From a virus (Duplodnaviria; Caudoviricetes), in IMG/VR virus record IMGVR_UViG_3300009678_000070, positions 1 through 51,104 of that record: 51,104 bases of DNA; one strand, 5' to 3'. A program made the translations under genes and the position numbers. A model generated the notes under the pieces. The model did not search any database. It had not been told where the DNA came from and saw nothing but the letters and a program-made list of their open reading frames with translations. Position 1 is the first letter of the stretch, and every line of letters starts with the position of its first letter. Shown one piece after another: positions 1 to 51,104 of the stretch.

Positions 1-51
1 AGTCTGCGCACGCGCGCGAGGGTTGGATCATGGGGGGGTCTTGGTAGTCGA

Positions 52-861
52 ATGACACGGAAAAACACGAGTAAAAAGCAGAACGGCTCGATAGAACAGC
101 AATGGCCCGCTGATGCAGTGGAGCGCGTGGCCATCGATGGGCTTATTCCTTACGCGCGCAATGCCCGCACGCACTCAGACGAGCAGGTCGCACAGATTGC
201 CGCATCGATGCGCGAATGGGGATTCACTAATCCGATTCTGGTAGACGAGGAAGGTACGATCATAGCGGGTCATGGTCGCATTCTGGCCGCGAGGAAACTG
301 GATCTGAAACAGGTCCCGGTCATGACAGCGAGGGGTTGGAGTGAAGCGCAGAAACGCGCATACGTTATCGCTGACAACAAGATCGCGTTGAATGCAGGAT
401 GGGATCCTGAACTGCTCGCGGTTGAACTGGATGAGTTGCGTGACCTGTCGTTCGACATGGACCTTCTAGGCTTCGCGGCGGCGGAACTGAACGACCTGAT
501 CGGCACGGACAAGACCGGCTTTGACGGTGAGGACGACGACGACACGCGCGGTCAGTTGCTTGCGATGGCGAATGTCACGCGCGCAGACCCGACTACGCAG
601 TGTCTGCCCGGTCAGTGCTGGAAATTGGGCGAGCACACGCTGATGGTGTGCGGTGTGATCGAAGGTTGGCCGCAATGGGTTAAGGCACTGCACGGCGATA
701 CGACATTATTCTGCCCGTTTCCCGGGCCATTCGTGCTGGCGAGCGAGAAGGCAAAAACGCACAGTCTGTTGCTGGTGCAGCCAGACACGTATGTCGCCGG
801 GCATATCGTGGATCGATATATTGACCTGTTCGGAAAAGATGGAGTATCGGTGTCGCAGTGA
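52..861 (+). CDS. ParB/Srx-like N-terminal domain protein; C-terminus resembles the start of a phage DNA methyltransferase without the catalytic part
   Basis: LIPYARNARTHSDEQVAQIAASMREWGFTNPILVDE..IIAGHGRILAA and RAYVIADNKIALNAGWD are typical ParBc motifs; PGQCWKLGEHTLMVCG resembles the MTase lead-in, but no DPPY or FxGxG follows. Confidence 0.8.
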   Translation: MTRKNTSKKQNGSIEQQWPADAVERVAIDGLIPYARNARTHSDEQVAQIAASMREWGFTNPILVDEEGTIIAGHGRILAARKLDLKQVPVMTARGWSEAQKRAYVIADNKIALNAGWDPELLAVELDELRDLSFDMDLLGFAAAELNDLIGTDKTGFDGEDDDDTRGQLLAMANVTRADPTTQCLPGQCWKLGEHTLMVCGVIEGWPQWVKALHGDTTLFCPFPGPFVLASEKAKTHSLLLVQPDTYVAGHIVDRYIDLFGKDGVSVSQ

Positions 862-1733
862 TTAAAACCGGCGGAACGTGGAATCCTGAAGAACGCGGCA
901 TCTATTTCGTTGCCGCTACGTGGGAGGACTTGGACCTGACGGAGCAGATGCATCAGCAGTTATTGCTGGCGGTCAATGTGATTCGGTCAGATGGAATCGA
1001 AAACCTGCGTCAAGGAATTGCGGACGGTACAAAAGTATTCATAGACAGTGGTATCTACGATCTCAACTCGAAATATGCGGCAGCACGCGGGATAGAGGTC
1101 AAAGACGCTGTGGCCACAGCACCAGAGCATGTCACAGGCTTCGATGCACTTTGGGATCGCTACGTGGAAGTCGTTCGAGCGATAGGCGATATTTCGTGGG
1201 GCTATGTGGAAATGGATCAAGGCGGGCGAGAGAACAAGATTCGCTTGCGTACCAAACTGGAAAACTTGGGCCTTCGACCAATCCCCGTATATCACCCATT
1301 GTCGGATGGCTGGGATTACTTCGACTACTTGGCAGAACGCTACGACAGAATTTGTCTTGCGAACGTTTCACACGCGAACCGTGGCGAGCGCAAGAGGCTG
1401 TTGGCAACGATTTGGGAGCGCCGGCAGAAATATCCGCACTTGTGGATACATGTACTCGGTCTCACGCCCACCGATCACTGTATCTCATATCCGGTTGAGT
1501 CGATGGACAGTAGCGCATGGATGAACCCGGTGATCTACGGCAGTCGTGGCGCAGCACTGCGTGTAGCGTTGTCACGATTCGACAATGTACCGCTTGGTCT
1601 TATCTACAGCCGCGACGTTGCTGCAGATCATAATATGGGCGGCAGCGCTGCAAGTGCATTCTGCGCGTACGATGCCATGCACTTGGCGAGGAACTTGAAG
1701 AACGTCATGGCAGAGTACAGGCGCGTGCTATGA
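858..1733 (+). CDS. dpdA: DpdA-like 7-deazaguanine DNA transglycosylase (TGT fold)
   Basis: VFIDSG, PIPVYH, WIHVLG and SMDSSAW motifs of TGT/DpdA-like proteins; directly upstream of folE-queD-queE. Confidence 0.75.
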   Translation: MIKTGGTWNPEERGIYFVAATWEDLDLTEQMHQQLLLAVNVIRSDGIENLRQGIADGTKVFIDSGIYDLNSKYAAARGIEVKDAVATAPEHVTGFDALWDRYVEVVRAIGDISWGYVEMDQGGRENKIRLRTKLENLGLRPIPVYHPLSDGWDYFDYLAERYDRICLANVSHANRGERKRLLATIWERRQKYPHLWIHVLGLTPTDHCISYPVESMDSSAWMNPVIYGSRGAALRVALSRFDNVPLGLIYSRDVAADHNMGGSAASAFCAYDAMHLARNLKNVMAEYRRVL

Positions 1734-2317
1734 CCGAGGGTCCCGATGCAGACGCAGCGCGGCAAGCAATCGAAGTGGCGACCCGCTTATCACTGCGCGC
1801 CGTGGGACTTGACGACGCACCCGGCATGGATGAGACCCCCGCAAGGGTGGCCCGTATGCTGGTCGACGACTTATGGGCAGGCATTTTCACGCCCGAACCC
1901 GAAGTCTGCGAGTTTGATATGGGGACAGACTTGGATCAGGTGTACGCGGTCGGACCTATAACCATTCGCAGCACTTGCGAACATCACTTAGCCGCGATCT
2001 ACGGCACGGCGTACATCGGCGTGCACTGCGAGAACACGGTACTCGGCTTGTCCAAGTTCGCCCGCCTTGCGCAGTGGGTTTTCGCTCGACCCATTGTGCA
2101 AGAGCGGGCGACGCACGAACTGGCGCACTTGCTCTACAATCGATCCAAGGCGCGGGGTATCGGTGTCGTAGTACGTGCGACGCATGACTGCATGAAAATG
2201 CGCGGCGTGCGCGAACCTGCATCGACTATGGTGACCAGCGAAATGCTCGGTACGTTCCGCAGCAACGGTGAGGCGCGCGCGGAACTCATGAAATTGTGGA
2301 ACGCGCAAGGTTTATGA
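1730..2317 (+). CDS. folE: GTP cyclohydrolase I
   Basis: ETPARVARM, STCEHH, GLSKFARL, QER and HDCMKMRGV signatures. Confidence 0.95.
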   Translation: MTEGPDADAARQAIEVATRLSLRAVGLDDAPGMDETPARVARMLVDDLWAGIFTPEPEVCEFDMGTDLDQVYAVGPITIRSTCEHHLAAIYGTAYIGVHCENTVLGLSKFARLAQWVFARPIVQERATHELAHLLYNRSKARGIGVVVRATHDCMKMRGVREPASTMVTSEMLGTFRSNGEARAELMKLWNAQGL

Positions 2318-2727
2318 TCTACGCCGAACGCTACCACGATATAAGTTGCGGGCATCGCGTGTACGGTCACGAGTCGAAGTGTGCGAACCTGCACGGCCAC
2401 AACTACCGTATCCACTTTTCGGTTCGTGGGGAACTGGATGAGTTGGGTCGTGTTCTGGACTTCGGCGCAATCAAGGAACGGCTGTGTCAGTGGATTGAGG
2501 ATACGTTCGACCATCGTTTCCTGATCTGGAATCAAGACCCGGACGCCCGCGCCTTGTACGCCTTGGACAACTCGGTGGTTCTATGTCCGTTCAATCCCAC
2601 GGCTGAGAACATTGGTCTACACTTGCTTGAAGTTGTCGGCCCTTTGGTATTGGCGGGAACCGGCGTGCAGTTGATCAAAGTTGTCGTTGAAGAAACGCGC
2701 AAGTGCAGCGCGGTGGTGACGGTGTGA
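2314..2727 (+). CDS. queD: 6-carboxy-5,6,7,8-tetrahydropterin synthase
   Basis: CGHRV..HESKCANLHGHNY, VLDFG, FDHRFL, PTAENIG, VEET; ATG at 2314 overlaps the folE stop (ATGA). Confidence 0.93.
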   Translation: MIYAERYHDISCGHRVYGHESKCANLHGHNYRIHFSVRGELDELGRVLDFGAIKERLCQWIEDTFDHRFLIWNQDPDARALYALDNSVVLCPFNPTAENIGLHLLEVVGPLVLAGTGVQLIKVVVEETRKCSAVVTV

Positions 2728-3389
2728 ACTATCCGGTCAACGAAATCTTCGACAGCCTGCAAGGCGAAGGCGCGCGCACGGGCACGCCGTCCACGTTCAT
2801 TCGACTACAAGGTTGTCCGGTCGGCTGCGCGTGGTGCGACACGAAGCACACTTGGGAAGTGGGTCGCGAAGTCAGCATCGATGCGATGCTTGCGAAGACG
2901 CATGTACCGAGCGATCAGTATGCAGTCATGTCAGAGACAGAACTGGTCGCGCAGATGCGCGCACGCACGCGCGCGGGCGGGAGTGTAGTAATCACAGGCG
3001 GCGAACCTGCGATCCATAACTTGCACCCGCTGACCGAAGCCTTATCGGATGCTTGCTTTGAGTGTCAGGTTGAAACCAGCGGCACGTTCCCGCTGTATGT
3101 GAGTGCAGCGACTTGGGTAACGTGCAGCCCGAAGATCAATATGCCGGGTGGCTTGAAACTGGATAGAGCATCAGTACTGCGCGCTGACGAGATCAAGATG
3201 CCGATTGGAAAACGCCGTGACATTGACTTGCTGCTGCAAGAAGTCTTGCCACTGGCCCGCAGGGCGCCTATCGTTTCCTTGCAGCCGTTGTCGCAATCGA
3301 AGAAGGCGACCGCACTGTGCATCGCCGAAGCAGCGAAACATGGCTGGTCGGTGTCGATTCAGACGCACAAGTATTTGGAATTGAGATAA
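2724..3389 (+). CDS. queE: 7-carboxy-7-deazaguanine synthase (radical SAM)
   Basis: EIFDSLQGEG, FIRLQGCPVGCAWCDT (CxxxCxxC), VITGGEP, VETSG, SIQTHKYL; GTG at 2724 overlaps the queD stop. Confidence 0.95.
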   Translation: MNYPVNEIFDSLQGEGARTGTPSTFIRLQGCPVGCAWCDTKHTWEVGREVSIDAMLAKTHVPSDQYAVMSETELVAQMRARTRAGGSVVITGGEPAIHNLHPLTEALSDACFECQVETSGTFPLYVSAATWVTCSPKINMPGGLKLDRASVLRADEIKMPIGKRRDIDLLLQEVLPLARRAPIVSLQPLSQSKKATALCIAEAAKHGWSVSIQTHKYLELR

Positions 3390-3859
3390 TGCCGGGACCG
3401 AAACCGAAACCCACGCACCTGAAACTGATCGAAGGCAATCGCGGCCGACAAAAACTCAACAAGAGCGAGCCAGTGCCGATTGGCGAGTTGAAGACGCCGC
3501 CTGACTGGCTGACCGATGAGCAGAAAGCAGGGTGGCAATACGCGATCAAGCACGCGCCACTCGGCTTGTTGAAGAAACTCGACCGTTCAGCACTGGCGGT
3601 ATGGGTGGTCGCAGAGGACTTGCACCGGCAGGCATCCGAGCGCGTGAACCTGACCGGTTTGATTACTCGGTCGCCGGTGCAGGGCGTGTATGTGCAGAAT
3701 CCTTACCTGCCGATTATCAATAAGCAGGCAATGATAATGTTGCGGGCAGCCGACCACTTGGGGTTCACTCCCACCTCGAGGTCGAGAATTCAGGTGAGCG
3801 GCGAGGGTGGTGGCAAGAAAAAAGGCAAAGCGAAAGACCCGTTCTTCTTCGACGACTAA
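3389..3859 (+). CDS. terS: terminase small subunit, P27 family
   Basis: MPGPKPKPTHLKLIEGNRG start, QNPYLPI, LGFTPTSRSRI; ATG overlaps the queE stop (TAATG). Confidence 0.92.
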   Translation: MPGPKPKPTHLKLIEGNRGRQKLNKSEPVPIGELKTPPDWLTDEQKAGWQYAIKHAPLGLLKKLDRSALAVWVVAEDLHRQASERVNLTGLITRSPVQGVYVQNPYLPIINKQAMIMLRAADHLGFTPTSRSRIQVSGEGGGKKKGKAKDPFFFDD

Positions 3860-5678
3860 TCGCGTCACCGTCTACGCAAAGGACGTACTGGCTGGTCGCA
3901 TAGTCGCCGGACCGCATGTGCGGAATGCCTGTCGTCGGCATCTGGACGATCTGAAGCGCAAGGATTTGCAGTTCGTCCCGAAGATGGCGAATCGGGCAAT
4001 GCTGTTTTTCGAATCGAAACTGATGCTGTCAGACGGTCAGTTCGAGGGACAGCGATTCGTACTGCGACCATCGCAAGCGTTCATTGTCGGATCACTTTTC
4101 GGTTGGTATCGCAAGGACGGCTTTCGTCGTTTCAGGCGCGCGTACATCGAGGAAGGCAAGGGCAACGGCAAGTCACCGCTGGCTGGCGGCATTGGTCTGT
4201 ACGGCTTGATGGTCGATGGCGAATCAGGAGCCGAGATTTACAGTGCAGGCGCGACCAAGGATCAGGCGGGCATCTTGTTTCGCGACGCGGTGAAGATGGT
4301 CGGGCAGTCGCCAGAACTCGATTCGCGCCTTACGCGCTCGGGCGGGCAGGGGCGCGAGTATAACTTGGCGTATCACGACACCGCATCGTTCTTTCGTCCG
4401 GTATCGCGCGAGACGAAGAAAACCGGCTCAGGGCCGCGCCCGCACATGGCGCTCGTTGACGAGTTACACGAGCACCCGGACGGCGGTGTGGTGGAAATGC
4501 TTGAACGCGGTTTCAAGTTTCGCCGTCAGCCATTGCTGCTGATGATTACCAATAGCGGCAGCGATAGGAACTCAGTCTGCTACGCCGAACACGAATGGGC
4601 GGTCAAGGTGGCAGCGGGCAATCCCGATTCTCCGACCGACCTGACGTATCTTGGCGAAGTGTTGGACGACACGACTTTCTCGTTCGTTTGCGGCTTGGAT
4701 ATTGACGACGATCCGCTCAACGATCCGTCTTGCTGGGCGAAGGCGAACCCGCTACTCGGCGTTACGATCACCGAGGAATACTTGGCTGGCGTGGTCGCGC
4801 AGGCGAAGAACATACCGACCAAGCGGAACTTGATCATGCGTCTGCACTTCTGCGTATGGACTGACGCGGAGACGGCGTGGCTGTCGCGCGCTGCATTAGA
4901 ACCCGTGCTGGCCGACTTTGATCCTGTAATCCACCACGGAAAATTGGTGGCGCTAGGGCTTGACTTGTCGCAGGTGCGTGACCTGACTGCGTTGGGCGCA
5001 GTCGTCAAGACTGGCGAGATAGAAGTTCCCGCCATTGATAAGAACGGCAACGAAGTGGTGCTGCGCAAGCCTACGTTCGATGCATGGATAGAAGCGTGGA
5101 CTCCGCGCGACACCATGCGCGCGCGCGCGGACCAAGACAAGATGCCGTATCCGTTGTGGGTCGAGCAAGGTCACTTGCACGCACCGCAAGGCGAGACGAT
5201 CAGTTACCGGCATGTCGCACAAACGCTGGTTGAGTACGACCGAGATTTTCGCGTGAGCATCATCGGCTACGACCGATATGCATTCCGACGCTTTGAAGAA
5301 GATGTGAATGCACTCGGTTTGATCTTGCCATTCGTGGAACACCCGCAGGGCGGCACGAAGAAAAGCAAGCCGACGCCACAGATGGAACTGGCCGCGCGCA
5401 AGGCAGGAACGCATGTCGAAGGCTTGTGGTTTCCTGCTTCGCTGCGACTGACCGAGGAAGCCATTTTTGAAAAGCGGATTCGTTTGCGCAGGAACCCGGT
5501 GCTTATCTCCGCGATGATGTCTGCTGTTGTCGAATCTGACAAGTGGGACAACTCGTGGCTTGCGAAGTCGAAGTCGATAAACAAGATCGACGCGGCAGTC
5601 GCACTCGTGATTGCGGTTGGCTGTGCCAACTCGATCAATCTTGAAACACAACCATTGCGCTTGTTTGCGCTAGGGTGA
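3807..5678 (+). CDS. terL: terminase large subunit (HK97-like)
   Basis: Walker A GKGNGKS, Walker B ALVDELHE, MITNSG, nuclease LGLDLS and KIDAAVAL. Confidence 0.96.
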   Translation: MVARKKAKRKTRSSSTTNRVTVYAKDVLAGRIVAGPHVRNACRRHLDDLKRKDLQFVPKMANRAMLFFESKLMLSDGQFEGQRFVLRPSQAFIVGSLFGWYRKDGFRRFRRAYIEEGKGNGKSPLAGGIGLYGLMVDGESGAEIYSAGATKDQAGILFRDAVKMVGQSPELDSRLTRSGGQGREYNLAYHDTASFFRPVSRETKKTGSGPRPHMALVDELHEHPDGGVVEMLERGFKFRRQPLLLMITNSGSDRNSVCYAEHEWAVKVAAGNPDSPTDLTYLGEVLDDTTFSFVCGLDIDDDPLNDPSCWAKANPLLGVTITEEYLAGVVAQAKNIPTKRNLIMRLHFCVWTDAETAWLSRAALEPVLADFDPVIHHGKLVALGLDLSQVRDLTALGAVVKTGEIEVPAIDKNGNEVVLRKPTFDAWIEAWTPRDTMRARADQDKMPYPLWVEQGHLHAPQGETISYRHVAQTLVEYDRDFRVSIIGYDRYAFRRFEEDVNALGLILPFVEHPQGGTKKSKPTPQMELAARKAGTHVEGLWFPASLRLTEEAIFEKRIRLRRNPVLISAMMSAVVESDKWDNSWLAKSKSINKIDAAVALVIAVGCANSINLETQPLRLFALG

Positions 5679-5681
5679 TTT

Positions 5682-6239
5682 ATGCACAGAATGTTTTCCG
5701 TTATTGAAGTCAAAGCCGTTGACGAAGACCAGAGAATACTGCGTGGCACGGCAACGACTCCTTCACCGGATCGCATGGGCGATATTGTCGAGCCGTTGGG
5801 TATTCGGTATCGCAATCCTTTGCCGCTGCTGTGGCAGCACAATGCAAGTTCGCCAGTCGGTCAGGCAAAGTTCTTCAAGCCGACCAAGGACGGCGTGGAC
5901 TTCGAGGCTGAAATTCTCGAACTCGACGAGCCGGGCGAATTGAAAAACCGTCTTGATCTGGCATGGCAGTCCGTCAAGGCAAAATTGGTGCGCGGTGTGT
6001 CGATTGGTTTTCGTGCAATCGAAACCGCGTTTATGGACAACGGTGGAATGCACTTCCTCGAAACCGAAGTGCTGGAACTCTCGCTCGTAACCATACCGGC
6101 GAATGCAGAAGCCACAATTCACACGGTCAAAGGTTTTGATGCCGTGCAGCGTGGCGCAGTACGTCTGATCCGAATTGATAAAATCGAACGTCTCACCCTT
6201 CTGCACAAGGGAGCCGTGAGACTGTCTGCAAAGCAATAA
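5682..6239 (+). CDS. HK97-family prohead protease
   Basis: DRMGDIVEP, PLLWQH, GVSIGF, ELSLVTIPAN. Confidence 0.93.
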   Translation: MHRMFSVIEVKAVDEDQRILRGTATTPSPDRMGDIVEPLGIRYRNPLPLLWQHNASSPVGQAKFFKPTKDGVDFEAEILELDEPGELKNRLDLAWQSVKAKLVRGVSIGFRAIETAFMDNGGMHFLETEVLELSLVTIPANAEATIHTVKGFDAVQRGAVRLIRIDKIERLTLLHKGAVRLSAKQ

Positions 6240-6361
6240 CTCTTTCGTGTCACGGCCGCTGTCTGCCGCCGCTGATACCGTGAAGCGATTCCGCCCCTGA
6301 AAGGCCGAACATCGCCGGACCGCCGACAGGCGGCATTCTCTTTTCAATCTGGAAAACGACC

Positions 6362-7762
6362 ATGAACATGGCAGAGCACATTGCCAAACTCGAAGCGACT
6401 ATCGCGGACAAGCGCAAGGCAATGCAGGACATCATGCAGCGTTCGGCGGACGAGAATCGCTCGACCGACGAAGCAGAGTCGGCGGAAGTTGATACGCTGG
6501 CAAAAGAAGTGAAGGCACTCGACGCGGACCTCACGCGCTGGCGCGCAATGCAGGCAGTCGATGCGGCAACCGCAAAAGCAGTTCAGACGCCGCAACAGCC
6601 CGGCGAAGGTCAGCATGTCAGCACGCTGCAACTCAAGCGTCAGCCGCAGAAACTGCAACCGGGTATCGCGTTCGCGCGTTATGCACGCTGCAAAGGGCTG
6701 GCGTATCTCGATCACGAGTCGCCGCGCACCATCGCCAAGTCTCTTTACCCGGACGATCAGGCGCTTTATCACGCGCTCAATCGGAAGGCGGCAGTACCCG
6801 CAGCCAACACCATCGACGATACGTGGGCAGGCTACCTCGTAACCGACGGTGGCATGTTCGCTGACTTCGTAGAATGGCTGCGCCCGCAGACCATCATCGG
6901 ACAGTTCGGCACGGGCAATATCCCGGCGCTGCGGCAGGTTCCATTCAACGTTCCGTTGCTCGGTCAGACTTCGGGTGGCGTGGCACAATGGGTCGGCGAA
7001 GGCAAAGCCAAGCCGCTGACCTCGTGGGCGTTCGGTCGCAATATCCTGACCCCGCTCAAGGTCGCAACCATCGCAGTCGCCACCATGGAACTGCTGCGCG
7101 ATTCCAGTCCGTCAGCCGATGCGAATATCCGCGACGAAATTGCTGCGGCGGTTCGCGAACGTCTTGACATCGACTTTATTGATCCGGGCAAGGCAGCAGT
7201 CACTAACGTGTCGCCTGCTTCGATCACGAATGCAGCCACGCCGATTCCTTCCGCTGGCTCGGATGCAGAGGACGTTCGTACCGATCTGAAGGCACTGTTC
7301 GGTGCGTTCATCGCGGCGAACAATGCGCCGACCTCCGGCGTGTGGATCATGTCGTCAACGACCGCGCTGTCGCTGTCTCTGCTTCAGAATCCTCTCGGTC
7401 AGGCAGAGTTTCCGGGCATCGGCATGATGGGCGGTATGCTGTTCGGACTGCCCGCAATCGTGTCGGAATACGCAGCACGAGACACCGAAGGATCGCTGGT
7501 GATTCTGGTCAACGCGCGCGATGTCTACATCGCGGACGAAGGCGGAATCGATGTGTCGGTTTCCAGCGAAGCATCGCTCGAGATGGACACCGTACCGACC
7601 AATGCGTCGGCACCGGCGGGCGCAGTGACGGAAACCACAATGGTTTCCTTGTGGCAGACCAACAGCGTCGGCTTCCGCGCCGAGCGCACAATGAACTGGG
7701 CGCTCCGCAGAGCAGAAGCGGTTCAGTACATCGAGGGTGTAACTTGGGGTGACGCGAGTTAA
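6362..7762 (+). CDS. major capsid protein, HK97 fold with N-terminal coiled-coil delta domain
   Basis: coiled-coil N-terminus; AQWVGEGKAKP, ELLRDSSP, LFGLPAIVSEY, SLWQTNSVGFRAER. Confidence 0.93.
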   Translation: MNMAEHIAKLEATIADKRKAMQDIMQRSADENRSTDEAESAEVDTLAKEVKALDADLTRWRAMQAVDAATAKAVQTPQQPGEGQHVSTLQLKRQPQKLQPGIAFARYARCKGLAYLDHESPRTIAKSLYPDDQALYHALNRKAAVPAANTIDDTWAGYLVTDGGMFADFVEWLRPQTIIGQFGTGNIPALRQVPFNVPLLGQTSGGVAQWVGEGKAKPLTSWAFGRNILTPLKVATIAVATMELLRDSSPSADANIRDEIAAAVRERLDIDFIDPGKAAVTNVSPASITNAATPIPSAGSDAEDVRTDLKALFGAFIAANNAPTSGVWIMSSTTALSLSLLQNPLGQAEFPGIGMMGGMLFGLPAIVSEYAARDTEGSLVILVNARDVYIADEGGIDVSVSSEASLEMDTVPTNASAPAGAVTETTMVSLWQTNSVGFRAERTMNWALRRAEAVQYIEGVTWGDAS

Positions 7763-7782
7763 TCGCCGAACTTCGTGGTGAG

Positions 7783-7827
7783 TCCGGTGGCGGTGCGATT
7801 TGGCTACGAACGCCGCCACCGGATTTT
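7783..7827 (+). terminator. possible weak intrinsic terminator after the capsid gene
   Basis: tccggtggcgg ... ccgccaccgga stem followed by tttt. Confidence 0.45.
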
Positions 7828-7839
7828 CAGGAGAGCAAT

Positions 7840-8157
7840 ATGAGCAAGGTCGAGGTCGAATACACGCGCACGCGCAAGCGCAAGTACATACAGAAACAGT
7901 ACGCGGATATTCTGGAACGACTTGGGTTGGTCAAGCGTGTGCTGCCCGAAGCGCGACCGCAACAGAAGGTGCAGTCACGGCGAACCATTTCAGGATCAGG
8001 CGATCTTAGGAGCGGTCCTGCGACAGCGGGTATTCCTGTCGCTGATGCCTTGCAGGACGCAAAGGTGGAACTGCAAGTGCAGACCGCAACGAAAGGCAGT
8101 ATCAAGCCCGGAAAAAAGAAGCGCGTCTACAAACGCCGCGATCTTGAATCCGAGTAA
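7840..8157 (+). CDS. hypothetical basic protein between capsid and portal
   Basis: RBS caggag; Lys/Arg-rich, ends KKKRVYKRRDLESE. Confidence 0.75.
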   Translation: MSKVEVEYTRTRKRKYIQKQYADILERLGLVKRVLPEARPQQKVQSRRTISGSGDLRSGPATAGIPVADALQDAKVELQVQTATKGSIKPGKKKRVYKRRDLESE

Positions 8158-8162
8158 CGTCG

Positions 8163-9587
8163 ATGCAGTTATTCGGGTTCGAAATTACGCGCAAGCAAAA
8201 GGCCGTGAGCGCAGTGCCGGATTATTCGCGCGGATGGCATCGCATCCTCGAACCGTGGAGTGGCGCGTGGCAGCACAATGTCGAGGAAGTCTACGCCGAC
8301 CTGTACTGCTATCCGACATTGTTCGCGTGCATATCGGCGCCAGCACAGGACATCGGCAAGTTGCCGTTCGTGCTCGTGCGACAGACCGATGGGATCTGGC
8401 GACCCGAAGAAAATACTGCTTACACGCCAGTGCTTCGAAAGCCGAATTACTATCAGACCGCACAGCAGTTCCGCGAGTCGTGGATTCTCTCGAAGCAGCA
8501 GCACGGCAACACCTACGTCCTGAAAGAGCGCGACAACCGCGGCGTGGTCACAAGTTTGTATGTGCTCGAACCGAATCACATTCGGCCAGCGGTCAGCGAT
8601 AGTGGCGCAGTTTTTTACGAGGTATGGAATCGAGGCTACTCGTGGAACCTGCCGCAACTGCCTGAGAATCGGTTCGCATCGCGCGAGTCCGGCAACGTTC
8701 TGATCCCCGCCTCTGAAATCATTCACGACCGGGCGAATACCTTTCACCATCCACTGATCGGCGTGCCGCCTGTCTGTGCTGCGTACTGGCCAGCAGTCAA
8801 GAACCTGCGCATCCTCAGAAGTTCGGCAACGTTCTTCGGCAATGGCGCTGCACCGGGCGGCATCCTGACTGCGCCTGCTGGCATGAGCGACGCAGACGCC
8901 GCTGCGCTCAAGTCGTATTGGGATACGAACTTCTCAGGCGAGAACGCGGGCAAGGTTGCGGTGATTGGCGCGGACATGAAATTCACCGCGTTCGCTGTGA
9001 AGGCTGCTGACTCGCAACTCGTCGAGCAAATGAAATACTCCGACGAGCAAATCTGCCAAGCGTTCAGAATCAAGCCGTACAAGATCGGCATTGGTAATCC
9101 ACCGGGCGGGTGGAAGTCAGACGATGTGAACGTCGAGTACTACGGCGACTGCTTGTCACCGATGATTGAGTCGATGGAAAACCTGCTTGACGAAGGGCTG
9201 CGAATCTCGCTGCCACTTGGCGTCGAAGTGGATGTGGACCCGCTATGGAGAATGGACGAAGGCAAGTTGGCCGATGTGGAAACAAAACTCGTCACCGGCA
9301 AGATCAAGACGCCGGACGAAGCGCGCATCAAGTTCAACCTGTCGCCGACCGGTGGCGGCGATACCTTGTGGGGGCAGCATCAGGACTACCCGCTCGGTAT
9401 GCTGCGCGACCGCAATGACCTTGCACCGACCGAGCCGCCAGAGGAACCGCCGCCAGCCGAGGAAGTTGATCCTGACGACGACGAGTTGGCCGAGCGCGTG
9501 TACACCGCGCTGATCGGCGAACCTGACCTAACCGACCTGTTCGTTGACGCCAAGTTGGACCGGCTGGCGCAGCGACGCATCGCTTGA
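8163..9587 (+). CDS. portal protein, HK97 family
   Basis: LRKPNYYQT, HGNTYV, IPASEIIHDR, FFGNGAAPGGIL, TPDEARIKFNLSP. Confidence 0.94.
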   Translation: MQLFGFEITRKQKAVSAVPDYSRGWHRILEPWSGAWQHNVEEVYADLYCYPTLFACISAPAQDIGKLPFVLVRQTDGIWRPEENTAYTPVLRKPNYYQTAQQFRESWILSKQQHGNTYVLKERDNRGVVTSLYVLEPNHIRPAVSDSGAVFYEVWNRGYSWNLPQLPENRFASRESGNVLIPASEIIHDRANTFHHPLIGVPPVCAAYWPAVKNLRILRSSATFFGNGAAPGGILTAPAGMSDADAAALKSYWDTNFSGENAGKVAVIGADMKFTAFAVKAADSQLVEQMKYSDEQICQAFRIKPYKIGIGNPPGGWKSDDVNVEYYGDCLSPMIESMENLLDEGLRISLPLGVEVDVDPLWRMDEGKLADVETKLVTGKIKTPDEARIKFNLSPTGGGDTLWGQHQDYPLGMLRDRNDLAPTEPPEEPPPAEEVDPDDDELAERVYTALIGEPDLTDLFVDAKLDRLAQRRIA

Positions 9588-9626
9588 CGTTTCACGTGGA
9601 TCGAAACCTCAGACGGAGGATTTAAG

Positions 9627-9779
9627 ATGAGTCTTTCAGTGTTGTTTTTATTGGTGGCGGTGGTTCTGTTTATCGTGGCGGCACTCGGCGTTTCGGTTCC
9701 GAGAGTGCAACTCGGATGGGTAGGACTCGCGTTCTTCGCCGGTTCGTTTCTGGTATCGAGCGTCAACTTCACCGGCTGA
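9627..9779 (+). CDS. 50-aa two-TM membrane protein (not in the ORF track)
   Basis: RBS ggagga; translates to MSLSVLFLLVAVVLFIVAALGVSVPRVQLGWVGLAFFAGSFLVSSVNFTG; followed by a terminator. Confidence 0.8.
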   Translation: MSLSVLFLLVAVVLFIVAALGVSVPRVQLGWVGLAFFAGSFLVSSVNFTG

Positions 9780-9800
9780 CGACAGGCACGCAAACTCACA

Positions 9801-9830
9801 AGGGCTGCGCCTGACGCGGCCCTTTTTTTT
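9801..9830 (+). terminator. intrinsic terminator
   Basis: agggctgcg-cctga-cgcggccct followed by a T run. Confidence 0.8.
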
Positions 9831-9841
9831 GGGAAGCAGGT

Positions 9842-10786
9842 ATGGACATAGCGAAGATCACCGACGCGGTTGCGCGGGCTACCACCGAGAAACTCGCGCC
9901 GCTGCGCAAGGCGCTGTCGCAAGTCACTGACGCGCTGTTCGCGGTCGATGCCAGACTGAGCGCCCTCGAGCAAAGACCGCCGCCGCCAATCGAGCATCGC
10001 GACATGCTCGCGGCCTTGCAGTCAGACCCCGAGTTCTTGCGCGAGATCCTCGTCGATGTGCTGGCAGACATGATCGACAAGGGCGAGGTCAAGGGGCAGC
10101 GGGGCGAAAAGGGCGACGCGGGACCCGCAGGGGAACGTGGCGCACAGGGCCCTGTAGGGGCACAAGGCGAACGAGGGCCTGTAGGGGCACAGGGGGAGCG
10201 GGGTGAGGCGGGCGTCGCAGGGACGCAAGGTGAGAGCGGCACGCAAGGTCCTGTAGGCCCTGCGGGGGAACGTGGGGCACAAGGGGAACGGGGCGAGCCG
10301 GGTGTGGCAGGGACGCAAGGGGAACGAGGCCTGCCGGGCTTTGGCTTGGCAGGCGCGTTCATCAACAAGTCCGGCCACCTGATCCTGACCTTGAGCAACG
10401 GTGAGGCGAAGGATGTTGGCCCGGTCGTTGGTGAGAACGGCATGGACGGATTGGGCGTGGACAACTTCAGTGCCGAATACGATGGCGAACGCGGCATGGT
10501 TCTCAAGTTCCAAGGCGGCGGTATCGTGCGCGAGATTCCGTTGCACTTCCCCATCCCGATACACCGAGGATTCTGGCGCGACGGCACCAAGTCGAAGGCG
10601 GGCGATATGTGGACCGCGGACGGCAGCCTGTGGATCGCACGCTGCGACACGGATCGCAAGCCGTCCTACGACAACCGCGAGCACTGGACGATGGCTGCAC
10701 GCAAGGGTCGCGACGCCGGCGTGCCTGCAAGTACTGAGCCGACACCTGCCAAACCGATCACGCTCGCGGATAGAAGCAGAACATGA
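9842..10786 (+). CDS. portal-adjacent head protein with a collagen-like Gly-X-Y domain
   Basis: coiled-coil N-terminus, 27 contiguous GXY triplets, C-terminal [33 protein letters not shown] domain. Confidence 0.85.
10094..10336 (+). repeat. collagen-like (Gly-X-Y)27 coding repeat
   Basis: [21 protein letters not shown] ... GLP. Confidence 0.95.
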
Positions 10787-11211
10787 TTACCGATCTGATC
10801 ACGGTCGAGCAGGCGCGCGCGCACCTGCGCATCGACGATGTGGATTCGCAAGGCGGGCCGGACGACCCGTGGCTGGAAATGGCGATCAGTGCAGTCTCAA
10901 GCGCGATTGCATTGTGGCTCAAGGACGAGTGGCGATTGTACGAAACCCAACTGGATTCGAATGGTGATGTGCTGCTCGACAGCAACGACGAGCCGGTCAC
11001 AGCAACCGACAGCAACGGCGATCCTATCCTCGTGCCTGCGGTTCGCTTGGCGTGCCTGATCGAGTTGTCGAATCAGTACCGATACCGTGAAGGCGAAGGT
11101 CCGAAAATGGAATCGCTGGGTGCCATTGCGTTCAACGCGGCGCACGGTTACGTGCTCGGTCAAGGCGCGACTGCGCTGCTGTCTGCGCTGCGTCGGCCCA
11201 CGGTGAGTTAA
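10783..11211 (+). CDS. head-tail connector (HK97 gp6-like)
   Basis: [33 protein letters not shown]. Confidence 0.85.
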
Positions 11212-11574
11212 GTGAGCGGCGTAGCAGCAGGCGGTCTGCGACACAAGGTCGCACTGCATCAGCCAGTCATTCAGCAGGACCCGCTCACTGGCGAGCAGAT
11301 CGTTTTGTGGGTCACGGTTGCGGACGTTTGGGCGAACGTCGAGCCATTGTCCGGTCGCGAATACTTTTCGTCAGGCGCAGAGCAGTCCGATGTGCGAACC
11401 AAGATCACGATTCGTTACCGCGACGGACTTGGTTCTGACATGCGCATTCTGTTCCGCGGCAAGTTGTATTCGATCTTCACGATCCTGCCGGACAACGAAT
11501 CCGGCATAGAACATCTGACGCTCATGTGCGGCAACGGTGTGCGTCATTACGAGGTCGAGGATCCGAGCGCATGA
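11212..11574 (+). CDS. head closure/stopper protein (SPP1 gp16-like)
   Basis: AGGLRHKVAL, VWANVEPLSGREY, KITIRYR, MRILFRGKLYSI. Confidence 0.9.
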   Translation: MSGVAAGGLRHKVALHQPVIQQDPLTGEQIVLWVTVADVWANVEPLSGREYFSSGAEQSDVRTKITIRYRDGLGSDMRILFRGKLYSIFTILPDNESGIEHLTLMCGNGVRHYEVEDPSA

Positions 11575-12176
11575 GGTGGAACCTGCTTGCGCCGGGGCCG
11601 TCTGCGACGCAGGAACTGGCCGACTGGTTGCTCGGGCGCGCGCCCGCAGGCGTGGTCTGCAACGCTTACGAACTTGCGCCGTGGGCAGACTTCCTTGCAT
11701 CAAGCGATTCAGCGTGGTGGCGTAACTATCCTGATGCCGTGAACTTCGCAGGTCGAAAGTACACCATGCACATCGGTGTGCCGGGAGTCGCGCGCGTGCA
11801 ACTGCCGACCGTCAACAGTGGAGTGCTTGCACTGGTACTGGCTCGTCGATCAGGCGCAACCGAGATTCACTTGCACGGATTTGACTTCGGCCTCGGGCAC
11901 TTCTTCGGCGACTACAAAACGCACAAGAAGAACATCAAGACCGGACTGAAAAATACTACAGCCGACAAACGGCAGACGCACCAAACGCAGTTCAGACAAT
12001 GGGCGCATAAGTATCCGAATGTGCGAGTCGTGAACTGCACGCCGGGATCACTCTTGAAAGGTTTTGAATATGGCAGCGACGAAAACATATTCCGGGCGCA
12101 GGGCTTCGCAGAACGAACAGGAGTTGAGCGCATTCATAGCGCTACTGCGCGAGCGGAATGTGCGACGGTATCTTGA
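11571..12176 (+). CDS. putative glycosyltransferase (Maf/GT29-like Rossmann fold)
   Basis: LLAPGPS, VCNAY, FLASSD..WW, NSGVLAL..A..SGATEIHLHGFDF..HFFG, VVNCTPGSLL. Confidence 0.6.
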   Translation: MRWNLLAPGPSATQELADWLLGRAPAGVVCNAYELAPWADFLASSDSAWWRNYPDAVNFAGRKYTMHIGVPGVARVQLPTVNSGVLALVLARRSGATEIHLHGFDFGLGHFFGDYKTHKKNIKTGLKNTTADKRQTHQTQFRQWAHKYPNVRVVNCTPGSLLKGFEYGSDENIFRAQGFAERTGVERIHSATARAECATVS

Positions 12177-12657
12177 GATCGGTGCGCGCCACGGAGACAC
12201 CTTTCACCAAGTGATGCGGGCGCTGCCTGCGGGCAGTACAGGAGTGGCGGTCGATCTGCCCGGCGCTTTGTGGGGTGATAAGAAATCGTCCGTGTGCCTG
12301 CGTCGCGCGGTCGCGAACTTGGGACATCGCGGCTACCATTGCAGTTGCCTGTTCGGCGATTCGCATACGCAAGCCACCAAGAAACTGATCGTAGGTCGCG
12401 GCCCTTATGACGCAATCCTGATCGACGGCGATCACACCTTGGACGGTGTGACGCGCGACTGGCAACTGTACGGAGAACTGGCACCGATAGTTGCGTTCCA
12501 TGACATTGCTGGCACGGGTCAAGCAGAAAAGGTAAACGGCAATCCGGTCGAGGTTCCGATCCTTTGGGAAAATATAAAAAAGCATCACCGAAACTTGGAG
12601 TTCGTCGCCAGCGATTCGCGCATGGGCATCGGCGTGGTATGCAACTATATTTCGTAA
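12070..12657 (+). CDS. class I SAM-dependent methyltransferase (Methyltransf_24-like)
   Basis: YLEIGARHGDT, GVAVD, GDS, DAILIDGDH, IVAFHD. Confidence 0.85.
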   Translation: MAATKTYSGRRASQNEQELSAFIALLRERNVRRYLEIGARHGDTFHQVMRALPAGSTGVAVDLPGALWGDKKSSVCLRRAVANLGHRGYHCSCLFGDSHTQATKKLIVGRGPYDAILIDGDHTLDGVTRDWQLYGELAPIVAFHDIAGTGQAEKVNGNPVEVPILWENIKKHHRNLEFVASDSRMGIGVVCNYIS

Positions 12658-13430
12658 ACGGTCGGCACCAACTCGACGCGAAGGCAGCACTCATCGAAGG
12701 ATTGGATCGGCACAATGCCTTGTCGCTCGGTCCGAACGTGACGGCTTGTTGGAGTTGGCGCACAGGGAAACGATTCCGCAGGATGGGTCGCGACGTATTG
12801 ATTCTTGAACGCGGCTACATCGGTGATCGATTTTCGTATACGTCTATCGGTTGGAATGGTCTGAACGGATACGCGCGCTTTCCACATTACGCCGACGATG
12901 GCGGCGATCGATTCTCCCGAATGGGCGTTGAGATTGAGGACTGGAATCCGCACGGCGAATACGTGTTACTGATCGGGCAGGTCAAAGGCGATGCGTCATT
13001 GCGCGGGCAGAATCTTCGTCACTGGTATGCCGATACAGCCAGACACGCGCGCACCGTCTACAACTTGCCCGTTCGATTCAGACCGCACCCGGAAGAATTG
13101 AAACGCGGACACAGCACAACGGTCGCAGGTTGCGAAACCGATCTCGGTAAATTGCGCGATGCGCTTATGGGTGCGGCGGTCGTGGTGACGTTCAATTCGA
13201 ATACCGCAGTCGAGTCTGTACTCGCTGGCAAGCCTACTGTCTGCATGGATGCGGGTTCAATGGCGTGGACAGTGTGCGCGCATTCGTTAGGCGACGCGCC
13301 CCCGCGCGCGCGCGAGGCGTGGGCGCACGCGCTCGCGTGGAAGCAATGGACACTGGACGAGATACGCAATGGCGACGCGCTGATCGGCATAGTCAACGAA
13401 CTGAAACACGGAGCGCTCCACTATGGCTAG
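12639..13430 (+). CDS. putative GT-B glycosyltransferase, KpsS/KpsC capsule-synthesis-like
   Basis: LILERGY, LLIGQVKGDASL, VRFRPHP, VVTFNSNTAVESVLAGKP, QWTLDEIRNG. Confidence 0.7.
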   Translation: MQLYFVNGRHQLDAKAALIEGLDRHNALSLGPNVTACWSWRTGKRFRRMGRDVLILERGYIGDRFSYTSIGWNGLNGYARFPHYADDGGDRFSRMGVEIEDWNPHGEYVLLIGQVKGDASLRGQNLRHWYADTARHARTVYNLPVRFRPHPEELKRGHSTTVAGCETDLGKLRDALMGAAVVVTFNSNTAVESVLAGKPTVCMDAGSMAWTVCAHSLGDAPPRAREAWAHALAWKQWTLDEIRNGDALIGIVNELKHGALHYG

Positions 13431-13950
13431 TGACGTATTCGATGTGAAGGTAGAAGGCATCGAGAAAATCGTAAAGCGTCTGAAGTCCTTGGACAGCAAA
13501 AAAGCCAAGAGTGCGATGCGTTCATCGGTGCGCGTCGGCGCGAATGAGATCAAGAAACTTGCCGTGCAGTTTGTGCGACCGTCTGACAATCCTGCGACCT
13601 ACGAAAACATTGCGAAGAACATAATCGCTAAGACAGGCGGCGCACGATCCGAGAAAAAGAATGGCGGCTTGGTCATGCGCATAGGCGTTATGGGTGGCGC
13701 AAAGCGTTATGTTCAGAACAAGGGCAACGTTCGCAAGCATAGAGTTGGCAAGAAATATAAGACGCTTGGTTCCGAGTTTAATCCCGGCGGCGATACTTAC
13801 TACTGGCGCTTCGTTGAGTTCGGTACGTCAAAGAATTACGCGCGGCCTTTCATGCGCAATGCAGCGGCACAAGGTGCGCAGCCCGCGATCAATGCAATAA
13901 CCCGAGACTTGCCGAAAAAGATTGACCGCGAACTTGCGAAGGTCAACTGA
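13423..13950 (+). CDS. HK97 gp10-family neck/tail component
   Basis: YYWRFVEFGTSK..ARPFMRNA. Confidence 0.9.
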   Translation: MASDVFDVKVEGIEKIVKRLKSLDSKKAKSAMRSSVRVGANEIKKLAVQFVRPSDNPATYENIAKNIIAKTGGARSEKKNGGLVMRIGVMGGAKRYVQNKGNVRKHRVGKKYKTLGSEFNPGGDTYYWRFVEFGTSKNYARPFMRNAAAQGAQPAINAITRDLPKKIDRELAKVN

Positions 13951-14318
13951 TGTATCCGAACATCTTCGAGATCGTATCGGCTGACGCTGGCGTGATTGCC
14001 GCACTCGGTCCCGATCCGATTCGCTTCTGGCCTTTCGGGTTAGCGCCGCAGGCAGAGACAAGACCTTACGCTGTGCATCAAGCCGTATTCGGCAGCCCGG
14101 AAAATAGTTTGTCATGCGTGCCCGACATCGATCACTGCGCGGTGCAGGTGGACGTATACGCGCGCAGTGTAACCGAGACACGCACCGTTGCGGCCGCGGT
14201 TCGCGATGCACTGGAATTGGATTGCCACATGATTGCGCACAATGGCGAATCGTGGGAGCAGGATACTGGATTATTCAGAGTTGGAATGACCTTCGAGTTC
14301 TGGACACCTCGGGGTTAG
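13950..14318 (+). CDS. tail terminator/completion protein (DUF3168-like)
   Basis: FGLAPQ..RPYAV, VQVDVYA, VRDALE; position before the tail tube gene. Confidence 0.85.
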   Translation: MYPNIFEIVSADAGVIAALGPDPIRFWPFGLAPQAETRPYAVHQAVFGSPENSLSCVPDIDHCAVQVDVYARSVTETRTVAAAVRDALELDCHMIAHNGESWEQDTGLFRVGMTFEFWTPRG

Positions 14319-14353
14319 AAGGGCATACCGCTGCGATTGCAGCATTCACTTTG

Positions 14354-14378
14354 AACCGGCCTCAGTGCCGGTTTTTTT
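14354..14378 (+). terminator. intrinsic terminator-like hairpin before the tail tube gene
   Basis: aaccggc-ctcagt-gccggtt followed by a T run. Confidence 0.65.
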
Positions 14379-14390
14379 ATGGAGACTCAG

Positions 14391-14873
14391 ATGGCAGTAA
14401 AGACACAAGGCACGCAGTTGTTCGCAATCGATCCGGACACTGGTGACGTAATCACAGTCGGTTGCCCGACTTCAATCGATGGCATCGATACCGCTATTGA
14501 ACAGATCGAAACGACATGCCTTGACTCGCTCGCTCGCGAGTATGTCGCAGGTATGCCAACACCGGGAACGGCCACGTTCGCGATCAATACCGATCCGCAA
14601 GATCCGTCGCATGTACGCCTGCACGAACTCAAGATCGAAGGCGCTCTCATGCAGTGGGCTGTCGGTTGGTCAGACGGCACTTCGCTTCCGACATCGAACC
14701 TCGGTTCGGATGCAGAGTACGCGTGGGCCACGCCGCCGACCTCGCGCTCGTGGATTCTGTTCGAAGGCTTCATGAATTCCTTCCCGTTCACCTTTGCACT
14801 GAACTCTGTAGTGCAATCGACGGTTGGCATTCAGGTCTCCGGCGAGCCACAATTCGTGCCGAAGGTAAGTTAA
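14391..14873 (+). CDS. major tail tube protein
   Basis: KTQGTQLF, EQIETTCLDS..REYVAGMPTPG, WAVGWSDG, STVGIQVSG; RBS ggag. Confidence 0.9.
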   Translation: MAVKTQGTQLFAIDPDTGDVITVGCPTSIDGIDTAIEQIETTCLDSLAREYVAGMPTPGTATFAINTDPQDPSHVRLHELKIEGALMQWAVGWSDGTSLPTSNLGSDAEYAWATPPTSRSWILFEGFMNSFPFTFALNSVVQSTVGIQVSGEPQFVPKVS

Positions 14874-14960
14874 CGGCGATACCACCAATCTATGGAGGCT
14901 GTCTGTGGGCGTACTCGCCGTCGATTCCCGGGCCTCCACCTTTAACGGCGAGGAAGTGCT

Positions 14961-15362
14961 ATGGATATTTCAGAACTGCAAGCAATGGGTGCGTTCGTTT
15001 CGAAGAAACCGGTCAAGCGAACCATCGAAGTCACGAAGCCTGTTCTCGTTCCGGCCGAGCAATGGCTCGATCCGAGCGAGCCAGAGTTCACTGGCGAAAC
15101 GGAAACCGTGGACATGGATGTCCATTTTCGTTTGCTGTCGTTTGCCGATCAACTCGCGGCATCGAAGGCCGATGATGGCGACCGGGAACTCGTCATGTTG
15201 CAGCGCATGATCGCAACGCCAGACGGTGCTCCGGTATTCGAATCGTTGGATCAGGTTCGCTCGCTGGACAACTGGCTGGTGCTTCCGCTCATGCAGGCGG
15301 CGGGCGAACTGTTGGGAAAAAACCAGAACTCGAAACCGGCGACGAGTTCTGGATCGAGTTAA
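14961..15362 (+). CDS. tail assembly chaperone (gpG-like)
   Basis: lies between tail tube and tape measure; slippery site near the 3' end. Confidence 0.8.
   Translation: MDISELQAMGAFVSKKPVKRTIEVTKPVLVPAEQWLDPSEPEFTGETETVDMDVHFRLLSFADQLAASKADDGDRELVMLQRMIATPDGAPVFESLDQVRSLDNWLVLPLMQAAGELLGKNQNSKPATSSGSS
15314..15323 (+). other. programmed -1 ribosomal frameshift site G GGA AAA AAC
   Basis: -1 frame reads KPELETGDEFWIELTLALGGRTPDEWQAAL and runs into ORF 15407-15646 without a stop. Confidence 0.85.
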
Positions 15363-15646
15363 CGCTGGCGCTCGGCGGGCGCACGCCTGACGAGTGGCAG
15401 GCGGCGTTGAGTGTCGAGTGGGTGAACAAGTTCATGCTGTATCGCGACAAGCATGGACCGTTCAACGCATCGTACCGAACTGAACTTGCAATCGCGCGCG
15501 CGGTGTCGCCGTTCTTTAAGAACGTCACCCCTCGCGACCTGCTACTGTGGCCGGTGATCGAGCCTGTCGAAGCCGATGTCAAGGACGTTTTCGCAATGAT
15601 TAAAAGTCTAGCAACCAAGCCGAAGAGCAAGGCCAATGGCAAGTAG
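15320..15646 (+). CDS. gpT-like frameshifted extension of the tail chaperone
   Basis: open -1 frame from the slippery site to 15646; EFWIEL..LGGRT..E..Y..KHGPFN pattern. Confidence 0.8.
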   Translation, partial: KPELETGDEFWIELTLALGGRTPDEWQAALSVEWVNKFMLYRDKHGPFNASYRTELAIARAVSPFFKNVTPRDLLLWPVIEPVEADVKDVFAMIKSLATKPKSKANGK

Positions 15647-18600
15647 AAACATCGGCACATTGTCAGTCGATCTGGTACTCAAGGCGGCTGGCTTTGTGAA
15701 AGGCTTGGACGCGGCTGGCCGTGCCGCAGGCAAGCAATCGAAGTCGATGGGCGCGCAGTTCGAATCGCTGGCGAAGAAACTCGCGGCGTTTGGAACTGCT
15801 GCTGCGACAGGCCTTGCGTACTTCACCAAGCAGGCGATTGACGCGCAGGACAAGATTCGAGACTTGTCGAAATCCACCGGCGCGTCCACGGAGTTCTTGT
15901 CCGAGATTAAGTCGGCAGCCGAATTGTCAGGCACAAGTCTCGATGCTGTTGCGAATAGTTTCACCAAGATGTCCAAGGCGGCAGTCGCATCAATCGAGAA
16001 CATCACCGGACCAGCAGCGAACGCATTCAAGAAACTCGGTGTTGAAGTTCAGAATGCGGACGGCACTGTCAAGGATTTGGAAACGCTGTTCCTTGAAACG
16101 TCCGACGCAGTTGCAGGCTTCGAGGATGGTGTTGGCAAGACCGCAGTAGTCACCGCGATCTTCGGCAAGAGTGCTGCGCAACTGATTCCGTTGCTCAACG
16201 CAGGCGCAGACGGCCTTCGCCAGATGCAACAGGAAGCAGAGGAATGGGGCCTCACTGTAAGCAAGGAATCCTCTGACGCAGCGGACGAGTTCAACGACAA
16301 CCTGACCAAGATCGGATACGCGCGACAGGGTTTCGTCAATCGATTTGCCAGTGCGGTTCTGCCTACGCTTGCTGAATTCTCAGGCGAGATAGTTGCCAGT
16401 CTCAAGGAAGGTCTGAAGGACAGCGGCGACGCCATTATCTTTTGGGGCGAACTCGTCACCGGCGTGCTCGCCGTTGTGCTGGATAGTTTTCGAGCGGGGT
16501 TTTCGGTACTCAAGTTCGGCTTCGAAACGGTCGGCAAAACTGCTGGCGCAGGCATGGCAAAGTTCGTCGCTCAGATCACTGGCAACTTCGACGATGCTGC
16601 GCGCATACAGGAGGAATGGGAAGCGGACATCGCCGATGGCCTCGACGATCTCGTCAACGATCCGAACCTCGGCAAGTATCAGCGCATATGGGAGGACATG
16701 AAAGACGGCGTGCGCAACTTCGGCGCTGCCATTGAAGAAATAGATTTATCAGAACTGCCGAAACGCAAACTGACATTCGTTGACGAAGGCGCCGCACAAA
16801 AACTCCAAACGGAATCCGCAAGCGCGCTCGCAACCATCCAGAATTTGATCACTGGTATAGAGCAGCAAGCGGCGACGATGGACGCGTCGCAACTTGAGAC
16901 GATGGAATACAGTCTTGCGACTGGCGAACTTGCTCGCACCTTCGAAGCGGCAGGCGCAGCGGCCGCACTTGCTGGCGTTGATCTTGAAGATTATCGCGAA
17001 CGGCTTTTGGAGAGTGCAGCAGCGCAAGACGAAATGGCCCGCGCTTCTAAGGCTGCCGCGGAGGCGTCAGCGGCAGTTGCGACGATGCAGTCAGAAGCGG
17101 CTGCAATGACGGAACGAAACCTGACTCCGTTAGAAAGAATGAACGAAGCACTCGCGGACGTTGAGCAAAAGCGCAACTCGATTGACGCGCTTTCAGGCGA
17201 ACCGCTGATAAGCGCCGAGACAGCCGAGCGCGAAATTCTCGCCATACAAAAGTCCTACGAGGATGCGATACGCGGCGTCAATACGTTTGCTGAACGCGCC
17301 AGCGAGAACATACAGGACAGCATTGCCGATGGACTTATAAACGGCTTCGACGATGGCGCGAAAGGAATGCTTGAGAGTTTCGGGAAACTCATTCAGGAGA
17401 TTCTTGCGCAAGCGGTAGCCGCCGACATTGCCAAAGCCTTGTTCGGTGGCGGTGGCGTGAATTCTGGCGGCGGGTTGTTTGGGTTCATAGGTGATCTGTT
17501 CAGACGCGAGAAAGGTGGACCGGTCAGTGCTGGAACAACCTACGTTGTAGGTGAACGCGGACCTGAACTGTTCACGAAAAATGTCAGAGCCTTTCACTCA
17601 AACGTTTCTGACTTGGTTCGCAACAGGTTCGGTGATCAAAACGTTTCGACAGTGAACAGGCGCGGGCCGGATTTGTTCACGCAGAATGTAGACCAGTCGA
17701 TCAGTTCGTTTGCTGAATTCATTCGTCATCTGTTCGGCGATAGCAGCGTGTCTATCGTTGGCGCGCGCGGGCCTCAACTCCTGAAGCCTTTGGTCAGCGG
17801 GTCGATCATTCCGAACAACGTACTGGAACGCGTGCATGAACTGTTCGAACGTACCGAAGTCTCGAAAGCCACGAGCCGTCTAGCGACAGACACTTCGCAC
17901 GAATCATTGCAGGATCGCATCACGCAGTTGCGTGAATTGTTTAGTCAGCGTGAGCAAGTTTCAATCGCCAGCAATCAGACACACGGCGAACACAGACACG
18001 AGTCGTCCCTGATCGAACGGGTCAGAGAGTGGCGTGAAATAATAAAGGATCACATGACCCACTTTATGCCGAGCCTGAATGCGTCGATACTGTTTCGCAG
18101 TCTTGGCTTTGACTTCGGTGGCGGTCGCGCATCGGGCGGTCCTGTATCGCCGGGCACTGTCTACCTCGTCGGCGAGCGCGGCCCTGAGTTGTTCACTGCG
18201 CCTGCCAGCGGTCGAATCATTCCCAATGCGCTGGTGCCATCGGTCGTCAAGTCAACCAGTAGCGAACGCAACGAACACAACCAGCGCAGCGAGGTACGTT
18301 TCGTCGAACAGGTTAAGCGACTGCACGAATCTTTCGTAAAAGGCAGCGCGGGCGTTAACATCATGCAAAGCCTGTTTGGCTTCGGCGGGTTTCGCGCTGC
18401 CGGTGGCATGGTGTCAGGCGGCCGCACCTACATGGTCGGCGAACGCGGTGGCGAGTTGTTCATGCCGAACCTCAACGCTGGCCTGCCCACTTCTGCCAAT
18501 GCAGGTCCGGTAGTGAATATCACGCAAGTGAATAACATCGAAGGCTCTAACCTTGGACCGGAACAGATGGTCGCGATCTTGGACGAGAACAACAAGAAAC

Positions 18601-18647
18601 TGAAAGGCGAATTCCTGCAAGAACTGCGGCGCGGGACGTATTCATGA
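15636..18647 (+). CDS. tape measure protein
   Basis: 1003 aa, Ala-rich and helical; IGTLSVDL start; C-terminal GGPV..G..Y.VGERGPELF motifs. Confidence 0.93.
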   Translation: MASRNIGTLSVDLVLKAAGFVKGLDAAGRAAGKQSKSMGAQFESLAKKLAAFGTAAATGLAYFTKQAIDAQDKIRDLSKSTGASTEFLSEIKSAAELSGTSLDAVANSFTKMSKAAVASIENITGPAANAFKKLGVEVQNADGTVKDLETLFLETSDAVAGFEDGVGKTAVVTAIFGKSAAQLIPLLNAGADGLRQMQQEAEEWGLTVSKESSDAADEFNDNLTKIGYARQGFVNRFASAVLPTLAEFSGEIVASLKEGLKDSGDAIIFWGELVTGVLAVVLDSFRAGFSVLKFGFETVGKTAGAGMAKFVAQITGNFDDAARIQEEWEADIADGLDDLVNDPNLGKYQRIWEDMKDGVRNFGAAIEEIDLSELPKRKLTFVDEGAAQKLQTESASALATIQNLITGIEQQAATMDASQLETMEYSLATGELARTFEAAGAAAALAGVDLEDYRERLLESAAAQDEMARASKAAAEASAAVATMQSEAAAMTERNLTPLERMNEALADVEQKRNSIDALSGEPLISAETAEREILAIQKSYEDAIRGVNTFAERASENIQDSIADGLINGFDDGAKGMLESFGKLIQEILAQAVAADIAKALFGGGGVNSGGGLFGFIGDLFRREKGGPVSAGTTYVVGERGPELFTKNVRAFHSNVSDLVRNRFGDQNVSTVNRRGPDLFTQNVDQSISSFAEFIRHLFGDSSVSIVGARGPQLLKPLVSGSIIPNNVLERVHELFERTEVSKATSRLATDTSHESLQDRITQLRELFSQREQVSIASNQTHGEHRHESSLIERVREWREIIKDHMTHFMPSLNASILFRSLGFDFGGGRASGGPVSPGTVYLVGERGPELFTAPASGRIIPNALVPSVVKSTSSERNEHNQRSEVRFVEQVKRLHESFVKGSAGVNIMQSLFGFGGFRAAGGMVSGGRTYMVGERGGELFMPNLNAGLPTSANAGPVVNITQVNNIEGSNLGPEQMVAILDENNKKLKGEFLQELRRGTYS

Positions 18648-19279
18648 CGACCTTTAATCTAACGCAATGCCCGACGAGCGTTCAGGTGTCACTGATTGCA
18701 AACACTGCGCTATATGCGTCGCCTCTGATCGCGAGCGCACAGACGTTAGATCGACAGGGCTACAAGTGGAAACTAGTGTACGGCTTCGATGCACTGGTTG
18801 AGGAAGATCGCGCAGTGATGCTTGGCATCATCGCAGCCGTGCGCGGGCAGGCGCATCGCCTGCGCGTGCCCGTGTACGATAACCCGCGCAGGGGCGCGGG
18901 CGGGGGCACGCCCGTAGTCGCAGGCGCGAGTCAGGTCGGCAATACGCTGAACCTGTCCGGGGCAACTCCGACCGTCACGAACTGGCTGATGCTCGGCGAC
19001 TACTTCTCGGTGGTGGTGAACGGCGATCACGAATTGAAAATGGTCACGGCGAATGCGTCGAGCAATGGATCCGGCTTGGTCACGGTAACGTTCGAGCCGC
19101 GCCTGCGCGCCTCGCCCGCGAACGGTGCCACTGTGTACGTCGAGCCGCAGAACATTCCAGTCGGCGTGTTCGTATTGGAAAACCCGGTGAACGGCTGGAC
19201 CTCGCGCAACTGGAAGAACGGTGACGCCTTGTCGTCGGTTACGCTGTCGATGATCGAAGACGTGTTTGCAACGCAATGA
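18644..19279 (+). CDS. distal tail protein-like
   Basis: immediately after TMP; SPL...Q.....GYKW, GDYF, VTFEPRLR. Confidence 0.7.
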   Translation: MTTFNLTQCPTSVQVSLIANTALYASPLIASAQTLDRQGYKWKLVYGFDALVEEDRAVMLGIIAAVRGQAHRLRVPVYDNPRRGAGGGTPVVAGASQVGNTLNLSGATPTVTNWLMLGDYFSVVVNGDHELKMVTANASSNGSGLVTVTFEPRLRASPANGATVYVEPQNIPVGVFVLENPVNGWTSRNWKNGDALSSVTLSMIEDVFATQ

Positions 19280-19905
19280 CTACGCGCGATATTTCAATCG
19301 ACAATATCAATGCCCTTAACTCGGCAGTCATTCGCCCGATATTGTTTGCGCGATTGGACTTCGCGTCAGGTGTGAAACGCTTTCACACTGAGATCGGCCC
19401 GCGCATTGCGGTGCATCCGATCTACGGAAGCGAAACCTACTCGGGTGTCGGAGACTTTGGAGGCATAACGGGAGACATCAAGGAGTCGATCAGTCTTGCG
19501 CCGAATGGTGTGAGTTTGTCGCTGACTGGTGTTGATCCTGCACTAATCGAGGATGCGAAGACTGACGACTACCACCGTCGAGATATTGAACTGATGTTCG
19601 GCTTCGACGATGTGAATGGCGTATTGATTGATGATCCGGTAATCGTGTGGTCCGGTTACATGGATCATGTAATTATTTCACTCGGACAGCATACGGCTGA
19701 ACTGACAATGATCTGTGAGTCGCGTGGCACGAATGGTCGCGGCAGATCGGACATCCGATTTACTGATGAGGACAAACAGATCACCGACTCCGGAGATTTG
19801 ATCGCTGAATATGTTTTTCGCATGGCCGACTTGCAGATCAAATGGGGTGGCGAGCAGGTGCAAGGCAGTCCCGGTCGATTGAACTTTTCGGTTCCGCGCG
19901 CGTGA
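19276..19905 (+). CDS. tail tip/hub protein
   Basis: YSGVGDFGGI, LSLTGVD, VWSGYMD, RFTDEDKQ, IKWG. Confidence 0.7.
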   Translation: MTTRDISIDNINALNSAVIRPILFARLDFASGVKRFHTEIGPRIAVHPIYGSETYSGVGDFGGITGDIKESISLAPNGVSLSLTGVDPALIEDAKTDDYHRRDIELMFGFDDVNGVLIDDPVIVWSGYMDHVIISLGQHTAELTMICESRGTNGRGRSDIRFTDEDKQITDSGDLIAEYVFRMADLQIKWGGEQVQGSPGRLNFSVPRA

Positions 19906-20282
19906 ATGTCACTGCTCTGCGCTCGTACTTCTCCGAAGTCTCTACGCGTCCTTCGGTGCTCGGTGAGTTGGATTGCGTGCGCTTCGTGATCGAATCAATC
20001 CGCATCGGGTGGGGCCGAGACTTCCGCGATTGCCTGCGCTATCAGTGCCGGCGTTCGGCGGTGGCGCAACTACGCGAGGATGGCGGACTCTACGACGCAT
20101 TCGCGCGCGTACTCGGCGAGGCAGTGCCGCGTAGTGAATTGATCCCCGGCGACATTGCTTATTTCACTGACTCTTTCGTCGGCTTGATGATGCCGGAATA
20201 TATTGCTGTGAAATATCGTCGCACTATTTACCGAGTGCCATTCGAGCACTGCGGTCAGGGGTTCAAGTGGGACCGGCACTAG
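19902..20282 (+). CDS. NlpC/P60-like tail assembly protein (gpK-like)
   Basis: GELDCVRF and PGDIA motifs; GTG overlaps the upstream stop. Confidence 0.65.
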   Translation: MNVTALRSYFSEVSTRPSVLGELDCVRFVIESIRIGWGRDFRDCLRYQCRRSAVAQLREDGGLYDAFARVLGEAVPRSELIPGDIAYFTDSFVGLMMPEYIAVKYRRTIYRVPFEHCGQGFKWDRH

Positions 20283-22807
20283 CGTTCCTCGGCGCAGTAT
20301 TTTTTGGCACTGGCCTTGCGACCGCATCACTCGCGTATGTCGTCGCGGTCAATCTCGCACGCATTGCGATACTGTCTCTGATTTCCAAAGCACTGGCTCC
20401 GAAGATCGACCTGTCTCAAGCCGCCGCTGATAAGTTGCTGACCGTTCGCTCGTCGGTACAACCGCAAGCATTCGTGTACGGGCAGGACATGTTGAGCGGC
20501 CCGTTGCTGTTCGCGAATACAGGCGGTGAGGGAAACAATGATCTGCATAGGTTGGTGGCGCTTACCGGGCGCGAGATTGATTCGTTTGTCGCCTTTCGAA
20601 TTGACGATACAGACATAGTTATCGGAACGCATATTACTGGCGACTCCGGACTTGTTACCGGCGGCCCATTCGCAGACGTAGTAGAGATTGATACGCGCAG
20701 AGGTACGTCAACGCAGACCGCCATCGCTAACTTGCTCAGCGAATTTCCGGACAACTGGACGACCGACCACACGGGTCGAAGTTGGTCATTGTTCTATACC
20801 AAAATGTCATTGGTTGCGAATAACGAAGCGTTTGAAGGAGGCATCCCACAGAATCTTCGAGCACTCATTAAAGGGAGCAAGGTCTACGATCCGCGCGAAG
20901 CGCACGACATAGAAGATCACGAAACTTGGGAATGGACAGAGAACCCGGCGTTGTGTTTAGCAGATTTCATGCGATGGGGACGCATTGGTTACGGCGAGTC
21001 ACATGAGCGGATAGATTGGGATTTGGTCGCGGCGGCGGCCGACATATGTGACGAACTGGTTACTGTCCCGTCCGGTACGCAGAAACGGTACACCTGCAAC
21101 TTCACATTCTACGCCGATCAGAGTCGGGAAACTGTCAGAGAAATTCTGGAAACCGCGATGCTTGGTCGAATGGTTTTCTCGCAGGGCAAGTGGCGCATGT
21201 TCGCGGGTGCACCGATTGCTGCAACAGTGACACTCAGCGAAGCGAATCTTTCCGGCTCTTTACAGTTTCAAGCATCGACGCCTAGCGAGAATCGGTACAA
21301 CCGAATCAATGGCAAGTTCGTCGATCCGACTCGTAACTACACTGCGAACCCTTATCCTGAGCAGCGAGACAGTACATACGAGGACGCTGACAACGAGGTC
21401 AAGTATCAAACGTTCGATCAGAACGCCTGTAATAATTCCTACGAGGCACAGCGAAACGCAATCATTCGATTGCGTAAGTCACGGATGCAGCGGGTCGTAA
21501 ACTTTCAAGGCAACTGGTCGTGCTTTCGTGTTCAGCCCGGAACGACAGTGAACCTTGACTGCGAAGAACTTGGCTTGAGTGGAGAGAAGTATTTTGTAAC
21601 CGAGTGGACACTCGACAAGGAGGGCAAGGGCGTCAATCTTGTAATGGTGCAGGAAGACGATTCTGTTTGGGACGATCCCGAAGATTATGTGACGCGCACT
21701 TCAACCGGCGACTTGGTGTTCAACGATCAGGCAGCAGGTTTGACAAACGCCGAACTTCACAACGAGCGAATTAATGCGACATGCTATTCAGGCATCGTAG
21801 TAGGTGCCGATGGTCGCTTGTATTATTTGAATGCCGCTGGAGTGCCGACGCAGACCGGTGTGCCAGAGGGCGAGTGGCGCGGTTCTGAACTCGGCGACCG
21901 ATGGGTGCGATGCACTGTCAACTTCGGCACACTTGATGTCGGCACAGCCGATACTTGGCAATTCCTCGATGTGGACAGGGAGTTCAGTTGCAATCGTCCA
22001 ACAGCAGGCACCGATCTACTCAATATCACCATTGAAATTGCCGACGACGATGCAGGGACAAACATTATATCCAGCGCGACGTTTGATATTTCGGCCACAT
22101 ACATCACGCCACTCGCGTATGAGTTAGTAGAGGCAGGGAATTGGGCATCGAACTCCGGATCGTCGAGCGGCTCTGTGGCGCTTGACTTGCCGGCGCGCAC
22201 TGCCGGAAATCAGTTGATCGTGTACTACACCGGTCTTGCGCAAGATTTGTCAGCCCCTGCGGGCTGGACACAGTTTCACGACAACGCATTCCTTACCACT
22301 TCACACGCGAAATTATTTTCGCGCATAGCAACCAACGACTCTAATGATGATTTTACTCTGTCATGGTCAACAGGAAATCCGTGCGCCGCGCAGATGGCAT
22401 CGTTTACCGATCCTGCTTCAGTTACCAACCCTGTCGCGCAAAATGCTGGTGGCTCATTGCAGGAAGGTACTGTCGCATCGGCACCTTACTTCCCATATTT
22501 ACAATTTACCTCCGCAACAACTGGCTCATGGCTGTATCTATTAATTGCCGTGCGTTATCAAACAACTACCGGGACGGCGCCGGGCTGGACTCAAGTTACC
22601 GATGATGCTCAACTCGACGCCATTGGTAACTTGGCGTTTATGAATACAGTGACAACAAACAAAAGATCTTGGGCAGTCTATTGGGCGTGGAAATCTGTAC
22701 CAACGGGATCAGGACTAACGTTCACCGCAGGTGAACTCACATGCGACGGAACACATGCGATCAGTTCGCATATTAATTCTCAAATTCTTCGGCTGGTTGG
22801 AACATAG
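20267..22807 (+). CDS. tail tip / central fibre protein (gpJ-like) with C-terminal beta-rich domains
   Basis: FVYGQ, IKGSKVYDPR, WTENPALCLADF, AAADICDE, RYTCN, RYNRINGKFVDP. Confidence 0.88.
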   Translation: MGPALAFLGAVFFGTGLATASLAYVVAVNLARIAILSLISKALAPKIDLSQAAADKLLTVRSSVQPQAFVYGQDMLSGPLLFANTGGEGNNDLHRLVALTGREIDSFVAFRIDDTDIVIGTHITGDSGLVTGGPFADVVEIDTRRGTSTQTAIANLLSEFPDNWTTDHTGRSWSLFYTKMSLVANNEAFEGGIPQNLRALIKGSKVYDPREAHDIEDHETWEWTENPALCLADFMRWGRIGYGESHERIDWDLVAAAADICDELVTVPSGTQKRYTCNFTFYADQSRETVREILETAMLGRMVFSQGKWRMFAGAPIAATVTLSEANLSGSLQFQASTPSENRYNRINGKFVDPTRNYTANPYPEQRDSTYEDADNEVKYQTFDQNACNNSYEAQRNAIIRLRKSRMQRVVNFQGNWSCFRVQPGTTVNLDCEELGLSGEKYFVTEWTLDKEGKGVNLVMVQEDDSVWDDPEDYVTRTSTGDLVFNDQAAGLTNAELHNERINATCYSGIVVGADGRLYYLNAAGVPTQTGVPEGEWRGSELGDRWVRCTVNFGTLDVGTADTWQFLDVDREFSCNRPTAGTDLLNITIEIADDDAGTNIISSATFDISATYITPLAYELVEAGNWASNSGSSSGSVALDLPARTAGNQLIVYYTGLAQDLSAPAGWTQFHDNAFLTTSHAKLFSRIATNDSNDDFTLSWSTGNPCAAQMASFTDPASVTNPVAQNAGGSLQEGTVASAPYFPYLQFTSATTGSWLYLLIAVRYQTTTGTAPGWTQVTDDAQLDAIGNLAFMNTVTTNKRSWAVYWAWKSVPTGSGLTFTAGELTCDGTHAISSHINSQILRLVGT

Positions 22808-22825
22808 AGACTGCGATGTAATGAC

Positions 22826-23098
22826 ATGCACAGCGCTCCGATCCTCTGTCTGCTTATCATGGCGAATGCCGCGTGCTATGTCGTCGCGTGCGGGCACGAT
22901 CAGAAGTTCACTGTGGAATACTCGACTCGCGTGACGCCGCACCGCGATGCCGTCTGCGTGTACTACGGAATGCGTCTGACGCAGTTGTACGCGGACGAAG
23001 CGAACGCAGAAACCGAAGCCAAAAAAAAAGCGCTCCAAGCCGAGTCGTCGGCATTGGAGCGCTTATTCGAGCAACGTTGTATCAGTGATAAAAAATAA
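22826..23098 (+). CDS. hypothetical protein with hydrophobic N-terminus
   Basis: ORF following the tail tip gene; signal-like N-terminus, helical C-terminus. Confidence 0.55.
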   Translation: MHSAPILCLLIMANAACYVVACGHDQKFTVEYSTRVTPHRDAVCVYYGMRLTQLYADEANAETEAKKKALQAESSALERLFEQRCISDKK

Positions 23099-23201
23099 TT
23101 CTAAACAATAATATCAGCACACCCCACAGCATTACCGAAACCACTATGCTGAACAGGATGCCACGCATCGCGCGCAGGTCGTCCTTGTCACGCTGAATCA
23201 T
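23082..23201 (-). CDS. 39-aa single-TM protein (not in the ORF track)
   Basis: RBS caggag; MIQRDKDDLRAMRGILFSIVVSVMLWGVLILLFRIIFYH. Confidence 0.6.
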   Translation of the reverse strand: MIQRDKDDLRAMRGILFSIVVSVMLWGVLILLFRIIFYH

Positions 23202-23229
23202 TGCTGTCTCCTGTACTTCAATCGATCAC

Positions 23230-23895
23230 TTAGTCGCAAACATAGCGGTCGCCGCGATCCCGATAGCAACGAGGCGCGCTTGGTGATATTCCACCGCCAC
23301 CGCCACCGCCGTCTGAACCACCGCCACTCGTTCTGACTGTGCCGTCATTCTTGAGACAATCTTCGCCTGCCGTGTAGCCGTCGTCACCCGCACTGCTTGG
23401 AATTTTGAATGCAGTCGATTCCAATATCTTCTGATATTCGTAAGGTGCAGTGCTTGGCACGCCGCTTGGTGACACCGAGAACACGCGCCAGCCTTTGATG
23501 CTGGTACGCGTTTGCAATGACACGGCGACGCCTGACACGCTCAGCGTTCTGAATACGGTGATGATGGTTACGTTCTCGGTCTGACCCAAACCATTCTTGA
23601 CGCGAATGGTGAAACTGGATTCAGGTCCGAGTTTGTAACCGATAGATCCTATGCCGTATTCCTTGTCATACACTCCCGCTGCCGATCCGACCATGACATA
23701 GTTCCATGCCGCGTTCCCTACGTCACCGGGAAACTTGCTGATCTCGCGGCAGTTGCGACACGGAACCTGCGCAGTCAATCCATACTCGCTATAGTCGTCG
23801 GTCGGCTGCGTTCCCGTTGTGTCCATTGGGCACGCCGCATAAGCGAACGCAGGCACGAGTAGTGCAATCAGGACAACGATTCTCATGACTGCCAC
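23230..23895 (-). CDS. hypothetical secreted protein
   Basis: signal peptide MRIVVLIALLVPAFAYA; several Cys; Gly-rich linker near the C-terminus. Confidence 0.75.
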   Translation of the reverse strand: MAVMRIVVLIALLVPAFAYAACPMDTTGTQPTDDYSEYGLTAQVPCRNCREISKFPGDVGNAAWNYVMVGSAAGVYDKEYGIGSIGYKLGPESSFTIRVKNGLGQTENVTIITVFRTLSVSGVAVSLQTRTSIKGWRVFSVSPSGVPSTAPYEYQKILESTAFKIPSSAGDDGYTAGEDCLKNDGTVRTSGGGSDGGGGGGGISPSAPRCYRDRGDRYVCD

Positions 23896-24533
23896 CCTTC
23901 GCCAAGCAATGCTTGCCGCTCCCGTGTCAATCGATCAAAGCGCCTGTCTGCTCGCTGCTTGATCGGCGCAAGGTCTACGCCCTCTGCAAGCAACTCGTTG
24001 GCATAGCGTTGCACGCCGTCCGGCCAGTCAACGATCTTCGAAGTCGTCAGCGCGATCTCGTAGGCCGTTTCTGTGCTCTCAAGACTTTCGAGTTCCCCGC
24101 CCGTGCGCGCGCCCGCGCGGCTGTGCCTGTTGAACAGCCACTCGAACAATGGGTCCGGGCTGCCGCTCAACGCCACCGCGCGTTCGTAAAGCAACTCGGC
24201 AGCGTCGTCGTTGTCCGTGCGCCGTGCAAGAAGCACAGCGGCGTCCGGATCGCTGACCGACATAGCACGCAACTCGTCGTCTGAATAGACCGAGTACGCG
24301 TGGTCGCTTGCGGGTAATTGGAAGTCACTCACCGGCCTGCCTACAACCGGCAATTCGATGCTCGGCAGTTGTCGCTTGGTTTGACTGTCGGTTCTGAATC
24401 CCGCTTCGACAATCGCGTCCAGTTGCGACACCTGCTGCGCTTGCTCCCGATCAATCAAGCGGATGGTAACGAACACCATCAGCATGACTGCCACGAACGA
24501 GCCAGCCATCTTCAGTAACAACTTCCTGTCCAT
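23883..24533 (-). CDS. hypothetical membrane-anchored protein
   Basis: N-terminal TM helix; RBS actgaggag; helical body. Confidence 0.8.
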   Translation of the reverse strand: MDRKLLLKMAGSFVAVMLMVFVTIRLIDREQAQQVSQLDAIVEAGFRTDSQTKRQLPSIELPVVGRPVSDFQLPASDHAYSVYSDDELRAMSVSDPDAAVLLARRTDNDDAAELLYERAVALSGSPDPLFEWLFNRHSRAGARTGGELESLESTETAYEIALTTSKIVDWPDGVQRYANELLAEGVDLAPIKQRADRRFDRLTRERQALLGEGWQS

Positions 24534-24600
24534 TTCTTTTCTCCTCAGTATCGGTCAATGCTGACCACGATGCCCGCTCTCACCGGGCATCAGGGTTGCA

Positions 24601-24789
24601 CTAGTACAGTTCGTCCTCTGGCTCAATCGGTTCGTCGCATTCGTAGTCGCCGTCCGTCAATACTTCCGGGCGATACTTCGCCAACGTTGCCGTCTTGCAG
24701 TTCTCGCACACCCGCGCTAGCGCGATGCCTCGCGCATCATATTCCCACCACGAATTTTCATAGGTATGCGTGCAGGCTGCACCACTCAT
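24601..24789 (-). CDS. small hypothetical protein (CxxC)
   Basis: 62 aa, coupled to the upstream ORF. Confidence 0.7.
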   Translation of the reverse strand: MSGAACTHTYENSWWEYDARGIALARVCENCKTATLAKYRPEVLTDGDYECDEPIEPEDELY

Positions 24790-25130
24790 GATGCGTCTCC
24801 TTCAGTCTGCTCGCGTTCACGCGATACGATCAGGAACGCGTCCTTGATTGCGAGTAATGCTTCGCGCAGTTCCGCATTCTTTTCTCGTAAGCGTTCGTTC
24901 TTAATCCGCTCGTGTTCCAGTTGCAGTTGCACCGACTTGAGATCGGTGTCGAGTATTCGTCCGATCACGTCCGCGTCTGGATCGACAGCCGCATGATTGC
25001 CGTTCAGGTAGTTGCAACGACTCGCCGCGACCTCTCTGCTGTTGTGATCCGACTCCGCGTCCCAGTCGCCGTTTGGCTTGGTGTAGCCGACCGTCCACAC
25101 TCCCGGCTCGGTCTTGATATAAACGTACAT
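24786..25130 (-). CDS. hypothetical protein
   Basis: RBS actgagggag; WTVGY..NGDW..ESDH.S..A..R.NYLNG domain plus coiled coil. Confidence 0.8.
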   Translation of the reverse strand: MYVYIKTEPGVWTVGYTKPNGDWDAESDHNSREVAASRCNYLNGNHAAVDPDADVIGRILDTDLKSVQLQLEHERIKNERLREKNAELREALLAIKDAFLIVSREREQTEGDAS

Positions 25131-25202
25131 AGTTTTCTCCCTCAGTAAACGGCAGGAAAGTCCTACCAGTGAGCGCCCCGCAGGGCGCTCGTAGTTAGAA
25201 CC

Positions 25203-25370
25203 TCAATTCTCCTGTTGTTGTTTCTTCCTCGCGTACTTCGCTTTCTGTCGGCACGAGTTGCTGCAGTAGACCGCGCTCTTGACTGCCACGAATGATGTCT
25301 TGCACCACGCGCACTTGTGCCTGACGCGTCGGCGCATATCCGACAGGGCACCGCCCGGTGTGTCTTTCAT
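25203..25370 (-). CDS. small zinc-finger protein
   Basis: CAWCKTSF....AVYCSNSCRQKA. Confidence 0.7.
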   Translation of the reverse strand: MKDTPGGALSDMRRRVRHKCAWCKTSFVAVKSAVYCSNSCRQKAKYARKKQQQEN

Positions 25371-25462
25371 TTTCGCAGCCACCATTCAACAATCAAACCC
25401 ATCCAAACGAACGCTCCACACGCGAGCGCCGCCACCAGTAAAAATCCAAACAGATTGTCCAT
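25367..25462 (-). CDS. 31-aa membrane peptide
   Basis: RBS aggag; MDNLFGFLLVAALACGAFVWMGLIVEWWLRK; stop overlaps the next start. Confidence 0.6.
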   Translation of the reverse strand: MDNLFGFLLVAALACGAFVWMGLIVEWWLRK

Positions 25463-25472
25463 TCGTTTTCTC

Positions 25473-25796
25473 CTACTTCTTTTTCGCCGCCGCGACCTTC
25501 GCCGCCTTCTTTTGCAGCACATGCTTGCCATTGAAAATTCGGCCGACCGTTGCGTGCGATACACCGAACCGCTTTGCTACTTCGTCATGGGACAGACCTT
25601 CGTTGCGTACCGCCGCAATCTGCGAAAACAGCGAACGCGATATAATCACGCGAGCCTTGCGCTTGCCTCGTGACTGCTGCCCATTCGGCGTGGTCGTCAT
25701 GGTTACATTGGCTTGCATCTTTTCCCGCACGACGAACTCGTCGATCAGTGCGGCGTCCATGAGCGAATTAACTTCTATCGTAAGTGTTACTTTCAT
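25473..25796 (-). CDS. helix-turn-helix DNA-binding protein
   Basis: GLSHDEVAKRFGVSHATVGRIFNGK; start follows an array RBS. Confidence 0.8.
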   Translation of the reverse strand: MKVTLTIEVNSLMDAALIDEFVVREKMQANVTMTTTPNGQQSRGKRKARVIISRSLFSQIAAVRNEGLSHDEVAKRFGVSHATVGRIFNGKHVLQKKAAKVAAAKKK

Positions 25797-25858
25797 TTCT
25801 GAATCCTCAGTTGTGGTGAATATCAAAAGGCACACGCGCGCGCGTGTGCCTGAGTTAT

Positions 25859-26056
25859 TCACTGCTTGTGCCGTTTCTCGAACGACTGCATCCAATACAG
25901 AAGCACCTCGCGTGCTTGAGGCGATGTCAGTTTGAAGGCTCTGGTTAGGTACGGCGATGCACCGAACATATTGGTGATGCCTGATGCACGCAGTCCGTCC
26001 AGATAGGTCAGGTGCTTGTCGTCCACTATCGGTGGTCGGTCGCTTTGCTCAATCAT
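25859..26056 (-). CDS. small hypothetical protein
   Basis: YLDGLRASGITNMFGASPYL; flanked by array elements. Confidence 0.8.
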   Translation of the reverse strand: MIEQSDRPPIVDDKHLTYLDGLRASGITNMFGASPYLTRAFKLTSPQAREVLLYWMQSFEKRHKQ

Positions 26057-26120
26057 TGTCTTTTCCTCAGTTGGTGAATATCAAAAAGCGCACGCGAGCC
26101 GTGCGCTTGAGTTATTCACT

Positions 26121-26621
26121 TCAGGTCAGGCTGATCGGTCGCGGCGTGTGCTCGTCGCAGGTTTCGAACTGCACACCGACCGGGGCCGGTGCCTCAATGC
26201 CTGCGTGCCGACGCACAGCCTTTGCCAATTCTGATTGCGCTTTAATTACGCCACTTTGCGAACAACTGTTGCAGTTCCAATAGATACCACCTGCTGCAAC
26301 CAGTGCCTTGTGCTCGACCAGTTCGGCCTCGCACTTGTCGCACGGTCCATTGGATGGAACGCGCTCGCCTTCGGGTACGTCCTGCCAATCTCTGAAACGG
26401 CGATTTGCCTTTTCCAGTTCCTGTATGACGCGTCGCGTGCCTTCGCCGCGATTGGCATAGGCGTACTGCTTCGGATCGTAACTTCTACCCCAGTTGTCTA
26501 TCAGTTCGACGCGGCGCAAGTGGCCTATCGTGAGGTCGTTCGCATCGCCGCCGCAGCGCGGGCAGAACGTCAGGTGCGGGTCGAGACCGCGCTTTGGGTG
26601 TAATGGTATGTTTCCATTCAT
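26121..26621 (-). CDS. hypothetical Cys-rich (Zn-binding) protein
   Basis: three CxxC pairs; flanked by array elements. Confidence 0.8.
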   Translation of the reverse strand: MNGNIPLHPKRGLDPHLTFCPRCGGDANDLTIGHLRRVELIDNWGRSYDPKQYAYANRGEGTRRVIQELEKANRRFRDWQDVPEGERVPSNGPCDKCEAELVEHKALVAAGGIYWNCNSCSQSGVIKAQSELAKAVRRHAGIEAPAPVGVQFETCDEHTPRPISLT

Positions 26622-26692
26622 TGTCGTTTCCTCAGTTGATTGAACTAACGTGCCACCTCTTGCGAAGTGGCACGGTGGTTCACTTTGTTACA

Positions 26693-27793
26693 TCACGCTG
26701 CTTCTGCGATGCGTGTCCAGTCGGTCTTCGGCAACTCGATTATGTCGCCGCCGAGACGTTCCAGTTGGACTTGACGCTCGAAACTCACTTGCTCGTTCTG
26801 CGCGTAGTGAGTTATCGCCCACTGCATACCGAACTGTGACAAGTCGCCGCCTTGAATGAGCGACGCCAGAATGCCGTCCTGTTCAGTTGCCGTCAGGTTT
26901 GGCAGAGCCTTGATGGCGTCTGCCGGGCGTTCGATCTGTTTGCCTGTCATGGCTGCCTCGAACTCATCGACTGACGCGTTGAACCGTTCGAGCGACAGGC
27001 CAGCGGTCACGAGGTCCTGCACTTTCATCCAGAACGCCTTGTCATTTGCGATCTTGGTGGCGTCAGAGAACAGTTCCTGCACGCCGTCGCCTTCTGACAA
27101 CTTGCCGCCGACATGGTACTTGCGCATTGAACCGCTCGACCGTATTGCCATGTTCGAGCAACCCTTCTCCCAAGTGCCTGTCTCGACCGCAACCGAACCT
27201 TGACCCGTTTCGGAATTCGACAGGCAAGTGCCGGGCTTGAACAAGTGGATGAGATTGTGTCCGCCGTCGCCGAAGTACGCGCCTTTCACCTTCGACACCA
27301 TTCTCTCGATGCCCGGAATGACTGCTTTGATATACAGGCGGTTCTCGAGTATGTCGCAGTTCAGCACTTCTGCTTTCAGTTGTTGAAGTCGCGACAATGT
27401 GGCGTTGGCGAAGTCGTAGTTATCAAGTGGACGATAACCGTTCGACAGGTACGCTCTGACGTTATCAAACAGCACACGAACCATCCGCGTCGCAGGCTCG
27501 CGCTGGAACAACTGATTTATGTTCCATGCCAGCATGTCTGGGTGCGACTCTGCGAGCCGGTCAACGAACGTGGCCGGGATTGCGAGTTGCGTGCCCATCT
27601 GTCGAATGGCGTGCTGCTTGATCGGGAACCGTTCACTGCTGCCCGCTTTCAGTATGAGATTAGTCGGACTGCTGCTGTCGGGTTCAACGGTCAGGTGTCG
27701 AGTGTCGGCAACGAAGTCATACTTCGCGGCATTCTGTCGCGTGATTTCTTCCGCCAACTCGTTCAGCGTTAAGCCTTTTGTTTTCGTATTCAT
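26693..27793 (-). CDS. DUF932-like protein
   Basis: RAYLSNGYRPLDN, LSNSETGQGSV, CSNMAI, terminal LERLGG. Confidence 0.7.
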   Translation of the reverse strand: MNTKTKGLTLNELAEEITRQNAAKYDFVADTRHLTVEPDSSSPTNLILKAGSSERFPIKQHAIRQMGTQLAIPATFVDRLAESHPDMLAWNINQLFQREPATRMVRVLFDNVRAYLSNGYRPLDNYDFANATLSRLQQLKAEVLNCDILENRLYIKAVIPGIERMVSKVKGAYFGDGGHNLIHLFKPGTCLSNSETGQGSVAVETGTWEKGCSNMAIRSSGSMRKYHVGGKLSEGDGVQELFSDATKIANDKAFWMKVQDLVTAGLSLERFNASVDEFEAAMTGKQIERPADAIKALPNLTATEQDGILASLIQGGDLSQFGMQWAITHYAQNEQVSFERQVQLERLGGDIIELPKTDWTRIAEAA

Positions 27794-27859
27794 ATTCTTT
27801 CCTCAGTTTGTTTTGGCATGATTGCCAGAAGGCGCACTCATCGAATGCGCCTCAGTCAA

Positions 27860-28066
27860 TCACGAATGCTCGCACTTTTTATGCGAACTAAAACGCGCGA
27901 ACACTTTTACCTTGCCGCCGAATTGCGGCTTGTGAACATCGGCAAACTCTTGCGCCGCTGCGCGTGAGTTCCAAGTCCTTGCTTCCCAAAAATAGTCCTT
28001 GTCTTGAACAACGCTCCATTTATAACCGTTCCAGAACCGAACGATAAAATGCTGATTGGATTTCAT
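27860..28066 (-). CDS. small hypothetical protein
   Basis: start follows an array RBS. Confidence 0.75.
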   Translation of the reverse strand: MKSNQHFIVRFWNGYKWSVVQDKDYFWEARTWNSRAAAQEFADVHKPQFGGKVKVFARFSSHKKCEHS

Positions 28067-28123
28067 GTGGTGTCCTCAGTTGTGAATATCAAAAGGCGCG
28101 CTCATCGAACGCGCCTGAGTTAT

Positions 28124-28330
28124 TCACGAGTGGACGTAACCGTCTTTTTCAATGCCGAGCCACATGCCCTGCCATCGAACCATGACGCAGCCCGGTCCGG
28201 GTTGCACGGTGCGACGGAATCGCCGATACCCGCGCAGTGACAGGTCGATCCGATACACGCTGTCTGCTGTGCTGGTCGGACGTTCGTAGATTCGCTTTAG
28301 TGACACACGCTGTTCTCTGGTTAACCTCAT
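28124..28330 (-). CDS. small hypothetical protein
   Basis: array RBS; stop lies inside the next element; WQGMWLGIEKDGYVHS. Confidence 0.8.
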   Translation of the reverse strand: MRLTREQRVSLKRIYERPTSTADSVYRIDLSLRGYRRFRRTVQPGPGCVMVRWQGMWLGIEKDGYVHS

Positions 28331-28391
28331 TGTCGTTCCTCAGTTGGTGGTGAATATCAAAAGGCGCGCTCATCGAACGCGCCTGAGTTAT

Positions 28392-28613
28392 TCACTCTTG
28401 CAGTGCGCGAAAGGTGTCCGCGCTGCCTGCAAAGACTTGCCCCGGCCTCGCGTCGAGTTCGACCTTGACTCGATCATTCGGAGTCAATGACATGCCCACC
28501 ACTACGCCGTACCGCGCTCCACGCATCCACAGGTCTGTGCAAGGGTGCAATTCAACGCGGTCGCCGATCCCGTATCCGTTCCCATCAAAGCCATAGACCG
28601 TTTCGGTTTTCAT
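28392..28613 (-). CDS. small SH3/KOW-like hypothetical protein
   Basis: IGDRVELHP..WMRGARYGVV; array RBS; stop inside the next element. Confidence 0.75.
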   Translation of the reverse strand: MKTETVYGFDGNGYGIGDRVELHPCTDLWMRGARYGVVVGMSLTPNDRVKVELDARPGQVFAGSADTFRALQE

Positions 28614-28674
28614 TTTCGTTTCCTCAGTTGGTGAAACTAACAAGCCCGCTCTTGCGAACGGGCTTGGTGGTTTC

Positions 28675-29052
28675 TTACTCGCCGACTGCCGACTGGCGAG
28701 TCTTGCGTTTGTTGTGCTTTTCAACTTCTGCTGTCAGGTCGAAGTACGCCTGACCTTTCGCGGTGATGCTGGTAACGTAGACTTCCGCAGCCTCGCTGAC
28801 CTCGACACCTTGCGGGACGTACCAACTTATCTCATACGATGCGTCGCTTGGCGCTTCAACGCGGCAGCACCATATGTAAACGCCCGGCCCACCTTCCTTC
28901 TGCGCGCGCGCCACCATCGGCTTGAGACTCGAACGAAACGAACTTACCAGTCCGTCGAGCGCTTCCTTGCGGGTGTCCGCGGTCTTCCAGCCGAACACGG
29001 TGGCCGCATAGTAGTGATGGCCTTGCTCTTGCTTTGCTTTGCTTGTAGTCAT
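28675..29052 (-). CDS. hypothetical protein
   Basis: 125 aa between two array elements. Confidence 0.8.
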   Translation of the reverse strand: MTTSKAKQEQGHHYYAATVFGWKTADTRKEALDGLVSSFRSSLKPMVARAQKEGGPGVYIWCCRVEAPSDASYEISWYVPQGVEVSEAAEVYVTSITAKGQAYFDLTAEVEKHNKRKTRQSAVGE

Positions 29053-29116
29053 TTCTATTCCTCAGTTGTGGTTGGTGAATATCAAAAAGCGCACGGCTCG
29101 CGTGCGCTTGAGTTAT

Positions 29117-29332
29117 TCACTTGGTCGTTTCTATTGCCCACATCAAGCAATCGAATTGACCTTCGCTGTATCCGTCCTCGTCGTCCTCGTCCTGCTTGTC
29201 GCGTATGTCCCACAGATGATGCACCGTCTTGACGCTGCGCAGTTCTACGCGCTGACTATCGGTGAGTTCCATATCGGTGCAAAACATTTCCAAGTAGGCG
29301 TCGTTCGCAACGGACAGTTGGCGTTTGTTCAT
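29117..29332 (-). CDS. small acidic hypothetical protein
   Basis: DEDDEDG tract; array RBS; stop inside the next element. Confidence 0.75.
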   Translation of the reverse strand: MNKRQLSVANDAYLEMFCTDMELTDSQRVELRSVKTVHHLWDIRDKQDEDDEDGYSEGQFDCLMWAIETTK

Positions 29333-29392
29333 TGGTAGTTCCTCAGTTGGTGAATATCAGAAAGCCCGCTGTCGCCAACGGGCTTGAGTCAT

Positions 29393-29584
29393 TCACTCAG
29401 TAAACGCAACTTCGTAGCCGTGCGTTTCGTATCGTGTCACGCGCAAGTCGTAGCCTTCTTCGCTAGGAAATACTTTTCTGAATACCTCAAGTGCTGCCGA
29501 CGTTTTGATCAGGTTAGTCAGTGACCGTTCGTGCGTCGCGAAAAAGTGCTTGCCGTTTTTGCTAACATTTATTTCGTAGTACAT
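29393..29584 (-). CDS. small hypothetical protein
   Basis: YEINVSKNGKHFFAT..FPSEEGY; array RBS; stop inside the next element. Confidence 0.8.
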   Translation of the reverse strand: MYYEINVSKNGKHFFATHERSLTNLIKTSAALEVFRKVFPSEEGYDLRVTRYETHGYEVAFTE

Positions 29585-29649
29585 TGTCGTTCCTCAGTTG
29601 GTTTGCGTTGAACTAACAAGCCCGCGCATCGCACGGGCTTGGTGGTTCA

Positions 29650-29988
29650 TTAATCTTCGTCGCCGAAGTCTTCGGCGATTTCTTTGCACAGTTCGATCAG
29701 CGCGTCCTTCGCGCGCGTTTCTTCTGCATCAAGCATCAGTTCGTTGTCGAGCAGTTCGTCGTATTCTTCCTGACCATGATCGTAGTCTTCCAAAACTTCC
29801 TCGTACTCGGGCGTTCCTTCCTTGCCTTCGTCGCGCATCTTGTCGAGTTTGGCGCGCAGCATTGTCAGATCATCAAGCACTTCTTTCGCCTCGTCGCTGC
29901 GTGATCCTGCTCCGTCGCGCAATGCGTTTGCGCAGTCGCGCAGATCGGACAGCGTGTTTTGAAACCGGCAGTAACTCATGTTGCTCAT
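29650..29988 (-). CDS. acidic helical hypothetical protein
   Basis: MSNMSYCRFQNTLSDLRDC start; very D/E-rich. Confidence 0.8.
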   Translation of the reverse strand: MSNMSYCRFQNTLSDLRDCANALRDGAGSRSDEAKEVLDDLTMLRAKLDKMRDEGKEGTPEYEEVLEDYDHGQEEYDELLDNELMLDAEETRAKDALIELCKEIAEDFGDED

Positions 29989-30057
29989 TGGTCGTTCCTC
30001 AGTTGGTGAATATCAAAGGACGCGCTCAACGAGTGCGTCCGAGTTATTCACGCTTCG

Positions 30058-30273
30058 TTACTTGTTCCAGTACGACCGCGGCGCAGTCTTGGCGAATGCT
30101 ACGTCCCATTCGTCTGCCAACTTATTCATGCGCGCTGCCGCTTTTGGATTGACTTCCGCGAGATCTTCACACGCGTTCTCGAATGCTTCGATGCCCGGTC
30201 CGTCCACAACCACATCGTTGTCAGCAAACAGTTGTCGGATTTCAGAATTGATTGTTCCTAATGTGCGTTTCAT
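30058..30273 (-). CDS. small hypothetical protein
   Basis: between array elements. Confidence 0.75.
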   Translation of the reverse strand: MKRTLGTINSEIRQLFADNDVVVDGPGIEAFENACEDLAEVNPKAAARMNKLADEWDVAFAKTAPRSYWNK

Positions 30274-30336
30274 TTTCTAACCCTCAGTTGGTTTGCGTTG
30301 AACTAACAAGCCCGCGCATCGCACGGGCTTGGTGGT

Positions 30337-30444
30337 TCATTCACTCGCTGGCGTTTCGTGTTTGACATGCGCGAGAATTTGCGCGGCCAGTTGATCGTCG
30401 TGCCTCGCCAACAGCGCGAGTAGTTCCAGAAGTTCGTTGGTCAT
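30337..30444 (-). CDS. 35-aa peptide (not in the ORF track)
   Basis: MTNELLELLALLARHDDQLAAQILAHVKHETPASE; array RBS; stop inside the next element. Confidence 0.65.
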   Translation of the reverse strand: MTNELLELLALLARHDDQLAAQILAHVKHETPASE

Positions 30445-30515
30445 GGTCGTTCCTCAGTTGATGTGGGTTGAACTAACAAGCACTCGCTTGCGCGAATGCT
30501 TGGTGGTTCATTGTG

Positions 30516-30707
30516 TCAGTCCGTCATGTTGCAAGCGTCAAGAAAACGTTCGCGGTCGAAGGTCGGGTTGTCGCGTTTGCATATGCTCGCGAGTTCGCGC
30601 GCAATGGTGCGTCGTGTCGCGTTCGCTGCTTCGGCAGCCTTGCCGTAACCGGGCAGTTTGCAACCAGCGATAACGTTGGCGAGTTCAATGTAGTCTTTGC
30701 GTGACAT
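30516..30707 (-). CDS. small hypothetical protein
   Basis: MSRKDYIELA...DNPTFDRERFLDAC; array RBS. Confidence 0.8.
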   Translation of the reverse strand: MSRKDYIELANVIAGCKLPGYGKAAEAANATRRTIARELASICKRDNPTFDRERFLDACNMTD

Positions 30708-30787
30708 GTTTGTTTCCTCAGTTGATACAGTTCGGATTGAACTAACATGCCCGCTCGATTGAACGGACATGGTGGTTCAGTTTGCTG

Positions 30788-31015
30788 CTACCAAGTCGAC
30801 TCGCCTGCTTCGTGGTTGCGTACATGATCGATGCTGCCGTCTGAATCGACGACGATGTACCAATGCTCGCCCGCCTTGTTCGTATGCGCGTTCCATGCTT
30901 CGTCGTGATCGCTGCCCGTTTGCCAGTTGCTTGAAACGTCAAGCACCTTTTCGAGCATCATCATTGCTTGAACTTGTGCAGACGGTGCGGTGTCGATGTT
31001 GAATGCGTGTGCCAT
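30788..31015 (-). CDS. small hypothetical protein
   Basis: start follows an array RBS. Confidence 0.7.
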   Translation of the reverse strand: MAHAFNIDTAPSAQVQAMMMLEKVLDVSSNWQTGSDHDEAWNAHTNKAGEHWYIVVDSDGSIDHVRNHEAGESTW

Positions 31016-31085
31016 GTTTGTATCCTCAGTTGATTGGTGAAAATCAAAAAGCCCGCTCATCGAACGGGCTTGAGGCTTTCACTTT

Positions 31086-31319
31086 CTAGCGGTATGCGGT
31101 CGCTTTTGACGACCATGCTTCGTAGTTGTCCGAGTTGTATGCGAAGTTCGCGCGCAACTCGTCGTCGGTCATGTCAGGAAACCATCCCGAAGGAATGTAA
31201 TCCGCTGGGCCGTCGTAACCTTTCGCGGGCGTGATCGTCCACAACTTGATGTGCCGATCCCACCAGAGTTCGATTTTCGGAAACTCTTTCGCGATTTCTT
31301 TTGCTTCTTTGGTATTCAT
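31086..31319 (-). CDS. small hypothetical protein
   Basis: start follows an array RBS. Confidence 0.75.
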   Translation of the reverse strand: MNTKEAKEIAKEFPKIELWWDRHIKLWTITPAKGYDGPADYIPSGWFPDMTDDELRANFAYNSDNYEAWSSKATAYR

Positions 31320-31390
31320 TTTGTCGTTCCTCAGTTGGTGAATATCAGAGGGAGCATTCTTGCGAATGCTCCCGAGTTATTCACTTTTGT

Positions 31391-31615
31391 TCAGTAGTAA
31401 CTGCGCTCGGAAAGTGCTCGTGCTTTGTAACTGTACGATGTGAGGCCGTCGCGTTTTTGTGCTGCGGTGTGCAACTTGTTCGCGTATTGTTCGGCTTGCT
31501 CGTGCGTGCCGACCCATTGCTTGCCAGCCTCACGAAGCCATGCTTCGCGAGTGCCGGTGACGCCGCCCGATACGCGGCACCAAATTCCATGCGATACTTC
31601 GAATTGATTTTCCAT
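31391..31615 (-). CDS. small hypothetical protein
   Basis: WCRVSGGVTGTREAWL; array RBS. Confidence 0.75.
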   Translation of the reverse strand: MENQFEVSHGIWCRVSGGVTGTREAWLREAGKQWVGTHEQAEQYANKLHTAAQKRDGLTSYSYKARALSERSYY

Positions 31616-31694
31616 TTTGTGTTTCCTCAGTTGATGGTGAATGAAAATCAGCAAACGCATTGCCTAAGCAATGCGTTTGGAAAATCCACTCGGT

Positions 31695-31883
31695 TTAAAT
31701 CTGCCTGACGACCGTACCTGTTCTCTTACTGACGCGAAACTTCGCATACAGACACGCGCCTTTGAAAACGCAAACTTCGGTAAAGTTTTTCAAACTCCGC
31801 GTGATTAAAACTTCTGCGTCGTTTGGTGCATCGCAAAGAATCCGTAACAGATTTTTCTTTGCTTCGATTGCTACTGCGTTCAT
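31695..31883 (-). CDS. small basic hypothetical protein, first gene of the leftward array
   Basis: array RBS actgaggaacgacaATG. Confidence 0.75.
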   Translation of the reverse strand: MNAVAIEAKKNLLRILCDAPNDAEVLITRSLKNFTEVCVFKGACLYAKFRVSKRTGTVVRQI

Positions 31884-31979
31884 TGTCGTTCCTCAGTTTG
31901 AATTGCATGAGTGCCACTCGCGTCGTCGCGAACGGCTCATAATGAAATCCAAAACTGGTGAGCGGGTTTGAGAAAATGC

Positions 31980-32290
31980 TTGGGGTTAATTCCCCTCCCC
32001 GTTTCGGTTCTCGCGTCGGCTGGCGCCGACCGACCGACTAAACGGTTGCTACACGAACCTCTGAAACTTCGTGTAGCCCGACCCCACTATGCGGACCGGC
32101 GGACGATGGGACTTCCTGTTCGTCTCCCATCAGACGGACAACGTTGAAACCCCGGGTCGCCATGCGCGTGCGCGATTCGTTTCGGCTGAGGACCGTCGTC
32201 GTCGCGTGCGCATGGGTCGATGATGTACGCGTGCCGTGACTCACGTCGGGGCACTTCGTGCGTCGTTCATCGTTTGTGGGATACGTTGTC
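31980..32290 (-). ncRNA. candidate structured 5' leader with about six tandem hairpins
   Basis: inverted repeats near 31982-31995, 32015-32030, 32048-32077, 32105-32131, 32160-32215 and 32218-32272; no convincing CDS. Confidence 0.45.
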
Positions 32291-32298
32291 ACGTCGTC

Positions 32299-32327
32299 AT
32301 TATACGGCGCCGTCTCCGTGTCACCAA
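32299..32327 (-). promoter_or_regulatory. candidate sigma70 promoter for the leftward array
   Basis: - strand TTGGTG-N17-TATAAT. Confidence 0.55.
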
Positions 32328-32545
32328 AAGGTTTCATAGGCAACGAGTAATGTTTCACAGGCAACGAATTGTGGGCCGCGTCAACGTTGAGTCGTGCGAC
32401 GACATGTCATGGGGCGGGGCGCGAGGGATCGCGCGCCCTGCGCGATTCTGCGCGATTTGGGGGCATGGGGCGGGGCGTGCGTCGCGTCGTCGATTCGCGC
32501 TGGGGCGCGACACCTTGGCCGTGGCTGCGGTATAAATGGCCGGCC

Positions 32546-33577
32546 ATGCCAACGTCTCATCCGTCAGCAGCCGACCGGCCACGCCAGCCACTGGTCTTCG
32601 ACGCAGGCCAACAACTCAATGCGCCCGGTCGCTATGAGGATCGCTACGGTGGCTTCATGGGACTGTTTAAGTCCGTTGCCTATGCCTCACTGGACTTCGA
32701 TGTCACGGTGGAGAACGCACCGCCGACGTGGCGTCCACTGCTGCACGCGTTAGGCGCACAATTCTCTGGCGCGGCCACAATCGCGTTCCACGAAGATCGG
32801 GTGATCGCTGAAAGCGTGGCATCGTTCGTGGGCGCGCCCCTGCGCGCGCGCGACAGAACGGCGCTCGAGGCGTTTTGCGCGATGCGGCCTGAGACGGTCG
32901 ATGCGCTATGGAAGTGTGACTGTCAGTGGCGCGCACCGCGGACCGAGCGTGGCGTGTTCGCGACTTCGCTTCGTGACTTCTCGGTCACTTGCAACGGCTC
33001 GTTTTTCCGTGCCGAGATATTCGAGTACATGGATCAACTCAAGCACTATGTACCGCGCGCGCCGAACTTGGTGCTCGTGCCTTGCGCTGCCGACAAGCCT
33101 TATCCAAGTCCGTTGCACCAGATGGTCATAGATGCTCTGCCGGACGATTCGTGGGACATAATGAATGCAACTGGCGTACTCGGTCTCGTGCCGCGCGACC
33201 TGTGGGACTTCATGCCTCACTACGACAGCGGCATTCCGAATGAATGGCGACTGATGCATGTTGCCGCGTGGTATTTTCACAAGTGGCGAGCGCATTACAA
33301 ACGCATCGTCTGCCACACCGACTACTACAGCCTGTCGCTACTGCGCGCGTTTCAGTTGCTCGGATGGTCTGTCGGTACTCCGCCTGTGCCTGCGCAGCCG
33401 AGTATCCAATTCACTAGACCGATCAACTTTCACTACGACTACGAGGACCTCATGGGACGCACCGCGCTGGCGTGCCTGTCCGCCTCGCTGACTTCTGACT
33501 TCTCACATGTGGCCGGCTACCACGGCCTTACTGACCCGGTGTACTACTTTTTCAACGAACAACGGACACGACAATGA
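32546..33577 (+). CDS. ArcS/DUF5591-like protein (preQ0-tailoring candidate)
   Basis: VLVPCAADKPYPSPLH, LGLVPRDLW and MPHYDSGIP resemble the PCxxxKPY / GxVPxE / YD motifs of archaeosine synthase; stop overlaps queC; start uncertain (32546 or 32657). Confidence 0.65.
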   Translation: MPTSHPSAADRPRQPLVFDAGQQLNAPGRYEDRYGGFMGLFKSVAYASLDFDVTVENAPPTWRPLLHALGAQFSGAATIAFHEDRVIAESVASFVGAPLRARDRTALEAFCAMRPETVDALWKCDCQWRAPRTERGVFATSLRDFSVTCNGSFFRAEIFEYMDQLKHYVPRAPNLVLVPCAADKPYPSPLHQMVIDALPDDSWDIMNATGVLGLVPRDLWDFMPHYDSGIPNEWRLMHVAAWYFHKWRAHYKRIVCHTDYYSLSLLRAFQLLGWSVGTPPVPAQPSIQFTRPINFHYDYEDLMGRTALACLSASLTSDFSHVAGYHGLTDPVYYFFNEQRTRQ

Positions 33578-34341
33578 CAAACGCGATGGTTGTCCTCTCA
33601 GGAGGGCAGGACAGTGCAACCTGTTTGGCTTGTGCGCTGCACACCTACGACAATGTGCGGGCGGTCACGTTCGACTACGGCCAAAGGCATCGGATCGAGT
33701 TGGTTCAGGCGGTCGCAATCATCGAACGCGCAAGCCAGTTATCAGGTCGTCGTATACCACACGATCTGGTGAAGGTGCCTGATGTTCTGATCGGCACGAG
33801 TCCGTTGACAAACAGGGAGCAAGTGGTCGAACTGTACGAATCGGCAGACACACTTCCGGGCGGTCTGGAAAAAACGTTTGTCCCCGGTCGCAATATTCTG
33901 TTCCTAGCCATCGCGGCCAGCCGAGGGTACGTTCACTTCGACGGAGACCCGTTCTTGTTAGTGACCGGCGTTAGTCAAGAGGACTTCGGCGGCTACCCGG
34001 ACTGCCGCTCTACATTCATGGAAGCGATGCAGACCTCTCTCAATCGCGGTCTATATCTAGACGATTCTCTACAGAATGTTGTAATCGAAACGCCGCTCAT
34101 CTACTTGAGCAAGGCGGACACGGTGCGACTTGCGCGCGATACCGAATTCGGAATGGAACTCGTCGGTCTGTCGCACACTTGCTACAACGGGTTGCGCGGT
34201 ACGGTCCATGACGACGGATCTGTAACGGTTGGTTGCGGTCACTGCCACGCTTGTCTGTTGCGATCACGCGGGTTCGCTGATGCTGGGATCGAAGATCCTG
34301 CCAAGTCCTTGCTTGCAACAGACCTACTGCAGGCAGGTTAG
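33574..34341 (+). CDS. queC: 7-cyano-7-deazaguanine (preQ0) synthase
   Basis: VVLSGGQDSATCL, FDYGQRH, TFVPGRN, GYPDCR, HTCY, CGHCHAC. Confidence 0.96.
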   Translation: MTNAMVVLSGGQDSATCLACALHTYDNVRAVTFDYGQRHRIELVQAVAIIERASQLSGRRIPHDLVKVPDVLIGTSPLTNREQVVELYESADTLPGGLEKTFVPGRNILFLAIAASRGYVHFDGDPFLLVTGVSQEDFGGYPDCRSTFMEAMQTSLNRGLYLDDSLQNVVIETPLIYLSKADTVRLARDTEFGMELVGLSHTCYNGLRGTVHDDGSVTVGCGHCHACLLRSRGFADAGIEDPAKSLLATDLLQAG

Positions 34342-34351
34342 TCGGGTTCGG

Positions 34352-34681
34352 CTACGTCGCGTAGGGTGTCCACGCGGCGGCTGGCTGACGCTTTCGCCAC
34401 GGTCGACGACCGACGCCCTGCACCCTTCGGAACGCGTCTTGTGCGTCGTCTCGTTCAGCGTCGCGTAACGCTTGATCGACTGTGCCAGCCATCGCTGTCA
34501 GTTCTCGATGCAGACCGTCAATCCACTTTTCGTCCGGCTCGTGGTCCAAGTCTTCGATCAGCGCATTTTTCAATTCGACGCACAGGCGTAACTGGTGACG
34601 GTCAACGCCGCCGACCTCGAGCAGCACTTGCAGCAGCACGCCATTCGCGATTTGTGCAGCATGTTGGTTGTCGTCATTCAT
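34352..34681 (-). CDS. hypothetical protein
   Basis: RBS gagg before MNDDNQ. Confidence 0.65.
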   Translation of the reverse strand: MNDDNQHAAQIANGVLLQVLLEVGGVDRHQLRLCVELKNALIEDLDHEPDEKWIDGLHRELTAMAGTVDQALRDAERDDAQDAFRRVQGVGRRPWRKRQPAAAWTPYAT

Positions 34682-34694
34682 CCGTCGCGCGCCT

Positions 34695-34889
34695 CTAATG
34701 GTCGGATTCGATCCACATTTCGCCACCCATGAGGCTCACGTACTCGCGGCCGTCTGTCGCCGCTTTCATGCGCTCGGCATTCTCCGCTTCACACTCCGGG
34801 CAGAACTCGCCGTCCATTTCGCAGCCGTGCAGGCTGCACACTTCCGGTTCGTCGTCGCCGACGATCATTAGGTACTGTAGGAGATTCAT
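34695..34889 (-). CDS. small Cys-containing protein with ERMKAA module
   Basis: CSLHG..FCPEC; AERMKAA. Confidence 0.7.
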   Translation of the reverse strand: MNLLQYLMIVGDDEPEVCSLHGCEMDGEFCPECEAENAERMKAATDGREYVSLMGGEMWIESDH

Positions 34890-34925
34890 CCGCAGGACTC
34901 CGGTCGCTGCTCGCTCGTGATTACT

Positions 34926-35162
34926 TCAGCACAATCCCGTCTTTTTAATTCCATCCTGCTCGGACGCTTTCATGCGCCCGGCATCAATGCGACAGCCACT
35001 TAACACAACGGTCGCGCGCCATGTTTCGCTAATTTCGGCAGTTAACTCAATGCGCACGACGCCATCAATTTCGATGTCGTCAACGAAAAGACGAGTGCCG
35101 ACTGTGTACTGTGCGCCGTCTTGCGCGTACTGAAGTCCCGGAACAATGCGCACGACACTCAT
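34926..35162 (-). CDS. small hypothetical protein
   Basis: start overlaps the upstream stop; AGRMKAS. Confidence 0.7.
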   Translation of the reverse strand: MSVVRIVPGLQYAQDGAQYTVGTRLFVDDIEIDGVVRIELTAEISETWRATVVLSGCRIDAGRMKASEQDGIKKTGLC

Positions 35163-35470
35163 TCGGGACCTGCCGCTTTCATGCGCTCGGCTTGGAAGTG
35201 CTCCCATGCGAGTTCGATGGTGGCTACGACTTTCGATTCTGTCATTGTAAAAATGTAATTTTTCCCTATGCGGAATCCGGCCTCGAACGCATCGCGCTGC
35301 TCAGCCCGCAGTCGCGCGTTCTCAGCAGTCAGGCGCTCGATTTCTTTCTGGCTTAACTCGCCATTGAGTTTATGCGCCTGTTCCATCGCTTCCTGTTTGC
35401 TTGAAAATTTCGACTTGAAGTGCCAACGATTCTCAGAGTCGAAATAGCCAACCGTGAAAGTATTTTTCAT
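35159..35470 (-). CDS. hypothetical mosaic protein
   Basis: overlap-coupled; ends IELAWEHFQAERMKAAGPE. Confidence 0.75.
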   Translation of the reverse strand: MKNTFTVGYFDSENRWHFKSKFSSKQEAMEQAHKLNGELSQKEIERLTAENARLRAEQRDAFEAGFRIGKNYIFTMTESKVVATIELAWEHFQAERMKAAGPE

Positions 35471-36039
35471 CCGCAGGGTTCCTCAGTCGATGTCGCGCCT
35501 TTCATGTCCGCGCCGGGCGGATATTTTGGCTTGCATGTGCAAGGTGCAGGTCCGTCACTTGTCACGTACTCACAGTCTCGTGAGTGCTTCGGTGAAGTTG
35601 CCTCGGCCTCGTCTGGCGTTAATCTTCGCCGTCCTTCGCATGACGATTCCTCAGTCGATGCCGCCGCTTTCATGCGCGCGGCTTGAAAGTGTTCCCATGA
35701 GAGTTCGATGCGTTTTGACTTGGATGTTTCGTCGGAACTATCCGCGATCCAATTGACGCCGACTTGGAATCCAGCCTCGAACGCCTCGCGCGGCGTGATC
35801 GCGGAGTCTCGCTTCGGCGTACTCCCGCCGTCGCCGATTACAAGCGGCACATACGCGACTCGTTCTTCGATTGTCACTAACTGTTCAGTCGCTGCGAACT
35901 GTCTGCCGTCAGTACCGCCTCCGCCTGCGCCACCAATGGCAATGGTCACGCAGTAGCCTTCGTGATCCTTCGGCAGTCCACAGGTCACGCGCCACTCGCG
36001 CAGCGTGTCGATGTGCTTCCCGCATAGTTCCGTTTTCAT
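35467..36039 (-). CDS. hypothetical mosaic protein
   Basis: RBS actgaggg; contains IELSWEHFQAARMKAAASTEE and DMKGATSTEE. Confidence 0.75.
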   Translation of the reverse strand: MKTELCGKHIDTLREWRVTCGLPKDHEGYCVTIAIGGAGGGGTDGRQFAATEQLVTIEERVAYVPLVIGDGGSTPKRDSAITPREAFEAGFQVGVNWIADSSDETSKSKRIELSWEHFQAARMKAAASTEESSCEGRRRLTPDEAEATSPKHSRDCEYVTSDGPAPCTCKPKYPPGADMKGATSTEEPCG

Positions 36040-36049
36040 TTATTCGCCC

Positions 36050-36301
36050 TCAGTTGTTTGCCGGATCAGATTGCAGTGCTTCAAGTAGTTCGTCGTGTAA
36101 TCCACGCGGAAGATTGTTCCATGCAATGCCAGCGAGTTTTTGCTGTTCGATTGCATCGGTCGTGTAGTGATTCCGAAACTCGAACATCCATTCGCCACAG
36201 CAGTTCGGCGTACCGTATGCCCACTTGCCGCCACAGGTTTCGTTGATGTCGAACTTCGCCGGCGATGCGCCGCACATGCAGATCCTATTCGTCGTCGTCA
36301 T
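36050..36301 (-). CDS. small Cys-rich protein
   Basis: CMCG..CCGEW..AWNNLPR. Confidence 0.65.
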   Translation of the reverse strand: MTTTNRICMCGASPAKFDINETCGGKWAYGTPNCCGEWMFEFRNHYTTDAIEQQKLAGIAWNNLPRGLHDELLEALQSDPANN

Positions 36302-36788
36302 GTCCGATCCGCCGTTTCGCCACCGTGTCGTCGCTGAGTCGCGCTACGTTGCGCGCAGTCTCGACTTCGGCAATATCTGCATACGCGTCCATGAATTTCT
36401 TACTCAGCCACTGGTGCTCAGACATAGGCTCAAGAGCGAGAGTTTCGTAGCCACCGATAACGCCGACCGCCTTGTCGATCCGTTCATCGCCGCAAGTACG
36501 AGACTTGCGCCAATCGCTACCGACGCCAGTTGCATGATCCATCGCACGTTGCCATGCCTCGCGCGGACTCGTCTGTGCAGCCTTGCGAAGTTTTTCAAAC
36601 GCAGATGGTCGAGGAAAAAAATCGCACGTGCGTGTAAGGTGCGTCGCCGCTTCGCTGAACTCTGGAAATGTCCAGTCAGCGAACGAATCCCAATAGGCAG
36701 CGAGCAAGTCTTTAGTTATGTCCTCTTTGAAAACTGCGCCTAATCGATTCATCACTTCCAGAAATTTTTGCTTTTCATGCTGTTTCAT
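36285..36788 (-). CDS. replication-associated protein (helicase loader / DUF6475-like)
   Basis: follows the initiator gene; AYWDSF, FFPRPS, EAW, IDKAVGVIGGY, KKFMDAY. Confidence 0.65.
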   Translation of the reverse strand: MKQHEKQKFLEVMNRLGAVFKEDITKDLLAAYWDSFADWTFPEFSEAATHLTRTCDFFPRPSAFEKLRKAAQTSPREAWQRAMDHATGVGSDWRKSRTCGDERIDKAVGVIGGYETLALEPMSEHQWLSKKFMDAYADIAEVETARNVARLSDDTVAKRRIGHDDDE

Positions 36789-37644
36789 TTAACCACTCCA
36801 CTGAGGCTGCAACATTTTTCTCGAATCGACGCTCGCCTTTGTTGCGCGGCACTTCCCACAGTTCTAGGTAATGTTTGTCAGGGCCGCAGAACGTGGCAGC
36901 CTGTTTGACGAACTCGGTGCCGGTTGTGTCTGTGGCGTCGCACCACGCGGCATATCGTCGCGCTCCTTCGATGATCGTTTGCCAATCCTCACCGCCTTTC
37001 AGTCGCGTGTTACAGGCGCGCAGTGCTCGATTCCATGATTGTCCGCCTGCACGCTTCGGGTAGACTCGCTTCAGTTCTTCGAAGTCGAAAGTGGGCTGTT
37101 TTTTTTGTGAGCGTCGCGTCGCTTTCTTTTTGGCGACGCGATGTACTAATGATTCACTACGTGTCGATAGTTTTCCGTGTGAAGGACTTTCCGATACCAC
37201 GTTTTTTGCGTCTCGGTCTGCGTCTCCATCTGCCGCGCAAGCGGTCTTATCTGTATCTAAGGCCGTTACCTCGCCGTTACTGAAACGTTTCCTCGCCGTT
37301 TCAGGATTGTTAGGTATTGTTTTGTTTGGTCTTTTCTTTTGCCGTTCGCGATACTTGCGCACCCGTGCCGTGCTGTTGGCAGAAACAGGCTGTCGCTTCT
37401 CCCAGTTGACTATTTCGTCGTTCGCGTCCATGAATCCTTTACGTCGAAATACTTCCAGCGTTGTTTCAAGTTCCTCGCTTGAAATGCGCATGGCACAAGC
37501 GAGTTCGTCGTGGCTTAGATTTATTTCCTCAGAGCATTTGAGGCAGAACATCATGACGAGTCGGCGCTGCAATGTTTCGTCCATGCTTTGCACTTTCGGG
37601 TCTTTCGCAAATTCCGCATACATGCGGAACCACGGTAGGCTCAT
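36775..37644 (-). CDS. phage replication initiation protein
   Basis: PWFRMYAEFAKDPKVQ N-terminus, NWEKRQ..STARVRKYRERQK, FEELKRVYPKRAG, VKQAATFCGP. Confidence 0.85.
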   Translation of the reverse strand: MSLPWFRMYAEFAKDPKVQSMDETLQRRLVMMFCLKCSEEINLSHDELACAMRISSEELETTLEVFRRKGFMDANDEIVNWEKRQPVSANSTARVRKYRERQKKRPNKTIPNNPETARKRFSNGEVTALDTDKTACAADGDADRDAKNVVSESPSHGKLSTRSESLVHRVAKKKATRRSQKKQPTFDFEELKRVYPKRAGGQSWNRALRACNTRLKGGEDWQTIIEGARRYAAWCDATDTTGTEFVKQAATFCGPDKHYLELWEVPRNKGERRFEKNVAASVEWLNETA

Positions 37645-37658
37645 AGCAATTCCCCTTG

Positions 37659-37937
37659 TCAGTAGTTTTCATGATCGATCAAACGCCAAAAATTCTCGGC
37701 CAGTCGCACGATGCGCGGACCGCCATCTGCGGGCGGGCGCGATGGATCACCTTGTTCCAATAATTTGATTCCCGCCTCGATGTGCTCGATGGGAATGCCG
37801 GTTTGCTTTGCTATTTCATCTGGCGTCGCATCGATGATTCCATCCTCATCGCAAAACCAGATCAGTGGGAATATTGTGACTTTCGCTTGCCATGGCAGCG
37901 ACGCGTCAACTATTAACTTCGAATTCTTTCCGAACAC
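37659..37937 (-). CDS. short winged-helix protein resembling an initiator N-terminus
   Basis: CDEDGIIDATPDEIAKQTGIPIEHIEAGIKLLEQGDP; RBS agggag before GTG. Confidence 0.55.
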   Translation of the reverse strand: MFGKNSKLIVDASLPWQAKVTIFPLIWFCDEDGIIDATPDEIAKQTGIPIEHIEAGIKLLEQGDPSRPPADGGPRIVRLAENFWRLIDHENY

Positions 37938-38026
37938 TTTGCATCTCCCTTTTTCGTTGCAAAAAAAACCGACCGCGCCATCACGCAAACGACTGAGGGC
38001 GTTTACATGACAGCACGGCCGGTTCC

Positions 38027-38326
38027 TTACTTCACTGACTTCTGTTTGCGTCGCGCAGGCTTTTGTTTTTCGACTGGCGCAGGCCAGATGTCAGGTCGTA
38101 AGTCCCAAAGGTCCAATCGCAGGTCGTCGTCTTCGAACATCTTCTGCGAAGTTTCAACAATGACGCGCGCGCGCGCAGGACCCGTGCGCGTGTAGCCGGT
38201 AGTAATGGCGTTCAACATGCCCGGCGAGATTTGCATGGTGTCACAGAACTCGCGTCGATTATCAGCACCGAGGCGACGCCAGAAAAGAAACAGTTTCGAA
38301 TTTTTTGCGTTTCGTCTGACAGGCAT
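38027..38326 (-). CDS. Cro/YdaS-like HTH regulator
   Basis: first gene of the replication operon; HTH-like region and DLRPDIWP motif. Confidence 0.75.
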   Translation of the reverse strand: MPVRRNAKNSKLFLFWRRLGADNRREFCDTMQISPGMLNAITTGYTRTGPARARVIVETSQKMFEDDDLRLDLWDLRPDIWPAPVEKQKPARRKQKSVK

Positions 38327-38339
38327 TGTCGCAATCCTT

Positions 38340-38460
38340 GTTGAGAAGTTCTGAAAAGGTAGGCACCTATTATAATGTTGTAATGCAGGTTGAAAAGGGA
38401 GTAAGATGAGAAATATGCGGTGTTTTTTATACAGTAGCGCGATTTATTTAATGCAGTAGC
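38340..38460. promoter_or_regulatory. AT-rich divergent promoter region
   Basis: palindrome ATTATAAT (38369-38376) gives TATAAT on both strands; genes diverge from here. Confidence 0.6.
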
Positions 38461-38498
38461 GTTAGTGCATGACGTTTTATCACGGCGAGGATGCAAGC

Positions 38499-39296
38499 AT
38501 GGCAGAACTGGAACTTGGTCGGATTTCGTTGCCTGCCGAGCAATATCACGCAGATCGGTCAGCGGTCAGCAAAGGGTGGCTGGATCGAATCGACCGATCA
38601 CCCGCGCACCTGCGCGCGTACCTTGACGGCATCGAACGACCAGACACGCCTGCTTTGATACTCGGTCGCCTTGTGCATGTCGCAGTGCTCGAACCCGATT
38701 TGCTGACGCAGCAGTTCGTCACAGCGCCGCAAGAAATCAATCGCAGAACGAAACTCGGCAGAGACGAGTACGCCGCATGGCTGAAAGAGAACGCGCACAA
38801 GCAAGTCGTAACAGAGTCGCAGTTGGATCTGGCGGTTGCGATGCGCGACTCGGTACACAAAAACAAAGCAGCACGCGCGTTACTCGGCATCGGCGATCCT
38901 GAGCAAACAGTTGTATGGCAGAACAGCGAAACGGGCGAGCGTTGCAAGGCACGCGCCGACTGGCTACGAGACTTCCCGGTTGATGTAAAGACCACGCAGG
39001 ATGCACGGCCTGAACCGTTCGCGCGTTCTATAGTCAGTTATCGCTATGACGTTCAAGCCGGGCATTACTTGGAAGGTTTCGAGGCAGATCGCTTCGTTTG
39101 GATTGCGGTCGAGAAAGACCCGCCATACGCCTGCGCCGTGTACGCCGTCGATGATGTGATACGCGCGCGCGGGCGAGCAGCACGCGACCGCAACCTGCGC
39201 ACATATGCCGAATGCCGTGCAAGCAACAAGTGGCCAGCATATCCCGATGTGATAAACACAATCGAGTTGCCCCGTTGGGCGCTCAACGGTCAATGA
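38499..39296 (+). CDS. RecE/exonuclease VIII-like PD-(D/E)XK nuclease (DUF3799-like)
   Basis: YHA..AVSKGWLD..SPAH, LGRLVH..VLEP, CKARADW, VDVKTT, YRYDVQAGHY. Confidence 0.9.
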   Translation: MAELELGRISLPAEQYHADRSAVSKGWLDRIDRSPAHLRAYLDGIERPDTPALILGRLVHVAVLEPDLLTQQFVTAPQEINRRTKLGRDEYAAWLKENAHKQVVTESQLDLAVAMRDSVHKNKAARALLGIGDPEQTVVWQNSETGERCKARADWLRDFPVDVKTTQDARPEPFARSIVSYRYDVQAGHYLEGFEADRFVWIAVEKDPPYACAVYAVDDVIRARGRAARDRNLRTYAECRASNKWPAYPDVINTIELPRWALNGQ

Positions 39297-39541
39297 CAAT
39301 GAGCGAGACGGTTCACGGGTACTTTGAGACGACTGCGGTCAAGTGCGGCGCGTGCGGTGAAGAAGTTAACTTCAGAATTTATGACGGACATTGCAGGTTT
39401 CAAGAAAGTTTCGGAACAAAATTTCGGCATAGACTGCGCACGACAGGTGGCGACGTTTGGTTTGTACATTGTGAACTATTAAAATTCGACGACGTTAACA
39501 GACTGACACGATCAGAACTTGGAATGGATCGATGGAAGTAA
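39293..39541 (+). CDS. small hypothetical protein (CxxC)
   Basis: ATGA overlap with the exonuclease stop. Confidence 0.6.
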   Translation: MTMSETVHGYFETTAVKCGACGEEVNFRIYDGHCRFQESFGTKFRHRLRTTGGDVWFVHCELLKFDDVNRLTRSELGMDRWK

Positions 39542-40257
39542 TCTTCAAAGATATTCAACAAGTGGAGGGTAATCCAGTGGGAGAAATTGCAAAGATGGAA
39601 AACAAACGCACAAGTCTGGTGGCGAAGATTGCATCGAAGTACGAAGTGGACCCTGACAAGATGATGGCGACACTGAAAGCCACGGCATTCAAAGGCAACG
39701 TAAGCAACGAACAGATGCTTGCGCTGCTCGTGGTCGCAGACCAGCACAACTTGAATCCGTTCACGCGTGAGTTGTTCGCGTTCCCTGACAAGGCGAACGG
39801 CATAGTGCCGGTCGTCTCGGTCGATGGCTGGTCGCGCATTATCAATGACCATCCGCAGTTCGATGGCGTGGAGTTCAAGCAGGACGATGAGCAATGTACC
39901 GCGATCATTTACCGCAAGGATCGAAGTCACCCGACATCGATCACCGAACGCATGAGCGAGTGCAGGCGCAACACTTCGACTTGGACCTCGCATCCGTGGC
40001 GCATGTTGCGACACAAGGCGCTGATCCAATGCGCGCGACTGGCGTTCGGGTTCTCAGGTATCTACGACCCTGACGAAGCCGACCGCATTCGTACAAGCGC
40101 TAACATCATCGAAGGCGCAACTGAATCGAAAACCGATGTCGAAAATCTAAACAAAGAACTCGGACTGACGAGCAACCCGCAAGTGCCTGAACCTGTCGAG
40201 CAGGAAAATGACGACGACTCAGAAGTCATTTACGACGCGAGCGTACCGAGCGACTGA
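39532..40257 (+). CDS. bet: single-strand annealing recombinase, lambda Red-beta family
   Basis: LNPFTRELFAFPDKANGIVPVVSVDGWSRIIN, YRKDRSHP, HPWRMLRHKALIQCARLAFGFSGIYD; true start may be the GTG a few codons downstream. Confidence 0.93.
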   Translation: MEVIFKDIQQVEGNPVGEIAKMENKRTSLVAKIASKYEVDPDKMMATLKATAFKGNVSNEQMLALLVVADQHNLNPFTRELFAFPDKANGIVPVVSVDGWSRIINDHPQFDGVEFKQDDEQCTAIIYRKDRSHPTSITERMSECRRNTSTWTSHPWRMLRHKALIQCARLAFGFSGIYDPDEADRIRTSANIIEGATESKTDVENLNKELGLTSNPQVPEPVEQENDDDSEVIYDASVPSD

Positions 40258-40382
40258 TCTTCTGGCAGGTGATTCCCTTGTTTTGACGACAGGCGGGAAC
40301 CACAATCATCTTGCCGCAAGCGTCCCGGGCATGACGTGAAAAGGCCCACTCGACTTGTAAGAAAAATCTGTGGGAGGTTTTT

Positions 40383-42044
40383 GTGCGCAATCTTTTTCGA
40401 CGCTACTTGAATTGGCTGGTAGTGATTTTTCGAAAGCCTGTCGAGCAAGACGAACAACCGCAGCAGGCAGAACAGCCACAGCCCGAACCACAACAAGAAC
40501 CCGCGCCTGCCGCCTCGGTCGAGCCAGTACCGTTGTCTGCATACCAGCGCGACGTTTTGGACTGGGGCAAAGGCGTTCCGCTAAGACCGAAGAAGCAACG
40601 ACGACAGAAAGGCGTGCCGCGCCCACCGAGAAAAGAAAAAGCAACAGCCGACGAGTCTGAGCAAAAGCCTGAGCCGCAACCAGAGCCCGTGAAGATCGCC
40701 GAGCCTATCGACTTAGACGACTTCAAGCGTCGGCACGGCATCGATTGCATAACGGACACGTTTCTCAAGAGTGAGGAAAAGCGGTTCATGTATTCAACCA
40801 GCGACGACTTGGTGAATATGGGCCTGAACACAATCGACGATATGAAAGAATGCTGCGACAAGATATGGAATGCGATTGACGAAGCGTTGCCTTTCGTTGA
40901 TAAAAAAACGCATTACAGTGGGTTCGTGTCTAACGATGCACGCACTGAGTCTTCAACTGTCTTGACACGCGGCGAGTTTCTTGGCGCAGCAAACCGTGGC
41001 ATCTATGTACGCGGCGACTCAGCAATAATCGATCCAAATTCAGGCATTGTGCATCGTCTGCAAGACGGCACGCTGCCGCTCGGCGGTTTGGTTGCGCATG
41101 TTGTTCCAAGCCGATACGACAAAGACCGGCCAGAGAATTGCGTGGACTTTCATATTACCTACGTCAATCGGGTTTTCTGTTTGCCGCCGGGCTTCGTGGC
41201 GACAGGTGATGGCTTTCCGTACCGAGTGACAATGATTGCGTGGATGGACGCGCGAAAGAAAGGCGAGAAAACGGGTTGGGCTGCCATCGATCATTACGTC
41301 ACAGTGGACAGAGAAGGCAAAACGTCAGTTTGCTTGATGGTGAAATATTCAAATCGATCGGTTCGCAGGCACGGTAAGCGCAGGCGCGGCGAAGTAATGT
41401 CTCGCGATCTGTACTTGCCGTGCATTCACTACTACAACCCGAACAGAGTGAGAAAAGATTGGGAACAGACCATCGAAGAACGCACGGCGTCGACATTGAA
41501 TGGTTATCAGCATAACGATGATACTTGGAATGCCGTTTTTGAAAAGCACAAGCGCAAATTGATTTTCTGTTTTGATTATCGACTTGCGCGGCGGCTGTTT
41601 GCAGAAAGACGGTCGGAAGTATCAAGCGACGGAAAGCGATTGCCAATCTTGCACTTCGTAACTGGCCATCGTCGCAAACTCGCAGATGGTAGTTTTCACG
41701 ATGTGAAGATCCACATACGCGGGGCAAGGCGGTTCAAACTCGGTGACTACGCGGTCGAGATACAGGTGCCCGGTTTGCATCGCGAGTCGCGCGATGAGTC
41801 TGGTGTGCTTGAGCATTGCGCGTATGCAGTCGTCGATTCGTGGTTCTTCTTCTTATTCAAGACTCGAAACGTATCGCTTGTGTCGCGCAAGAAATTGCGG
41901 CAAATCTCGCGCGAGCGCGATTTGAATTCTGAAGCCGAGTACGCTGGCAAAGTAAAAGACGTTCAAGACATTCAGAATTATCTGACTTACTACCGGCCCG
42001 GACTGGAACCGCTGGTTGGCGATCAATGTAAGCAATGGCATTGA
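40383..42044 (+). CDS. large hypothetical protein
   Basis: 553-aa ORF; Pro/Gln/Glu-rich N-terminus; HFVTGHRRKL and IHIRG motifs. Confidence 0.75.
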   Translation: MRNLFRRYLNWLVVIFRKPVEQDEQPQQAEQPQPEPQQEPAPAASVEPVPLSAYQRDVLDWGKGVPLRPKKQRRQKGVPRPPRKEKATADESEQKPEPQPEPVKIAEPIDLDDFKRRHGIDCITDTFLKSEEKRFMYSTSDDLVNMGLNTIDDMKECCDKIWNAIDEALPFVDKKTHYSGFVSNDARTESSTVLTRGEFLGAANRGIYVRGDSAIIDPNSGIVHRLQDGTLPLGGLVAHVVPSRYDKDRPENCVDFHITYVNRVFCLPPGFVATGDGFPYRVTMIAWMDARKKGEKTGWAAIDHYVTVDREGKTSVCLMVKYSNRSVRRHGKRRRGEVMSRDLYLPCIHYYNPNRVRKDWEQTIEERTASTLNGYQHNDDTWNAVFEKHKRKLIFCFDYRLARRLFAERRSEVSSDGKRLPILHFVTGHRRKLADGSFHDVKIHIRGARRFKLGDYAVEIQVPGLHRESRDESGVLEHCAYAVVDSWFFFLFKTRNVSLVSRKKLRQISRERDLNSEAEYAGKVKDVQDIQNYLTYYRPGLEPLVGDQCKQWH

Positions 42045-42045
42045 A

Positions 42046-42567
42046 ATGCTAATAATAAAACTGAACTACCACGAAATAATCACCGCAGCGATGGGCGGTG
42101 TGCTGCGTCAACTTGAAAACATGCGCGACGGCCGAATGAATACGCACGGCTTGAAAAAAGGCGAAGCGCACGACTGGCAGTTGCACATCGAAGGCTGTCT
42201 CGGTGAGTTAGCAGTTGCAAAGGCCATGAATCTTTACTGGTCGAAAGGACAGTACGGCGCAGACGATGTTGGTGACTTTCAGGTGCGCACGACTCGTCGC
42301 GATCAGTCAGACCTGATCCTGCACCCGCGCGATCCCGACGATAAGCGGTTCTACTTGGTGACCGGATATAACGGCAGGTACAAAATATGCGGCTGGATCC
42401 TTGGTCGCGACGGCAAGAAATTGGAGTACTGGAAAGACCCTGCAGGAGGACGACCGGCCTTTTTCGTGCCACAATCCGCGCTCACCGATGCGCAAATACC
42501 GGAACAGACCGACGACAGTCGACGGCATCAAGTTCGCCTCAGCGAAGGAAGCGCGTCGGTACTCTGA
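42046..42567 (+). CDS. hypothetical protein, possibly nuclease-like
   Basis: GCLGELAVAK, DVGDFQVRTT, FFVPQ. Confidence 0.65.
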   Translation: MLIIKLNYHEIITAAMGGVLRQLENMRDGRMNTHGLKKGEAHDWQLHIEGCLGELAVAKAMNLYWSKGQYGADDVGDFQVRTTRRDQSDLILHPRDPDDKRFYLVTGYNGRYKICGWILGRDGKKLEYWKDPAGGRPAFFVPQSALTDAQIPEQTDDSRRHQVRLSEGSASVL

Positions 42568-42811
42568 ACTGAAGTTGCTCGAAAAAGCAGGCGCAATTCA
42601 TAGTCTCGAATTGCAGCCACGCATCAAACTGGAAGTTGGTGGCGTAAAAATTGTCTACCGGAGCGGTCGGCAGGCTACCTACGTCGCCGACTTCCGGTAT
42701 ATTGAGCACGGCCGGTATGTCACTGAGGACACCAAGGGCGTGCGCACCCGCGACTACAAACTGAAGGATGCCATCCTGCTTGCGGCAGGCATTCGTGTCG
42801 TCGAACTGTGA
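42488..42811 (+). CDS. DUF1064-family endonuclease
   Basis: KYRNRPTTVDGIKFASAKEARRY.EL, LELQP, YVADFRY, EDTKG. Confidence 0.88.
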   Translation: MRKYRNRPTTVDGIKFASAKEARRYSELKLLEKAGAIHSLELQPRIKLEVGGVKIVYRSGRQATYVADFRYIEHGRYVTEDTKGVRTRDYKLKDAILLAAGIRVVEL

Positions 42812-43317
42812 GCGGCGATTCCGTTGCGCGACTGAGCGAATGGGGTCGCGGCTGTCGCGGTGAGTCGGTGCGCTTGGGGCTGCCTCGTATTTCGCAGATT
42901 CAAGTCATGATCGACTATGTGCTGCGCGAGGAACGGCTGGCCAGAGGCGTCAAGCGAAAGCGCCTGCGGCAGACTCAGGCGGTACGCGAGTCGAAGCCTG
43001 CACAGCGCAACAAAGTTCCTATGATGTCGTCGCAGGTGCTTGAAGTGGATCACATAGTCGCGAACTTGCCGACATGGATGCGCACAGTCCTCATCCGGTC
43101 GTATCTATATGGCCAGCCTGACAAAACGGCTGCTCAAGACCTACGGATGCCGAAGTGGATGTACCGCAATGCAAGACTGGCGGCAGAGGAAGAAGTCGGC
43201 CTGAGACTTGCAAAGCCAATCGCGCGCGCTACAATTCCCGCCGACGCCGTTCCGGGGAACGTTGAGCGTGCCGATAGGCCCGCCGCGAATTCTGCGGGAA
43301 AGGTGTCTTCGCGATAA
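42808..43317 (+). CDS. antiterminator Q-like late regulator
   Basis: RLSEWG, VDHIVANL, C-terminal HTH-like region; last gene before a terminator and the late genes. Confidence 0.6.
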   Translation: MSGDSVARLSEWGRGCRGESVRLGLPRISQIQVMIDYVLREERLARGVKRKRLRQTQAVRESKPAQRNKVPMMSSQVLEVDHIVANLPTWMRTVLIRSYLYGQPDKTAAQDLRMPKWMYRNARLAAEEEVGLRLAKPIARATIPADAVPGNVERADRPAANSAGKVSSR

Positions 43318-43396
43318 AGGTCAAGCCGACGGCATCCCGGCGTGATATTCTTCCAATCGCAGTCCAAGATGCAGGGTTCCTCAGTTCTCTGCACCG

Positions 43397-43431
43397 AAAA
43401 AGCCCGCCACTCCCACGGCGGGCTTTTTTTT
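43397..43431 (+). terminator. intrinsic (probably bidirectional) terminator, tR'-like position
   Basis: aaaaagcccgcc-actcccac-ggcgggctttttttt. Confidence 0.88.
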
Positions 43432-43492
43432 GTTGCGGCGTAGCGCAGAAGCAGCGCGCGTGGCTCATAACCACGAGTTAGAAAGGCGATTC

Positions 43493-43636
43493 ATGCTGCA
43501 CAGAATGTTCGATGGTGCTGAACGTCGCGCACGATTCGGCGATGCAATCCCTTGCACGCCTGACGCGGACAGCGTGCGCACTAAGAACTACCGAGCGCGG
43601 CGCGAACTCAAGCAGTCAAGACCTCGTCGTGACTAA
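43493..43636 (+). CDS. small hypothetical protein
   Basis: RBS aaagg before ATG; basic. Confidence 0.45.
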   Translation: MLHRMFDGAERRARFGDAIPCTPDADSVRTKNYRARRELKQSRPRRD

Positions 43637-43832
43637 GGTAAAAAAAATTCAGTCAAAGTGCGGCGGCAGTTGGCGCTACGACAACGTGACGAGCAAGTGG
43701 GTTTGCTCAGATGGTCGGATCGTTGTTCGGCAAAGCACGGGCGAGTTCGACAGACACGGTGAACCGCTGCCGTGTTTTGGTTATTTCCTGATCGAGCCTG
43801 ACGGCGGCGGTCGCAGACTCTACTTGTACTAA
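43629..43832 (+). CDS. small hypothetical protein
   Basis: GTG start overlapping the upstream ORF; GGSWRYD..WVCSDGR. Confidence 0.55.
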   Translation: MTKVKKIQSKCGGSWRYDNVTSKWVCSDGRIVVRQSTGEFDRHGEPLPCFGYFLIEPDGGGRRLYLY

Positions 43833-43852
43833 TCGCGACAAGGAAAAACATT

Positions 43853-45712
43853 ATGGCGCGCAGCATACCGGCCGGTTATCAGAAAGTTCTGGAGATGTTC
43901 GGCCCTGATCCTATTGGTCAAGGCAACATCTGGTTTTTTGATCCGACCAGCACAGGCAATCCCACCGGCGCATCGCCTGAGAATGCATTGCGCACAGCCG
44001 CGAATATCAATGCGGCACGGTTCGCGACCGGCGACGCGCTCGTTTGGCGTGCGGGAACCGTCACCACACTCACTGAAAAAATCCGCAACAATCGGATGGT
44101 CGGTCGCGAAGGCGATCCGTTTTTTCTCGGCGCGTATTACATGGACGGCGGCTTGCCAAAGATTGGTCTTGGCGGTCTGCCTCGCCCGTGCATTGACGGA
44201 CTTGCCGCCGACGAGTTCGATGCATTCGGCAATATGACGCAGATGACGGTCATGTCCATGATCCCGAAGCCGGTCGCGAATGAGGACGGCAGTTTCAAAG
44301 AAGGAGAAATGGAAGGGCTGTTCAACTGGTATCAGTCTGTGCCTTACGACTTGATGCTGTGGGTGCAGGACATCGCGTGTCGTTATTCAGGCGGGCGCGC
44401 GTTCCGTTTCACGCAAGGTACTGGCGGTCGCGCGCGTGGTCTGTACATGGAAAACTGCTACGGCGAAGGACTCGCGAAGCAGTATGTCCACCTCGCCGGA
44501 CTCTACGATGCGATCATAAAGACTTCGCGCATGACCCTGACCGGCTTCGAAATCAATTACGCGAACCCGGTGAAGATCGCGCAGGCAGCGATTGCTACCA
44601 AGGGCACCAGCGGCGATCCCGATACGCCGGTCAATGTCTGGTTCGATGATCCCCTGATGTGGTGCGGCTGGTCTACCGAGGCGATCAATAGCAATTCAGG
44701 CAACAAAGGCGTTGGAATCCTCGACGGCTTCGCGGTGGACAATGGCTGCTATGGCTACTATCACGACCGCACCGCGGATATGTCGTCGAAGCGTTGCATT
44801 ACCATTCGCACCGACAATGAAAAGTTCAAAGACTATCGGCAAGGGCAGCACGGGCGCGGCACGGTCGGCTTTTCAATTCAGAACGAAGGTCACGATGGTT
44901 CGTTTGACTGGACCGGAACGTATAACACGCCTGAAGATTTCGCCGCCTATCAGACCCACGACAACGTACTGGAACAGAACATCGCTATCGGCTACGCGTA
45001 CAACTTCGGTTTCCAGTCACAAGCCTCGACCAAGCGCGGCTATGTACACGAAGGGCGACCGCATGGCGCCGCGATTTATTTCTACGGCGGCTTGTCGGTC
45101 AATCCGGCCGTCTCGCACTGGAGTTTCGTCGGCAATAACAACGATGCCTATGTACTCGACACGGCACGTCCGCCTCGCGTGTGGGGCTGTGCGCATATTG
45201 GTGACAAGCCGGTCGCTGATCGAAACGAGGATCAATTTGTCAGCGTATTCCGCGCCAACTATTTCGACGTTGCGCCTCCTGCGGCTTACGGCACTGACGC
45301 CATCGTCGGCGGTCTGACATTCCCGATTCAGGAATACCCTGACCTGTCAGTCTTGATGGACAAAGACTCGAATGGCTGGATGAACGAGGAACAAGCGCTC
45401 GCGTTCAAAGCCAAAGTGATTGACCTGCTGAAGCCATCGGTCGCCATGTCAACGGGGATCGCTGCGAGCACGGTGGATTATCCGTCGCAGTACACGATGG
45501 ACACTTTCGCGCCGCTCGACTTCAACGGAGATGCGTGGAAAGACACGATGCCAGTCGGCCCTTTCGTTGGTCCGTCTTCGGTCGAGCCGCCTGACGAACT
45601 TGAGGAACGTGTCGAGGAACTTGAAGCGCAAGTCGAGGAACTTCAAATACAGTTCCTCGAACTGGACGAGCGCGTCAAGGCAGGTGGTCGAGTTCTGGCG
45701 GGTTCGGAGTAA
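43853..45712 (+). CDS. right-handed beta-helix (pectin lyase-like) protein; tailspike/depolymerase candidate
   Basis: WFFDP..G.SPENALRT..IN..F..GDALVWRAG lead-in typical of parallel beta-helix proteins; Asn/Gly-rich coils; C-terminal heptads LEERVEELEAQVEEL. Confidence 0.65.
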   Translation: MARSIPAGYQKVLEMFGPDPIGQGNIWFFDPTSTGNPTGASPENALRTAANINAARFATGDALVWRAGTVTTLTEKIRNNRMVGREGDPFFLGAYYMDGGLPKIGLGGLPRPCIDGLAADEFDAFGNMTQMTVMSMIPKPVANEDGSFKEGEMEGLFNWYQSVPYDLMLWVQDIACRYSGGRAFRFTQGTGGRARGLYMENCYGEGLAKQYVHLAGLYDAIIKTSRMTLTGFEINYANPVKIAQAAIATKGTSGDPDTPVNVWFDDPLMWCGWSTEAINSNSGNKGVGILDGFAVDNGCYGYYHDRTADMSSKRCITIRTDNEKFKDYRQGQHGRGTVGFSIQNEGHDGSFDWTGTYNTPEDFAAYQTHDNVLEQNIAIGYAYNFGFQSQASTKRGYVHEGRPHGAAIYFYGGLSVNPAVSHWSFVGNNNDAYVLDTARPPRVWGCAHIGDKPVADRNEDQFVSVFRANYFDVAPPAAYGTDAIVGGLTFPIQEYPDLSVLMDKDSNGWMNEEQALAFKAKVIDLLKPSVAMSTGIAASTVDYPSQYTMDTFAPLDFNGDAWKDTMPVGPFVGPSSVEPPDELEERVEELEAQVEELQIQFLELDERVKAGGRVLAGSE

Positions 45713-45718
45713 CAGATC

Positions 45719-46267
45719 ATGCGCCGACTTGTTGCCATCGCAGCAATAGTCGGTTCGTTACTCGTCGCTGCGCCTGCGCGAGCGTCCTGCACGTTGAACT
45801 GGACGGCGCCGACTCAGAACGAAGATGGAACCGTGCTGACCAATCTGGCCGGATTTAAAGTTTACGTTGGCGCGTCGTCTGGCGGTCCTTACGTCCTACT
45901 GACTACAATCGCGATTGCGTCTGCGCGTTCGTATGTTATGGAAGGATTCGCGGTCGGCAATCATTACGTGGTGGTCACGGCCTACAACAGCGCCGCGCAG
46001 GAAAGCGCAAACTCGAATCAGGCAATCTGCCGCGTGTACGCTGCGCCGAATCCGCCCGCCAATCTGACGGCAACACGGGTTGTGTACACGGTGACGAAAA
46101 CCAAAAACGCTTTCATTCTGACACCCGCAGGCGAAGTGCCAGCCGGTACGGCGTGCAATCCGGCGCAGAGTGTCAACGGCCGATACGGTGTACTGGTCGG
46201 ACTCGTCACAGTCTGGTATATCCCGGTGCCGCCTAAGCCGAACGTTGTCGTAGCAGACTGCACATGA
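45719..46267 (+). CDS. fibronectin type III domain protein with signal peptide
   Basis: MRRLVAIAAIVGSLLVAAPARA signal; LNWTAP, LAGFKVYVG, YVVVTAYN..ES..SN, PNPPANL. Confidence 0.85.
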   Translation: MRRLVAIAAIVGSLLVAAPARASCTLNWTAPTQNEDGTVLTNLAGFKVYVGASSGGPYVLLTTIAIASARSYVMEGFAVGNHYVVVTAYNSAAQESANSNQAICRVYAAPNPPANLTATRVVYTVTKTKNAFILTPAGEVPAGTACNPAQSVNGRYGVLVGLVTVWYIPVPPKPNVVVADCT

Positions 46268-47454
46268 CACTCGCGACCGGCGGAACAGTCACCGAGTCTG
46301 GCGGCTATCGCATACACACGTTTCTCACGTCTGCCGACTTGGTGGTCATTCAAGCGGGGAACGTCGACTACTTGCTGGTGGGCGCGGGCGCGGGCGCGGG
46401 ACGGACAGAACATACCAGCGGTTGTTCAGGCGGTGGCGGTGGCGGTGCGGTGAAAACTGCACTCGCGATGGCGGTTAGCGTAGCGACTTATCCGGTCGTG
46501 ATCGGTGCCGGTGGCGCGGGTTTTCAAACGAATGGAGCGAACGGCGCCGGCGCGGACGGCAATCCGTCAACGTTCAACGGAGTAACAGCAGGCGGAGGCG
46601 GCAAGGGTGCGCAAAATGGCGCGGGTCCTTCCGCGGGGAACGGCGTCAACGGTGGCAATGGTGGCGGTGCAGGCTCGGCCTTTACTGCAATCATACCTGC
46701 GGGAGGTACATCAGACACCGGATTCGCTGGCGGCACTGGATGGGGCGCGACGACAGGTGGAACGCGCGCGGCAGGCGGTGGTGGCGGTGCAGGTGCCGCT
46801 GGTCAGGCCGCAGCGGCAAGCGATGCCGGGAACGGTGGTGTCGGTGTATCTTCGTCGTTGTCTGGCTCTGCGACAAATTATGGTGCGGGCGGTGGAGGCG
46901 GAGCAAGTTCAACAGGGTCAGCAACGGTCGGAAGCGCAGGAGACAGCAGTGCAGCAGCAGGATTAAAAGGCACTGGCTATGCGAACGCACCCGACAATCG
47001 CGGTGGCGGTGGTGGTGGCAATGTCGGCATAACGGGCGGCGGCGGTGGCAATGGTGGCAGCGGCATTGCGATCATTCGTTACCTGATCCCGGTCACGGTC
47101 ACAGACGCAGACGACGAATCTTTTCTTGACGGCGATTCGGTAACGGTGACTGGAACTGGATTCGGCGCGACGCAAGGCGCGGGCAGCGTCAAAATATCGC
47201 CGACCGATAACGTCAACGATGTGAACGCAGTCACGCAACCGGTCACAGCATGGGGCACTACGAGCGCGACGATCACAGCGACGCAAGGTGCACTGTCGTT
47301 GTATACCAATCTTTACCTGTTCGTTATCAGCAATAACACGCAATCGAATCCGTCCGGCTACGTGGTGCAGTTCGAATCGATAGTAGTTCCCGCTCCTGCC
47401 GATGGCGGCTTCGACTTTATTCGCGGCATCGAATTTATTGAGTGGATCGCATGA
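46264..47454 (+). CDS. glycine-rich fibre-like protein with C-terminal Ig/IPT-like domain
   Basis: ATGGTVT..GGYRIHTF, GGGGG tracts, GGSGIAIIRY, then VTVTGTGFGA. Confidence 0.8.
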   Translation: MTLATGGTVTESGGYRIHTFLTSADLVVIQAGNVDYLLVGAGAGAGRTEHTSGCSGGGGGGAVKTALAMAVSVATYPVVIGAGGAGFQTNGANGAGADGNPSTFNGVTAGGGGKGAQNGAGPSAGNGVNGGNGGGAGSAFTAIIPAGGTSDTGFAGGTGWGATTGGTRAAGGGGGAGAAGQAAAASDAGNGGVGVSSSLSGSATNYGAGGGGGASSTGSATVGSAGDSSAAAGLKGTGYANAPDNRGGGGGGNVGITGGGGGNGGSGIAIIRYLIPVTVTDADDESFLDGDSVTVTGTGFGATQGAGSVKISPTDNVNDVNAVTQPVTAWGTTSATITATQGALSLYTNLYLFVISNNTQSNPSGYVVQFESIVVPAPADGGFDFIRGIEFIEWIA

Positions 47455-47948
47455 GCCGATACTACGCAGAAATAGGACCGGATAAGACGGTGCTGCGTGT
47501 AGTCGTTTGCAAAAACATCGCGTGGCTTGAGAAAAATCTCGGCGGCACTTGGGTCGAAACCAAAATGGACGATCCGGTAGAGCGATACGCCGGTCGTTTG
47601 ATGCACGACACCGAGGACTTTTCCAAGGATCGTTTCGTCACCGAGTGGCACGCATTGGTCGAAGGCTATCCGAAAGGCGCTAAGGTTTGGCACATCGGCC
47701 ACGGCTGGTTATCGTTGGCTGATGGTAACAATTACGAGCCGGGCAAGACTCAGCATTGGCGCGACTATTCGCAGAAGTGGCCGCCGTGGTCCGCGAGCGG
47801 AATCAATTACCTTATGAATGAGCGAGTCACCCATAAGGGCAATCATTATCGCAGTCTGAAAGACGGCAACGCGGCCGAGCCTTCGCCGGGTTCGACTAAC
47901 TGGCAGTTGGTCGTGGGCGAGGCGCTTACGAGCGAGATGCAACTATGA
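47451..47948 (+). CDS. protein with C-terminal carbohydrate-binding-module-like (CBM5/12-type) repeats
   Basis: W..GYPKGAKVWHIG..WLSL.DGN..EPG..W and W..Y...ERVTHKG..YRSL.DGN..EP..NW. Confidence 0.7.
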   Translation: MSRYYAEIGPDKTVLRVVVCKNIAWLEKNLGGTWVETKMDDPVERYAGRLMHDTEDFSKDRFVTEWHALVEGYPKGAKVWHIGHGWLSLADGNNYEPGKTQHWRDYSQKWPPWSASGINYLMNERVTHKGNHYRSLKDGNAAEPSPGSTNWQLVVGEALTSEMQL

Positions 47949-48160
47949 TTGAAAAAATCCGCAAAGCCATCGCGCACTTGGCAACCATCGGCAGTCTGCG
48001 CCGCAAAGGCTTGGAAGGACTGACGAGTTATGGCGGCTCGGTCAAAGGTGCAGGCGAAGTCGAACACAAAAGCGGCGAACGAGCCGGAACTAAAACGCCG
48101 TTCGTTCTGCATGGATCAGTAGCAAAAACCAAACCGCGCAGACCGCGCATCATTCAATAA
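47945..48160 (+). CDS. small basic hypothetical protein
   Basis: ATGA overlap with the upstream ORF. Confidence 0.6.
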   Translation: MIEKIRKAIAHLATIGSLRRKGLEGLTSYGGSVKGAGEVEHKSGERAGTKTPFVLHGSVAKTKPRRPRIIQ

Positions 48161-48173
48161 TGGAGTCGCAGAA

Positions 48174-48626
48174 ATGAATGCAGTAGCAATTACCGGCATA
48201 CAGCGTCCGGCCACGGATTGGGAGTACGTGAAGGACCTGATCTCGGGACTGGTTTATGCCGTCACGCATCCGAGCGCCGTTCGCACCGCGATTGCTGATC
48301 TGGTCGTAGACCGGCTCGATGCAGGCGCAGGCGCAGGCGTGCTCGTATTTCAAACCGCTGCGAGTGCTGCGGTAGCAACGCTGACGTTCAGTGATCCGGC
48401 GTTCGGCGCGGCCTCGTCGGGAACTGCGACGGCCAGCGCGATCACTTCTGACACGAACGCCACAGGCGGCACGGTGTCCAAGTTCGAAACCCGCGACAGC
48501 AACGCCGTGGCGGTATTTCTCGGCGCGGTCAGTACGTCCGGCTCGGACATCAATCTTTCGTCATTGGCTGTTGGCGCAGGCGACACAGTAAGCATGTCGT
48601 CGCTGACCTATTCCGCGCCGGCATAA
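48174..48626 (+). CDS. putative virion structural protein
   Basis: Ala/Ser/Thr-rich; ATLTFSDPAFGAASSGTATA; RBS ggag. Confidence 0.7.
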   Translation: MNAVAITGIQRPATDWEYVKDLISGLVYAVTHPSAVRTAIADLVVDRLDAGAGAGVLVFQTAASAAVATLTFSDPAFGAASSGTATASAITSDTNATGGTVSKFETRDSNAVAVFLGAVSTSGSDINLSSLAVGAGDTVSMSSLTYSAPA

Positions 48627-48669
48627 CGTCTGCGGTGGCGAGTTATCGCCACACGGACGACTCTAGACG

Positions 48670-50472
48670 ATGGCGATAGTTCGCGAAAGCGTCACTCTCA
48701 GTGCTGGCTCGGAAAATAACGTCTGCACTCTGAATATGCCGGCCACTAGGCCGGATGGTGACCTGTACATCGCGATCATCTGTAAGGACGACGACAACCT
48801 CCTGACCGATCCGGCTGGCTGGAACGAGGTTCTTAATTCGGCCGGCACAGCAGGCTTCACAGCAGCGGCATATTTTGGCTGGCGCGTCGGCAGTTCCGAA
48901 CCGGCAACCTACAGTTTCACGCACGCAGGCGCGACCGAAGATTGGAACGGCGCAGTCATTCGCTACAGCGGCGTGGATACGTCAGTGCCGCTCGGTTCGC
49001 AAACGATCACGCCGGGCACCAGTTCCGGTGGTGGTGGAGTCTCGGCGACCTTCCCGGTCATAGCGGCGCAGGAGTCGGACTCCAAAATACTGCGCATATT
49101 TTTCGGCGACAGTTTCGCAGCAACCGGTTACTCGACCGGCAGTGGCACGTTTGTAACCGTCAACACCAACTCCGGCGCGAACATGGCGACGGTCGGGTTC
49201 GCGCAGGAAGACAGTCCCGGCGCAGGCGTTAACACTCCGGCGTGCATATTCACGACCAATGGCGCAGACGATAACGCGGTTGTCACCTACGAACTGCTCG
49301 CCGGTGGTGCGGCAACTATCACGGGCAGCGGTACTCCCGCCGCACAAGCCTCGACGGTCGCTGGCACGGCAGAACGTTCGATCACAGGATCAGGAACGCC
49401 ATCGGCGCAGGCGTCAACGGTTGCCGGCACGGCCGAGCGTTCTGTTACAGGCTCAGGCACGCTGGCCGCACAAGACTCAACGGTCGCTGGAACCGGTACA
49501 GTCGCCACGGTTTTCACCGGCAGCGGCGCGCTCGCTGCACAAGACTCTACCGTTGCGGGCACGGCGGAACGCGAAGTCACCGGGTCGGGCACACCGACTG
49601 CTCAAGCCTCCACGGTCGCAGGCACGGCCGAGCGTTCGATTGGTTCGTCCGGTGCCCTTGCTGCTCAGGACTCAACGGTCAGTGGTACGGCCGAGCGCGA
49701 GGTAACAGGCAGCGGCACGCCGACTGCTCAAGCCTCGACGGTCGATGGCGAGGGCACAGTCACCGAGGAAGGTGACATCACCGGCTCTGGCGACCTCGTG
49801 GCTCAGGCGTCCGTCGTCGCCGGTGAAGGCGAAGTACAGGCGCAGATCACCGGCTCAGGTGTACTGGTCGCACAGGACTCGACCGTATCAGGTGAGGCTG
49901 AGCGTGCCCTTGGTGCAACAGGCGCACTACAGGCGCAGTCGTCCACGGTATCAGGCACGGGAGAGCGTGCAGTCAATGCGTCCGGCGCACTGCAGGCGCA
50001 ATCGTCCACGGTATCCGGTACGGCTGGACGTGGCGTCAATGGCTCAGGCACACCGACCGCTCAGGCATCGACAGTAGCGGGCACAGGCACAGTAGACTCG
50101 GCCAGCACGCCTGTGGTTATCAGCGATGCCAACGATGAGTCGTTCAGCAACGGTGAATCGATCACGGTATTGGGATCGGGGTTCGGCGCGAATATATCGG
50201 GCGCTCGAGTGGTTATCAGCCCAACCAACAACATCAATGGCCTTGGCGCGGTACAGCAAACCGTTATAGATTGGGGCAGCACGGCTATCGACATTGTTAT
50301 CGTGCAAGGCAGTCTGCCACTTGGTGTACCGATGTACCTGTTCGTGGAAAACAATTACGGAACCTCAAACGTCTCAGGCTATGTGGTGCAGTTCGATGTC
50401 GCTCCACCGTCAGCAGGCGGCGGTGAGTTCGGATGGATCGAAGGCATAGAGTGGATCGAGCACATCGCCTAA
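48670..50472 (+). CDS. repeat-containing fibre/adhesin-like protein
   Basis: N-terminal beta domain, about 12 tandem ~21-aa repeats, C-terminal Ig/IPT-like domain. Confidence 0.8.
   Translation: MAIVRESVTLSAGSENNVCTLNMPATRPDGDLYIAIICKDDDNLLTDPAGWNEVLNSAGTAGFTAAAYFGWRVGSSEPATYSFTHAGATEDWNGAVIRYSGVDTSVPLGSQTITPGTSSGGGGVSATFPVIAAQESDSKILRIFFGDSFAATGYSTGSGTFVTVNTNSGANMATVGFAQEDSPGAGVNTPACIFTTNGADDNAVVTYELLAGGAATITGSGTPAAQASTVAGTAERSITGSGTPSAQASTVAGTAERSVTGSGTLAAQDSTVAGTGTVATVFTGSGALAAQDSTVAGTAEREVTGSGTPTAQASTVAGTAERSIGSSGALAAQDSTVSGTAEREVTGSGTPTAQASTVDGEGTVTEEGDITGSGDLVAQASVVAGEGEVQAQITGSGVLVAQDSTVSGEAERALGATGALQAQSSTVSGTGERAVNASGALQAQSSTVSGTAGRGVNGSGTPTAQASTVAGTGTVDSASTPVVISDANDESFSNGESITVLGSGFGANISGARVVISPTNNINGLGAVQQTVIDWGSTAIDIVIVQGSLPLGVPMYLFVENNYGTSNVSGYVVQFDVAPPSAGGGEFGWIEGIEWIEHIA
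49318..50097 (+). repeat. about 12 tandem ~63-bp coding repeats (consensus ITGSGTLAAQASTVAGTAERS)
   Basis: seen directly in translation and DNA. Confidence 0.92.
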
Positions 50473-50661
50473 ATGTGCAAAGGATGCGCCAAACGAAGGC
50501 AAGCATGGATCGCCAGACGAGAACTGCTCGACGCCAAAGGCAAAAAGAAACAGGCAGCAATGCTGGCTGCATTTCTGAGGATACTTAATGGACGAGAAGT
50601 TGATGAGTCTGGTGCTGGCAAAACTTTCAGCAATAGAACACGCAATGAACCGAGTCGCTGA
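50473..50661 (+). CDS. small basic protein (CxxC)
   Basis: MCKGCAKRRQAW; starts directly after the upstream stop. Confidence 0.55.
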   Translation: MCKGCAKRRQAWIARRELLDAKGKKKQAAMLAAFLRILNGREVDESGAGKTFSNRTRNEPSR

Positions 50662-50761
50662 CACGCTTGAGATCCTCGTGACCGTTGTGATCGATGAGCA
50701 ACAAGACGACGAAGATCCACGCCGTGCGTTCTCGTCTTTGTCTGATGTCGTGAACTCTTGA
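50645..50761 (+). CDS. 38-aa acidic peptide (not in the ORF track)
   Basis: MNRVADTLEILVTVVIDEQQDDEDPRRAFSSLSDVVNS; stop overlaps the HNH start. Confidence 0.4.
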   Translation: MNRVADTLEILVTVVIDEQQDDEDPRRAFSSLSDVVNS

Positions 50762-51033
50762 GTAAGTACAACAACTGGTACTGCGACCGTCGATGGCGTC
50801 GCAAGCGTGCTGCACAACTTCTGCAGCAGCCTTTGTGCAGAATGTGCGAGCAGCGAGGCATAGTCACCGAAGCCACAGTGGCCGACCACATCGAGCCGCA
50901 CCGTGGCAACAAACACAAGTTCTGGTTCGGTGAACTGCAAAGTCTGTGCGATTCTTGCCACAGTGGACCTAAGAAGCAGATGGAAATGGGCAGACCACTC
51001 GGTGGCTGCGACATCGACGGCTGGCCCTTGTGA
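50758..51033 (+). CDS. HNH endonuclease, HK97 gp74-like terminase cofactor
   Basis: WRRKR..L.QQPLCRMC, VADHIEPHRG, LQSLCDSCH. Confidence 0.92.
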   Translation: MSKYNNWYCDRRWRRKRAAQLLQQPLCRMCEQRGIVTEATVADHIEPHRGNKHKFWFGELQSLCDSCHSGPKKQMEMGRPLGGCDIDGWPL

Positions 51034-51104
51034 CGAAAGTCCTGCAGAAATTCGCGCATATGAGGGGGGGGAGGTGATCAAAAAATGATCAATTATTTGC
51101 AATG
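51034..51104. other. probable cos/packaging-initiation region (continues at window start, 1-50)
   Basis: non-coding, G-runs at 51064-51071 and 32-38; lies downstream of HNH, where cos sits in HK97-like phages. Confidence 0.45.

Follow-up and report, generated by a model that had tools for sequence, protein, structure and literature searches.

Hairpin joints resembling T7 RNase III sites precede consecutive small genes in a predicted leftward operon of an HK97-type siphophage

We analyzed a 51,104-nucleotide contig from an HK97-type siphophage (IMG/VR record IMGVR_UViG_3300009678_000070; 72% complete), which we call the window. A leftward operon on its minus strand would begin at a candidate sigma70-type promoter (32299..32327: TTGGTG, 17 bases, TATAAT), with transcription predicted to begin near 32292. 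We picked out this promoter by eye; it is absent from our promoter scan list because its -35 element agrees at only 3 of 6 positions. A candidate strong intrinsic terminator with a long stem and a U9 run (23021..23064) would close the operon. Ahead of the first joint lies an apparently structured non-coding leader (31958..32292): the fold of 31880-32295, which includes the first joint, has a z score of -4.6, and none of 100 shuffles was equally stable. The operon's first 18 small genes all have a hairpin joint ahead of them, and 16 joints have the build of a T7 RNase III site. The operon also includes a DUF932-like gene (26693..27793; 366 amino acids, phrog_1362), which we used as an anchor for relatives. 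(DUF932 is found in some homologues; the protein itself has no Pfam match at E 0.01.)

The word AACTGAGG occurs 20 times in the window, always on the minus strand and in 18 of 20 cases within 25805-31898. By chance, 0.9 copies are expected, and the maximum among 100 shuffles was 4. Two further joints (25140 and 24543) have TACTGAGG instead. There are 21 copies of ACTGAGG in 24500-32000, one of which (27856) falls within another joint's hairpin. The other 20 could be parsed as joints, in agreement with the initial annotation, which had described about 20 units of hairpin and leader along the operon. Sixteen of them are in one register (10 of type 1 and 6 of type 2) and four are looser. The regular copies are spread over 5.6 kb, or 2.9 per kb. 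In 24400-32000, the sense strand carries 18 perfect hairpins of at least 9 bp and the antisense strand 8, against a mean of 1.4 and a maximum of 4 over 30 shuffles.

A regular joint has an upper stem of 10-11 pairs, flanked by an internal loop and a lower stem. The loop is 4x5 in type 1 (10 copies, three with variants) and 3x3 in type 2, the second structural class that had been noticed earlier. At all 15 joints measured, the stop codon of the upstream gene lies 7-19 bases ahead of the upper stem. The leader after the hairpin is 24-36 bases long, with a Shine-Dalgarno site 7-9 bases 5' of the AUG, and the lower stem finishes a few bases 5' of the Shine-Dalgarno site.

All of the joints are on the minus strand; below, the base after which we predict a nick follows each regular joint in parentheses. 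Type 1 joints lie at 31329..31385 (31347); 31024..31083 (31046), which obeys all of the E. coli proximal- and distal-box rules and has a U5 run; 29997..30052 (30015), with the sole A·C mismatch; 29341..29397 (29359), which also obeys all of the box rules and has a GCGA loop; 29060..29121 (29084) and 26065..26120 (26083), each of which shares 25 of 28 flanking bases with T7 R0.3; 28338..28396 (28359) and 28074..28128 (28091), which are identical over 46 bases; 27801..27864 (27827), a divergent copy ahead of the DUF932-like gene; and 25805..25863 (25825), ahead of a helix-turn-helix gene (25473-25796). The structure described previously for the example at 31329-31384 matches ours. Type 2 joints lie at 30716..30782 (30744); 30452..30513 (30475), ahead of a 35-amino-acid ORF (30337-30444); 30282..30342 (30305) and 29592..29652 (29615), which are identical over 60 bases; 28622..28677 (28639), whose cap resembles that of R1.1 (a GCAA loop and a U·G/U-A distal box); and 26630..26685 (26647). 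Among the looser joints, 31891..31957 has a long irregular stem and AACUGAGG and precedes the gene at 31695-31883, and 31625..31690 is type 1-like with a 12-bp upper stem. The covariance model described below matches the latter (31641-31690, E 0.029) but neither of the two-tier joints with UACUGAGG (25140..25213 and 24543..24603).

The claim that the upper stems vary in sequence yet stay paired is borne out by a covariation check: 98.1% of 160 cells are paired (0 of 500 shuffles were as high), both sides have changed at 9 of 10 pairs, and slid controls pair at 25-63%. The initial annotation had also read the mismatches as U-G wobbles, except at 29997, and the loops as GNRA tetraloops. The upper stems do contain 12 G·U pairs, all oriented U·G, and one A·C (the 29997 copy), but 10 of the 12 share one stem position, that of the distal-box U·G, and the wobbles should not be counted as 12 separate signs. 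Only 5 of 16 copies have a GNRA loop; GAU is the most frequent loop (6 of 16). There are 12 distinct upper stems among the 16 copies, which share ancestry, so none of these counts are independent.

To compare the joints with T7, we built a covariance model (model R1) from the 16 window copies alone and searched both strands of the whole T7 genome with filters off and E up to 1. The four matches, at 1429-1477, 5849-5896, 854-899, and 36818-36865 (E 7e-7 to 0.002), are in positions that we take to be R0.5, R1.1, R0.3, and R18.5. This search did not match R1, R1.3, or R4.7. R0.3 is the closest T7 site, leader included: type 1 copies agree with it at 16-25 of 28 flanking bases, and type 2 copies agree with the T7 sites at 7-14 of 28. 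So the earlier suggestion of likeness to T7 sites holds, in that the model matches only RNase III-site positions in T7, but the nearest site is R0.3 and not R1.1. The R1.1 geometry given in the initial annotation is present in the T7 sequence (V01146), and the size of its internal loop is published (PMC6121014).

The T7 sites (R0.3, R0.5, R1, R1.1, and R1.3, and later R4.7 and R18.5) are two-tier and intercistronic, as are the window joints. Both have a CAAG/CUU proximal box, a U·G in the distal box (in 10 of the 16 window copies), an upper stem of about 11 bp, and a short leader to the Shine-Dalgarno site. Type 1 also has the 4x5 loop topped by C·U, whose asymmetry confines cutting to one strand in T7-type signals. 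The signal and the processing logic are already known from T7, and the array is a dense variant of that signal: T7 has five RNase III sites in about 7 kb (PMC3867540), so the density in the window, previously called unusual, is about four times higher. The window also differs in other ways: its phage is an HK97-type siphophage, 18 genes in a row each have a joint ahead of them, and an extra class combines a 3x3 loop with a C-G pair at pb4. Its stems are GC-richer, its U runs are longer, and type 1 copies have a U in the 3' loop strand where T7 has an A. The window phage has no PHROGs match to a single-subunit RNA polymerase.

We placed the joints in register with E. coli RNase III's minimal substrate, for which the minimum is 11 bp (PMC1540722), close to the 10-11 pairs seen here; the rules of the host's own enzyme may be different. 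The first proximal-box position (pb1) is G-C in 15 of 16 copies, pb3 is A-U in 13, and the middle box has C-G in 14. In the distal box, 10 of 16 copies (7 of the 12 distinct stems) have U·G, the pair favored by E. coli RNase III (PMC1540722), 10 have U-A, and 8 have both; T7 R0.3, R0.5, and R18.5 likewise depart from this E. coli order of U·G followed by U-A. The conserved pairs agree with the published E. coli determinants. At pb4, 9 of 10 type 1 copies have C·U, as in R1.1, and all six type 2 copies have C-G. At pb2, 6 of 10 type 1 copies have G-C, whereas all six T7 sites tabulated in firm register have A-U. In the E. coli minimal substrate, G-C at pb2 strongly lowers binding and C-G at pb4 gives 7-fold less cleavage (PMC1540722). 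By these rules, which may not be those of the host, the proximal box is fully permissive (A-U or U-A at pb2, no G-C or C-G at pb4) in four copies, all of type 1, and 12 of 16 have a pair that weakens binding or catalysis.

We propose, with a probability of about 0.7, that the host's RNase III cuts the predicted 9.3-kb leftward transcript into mostly single-gene mRNAs. By register with T7, each joint would receive a single nick, on the internal loop's 3' side. The upper stem would remain on the upstream mRNA and shield its 3' end from exonucleases. The downstream mRNA would open with a short leader of standard form (GAUAUUCAC for the majority of type 1 copies), and T7 gene 0.3 would do likewise by the same register. 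Cutting and read-through would probably be graded among the joints by their varying proximal boxes and U runs. The host would supply the enzyme; no RNase III domain is encoded in the contig. In one metatranscriptome, two low-depth RNA contigs (28130-28336 and 31998-32272) span no predicted nick; the chances of this are 0.45-0.62 and 0.28-0.50, and the library may contain DNA, so we gave these contigs no weight as evidence.

The joints might further amount to a two-class code. Type 1 copies (C·U at pb4, 4x5 loop) would be nicked once at a rate set by pb2, and type 2 copies (A-U at pb2, C-G at pb4, 3x3 loop) would bind RNase III, cut slowly, and hold the enzyme. Besides determining how much of each small protein is made, the early transcript would then act as a sponge for host RNase III. 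Small-gene operons of this kind would be punctuated interchangeably by RNase III hairpins, hammerheads, or per-gene promoters. Taken whole, this reading is doubtful.

The joints might instead be mainly weak intrinsic terminators or attenuators, as the initial annotation had offered as an alternative. Expression would then fall along the operon, with read-through possibly due to an antiterminator or to a ribosome stopped at the adjoining stop codon. On a terminator discriminant (positive means above zero; T7 TE scores 7.5 and Tphi 22.3), 10 of 16 copies are positive (up to 25.6) versus 0 of 6 T7 RNase III sites. Eight joints are among 26 terminator-like sites, where 14.5 were expected, and both the stop codons next to the stems and the type 1 U in place of the T7 A would suit termination. 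However, 6 of 16 copies score negative, the U runs at the joints are short (1-5) and interrupted while the operon ends in U9, and termination does not require a conserved lower stem and loop or a fixed U·G. Also, the array has no promoter-like sites to restart transcription (2 were found in 22500-33000, with 5.3 expected). (The lambda-type boxA word GCTCTT is absent from the leader.) We consider termination unlikely as the main role; the joints could have a minor terminating role beside cleavage. It is quite unlikely that the hairpins are bound by RNase III or another protein but mostly uncut, or that they are uncut stabilizers or ribosome standby elements. The 12 copies with unfavorable proximal-box pairs (PMC1540722) would fit binding without cutting, as would a lower stem that stops just short of the Shine-Dalgarno site, but four type 1 copies are fully permissive, type 1 is nearly identical to R0.3 across the nick and leader, and, by analogy, hammerheads at comparable places cut.

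It seems improbable that the repeats serve chiefly to recombine gene cassettes as DNA, by PeSL-like homologous exchange or in the manner of attC. There is one gene per joint, two pairs of copies are identical over long stretches, and Exo VIII and a Bet/RecT-like protein are among the phage's gene products. A low-depth contig (depth 2.4) links 28349 back to 28082 over the 46-base repeat, but this is the expected product of a 31-mer assembly graph at such a repeat and may be an assembly loop. Recombination would not explain why the sense RNA is favored, both in wobbles (12 G·U vs. 1 A·C) and in long hairpins (18 vs. 8). The contig, at 72% completeness, has no tyrosine or serine recombinase (PF00589 or PF07508), cassettes were neither lost nor exchanged in six further sediment samples covered at low depth, and the type 1 lower stem lacks the AAC/GTT pair of attC boxes. 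Exchange as a by-product is plausible. Least probable of all, each joint would be a promoter for its own gene, in the manner of T4 PeSLs, or a self-cleaving ribozyme of a kind not yet described. Cultured phages with single array genes in common do use promoter-like spacer repeats (Milchi and Troll) or ribozymes (CRP-3 and Troll) at such gaps. But the copies lack a sigma70 consensus, match no Rfam ribozyme family, and are plain stem-loops with no multi-helix core, and the likeness to T7 points to a protein enzyme.

Among the matches listed from pattern scans of viral contigs, metagenome contigs, and GTDB genomes, arrays were found only in a record that is 100% identical to the window. The non-self hairpin matches in that list (L045, L064, and L059) are single sites, not arrays. 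The L059 site is directly before a T7-type RNA polymerase gene; L045 and L064 are T7-like by their hairpins alone. There were also matches in one metagenome stretch and four GTDB stretches; three of these five were folded, and none of the three had the hairpin. The covariance model matched 0 of 80 DUF932-gene records at E 0.01 and none of six cultured-phage regions at E 1; in 71 further loci it gave only two weak matches (E 0.13 and 0.39). A generic two-tier hairpin detector gave up to 7 matches per relative, mostly within coding sequence, and we left these uncounted. By blastn against cultured phages, the sole match was 68 bases of coding sequence. A search of Rfam found no family at the joints and only a marginal tRNA match at 43434; seven sub-threshold matches, four of them to attenuator leaders, were taken as chance. 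In the literature covered, mostly newer open-access papers, we found no such array outside T7-like phages.

Outside the T7 group, the Bacillus phages SP82 and SPO1 have early mRNAs that host RNase III cuts between small genes. There the specificity of the enzyme and the shape of the hairpins are different, the sites are fewer, and there are several promoters. Clustered hammerheads between phage or prophage genes (Perreault et al. 2011, PMC3088659; RF02276) are also repeated RNA joints, which would cut a multi-gene phage message shortly ahead of ribosome-binding sites; they cleave themselves with a catalytic core, which the window joints lack, so that a protein from the host would be needed. 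We found type II hammerhead matches in 7 of 80 DUF932-gene records versus 0 of 14 control genomes. A phage that shares this gene (L199) has eight type II hammerheads (7 above the cut-off) along the equivalent run of small genes, the last directly 5' of the same DUF932-like gene. PeSL promoter-terminator cassettes of the T4-like phages (PMC4122927, PMC2839356) are also repeated stem-loops between small variable genes and usable for recombination. PeSLs are reported to contain an early promoter; the window joints have no sigma70 consensus and have an RNase III-type lower stem and loop.

Because each nick is predicted to the base, this proposal is cheap to test. T7 R0.5 and R1.1 are already used as insulator parts (PMC3643576), and the window copies could serve in the same way. 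What phages gain by dividing early messages into pieces of one gene each is a matter of debate, and a 2019 review (PMC6765202) calls the purpose of clustered ribozymes undefined. This operon provides 16 natural variants of one signal in one context, which differ at positions known to govern RNase III binding and catalysis. Likeness at the level of R0.3 is now seen in a siphophage that is unrelated to T7, and the same DUF932-like gene follows an RNase III-type hairpin in this phage but a hammerhead in L199.

Hairpin joints stand before genes of the leftward operon, as the initial annotation had claimed. The sequence AACTGAGG occurs 20 times in the window, always on the minus strand, with 18 of the 20 inside 25805-31898 (chance expectation, 0.9), and two further joints have TACTGAGG as their leader. 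Of the 20 joints, 16 fit a single register: ten are type 1, with a 4x5 loop and the lower stem GUGAAUA/UAUUCAC, and six are type 2, with a 3x3 loop and the lower stem UGAAC/GUUCA. The remaining four are looser. There is one joint per gene for the first 18 genes (31883 to 25796), and about four later genes, mostly overlapping, have none. The placement is regular: the Shine-Dalgarno GAGG ends 7-9 bases before the AUG in all 16 copies, and at all 15 joints measured 7-19 bases separate the end of the upstream stop codon from the upper stem that follows. AACTGAGG is also found after a bidirectional terminator-like hairpin at 43379-43440 (-), which lies beside a marginal tRNA-like Rfam match at 43434-43501 (+).

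The upper stems covary. Across the 16 copies, 98.1% of 160 cells are paired and 9 of the 10 pairs have changed on both sides, although these counts overstate independence, since they come from related copies (among them 12 distinct upper stems and two identical pairs). None of 500 shuffles reached this level of pairing, and slid controls gave 25-63%. Counts of long perfect hairpins were 18 for the sense strand and 8 for the antisense strand; shuffles gave 1.4. The GNRA loops that had been described are present in just 5 of the 16 copies.

We compared the joints with phage T7 (V01146). RNase III sites are not labelled in this GenBank record, and we read the hairpins at the expected site positions. 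The closest T7 site to type 1 is R0.3, with as many as 25 of the 28 flanking bases alike, and the two have in common, in the same register, a leader beginning GAUAUUCAC. R1.1, to which the joints had been likened, has 19 of 28 alike. A covariance model built solely from the 16 window copies and run on both strands of T7, with filters off, gave four matches at E up to 1, at R0.5, R1.1, R0.3, and R18.5, and none elsewhere; T7 R1, R1.3, and R4.7 were missed. Nicks placed by the window's register (T7 positions 890, 1468, 5887, 6448, 13892, and 36856) agree with the nick positions we assumed, which is a consistency check only because those numbers were used to locate the sites. R1.1 lies between T7 genes 1 and 1.1 and has a 4x5 loop with a single primary cut (PMC6121014), R0.5 and R1.1 are early sites (PMC3643576), and R0.3 is described as an RNase III site (PMC3276506). 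The array is denser than that of T7, with 16 signals in 5,570 bases as compared to the five in about 7,000 bases described in PMC3867540.

An RNase III substrate is described as a helix of 11 bp in which pb1-4 (G-C, A-U or U-A, A-U, A-U or U-A) make up the proximal box, and U-A and U·G the distal one; R1.1 has U·C at pb4 (PMC1540722). The base numbering of that paper fits the R1.1 sequence in the register used here. In our 16 copies, pb1 is G-C in 15, pb3 is A-U in 13, and the middle-box C-G is present in 14; the distal U·G and the distal U-A are each present in 10 copies, and together in 8. The initial annotation had noted U·G wobbles, and the non-canonical pairs of the upper stems are indeed 12 G·U versus 1 A·C. 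Ten of the 12 wobbles sit at the single distal U·G position, which accounts for them, and the U is always on the 5' arm, the required orientation (PMC1540722).

Other positions depart from these rules. At pb2, six of the 10 type 1 copies carry G-C; this pair strongly reduces or blocks binding of a minimal substrate (PMC1540722), and none of the T7 sites in firm register, six in number, has it. In type 2, pb4 is C-G in all six copies, a pair that makes cleavage 7-fold lower but does not weaken binding (PMC1540722). By rules drawn from the E. coli enzyme and a minimal substrate, the proximal box is fully permissive in 4 of the 16 copies and every rule is satisfied in 2. Full-length substrates and the RNase III of other hosts may be more tolerant. 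E. coli RNase III targets are cut once in 63% of cases, and preferences in vivo are partly different (PMC6212723).

Structure and profile likeness are those of a T7-type signal, and the box rules are mixed. We predict, with a probability of roughly 0.7, that the joints work like T7 RNase III processing signals and are cut. They might act as partial terminators. This is possible because a terminator discriminant (7.5 for T7 TE and 22.3 for Tphi) is positive in 10 of the 16 copies, up to 25.6, versus 0 of 6 T7 RNase III sites, and because the 26 terminator-like sites (14.5 expected) include eight of the joints. However, termination would leave the fixed lower stem, the loop, and the U·G unexplained, and the joints have only short U runs. 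Nor do internal promoters that could restart transcription show up: promoter-like sites within the operon are not in excess (2 found, 5.3 expected).

The single transcript of about 9 kb that had been proposed is in line with a predicted leftward transcript of about 9.3 kb, from a candidate promoter at 32327-32299 (-), whose -10 is perfect and whose -35 is weak, to a putative operon end at a long hairpin with nine U (23064-23021, -). Just upstream of the candidate -35 are two 16-base direct repeats (one mismatch, 21-base period; 32331-32367, -), possibly regulator sites. A structured leader of about 330 bases (31958-32292, -) may act in antitermination or be a small RNA, and one RNA contig (31998-32272) falls inside it. 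Neither this contig nor a second RNA contig spans a predicted nick, which chance suffices to explain. Sediment runs, from freshwater and elsewhere, contain near-identical DNA; at low depth, six DNA runs from other sediments are 99% or more identical to the window, and no differences were listed for them. One contig loops over a 46-base repeat, which may be an artefact.

The window is an entire virus record of 51,104 bases, an estimated 72% complete, with genes for an HK97-type head, a siphovirus tail, Exo VIII, and a Bet/RecT-like protein (PHROGs). Searches of this 72% turned up neither an integrase or serine recombinase nor an RNase III domain. Queuosine/7-deazaguanine pathway genes (tRNA-ribosyltransferase-like, GTP cyclohydrolase, QueD, QueE, QueC, and DUF5591; 858-3389 and 32369-34341) suggest modified DNA. 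The closest terminases from cultured phages (54-59% identity) are from phages of Stenotrophomonas and rhizobia, so our guess from sequence is a proteobacterial host. Nearly all genes in the leftward small-gene run lack a family. The last two (23230-24533, -; 216 and 221 amino acids) have hydrophobic starts and no family match and are possibly envelope proteins.

The initial annotation also envisaged building a covariance model and searching phage genomes. Pattern scans of viral, metagenome, and GTDB sequences and covariance-model searches, including records with the DUF932-like gene, showed the element as an array in no other genome among the matches listed; matches outside the window are single sites, one of them verified beside a T7-type polymerase gene. 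RNase III sites in SP82/SPO1 are a precedent. In the literature, where older phage papers were thinly covered, we found no dense RNase III-type array outside T7.

Relatives were gathered via the 366-amino-acid DUF932-like protein, and nine of these 81 loci, which include the window's own, have clusters of at least three related hairpin leaders. In locus L154 (IMGVR_UViG_3300043707_000134, 240-3770), a two-tier hairpin of another kind, with conserved flanks and without an Rfam match, is repeated seven times ahead of Shine-Dalgarno sites; a pattern scan found no other array of it. Non-coding DNA at L154 5640-6340 holds many short imperfect repeats. Locus L199 (3246-7993; G002 13347-18094, IMGVR_UViG_3300011414_000002) has a run of small genes, closed by the DUF932-like gene, that contains eight hammerhead ribozymes of type II. 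Seven of these score above the Rfam cut-off, and the last ends 14 bases upstream of the DUF932-like start. This gene is the sole clearly common gene between L199 and the window (tblastx). Hammerhead II matches occur in 7 of 80 DUF932-gene records (5 above cut-off) versus 0 of 14 controls; L211 (G061 3850-4834), L157, L158, L192, L193, and L217 have one to three each.

We also examined six cultured phages that have a single small gene in common with the array. Bacillus phage Troll has repeated promoter-like spacers (by eye) and one pistol ribozyme in a small-gene array (L247 7116-7183). Roseobacter phage CRP-3 has a type II hammerhead in such an array (L245 2273-2344) and a second hammerhead-like spacer below cut-off (L245 2918-3006). 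In Pseudomonas phage Milchi (L243, PQ464597.1 157495-169674), small genes are separated by about 10 repeated hairpin spacers that bear promoter-like hexamers and by eye are PeSL-like. Active hammerheads in clusters are already known from phages (PMC3088659), and their purpose is described as undefined (PMC6765202).

The comparison with these relatives and cultured phages supports the view that operons of this kind give every gene its own 5' end by differing devices, without proving cleavage in the window. The joints are probably a form of the known T7-type signal, unusually dense and unusually near R0.3, with a second class, type 2, that is worth testing.
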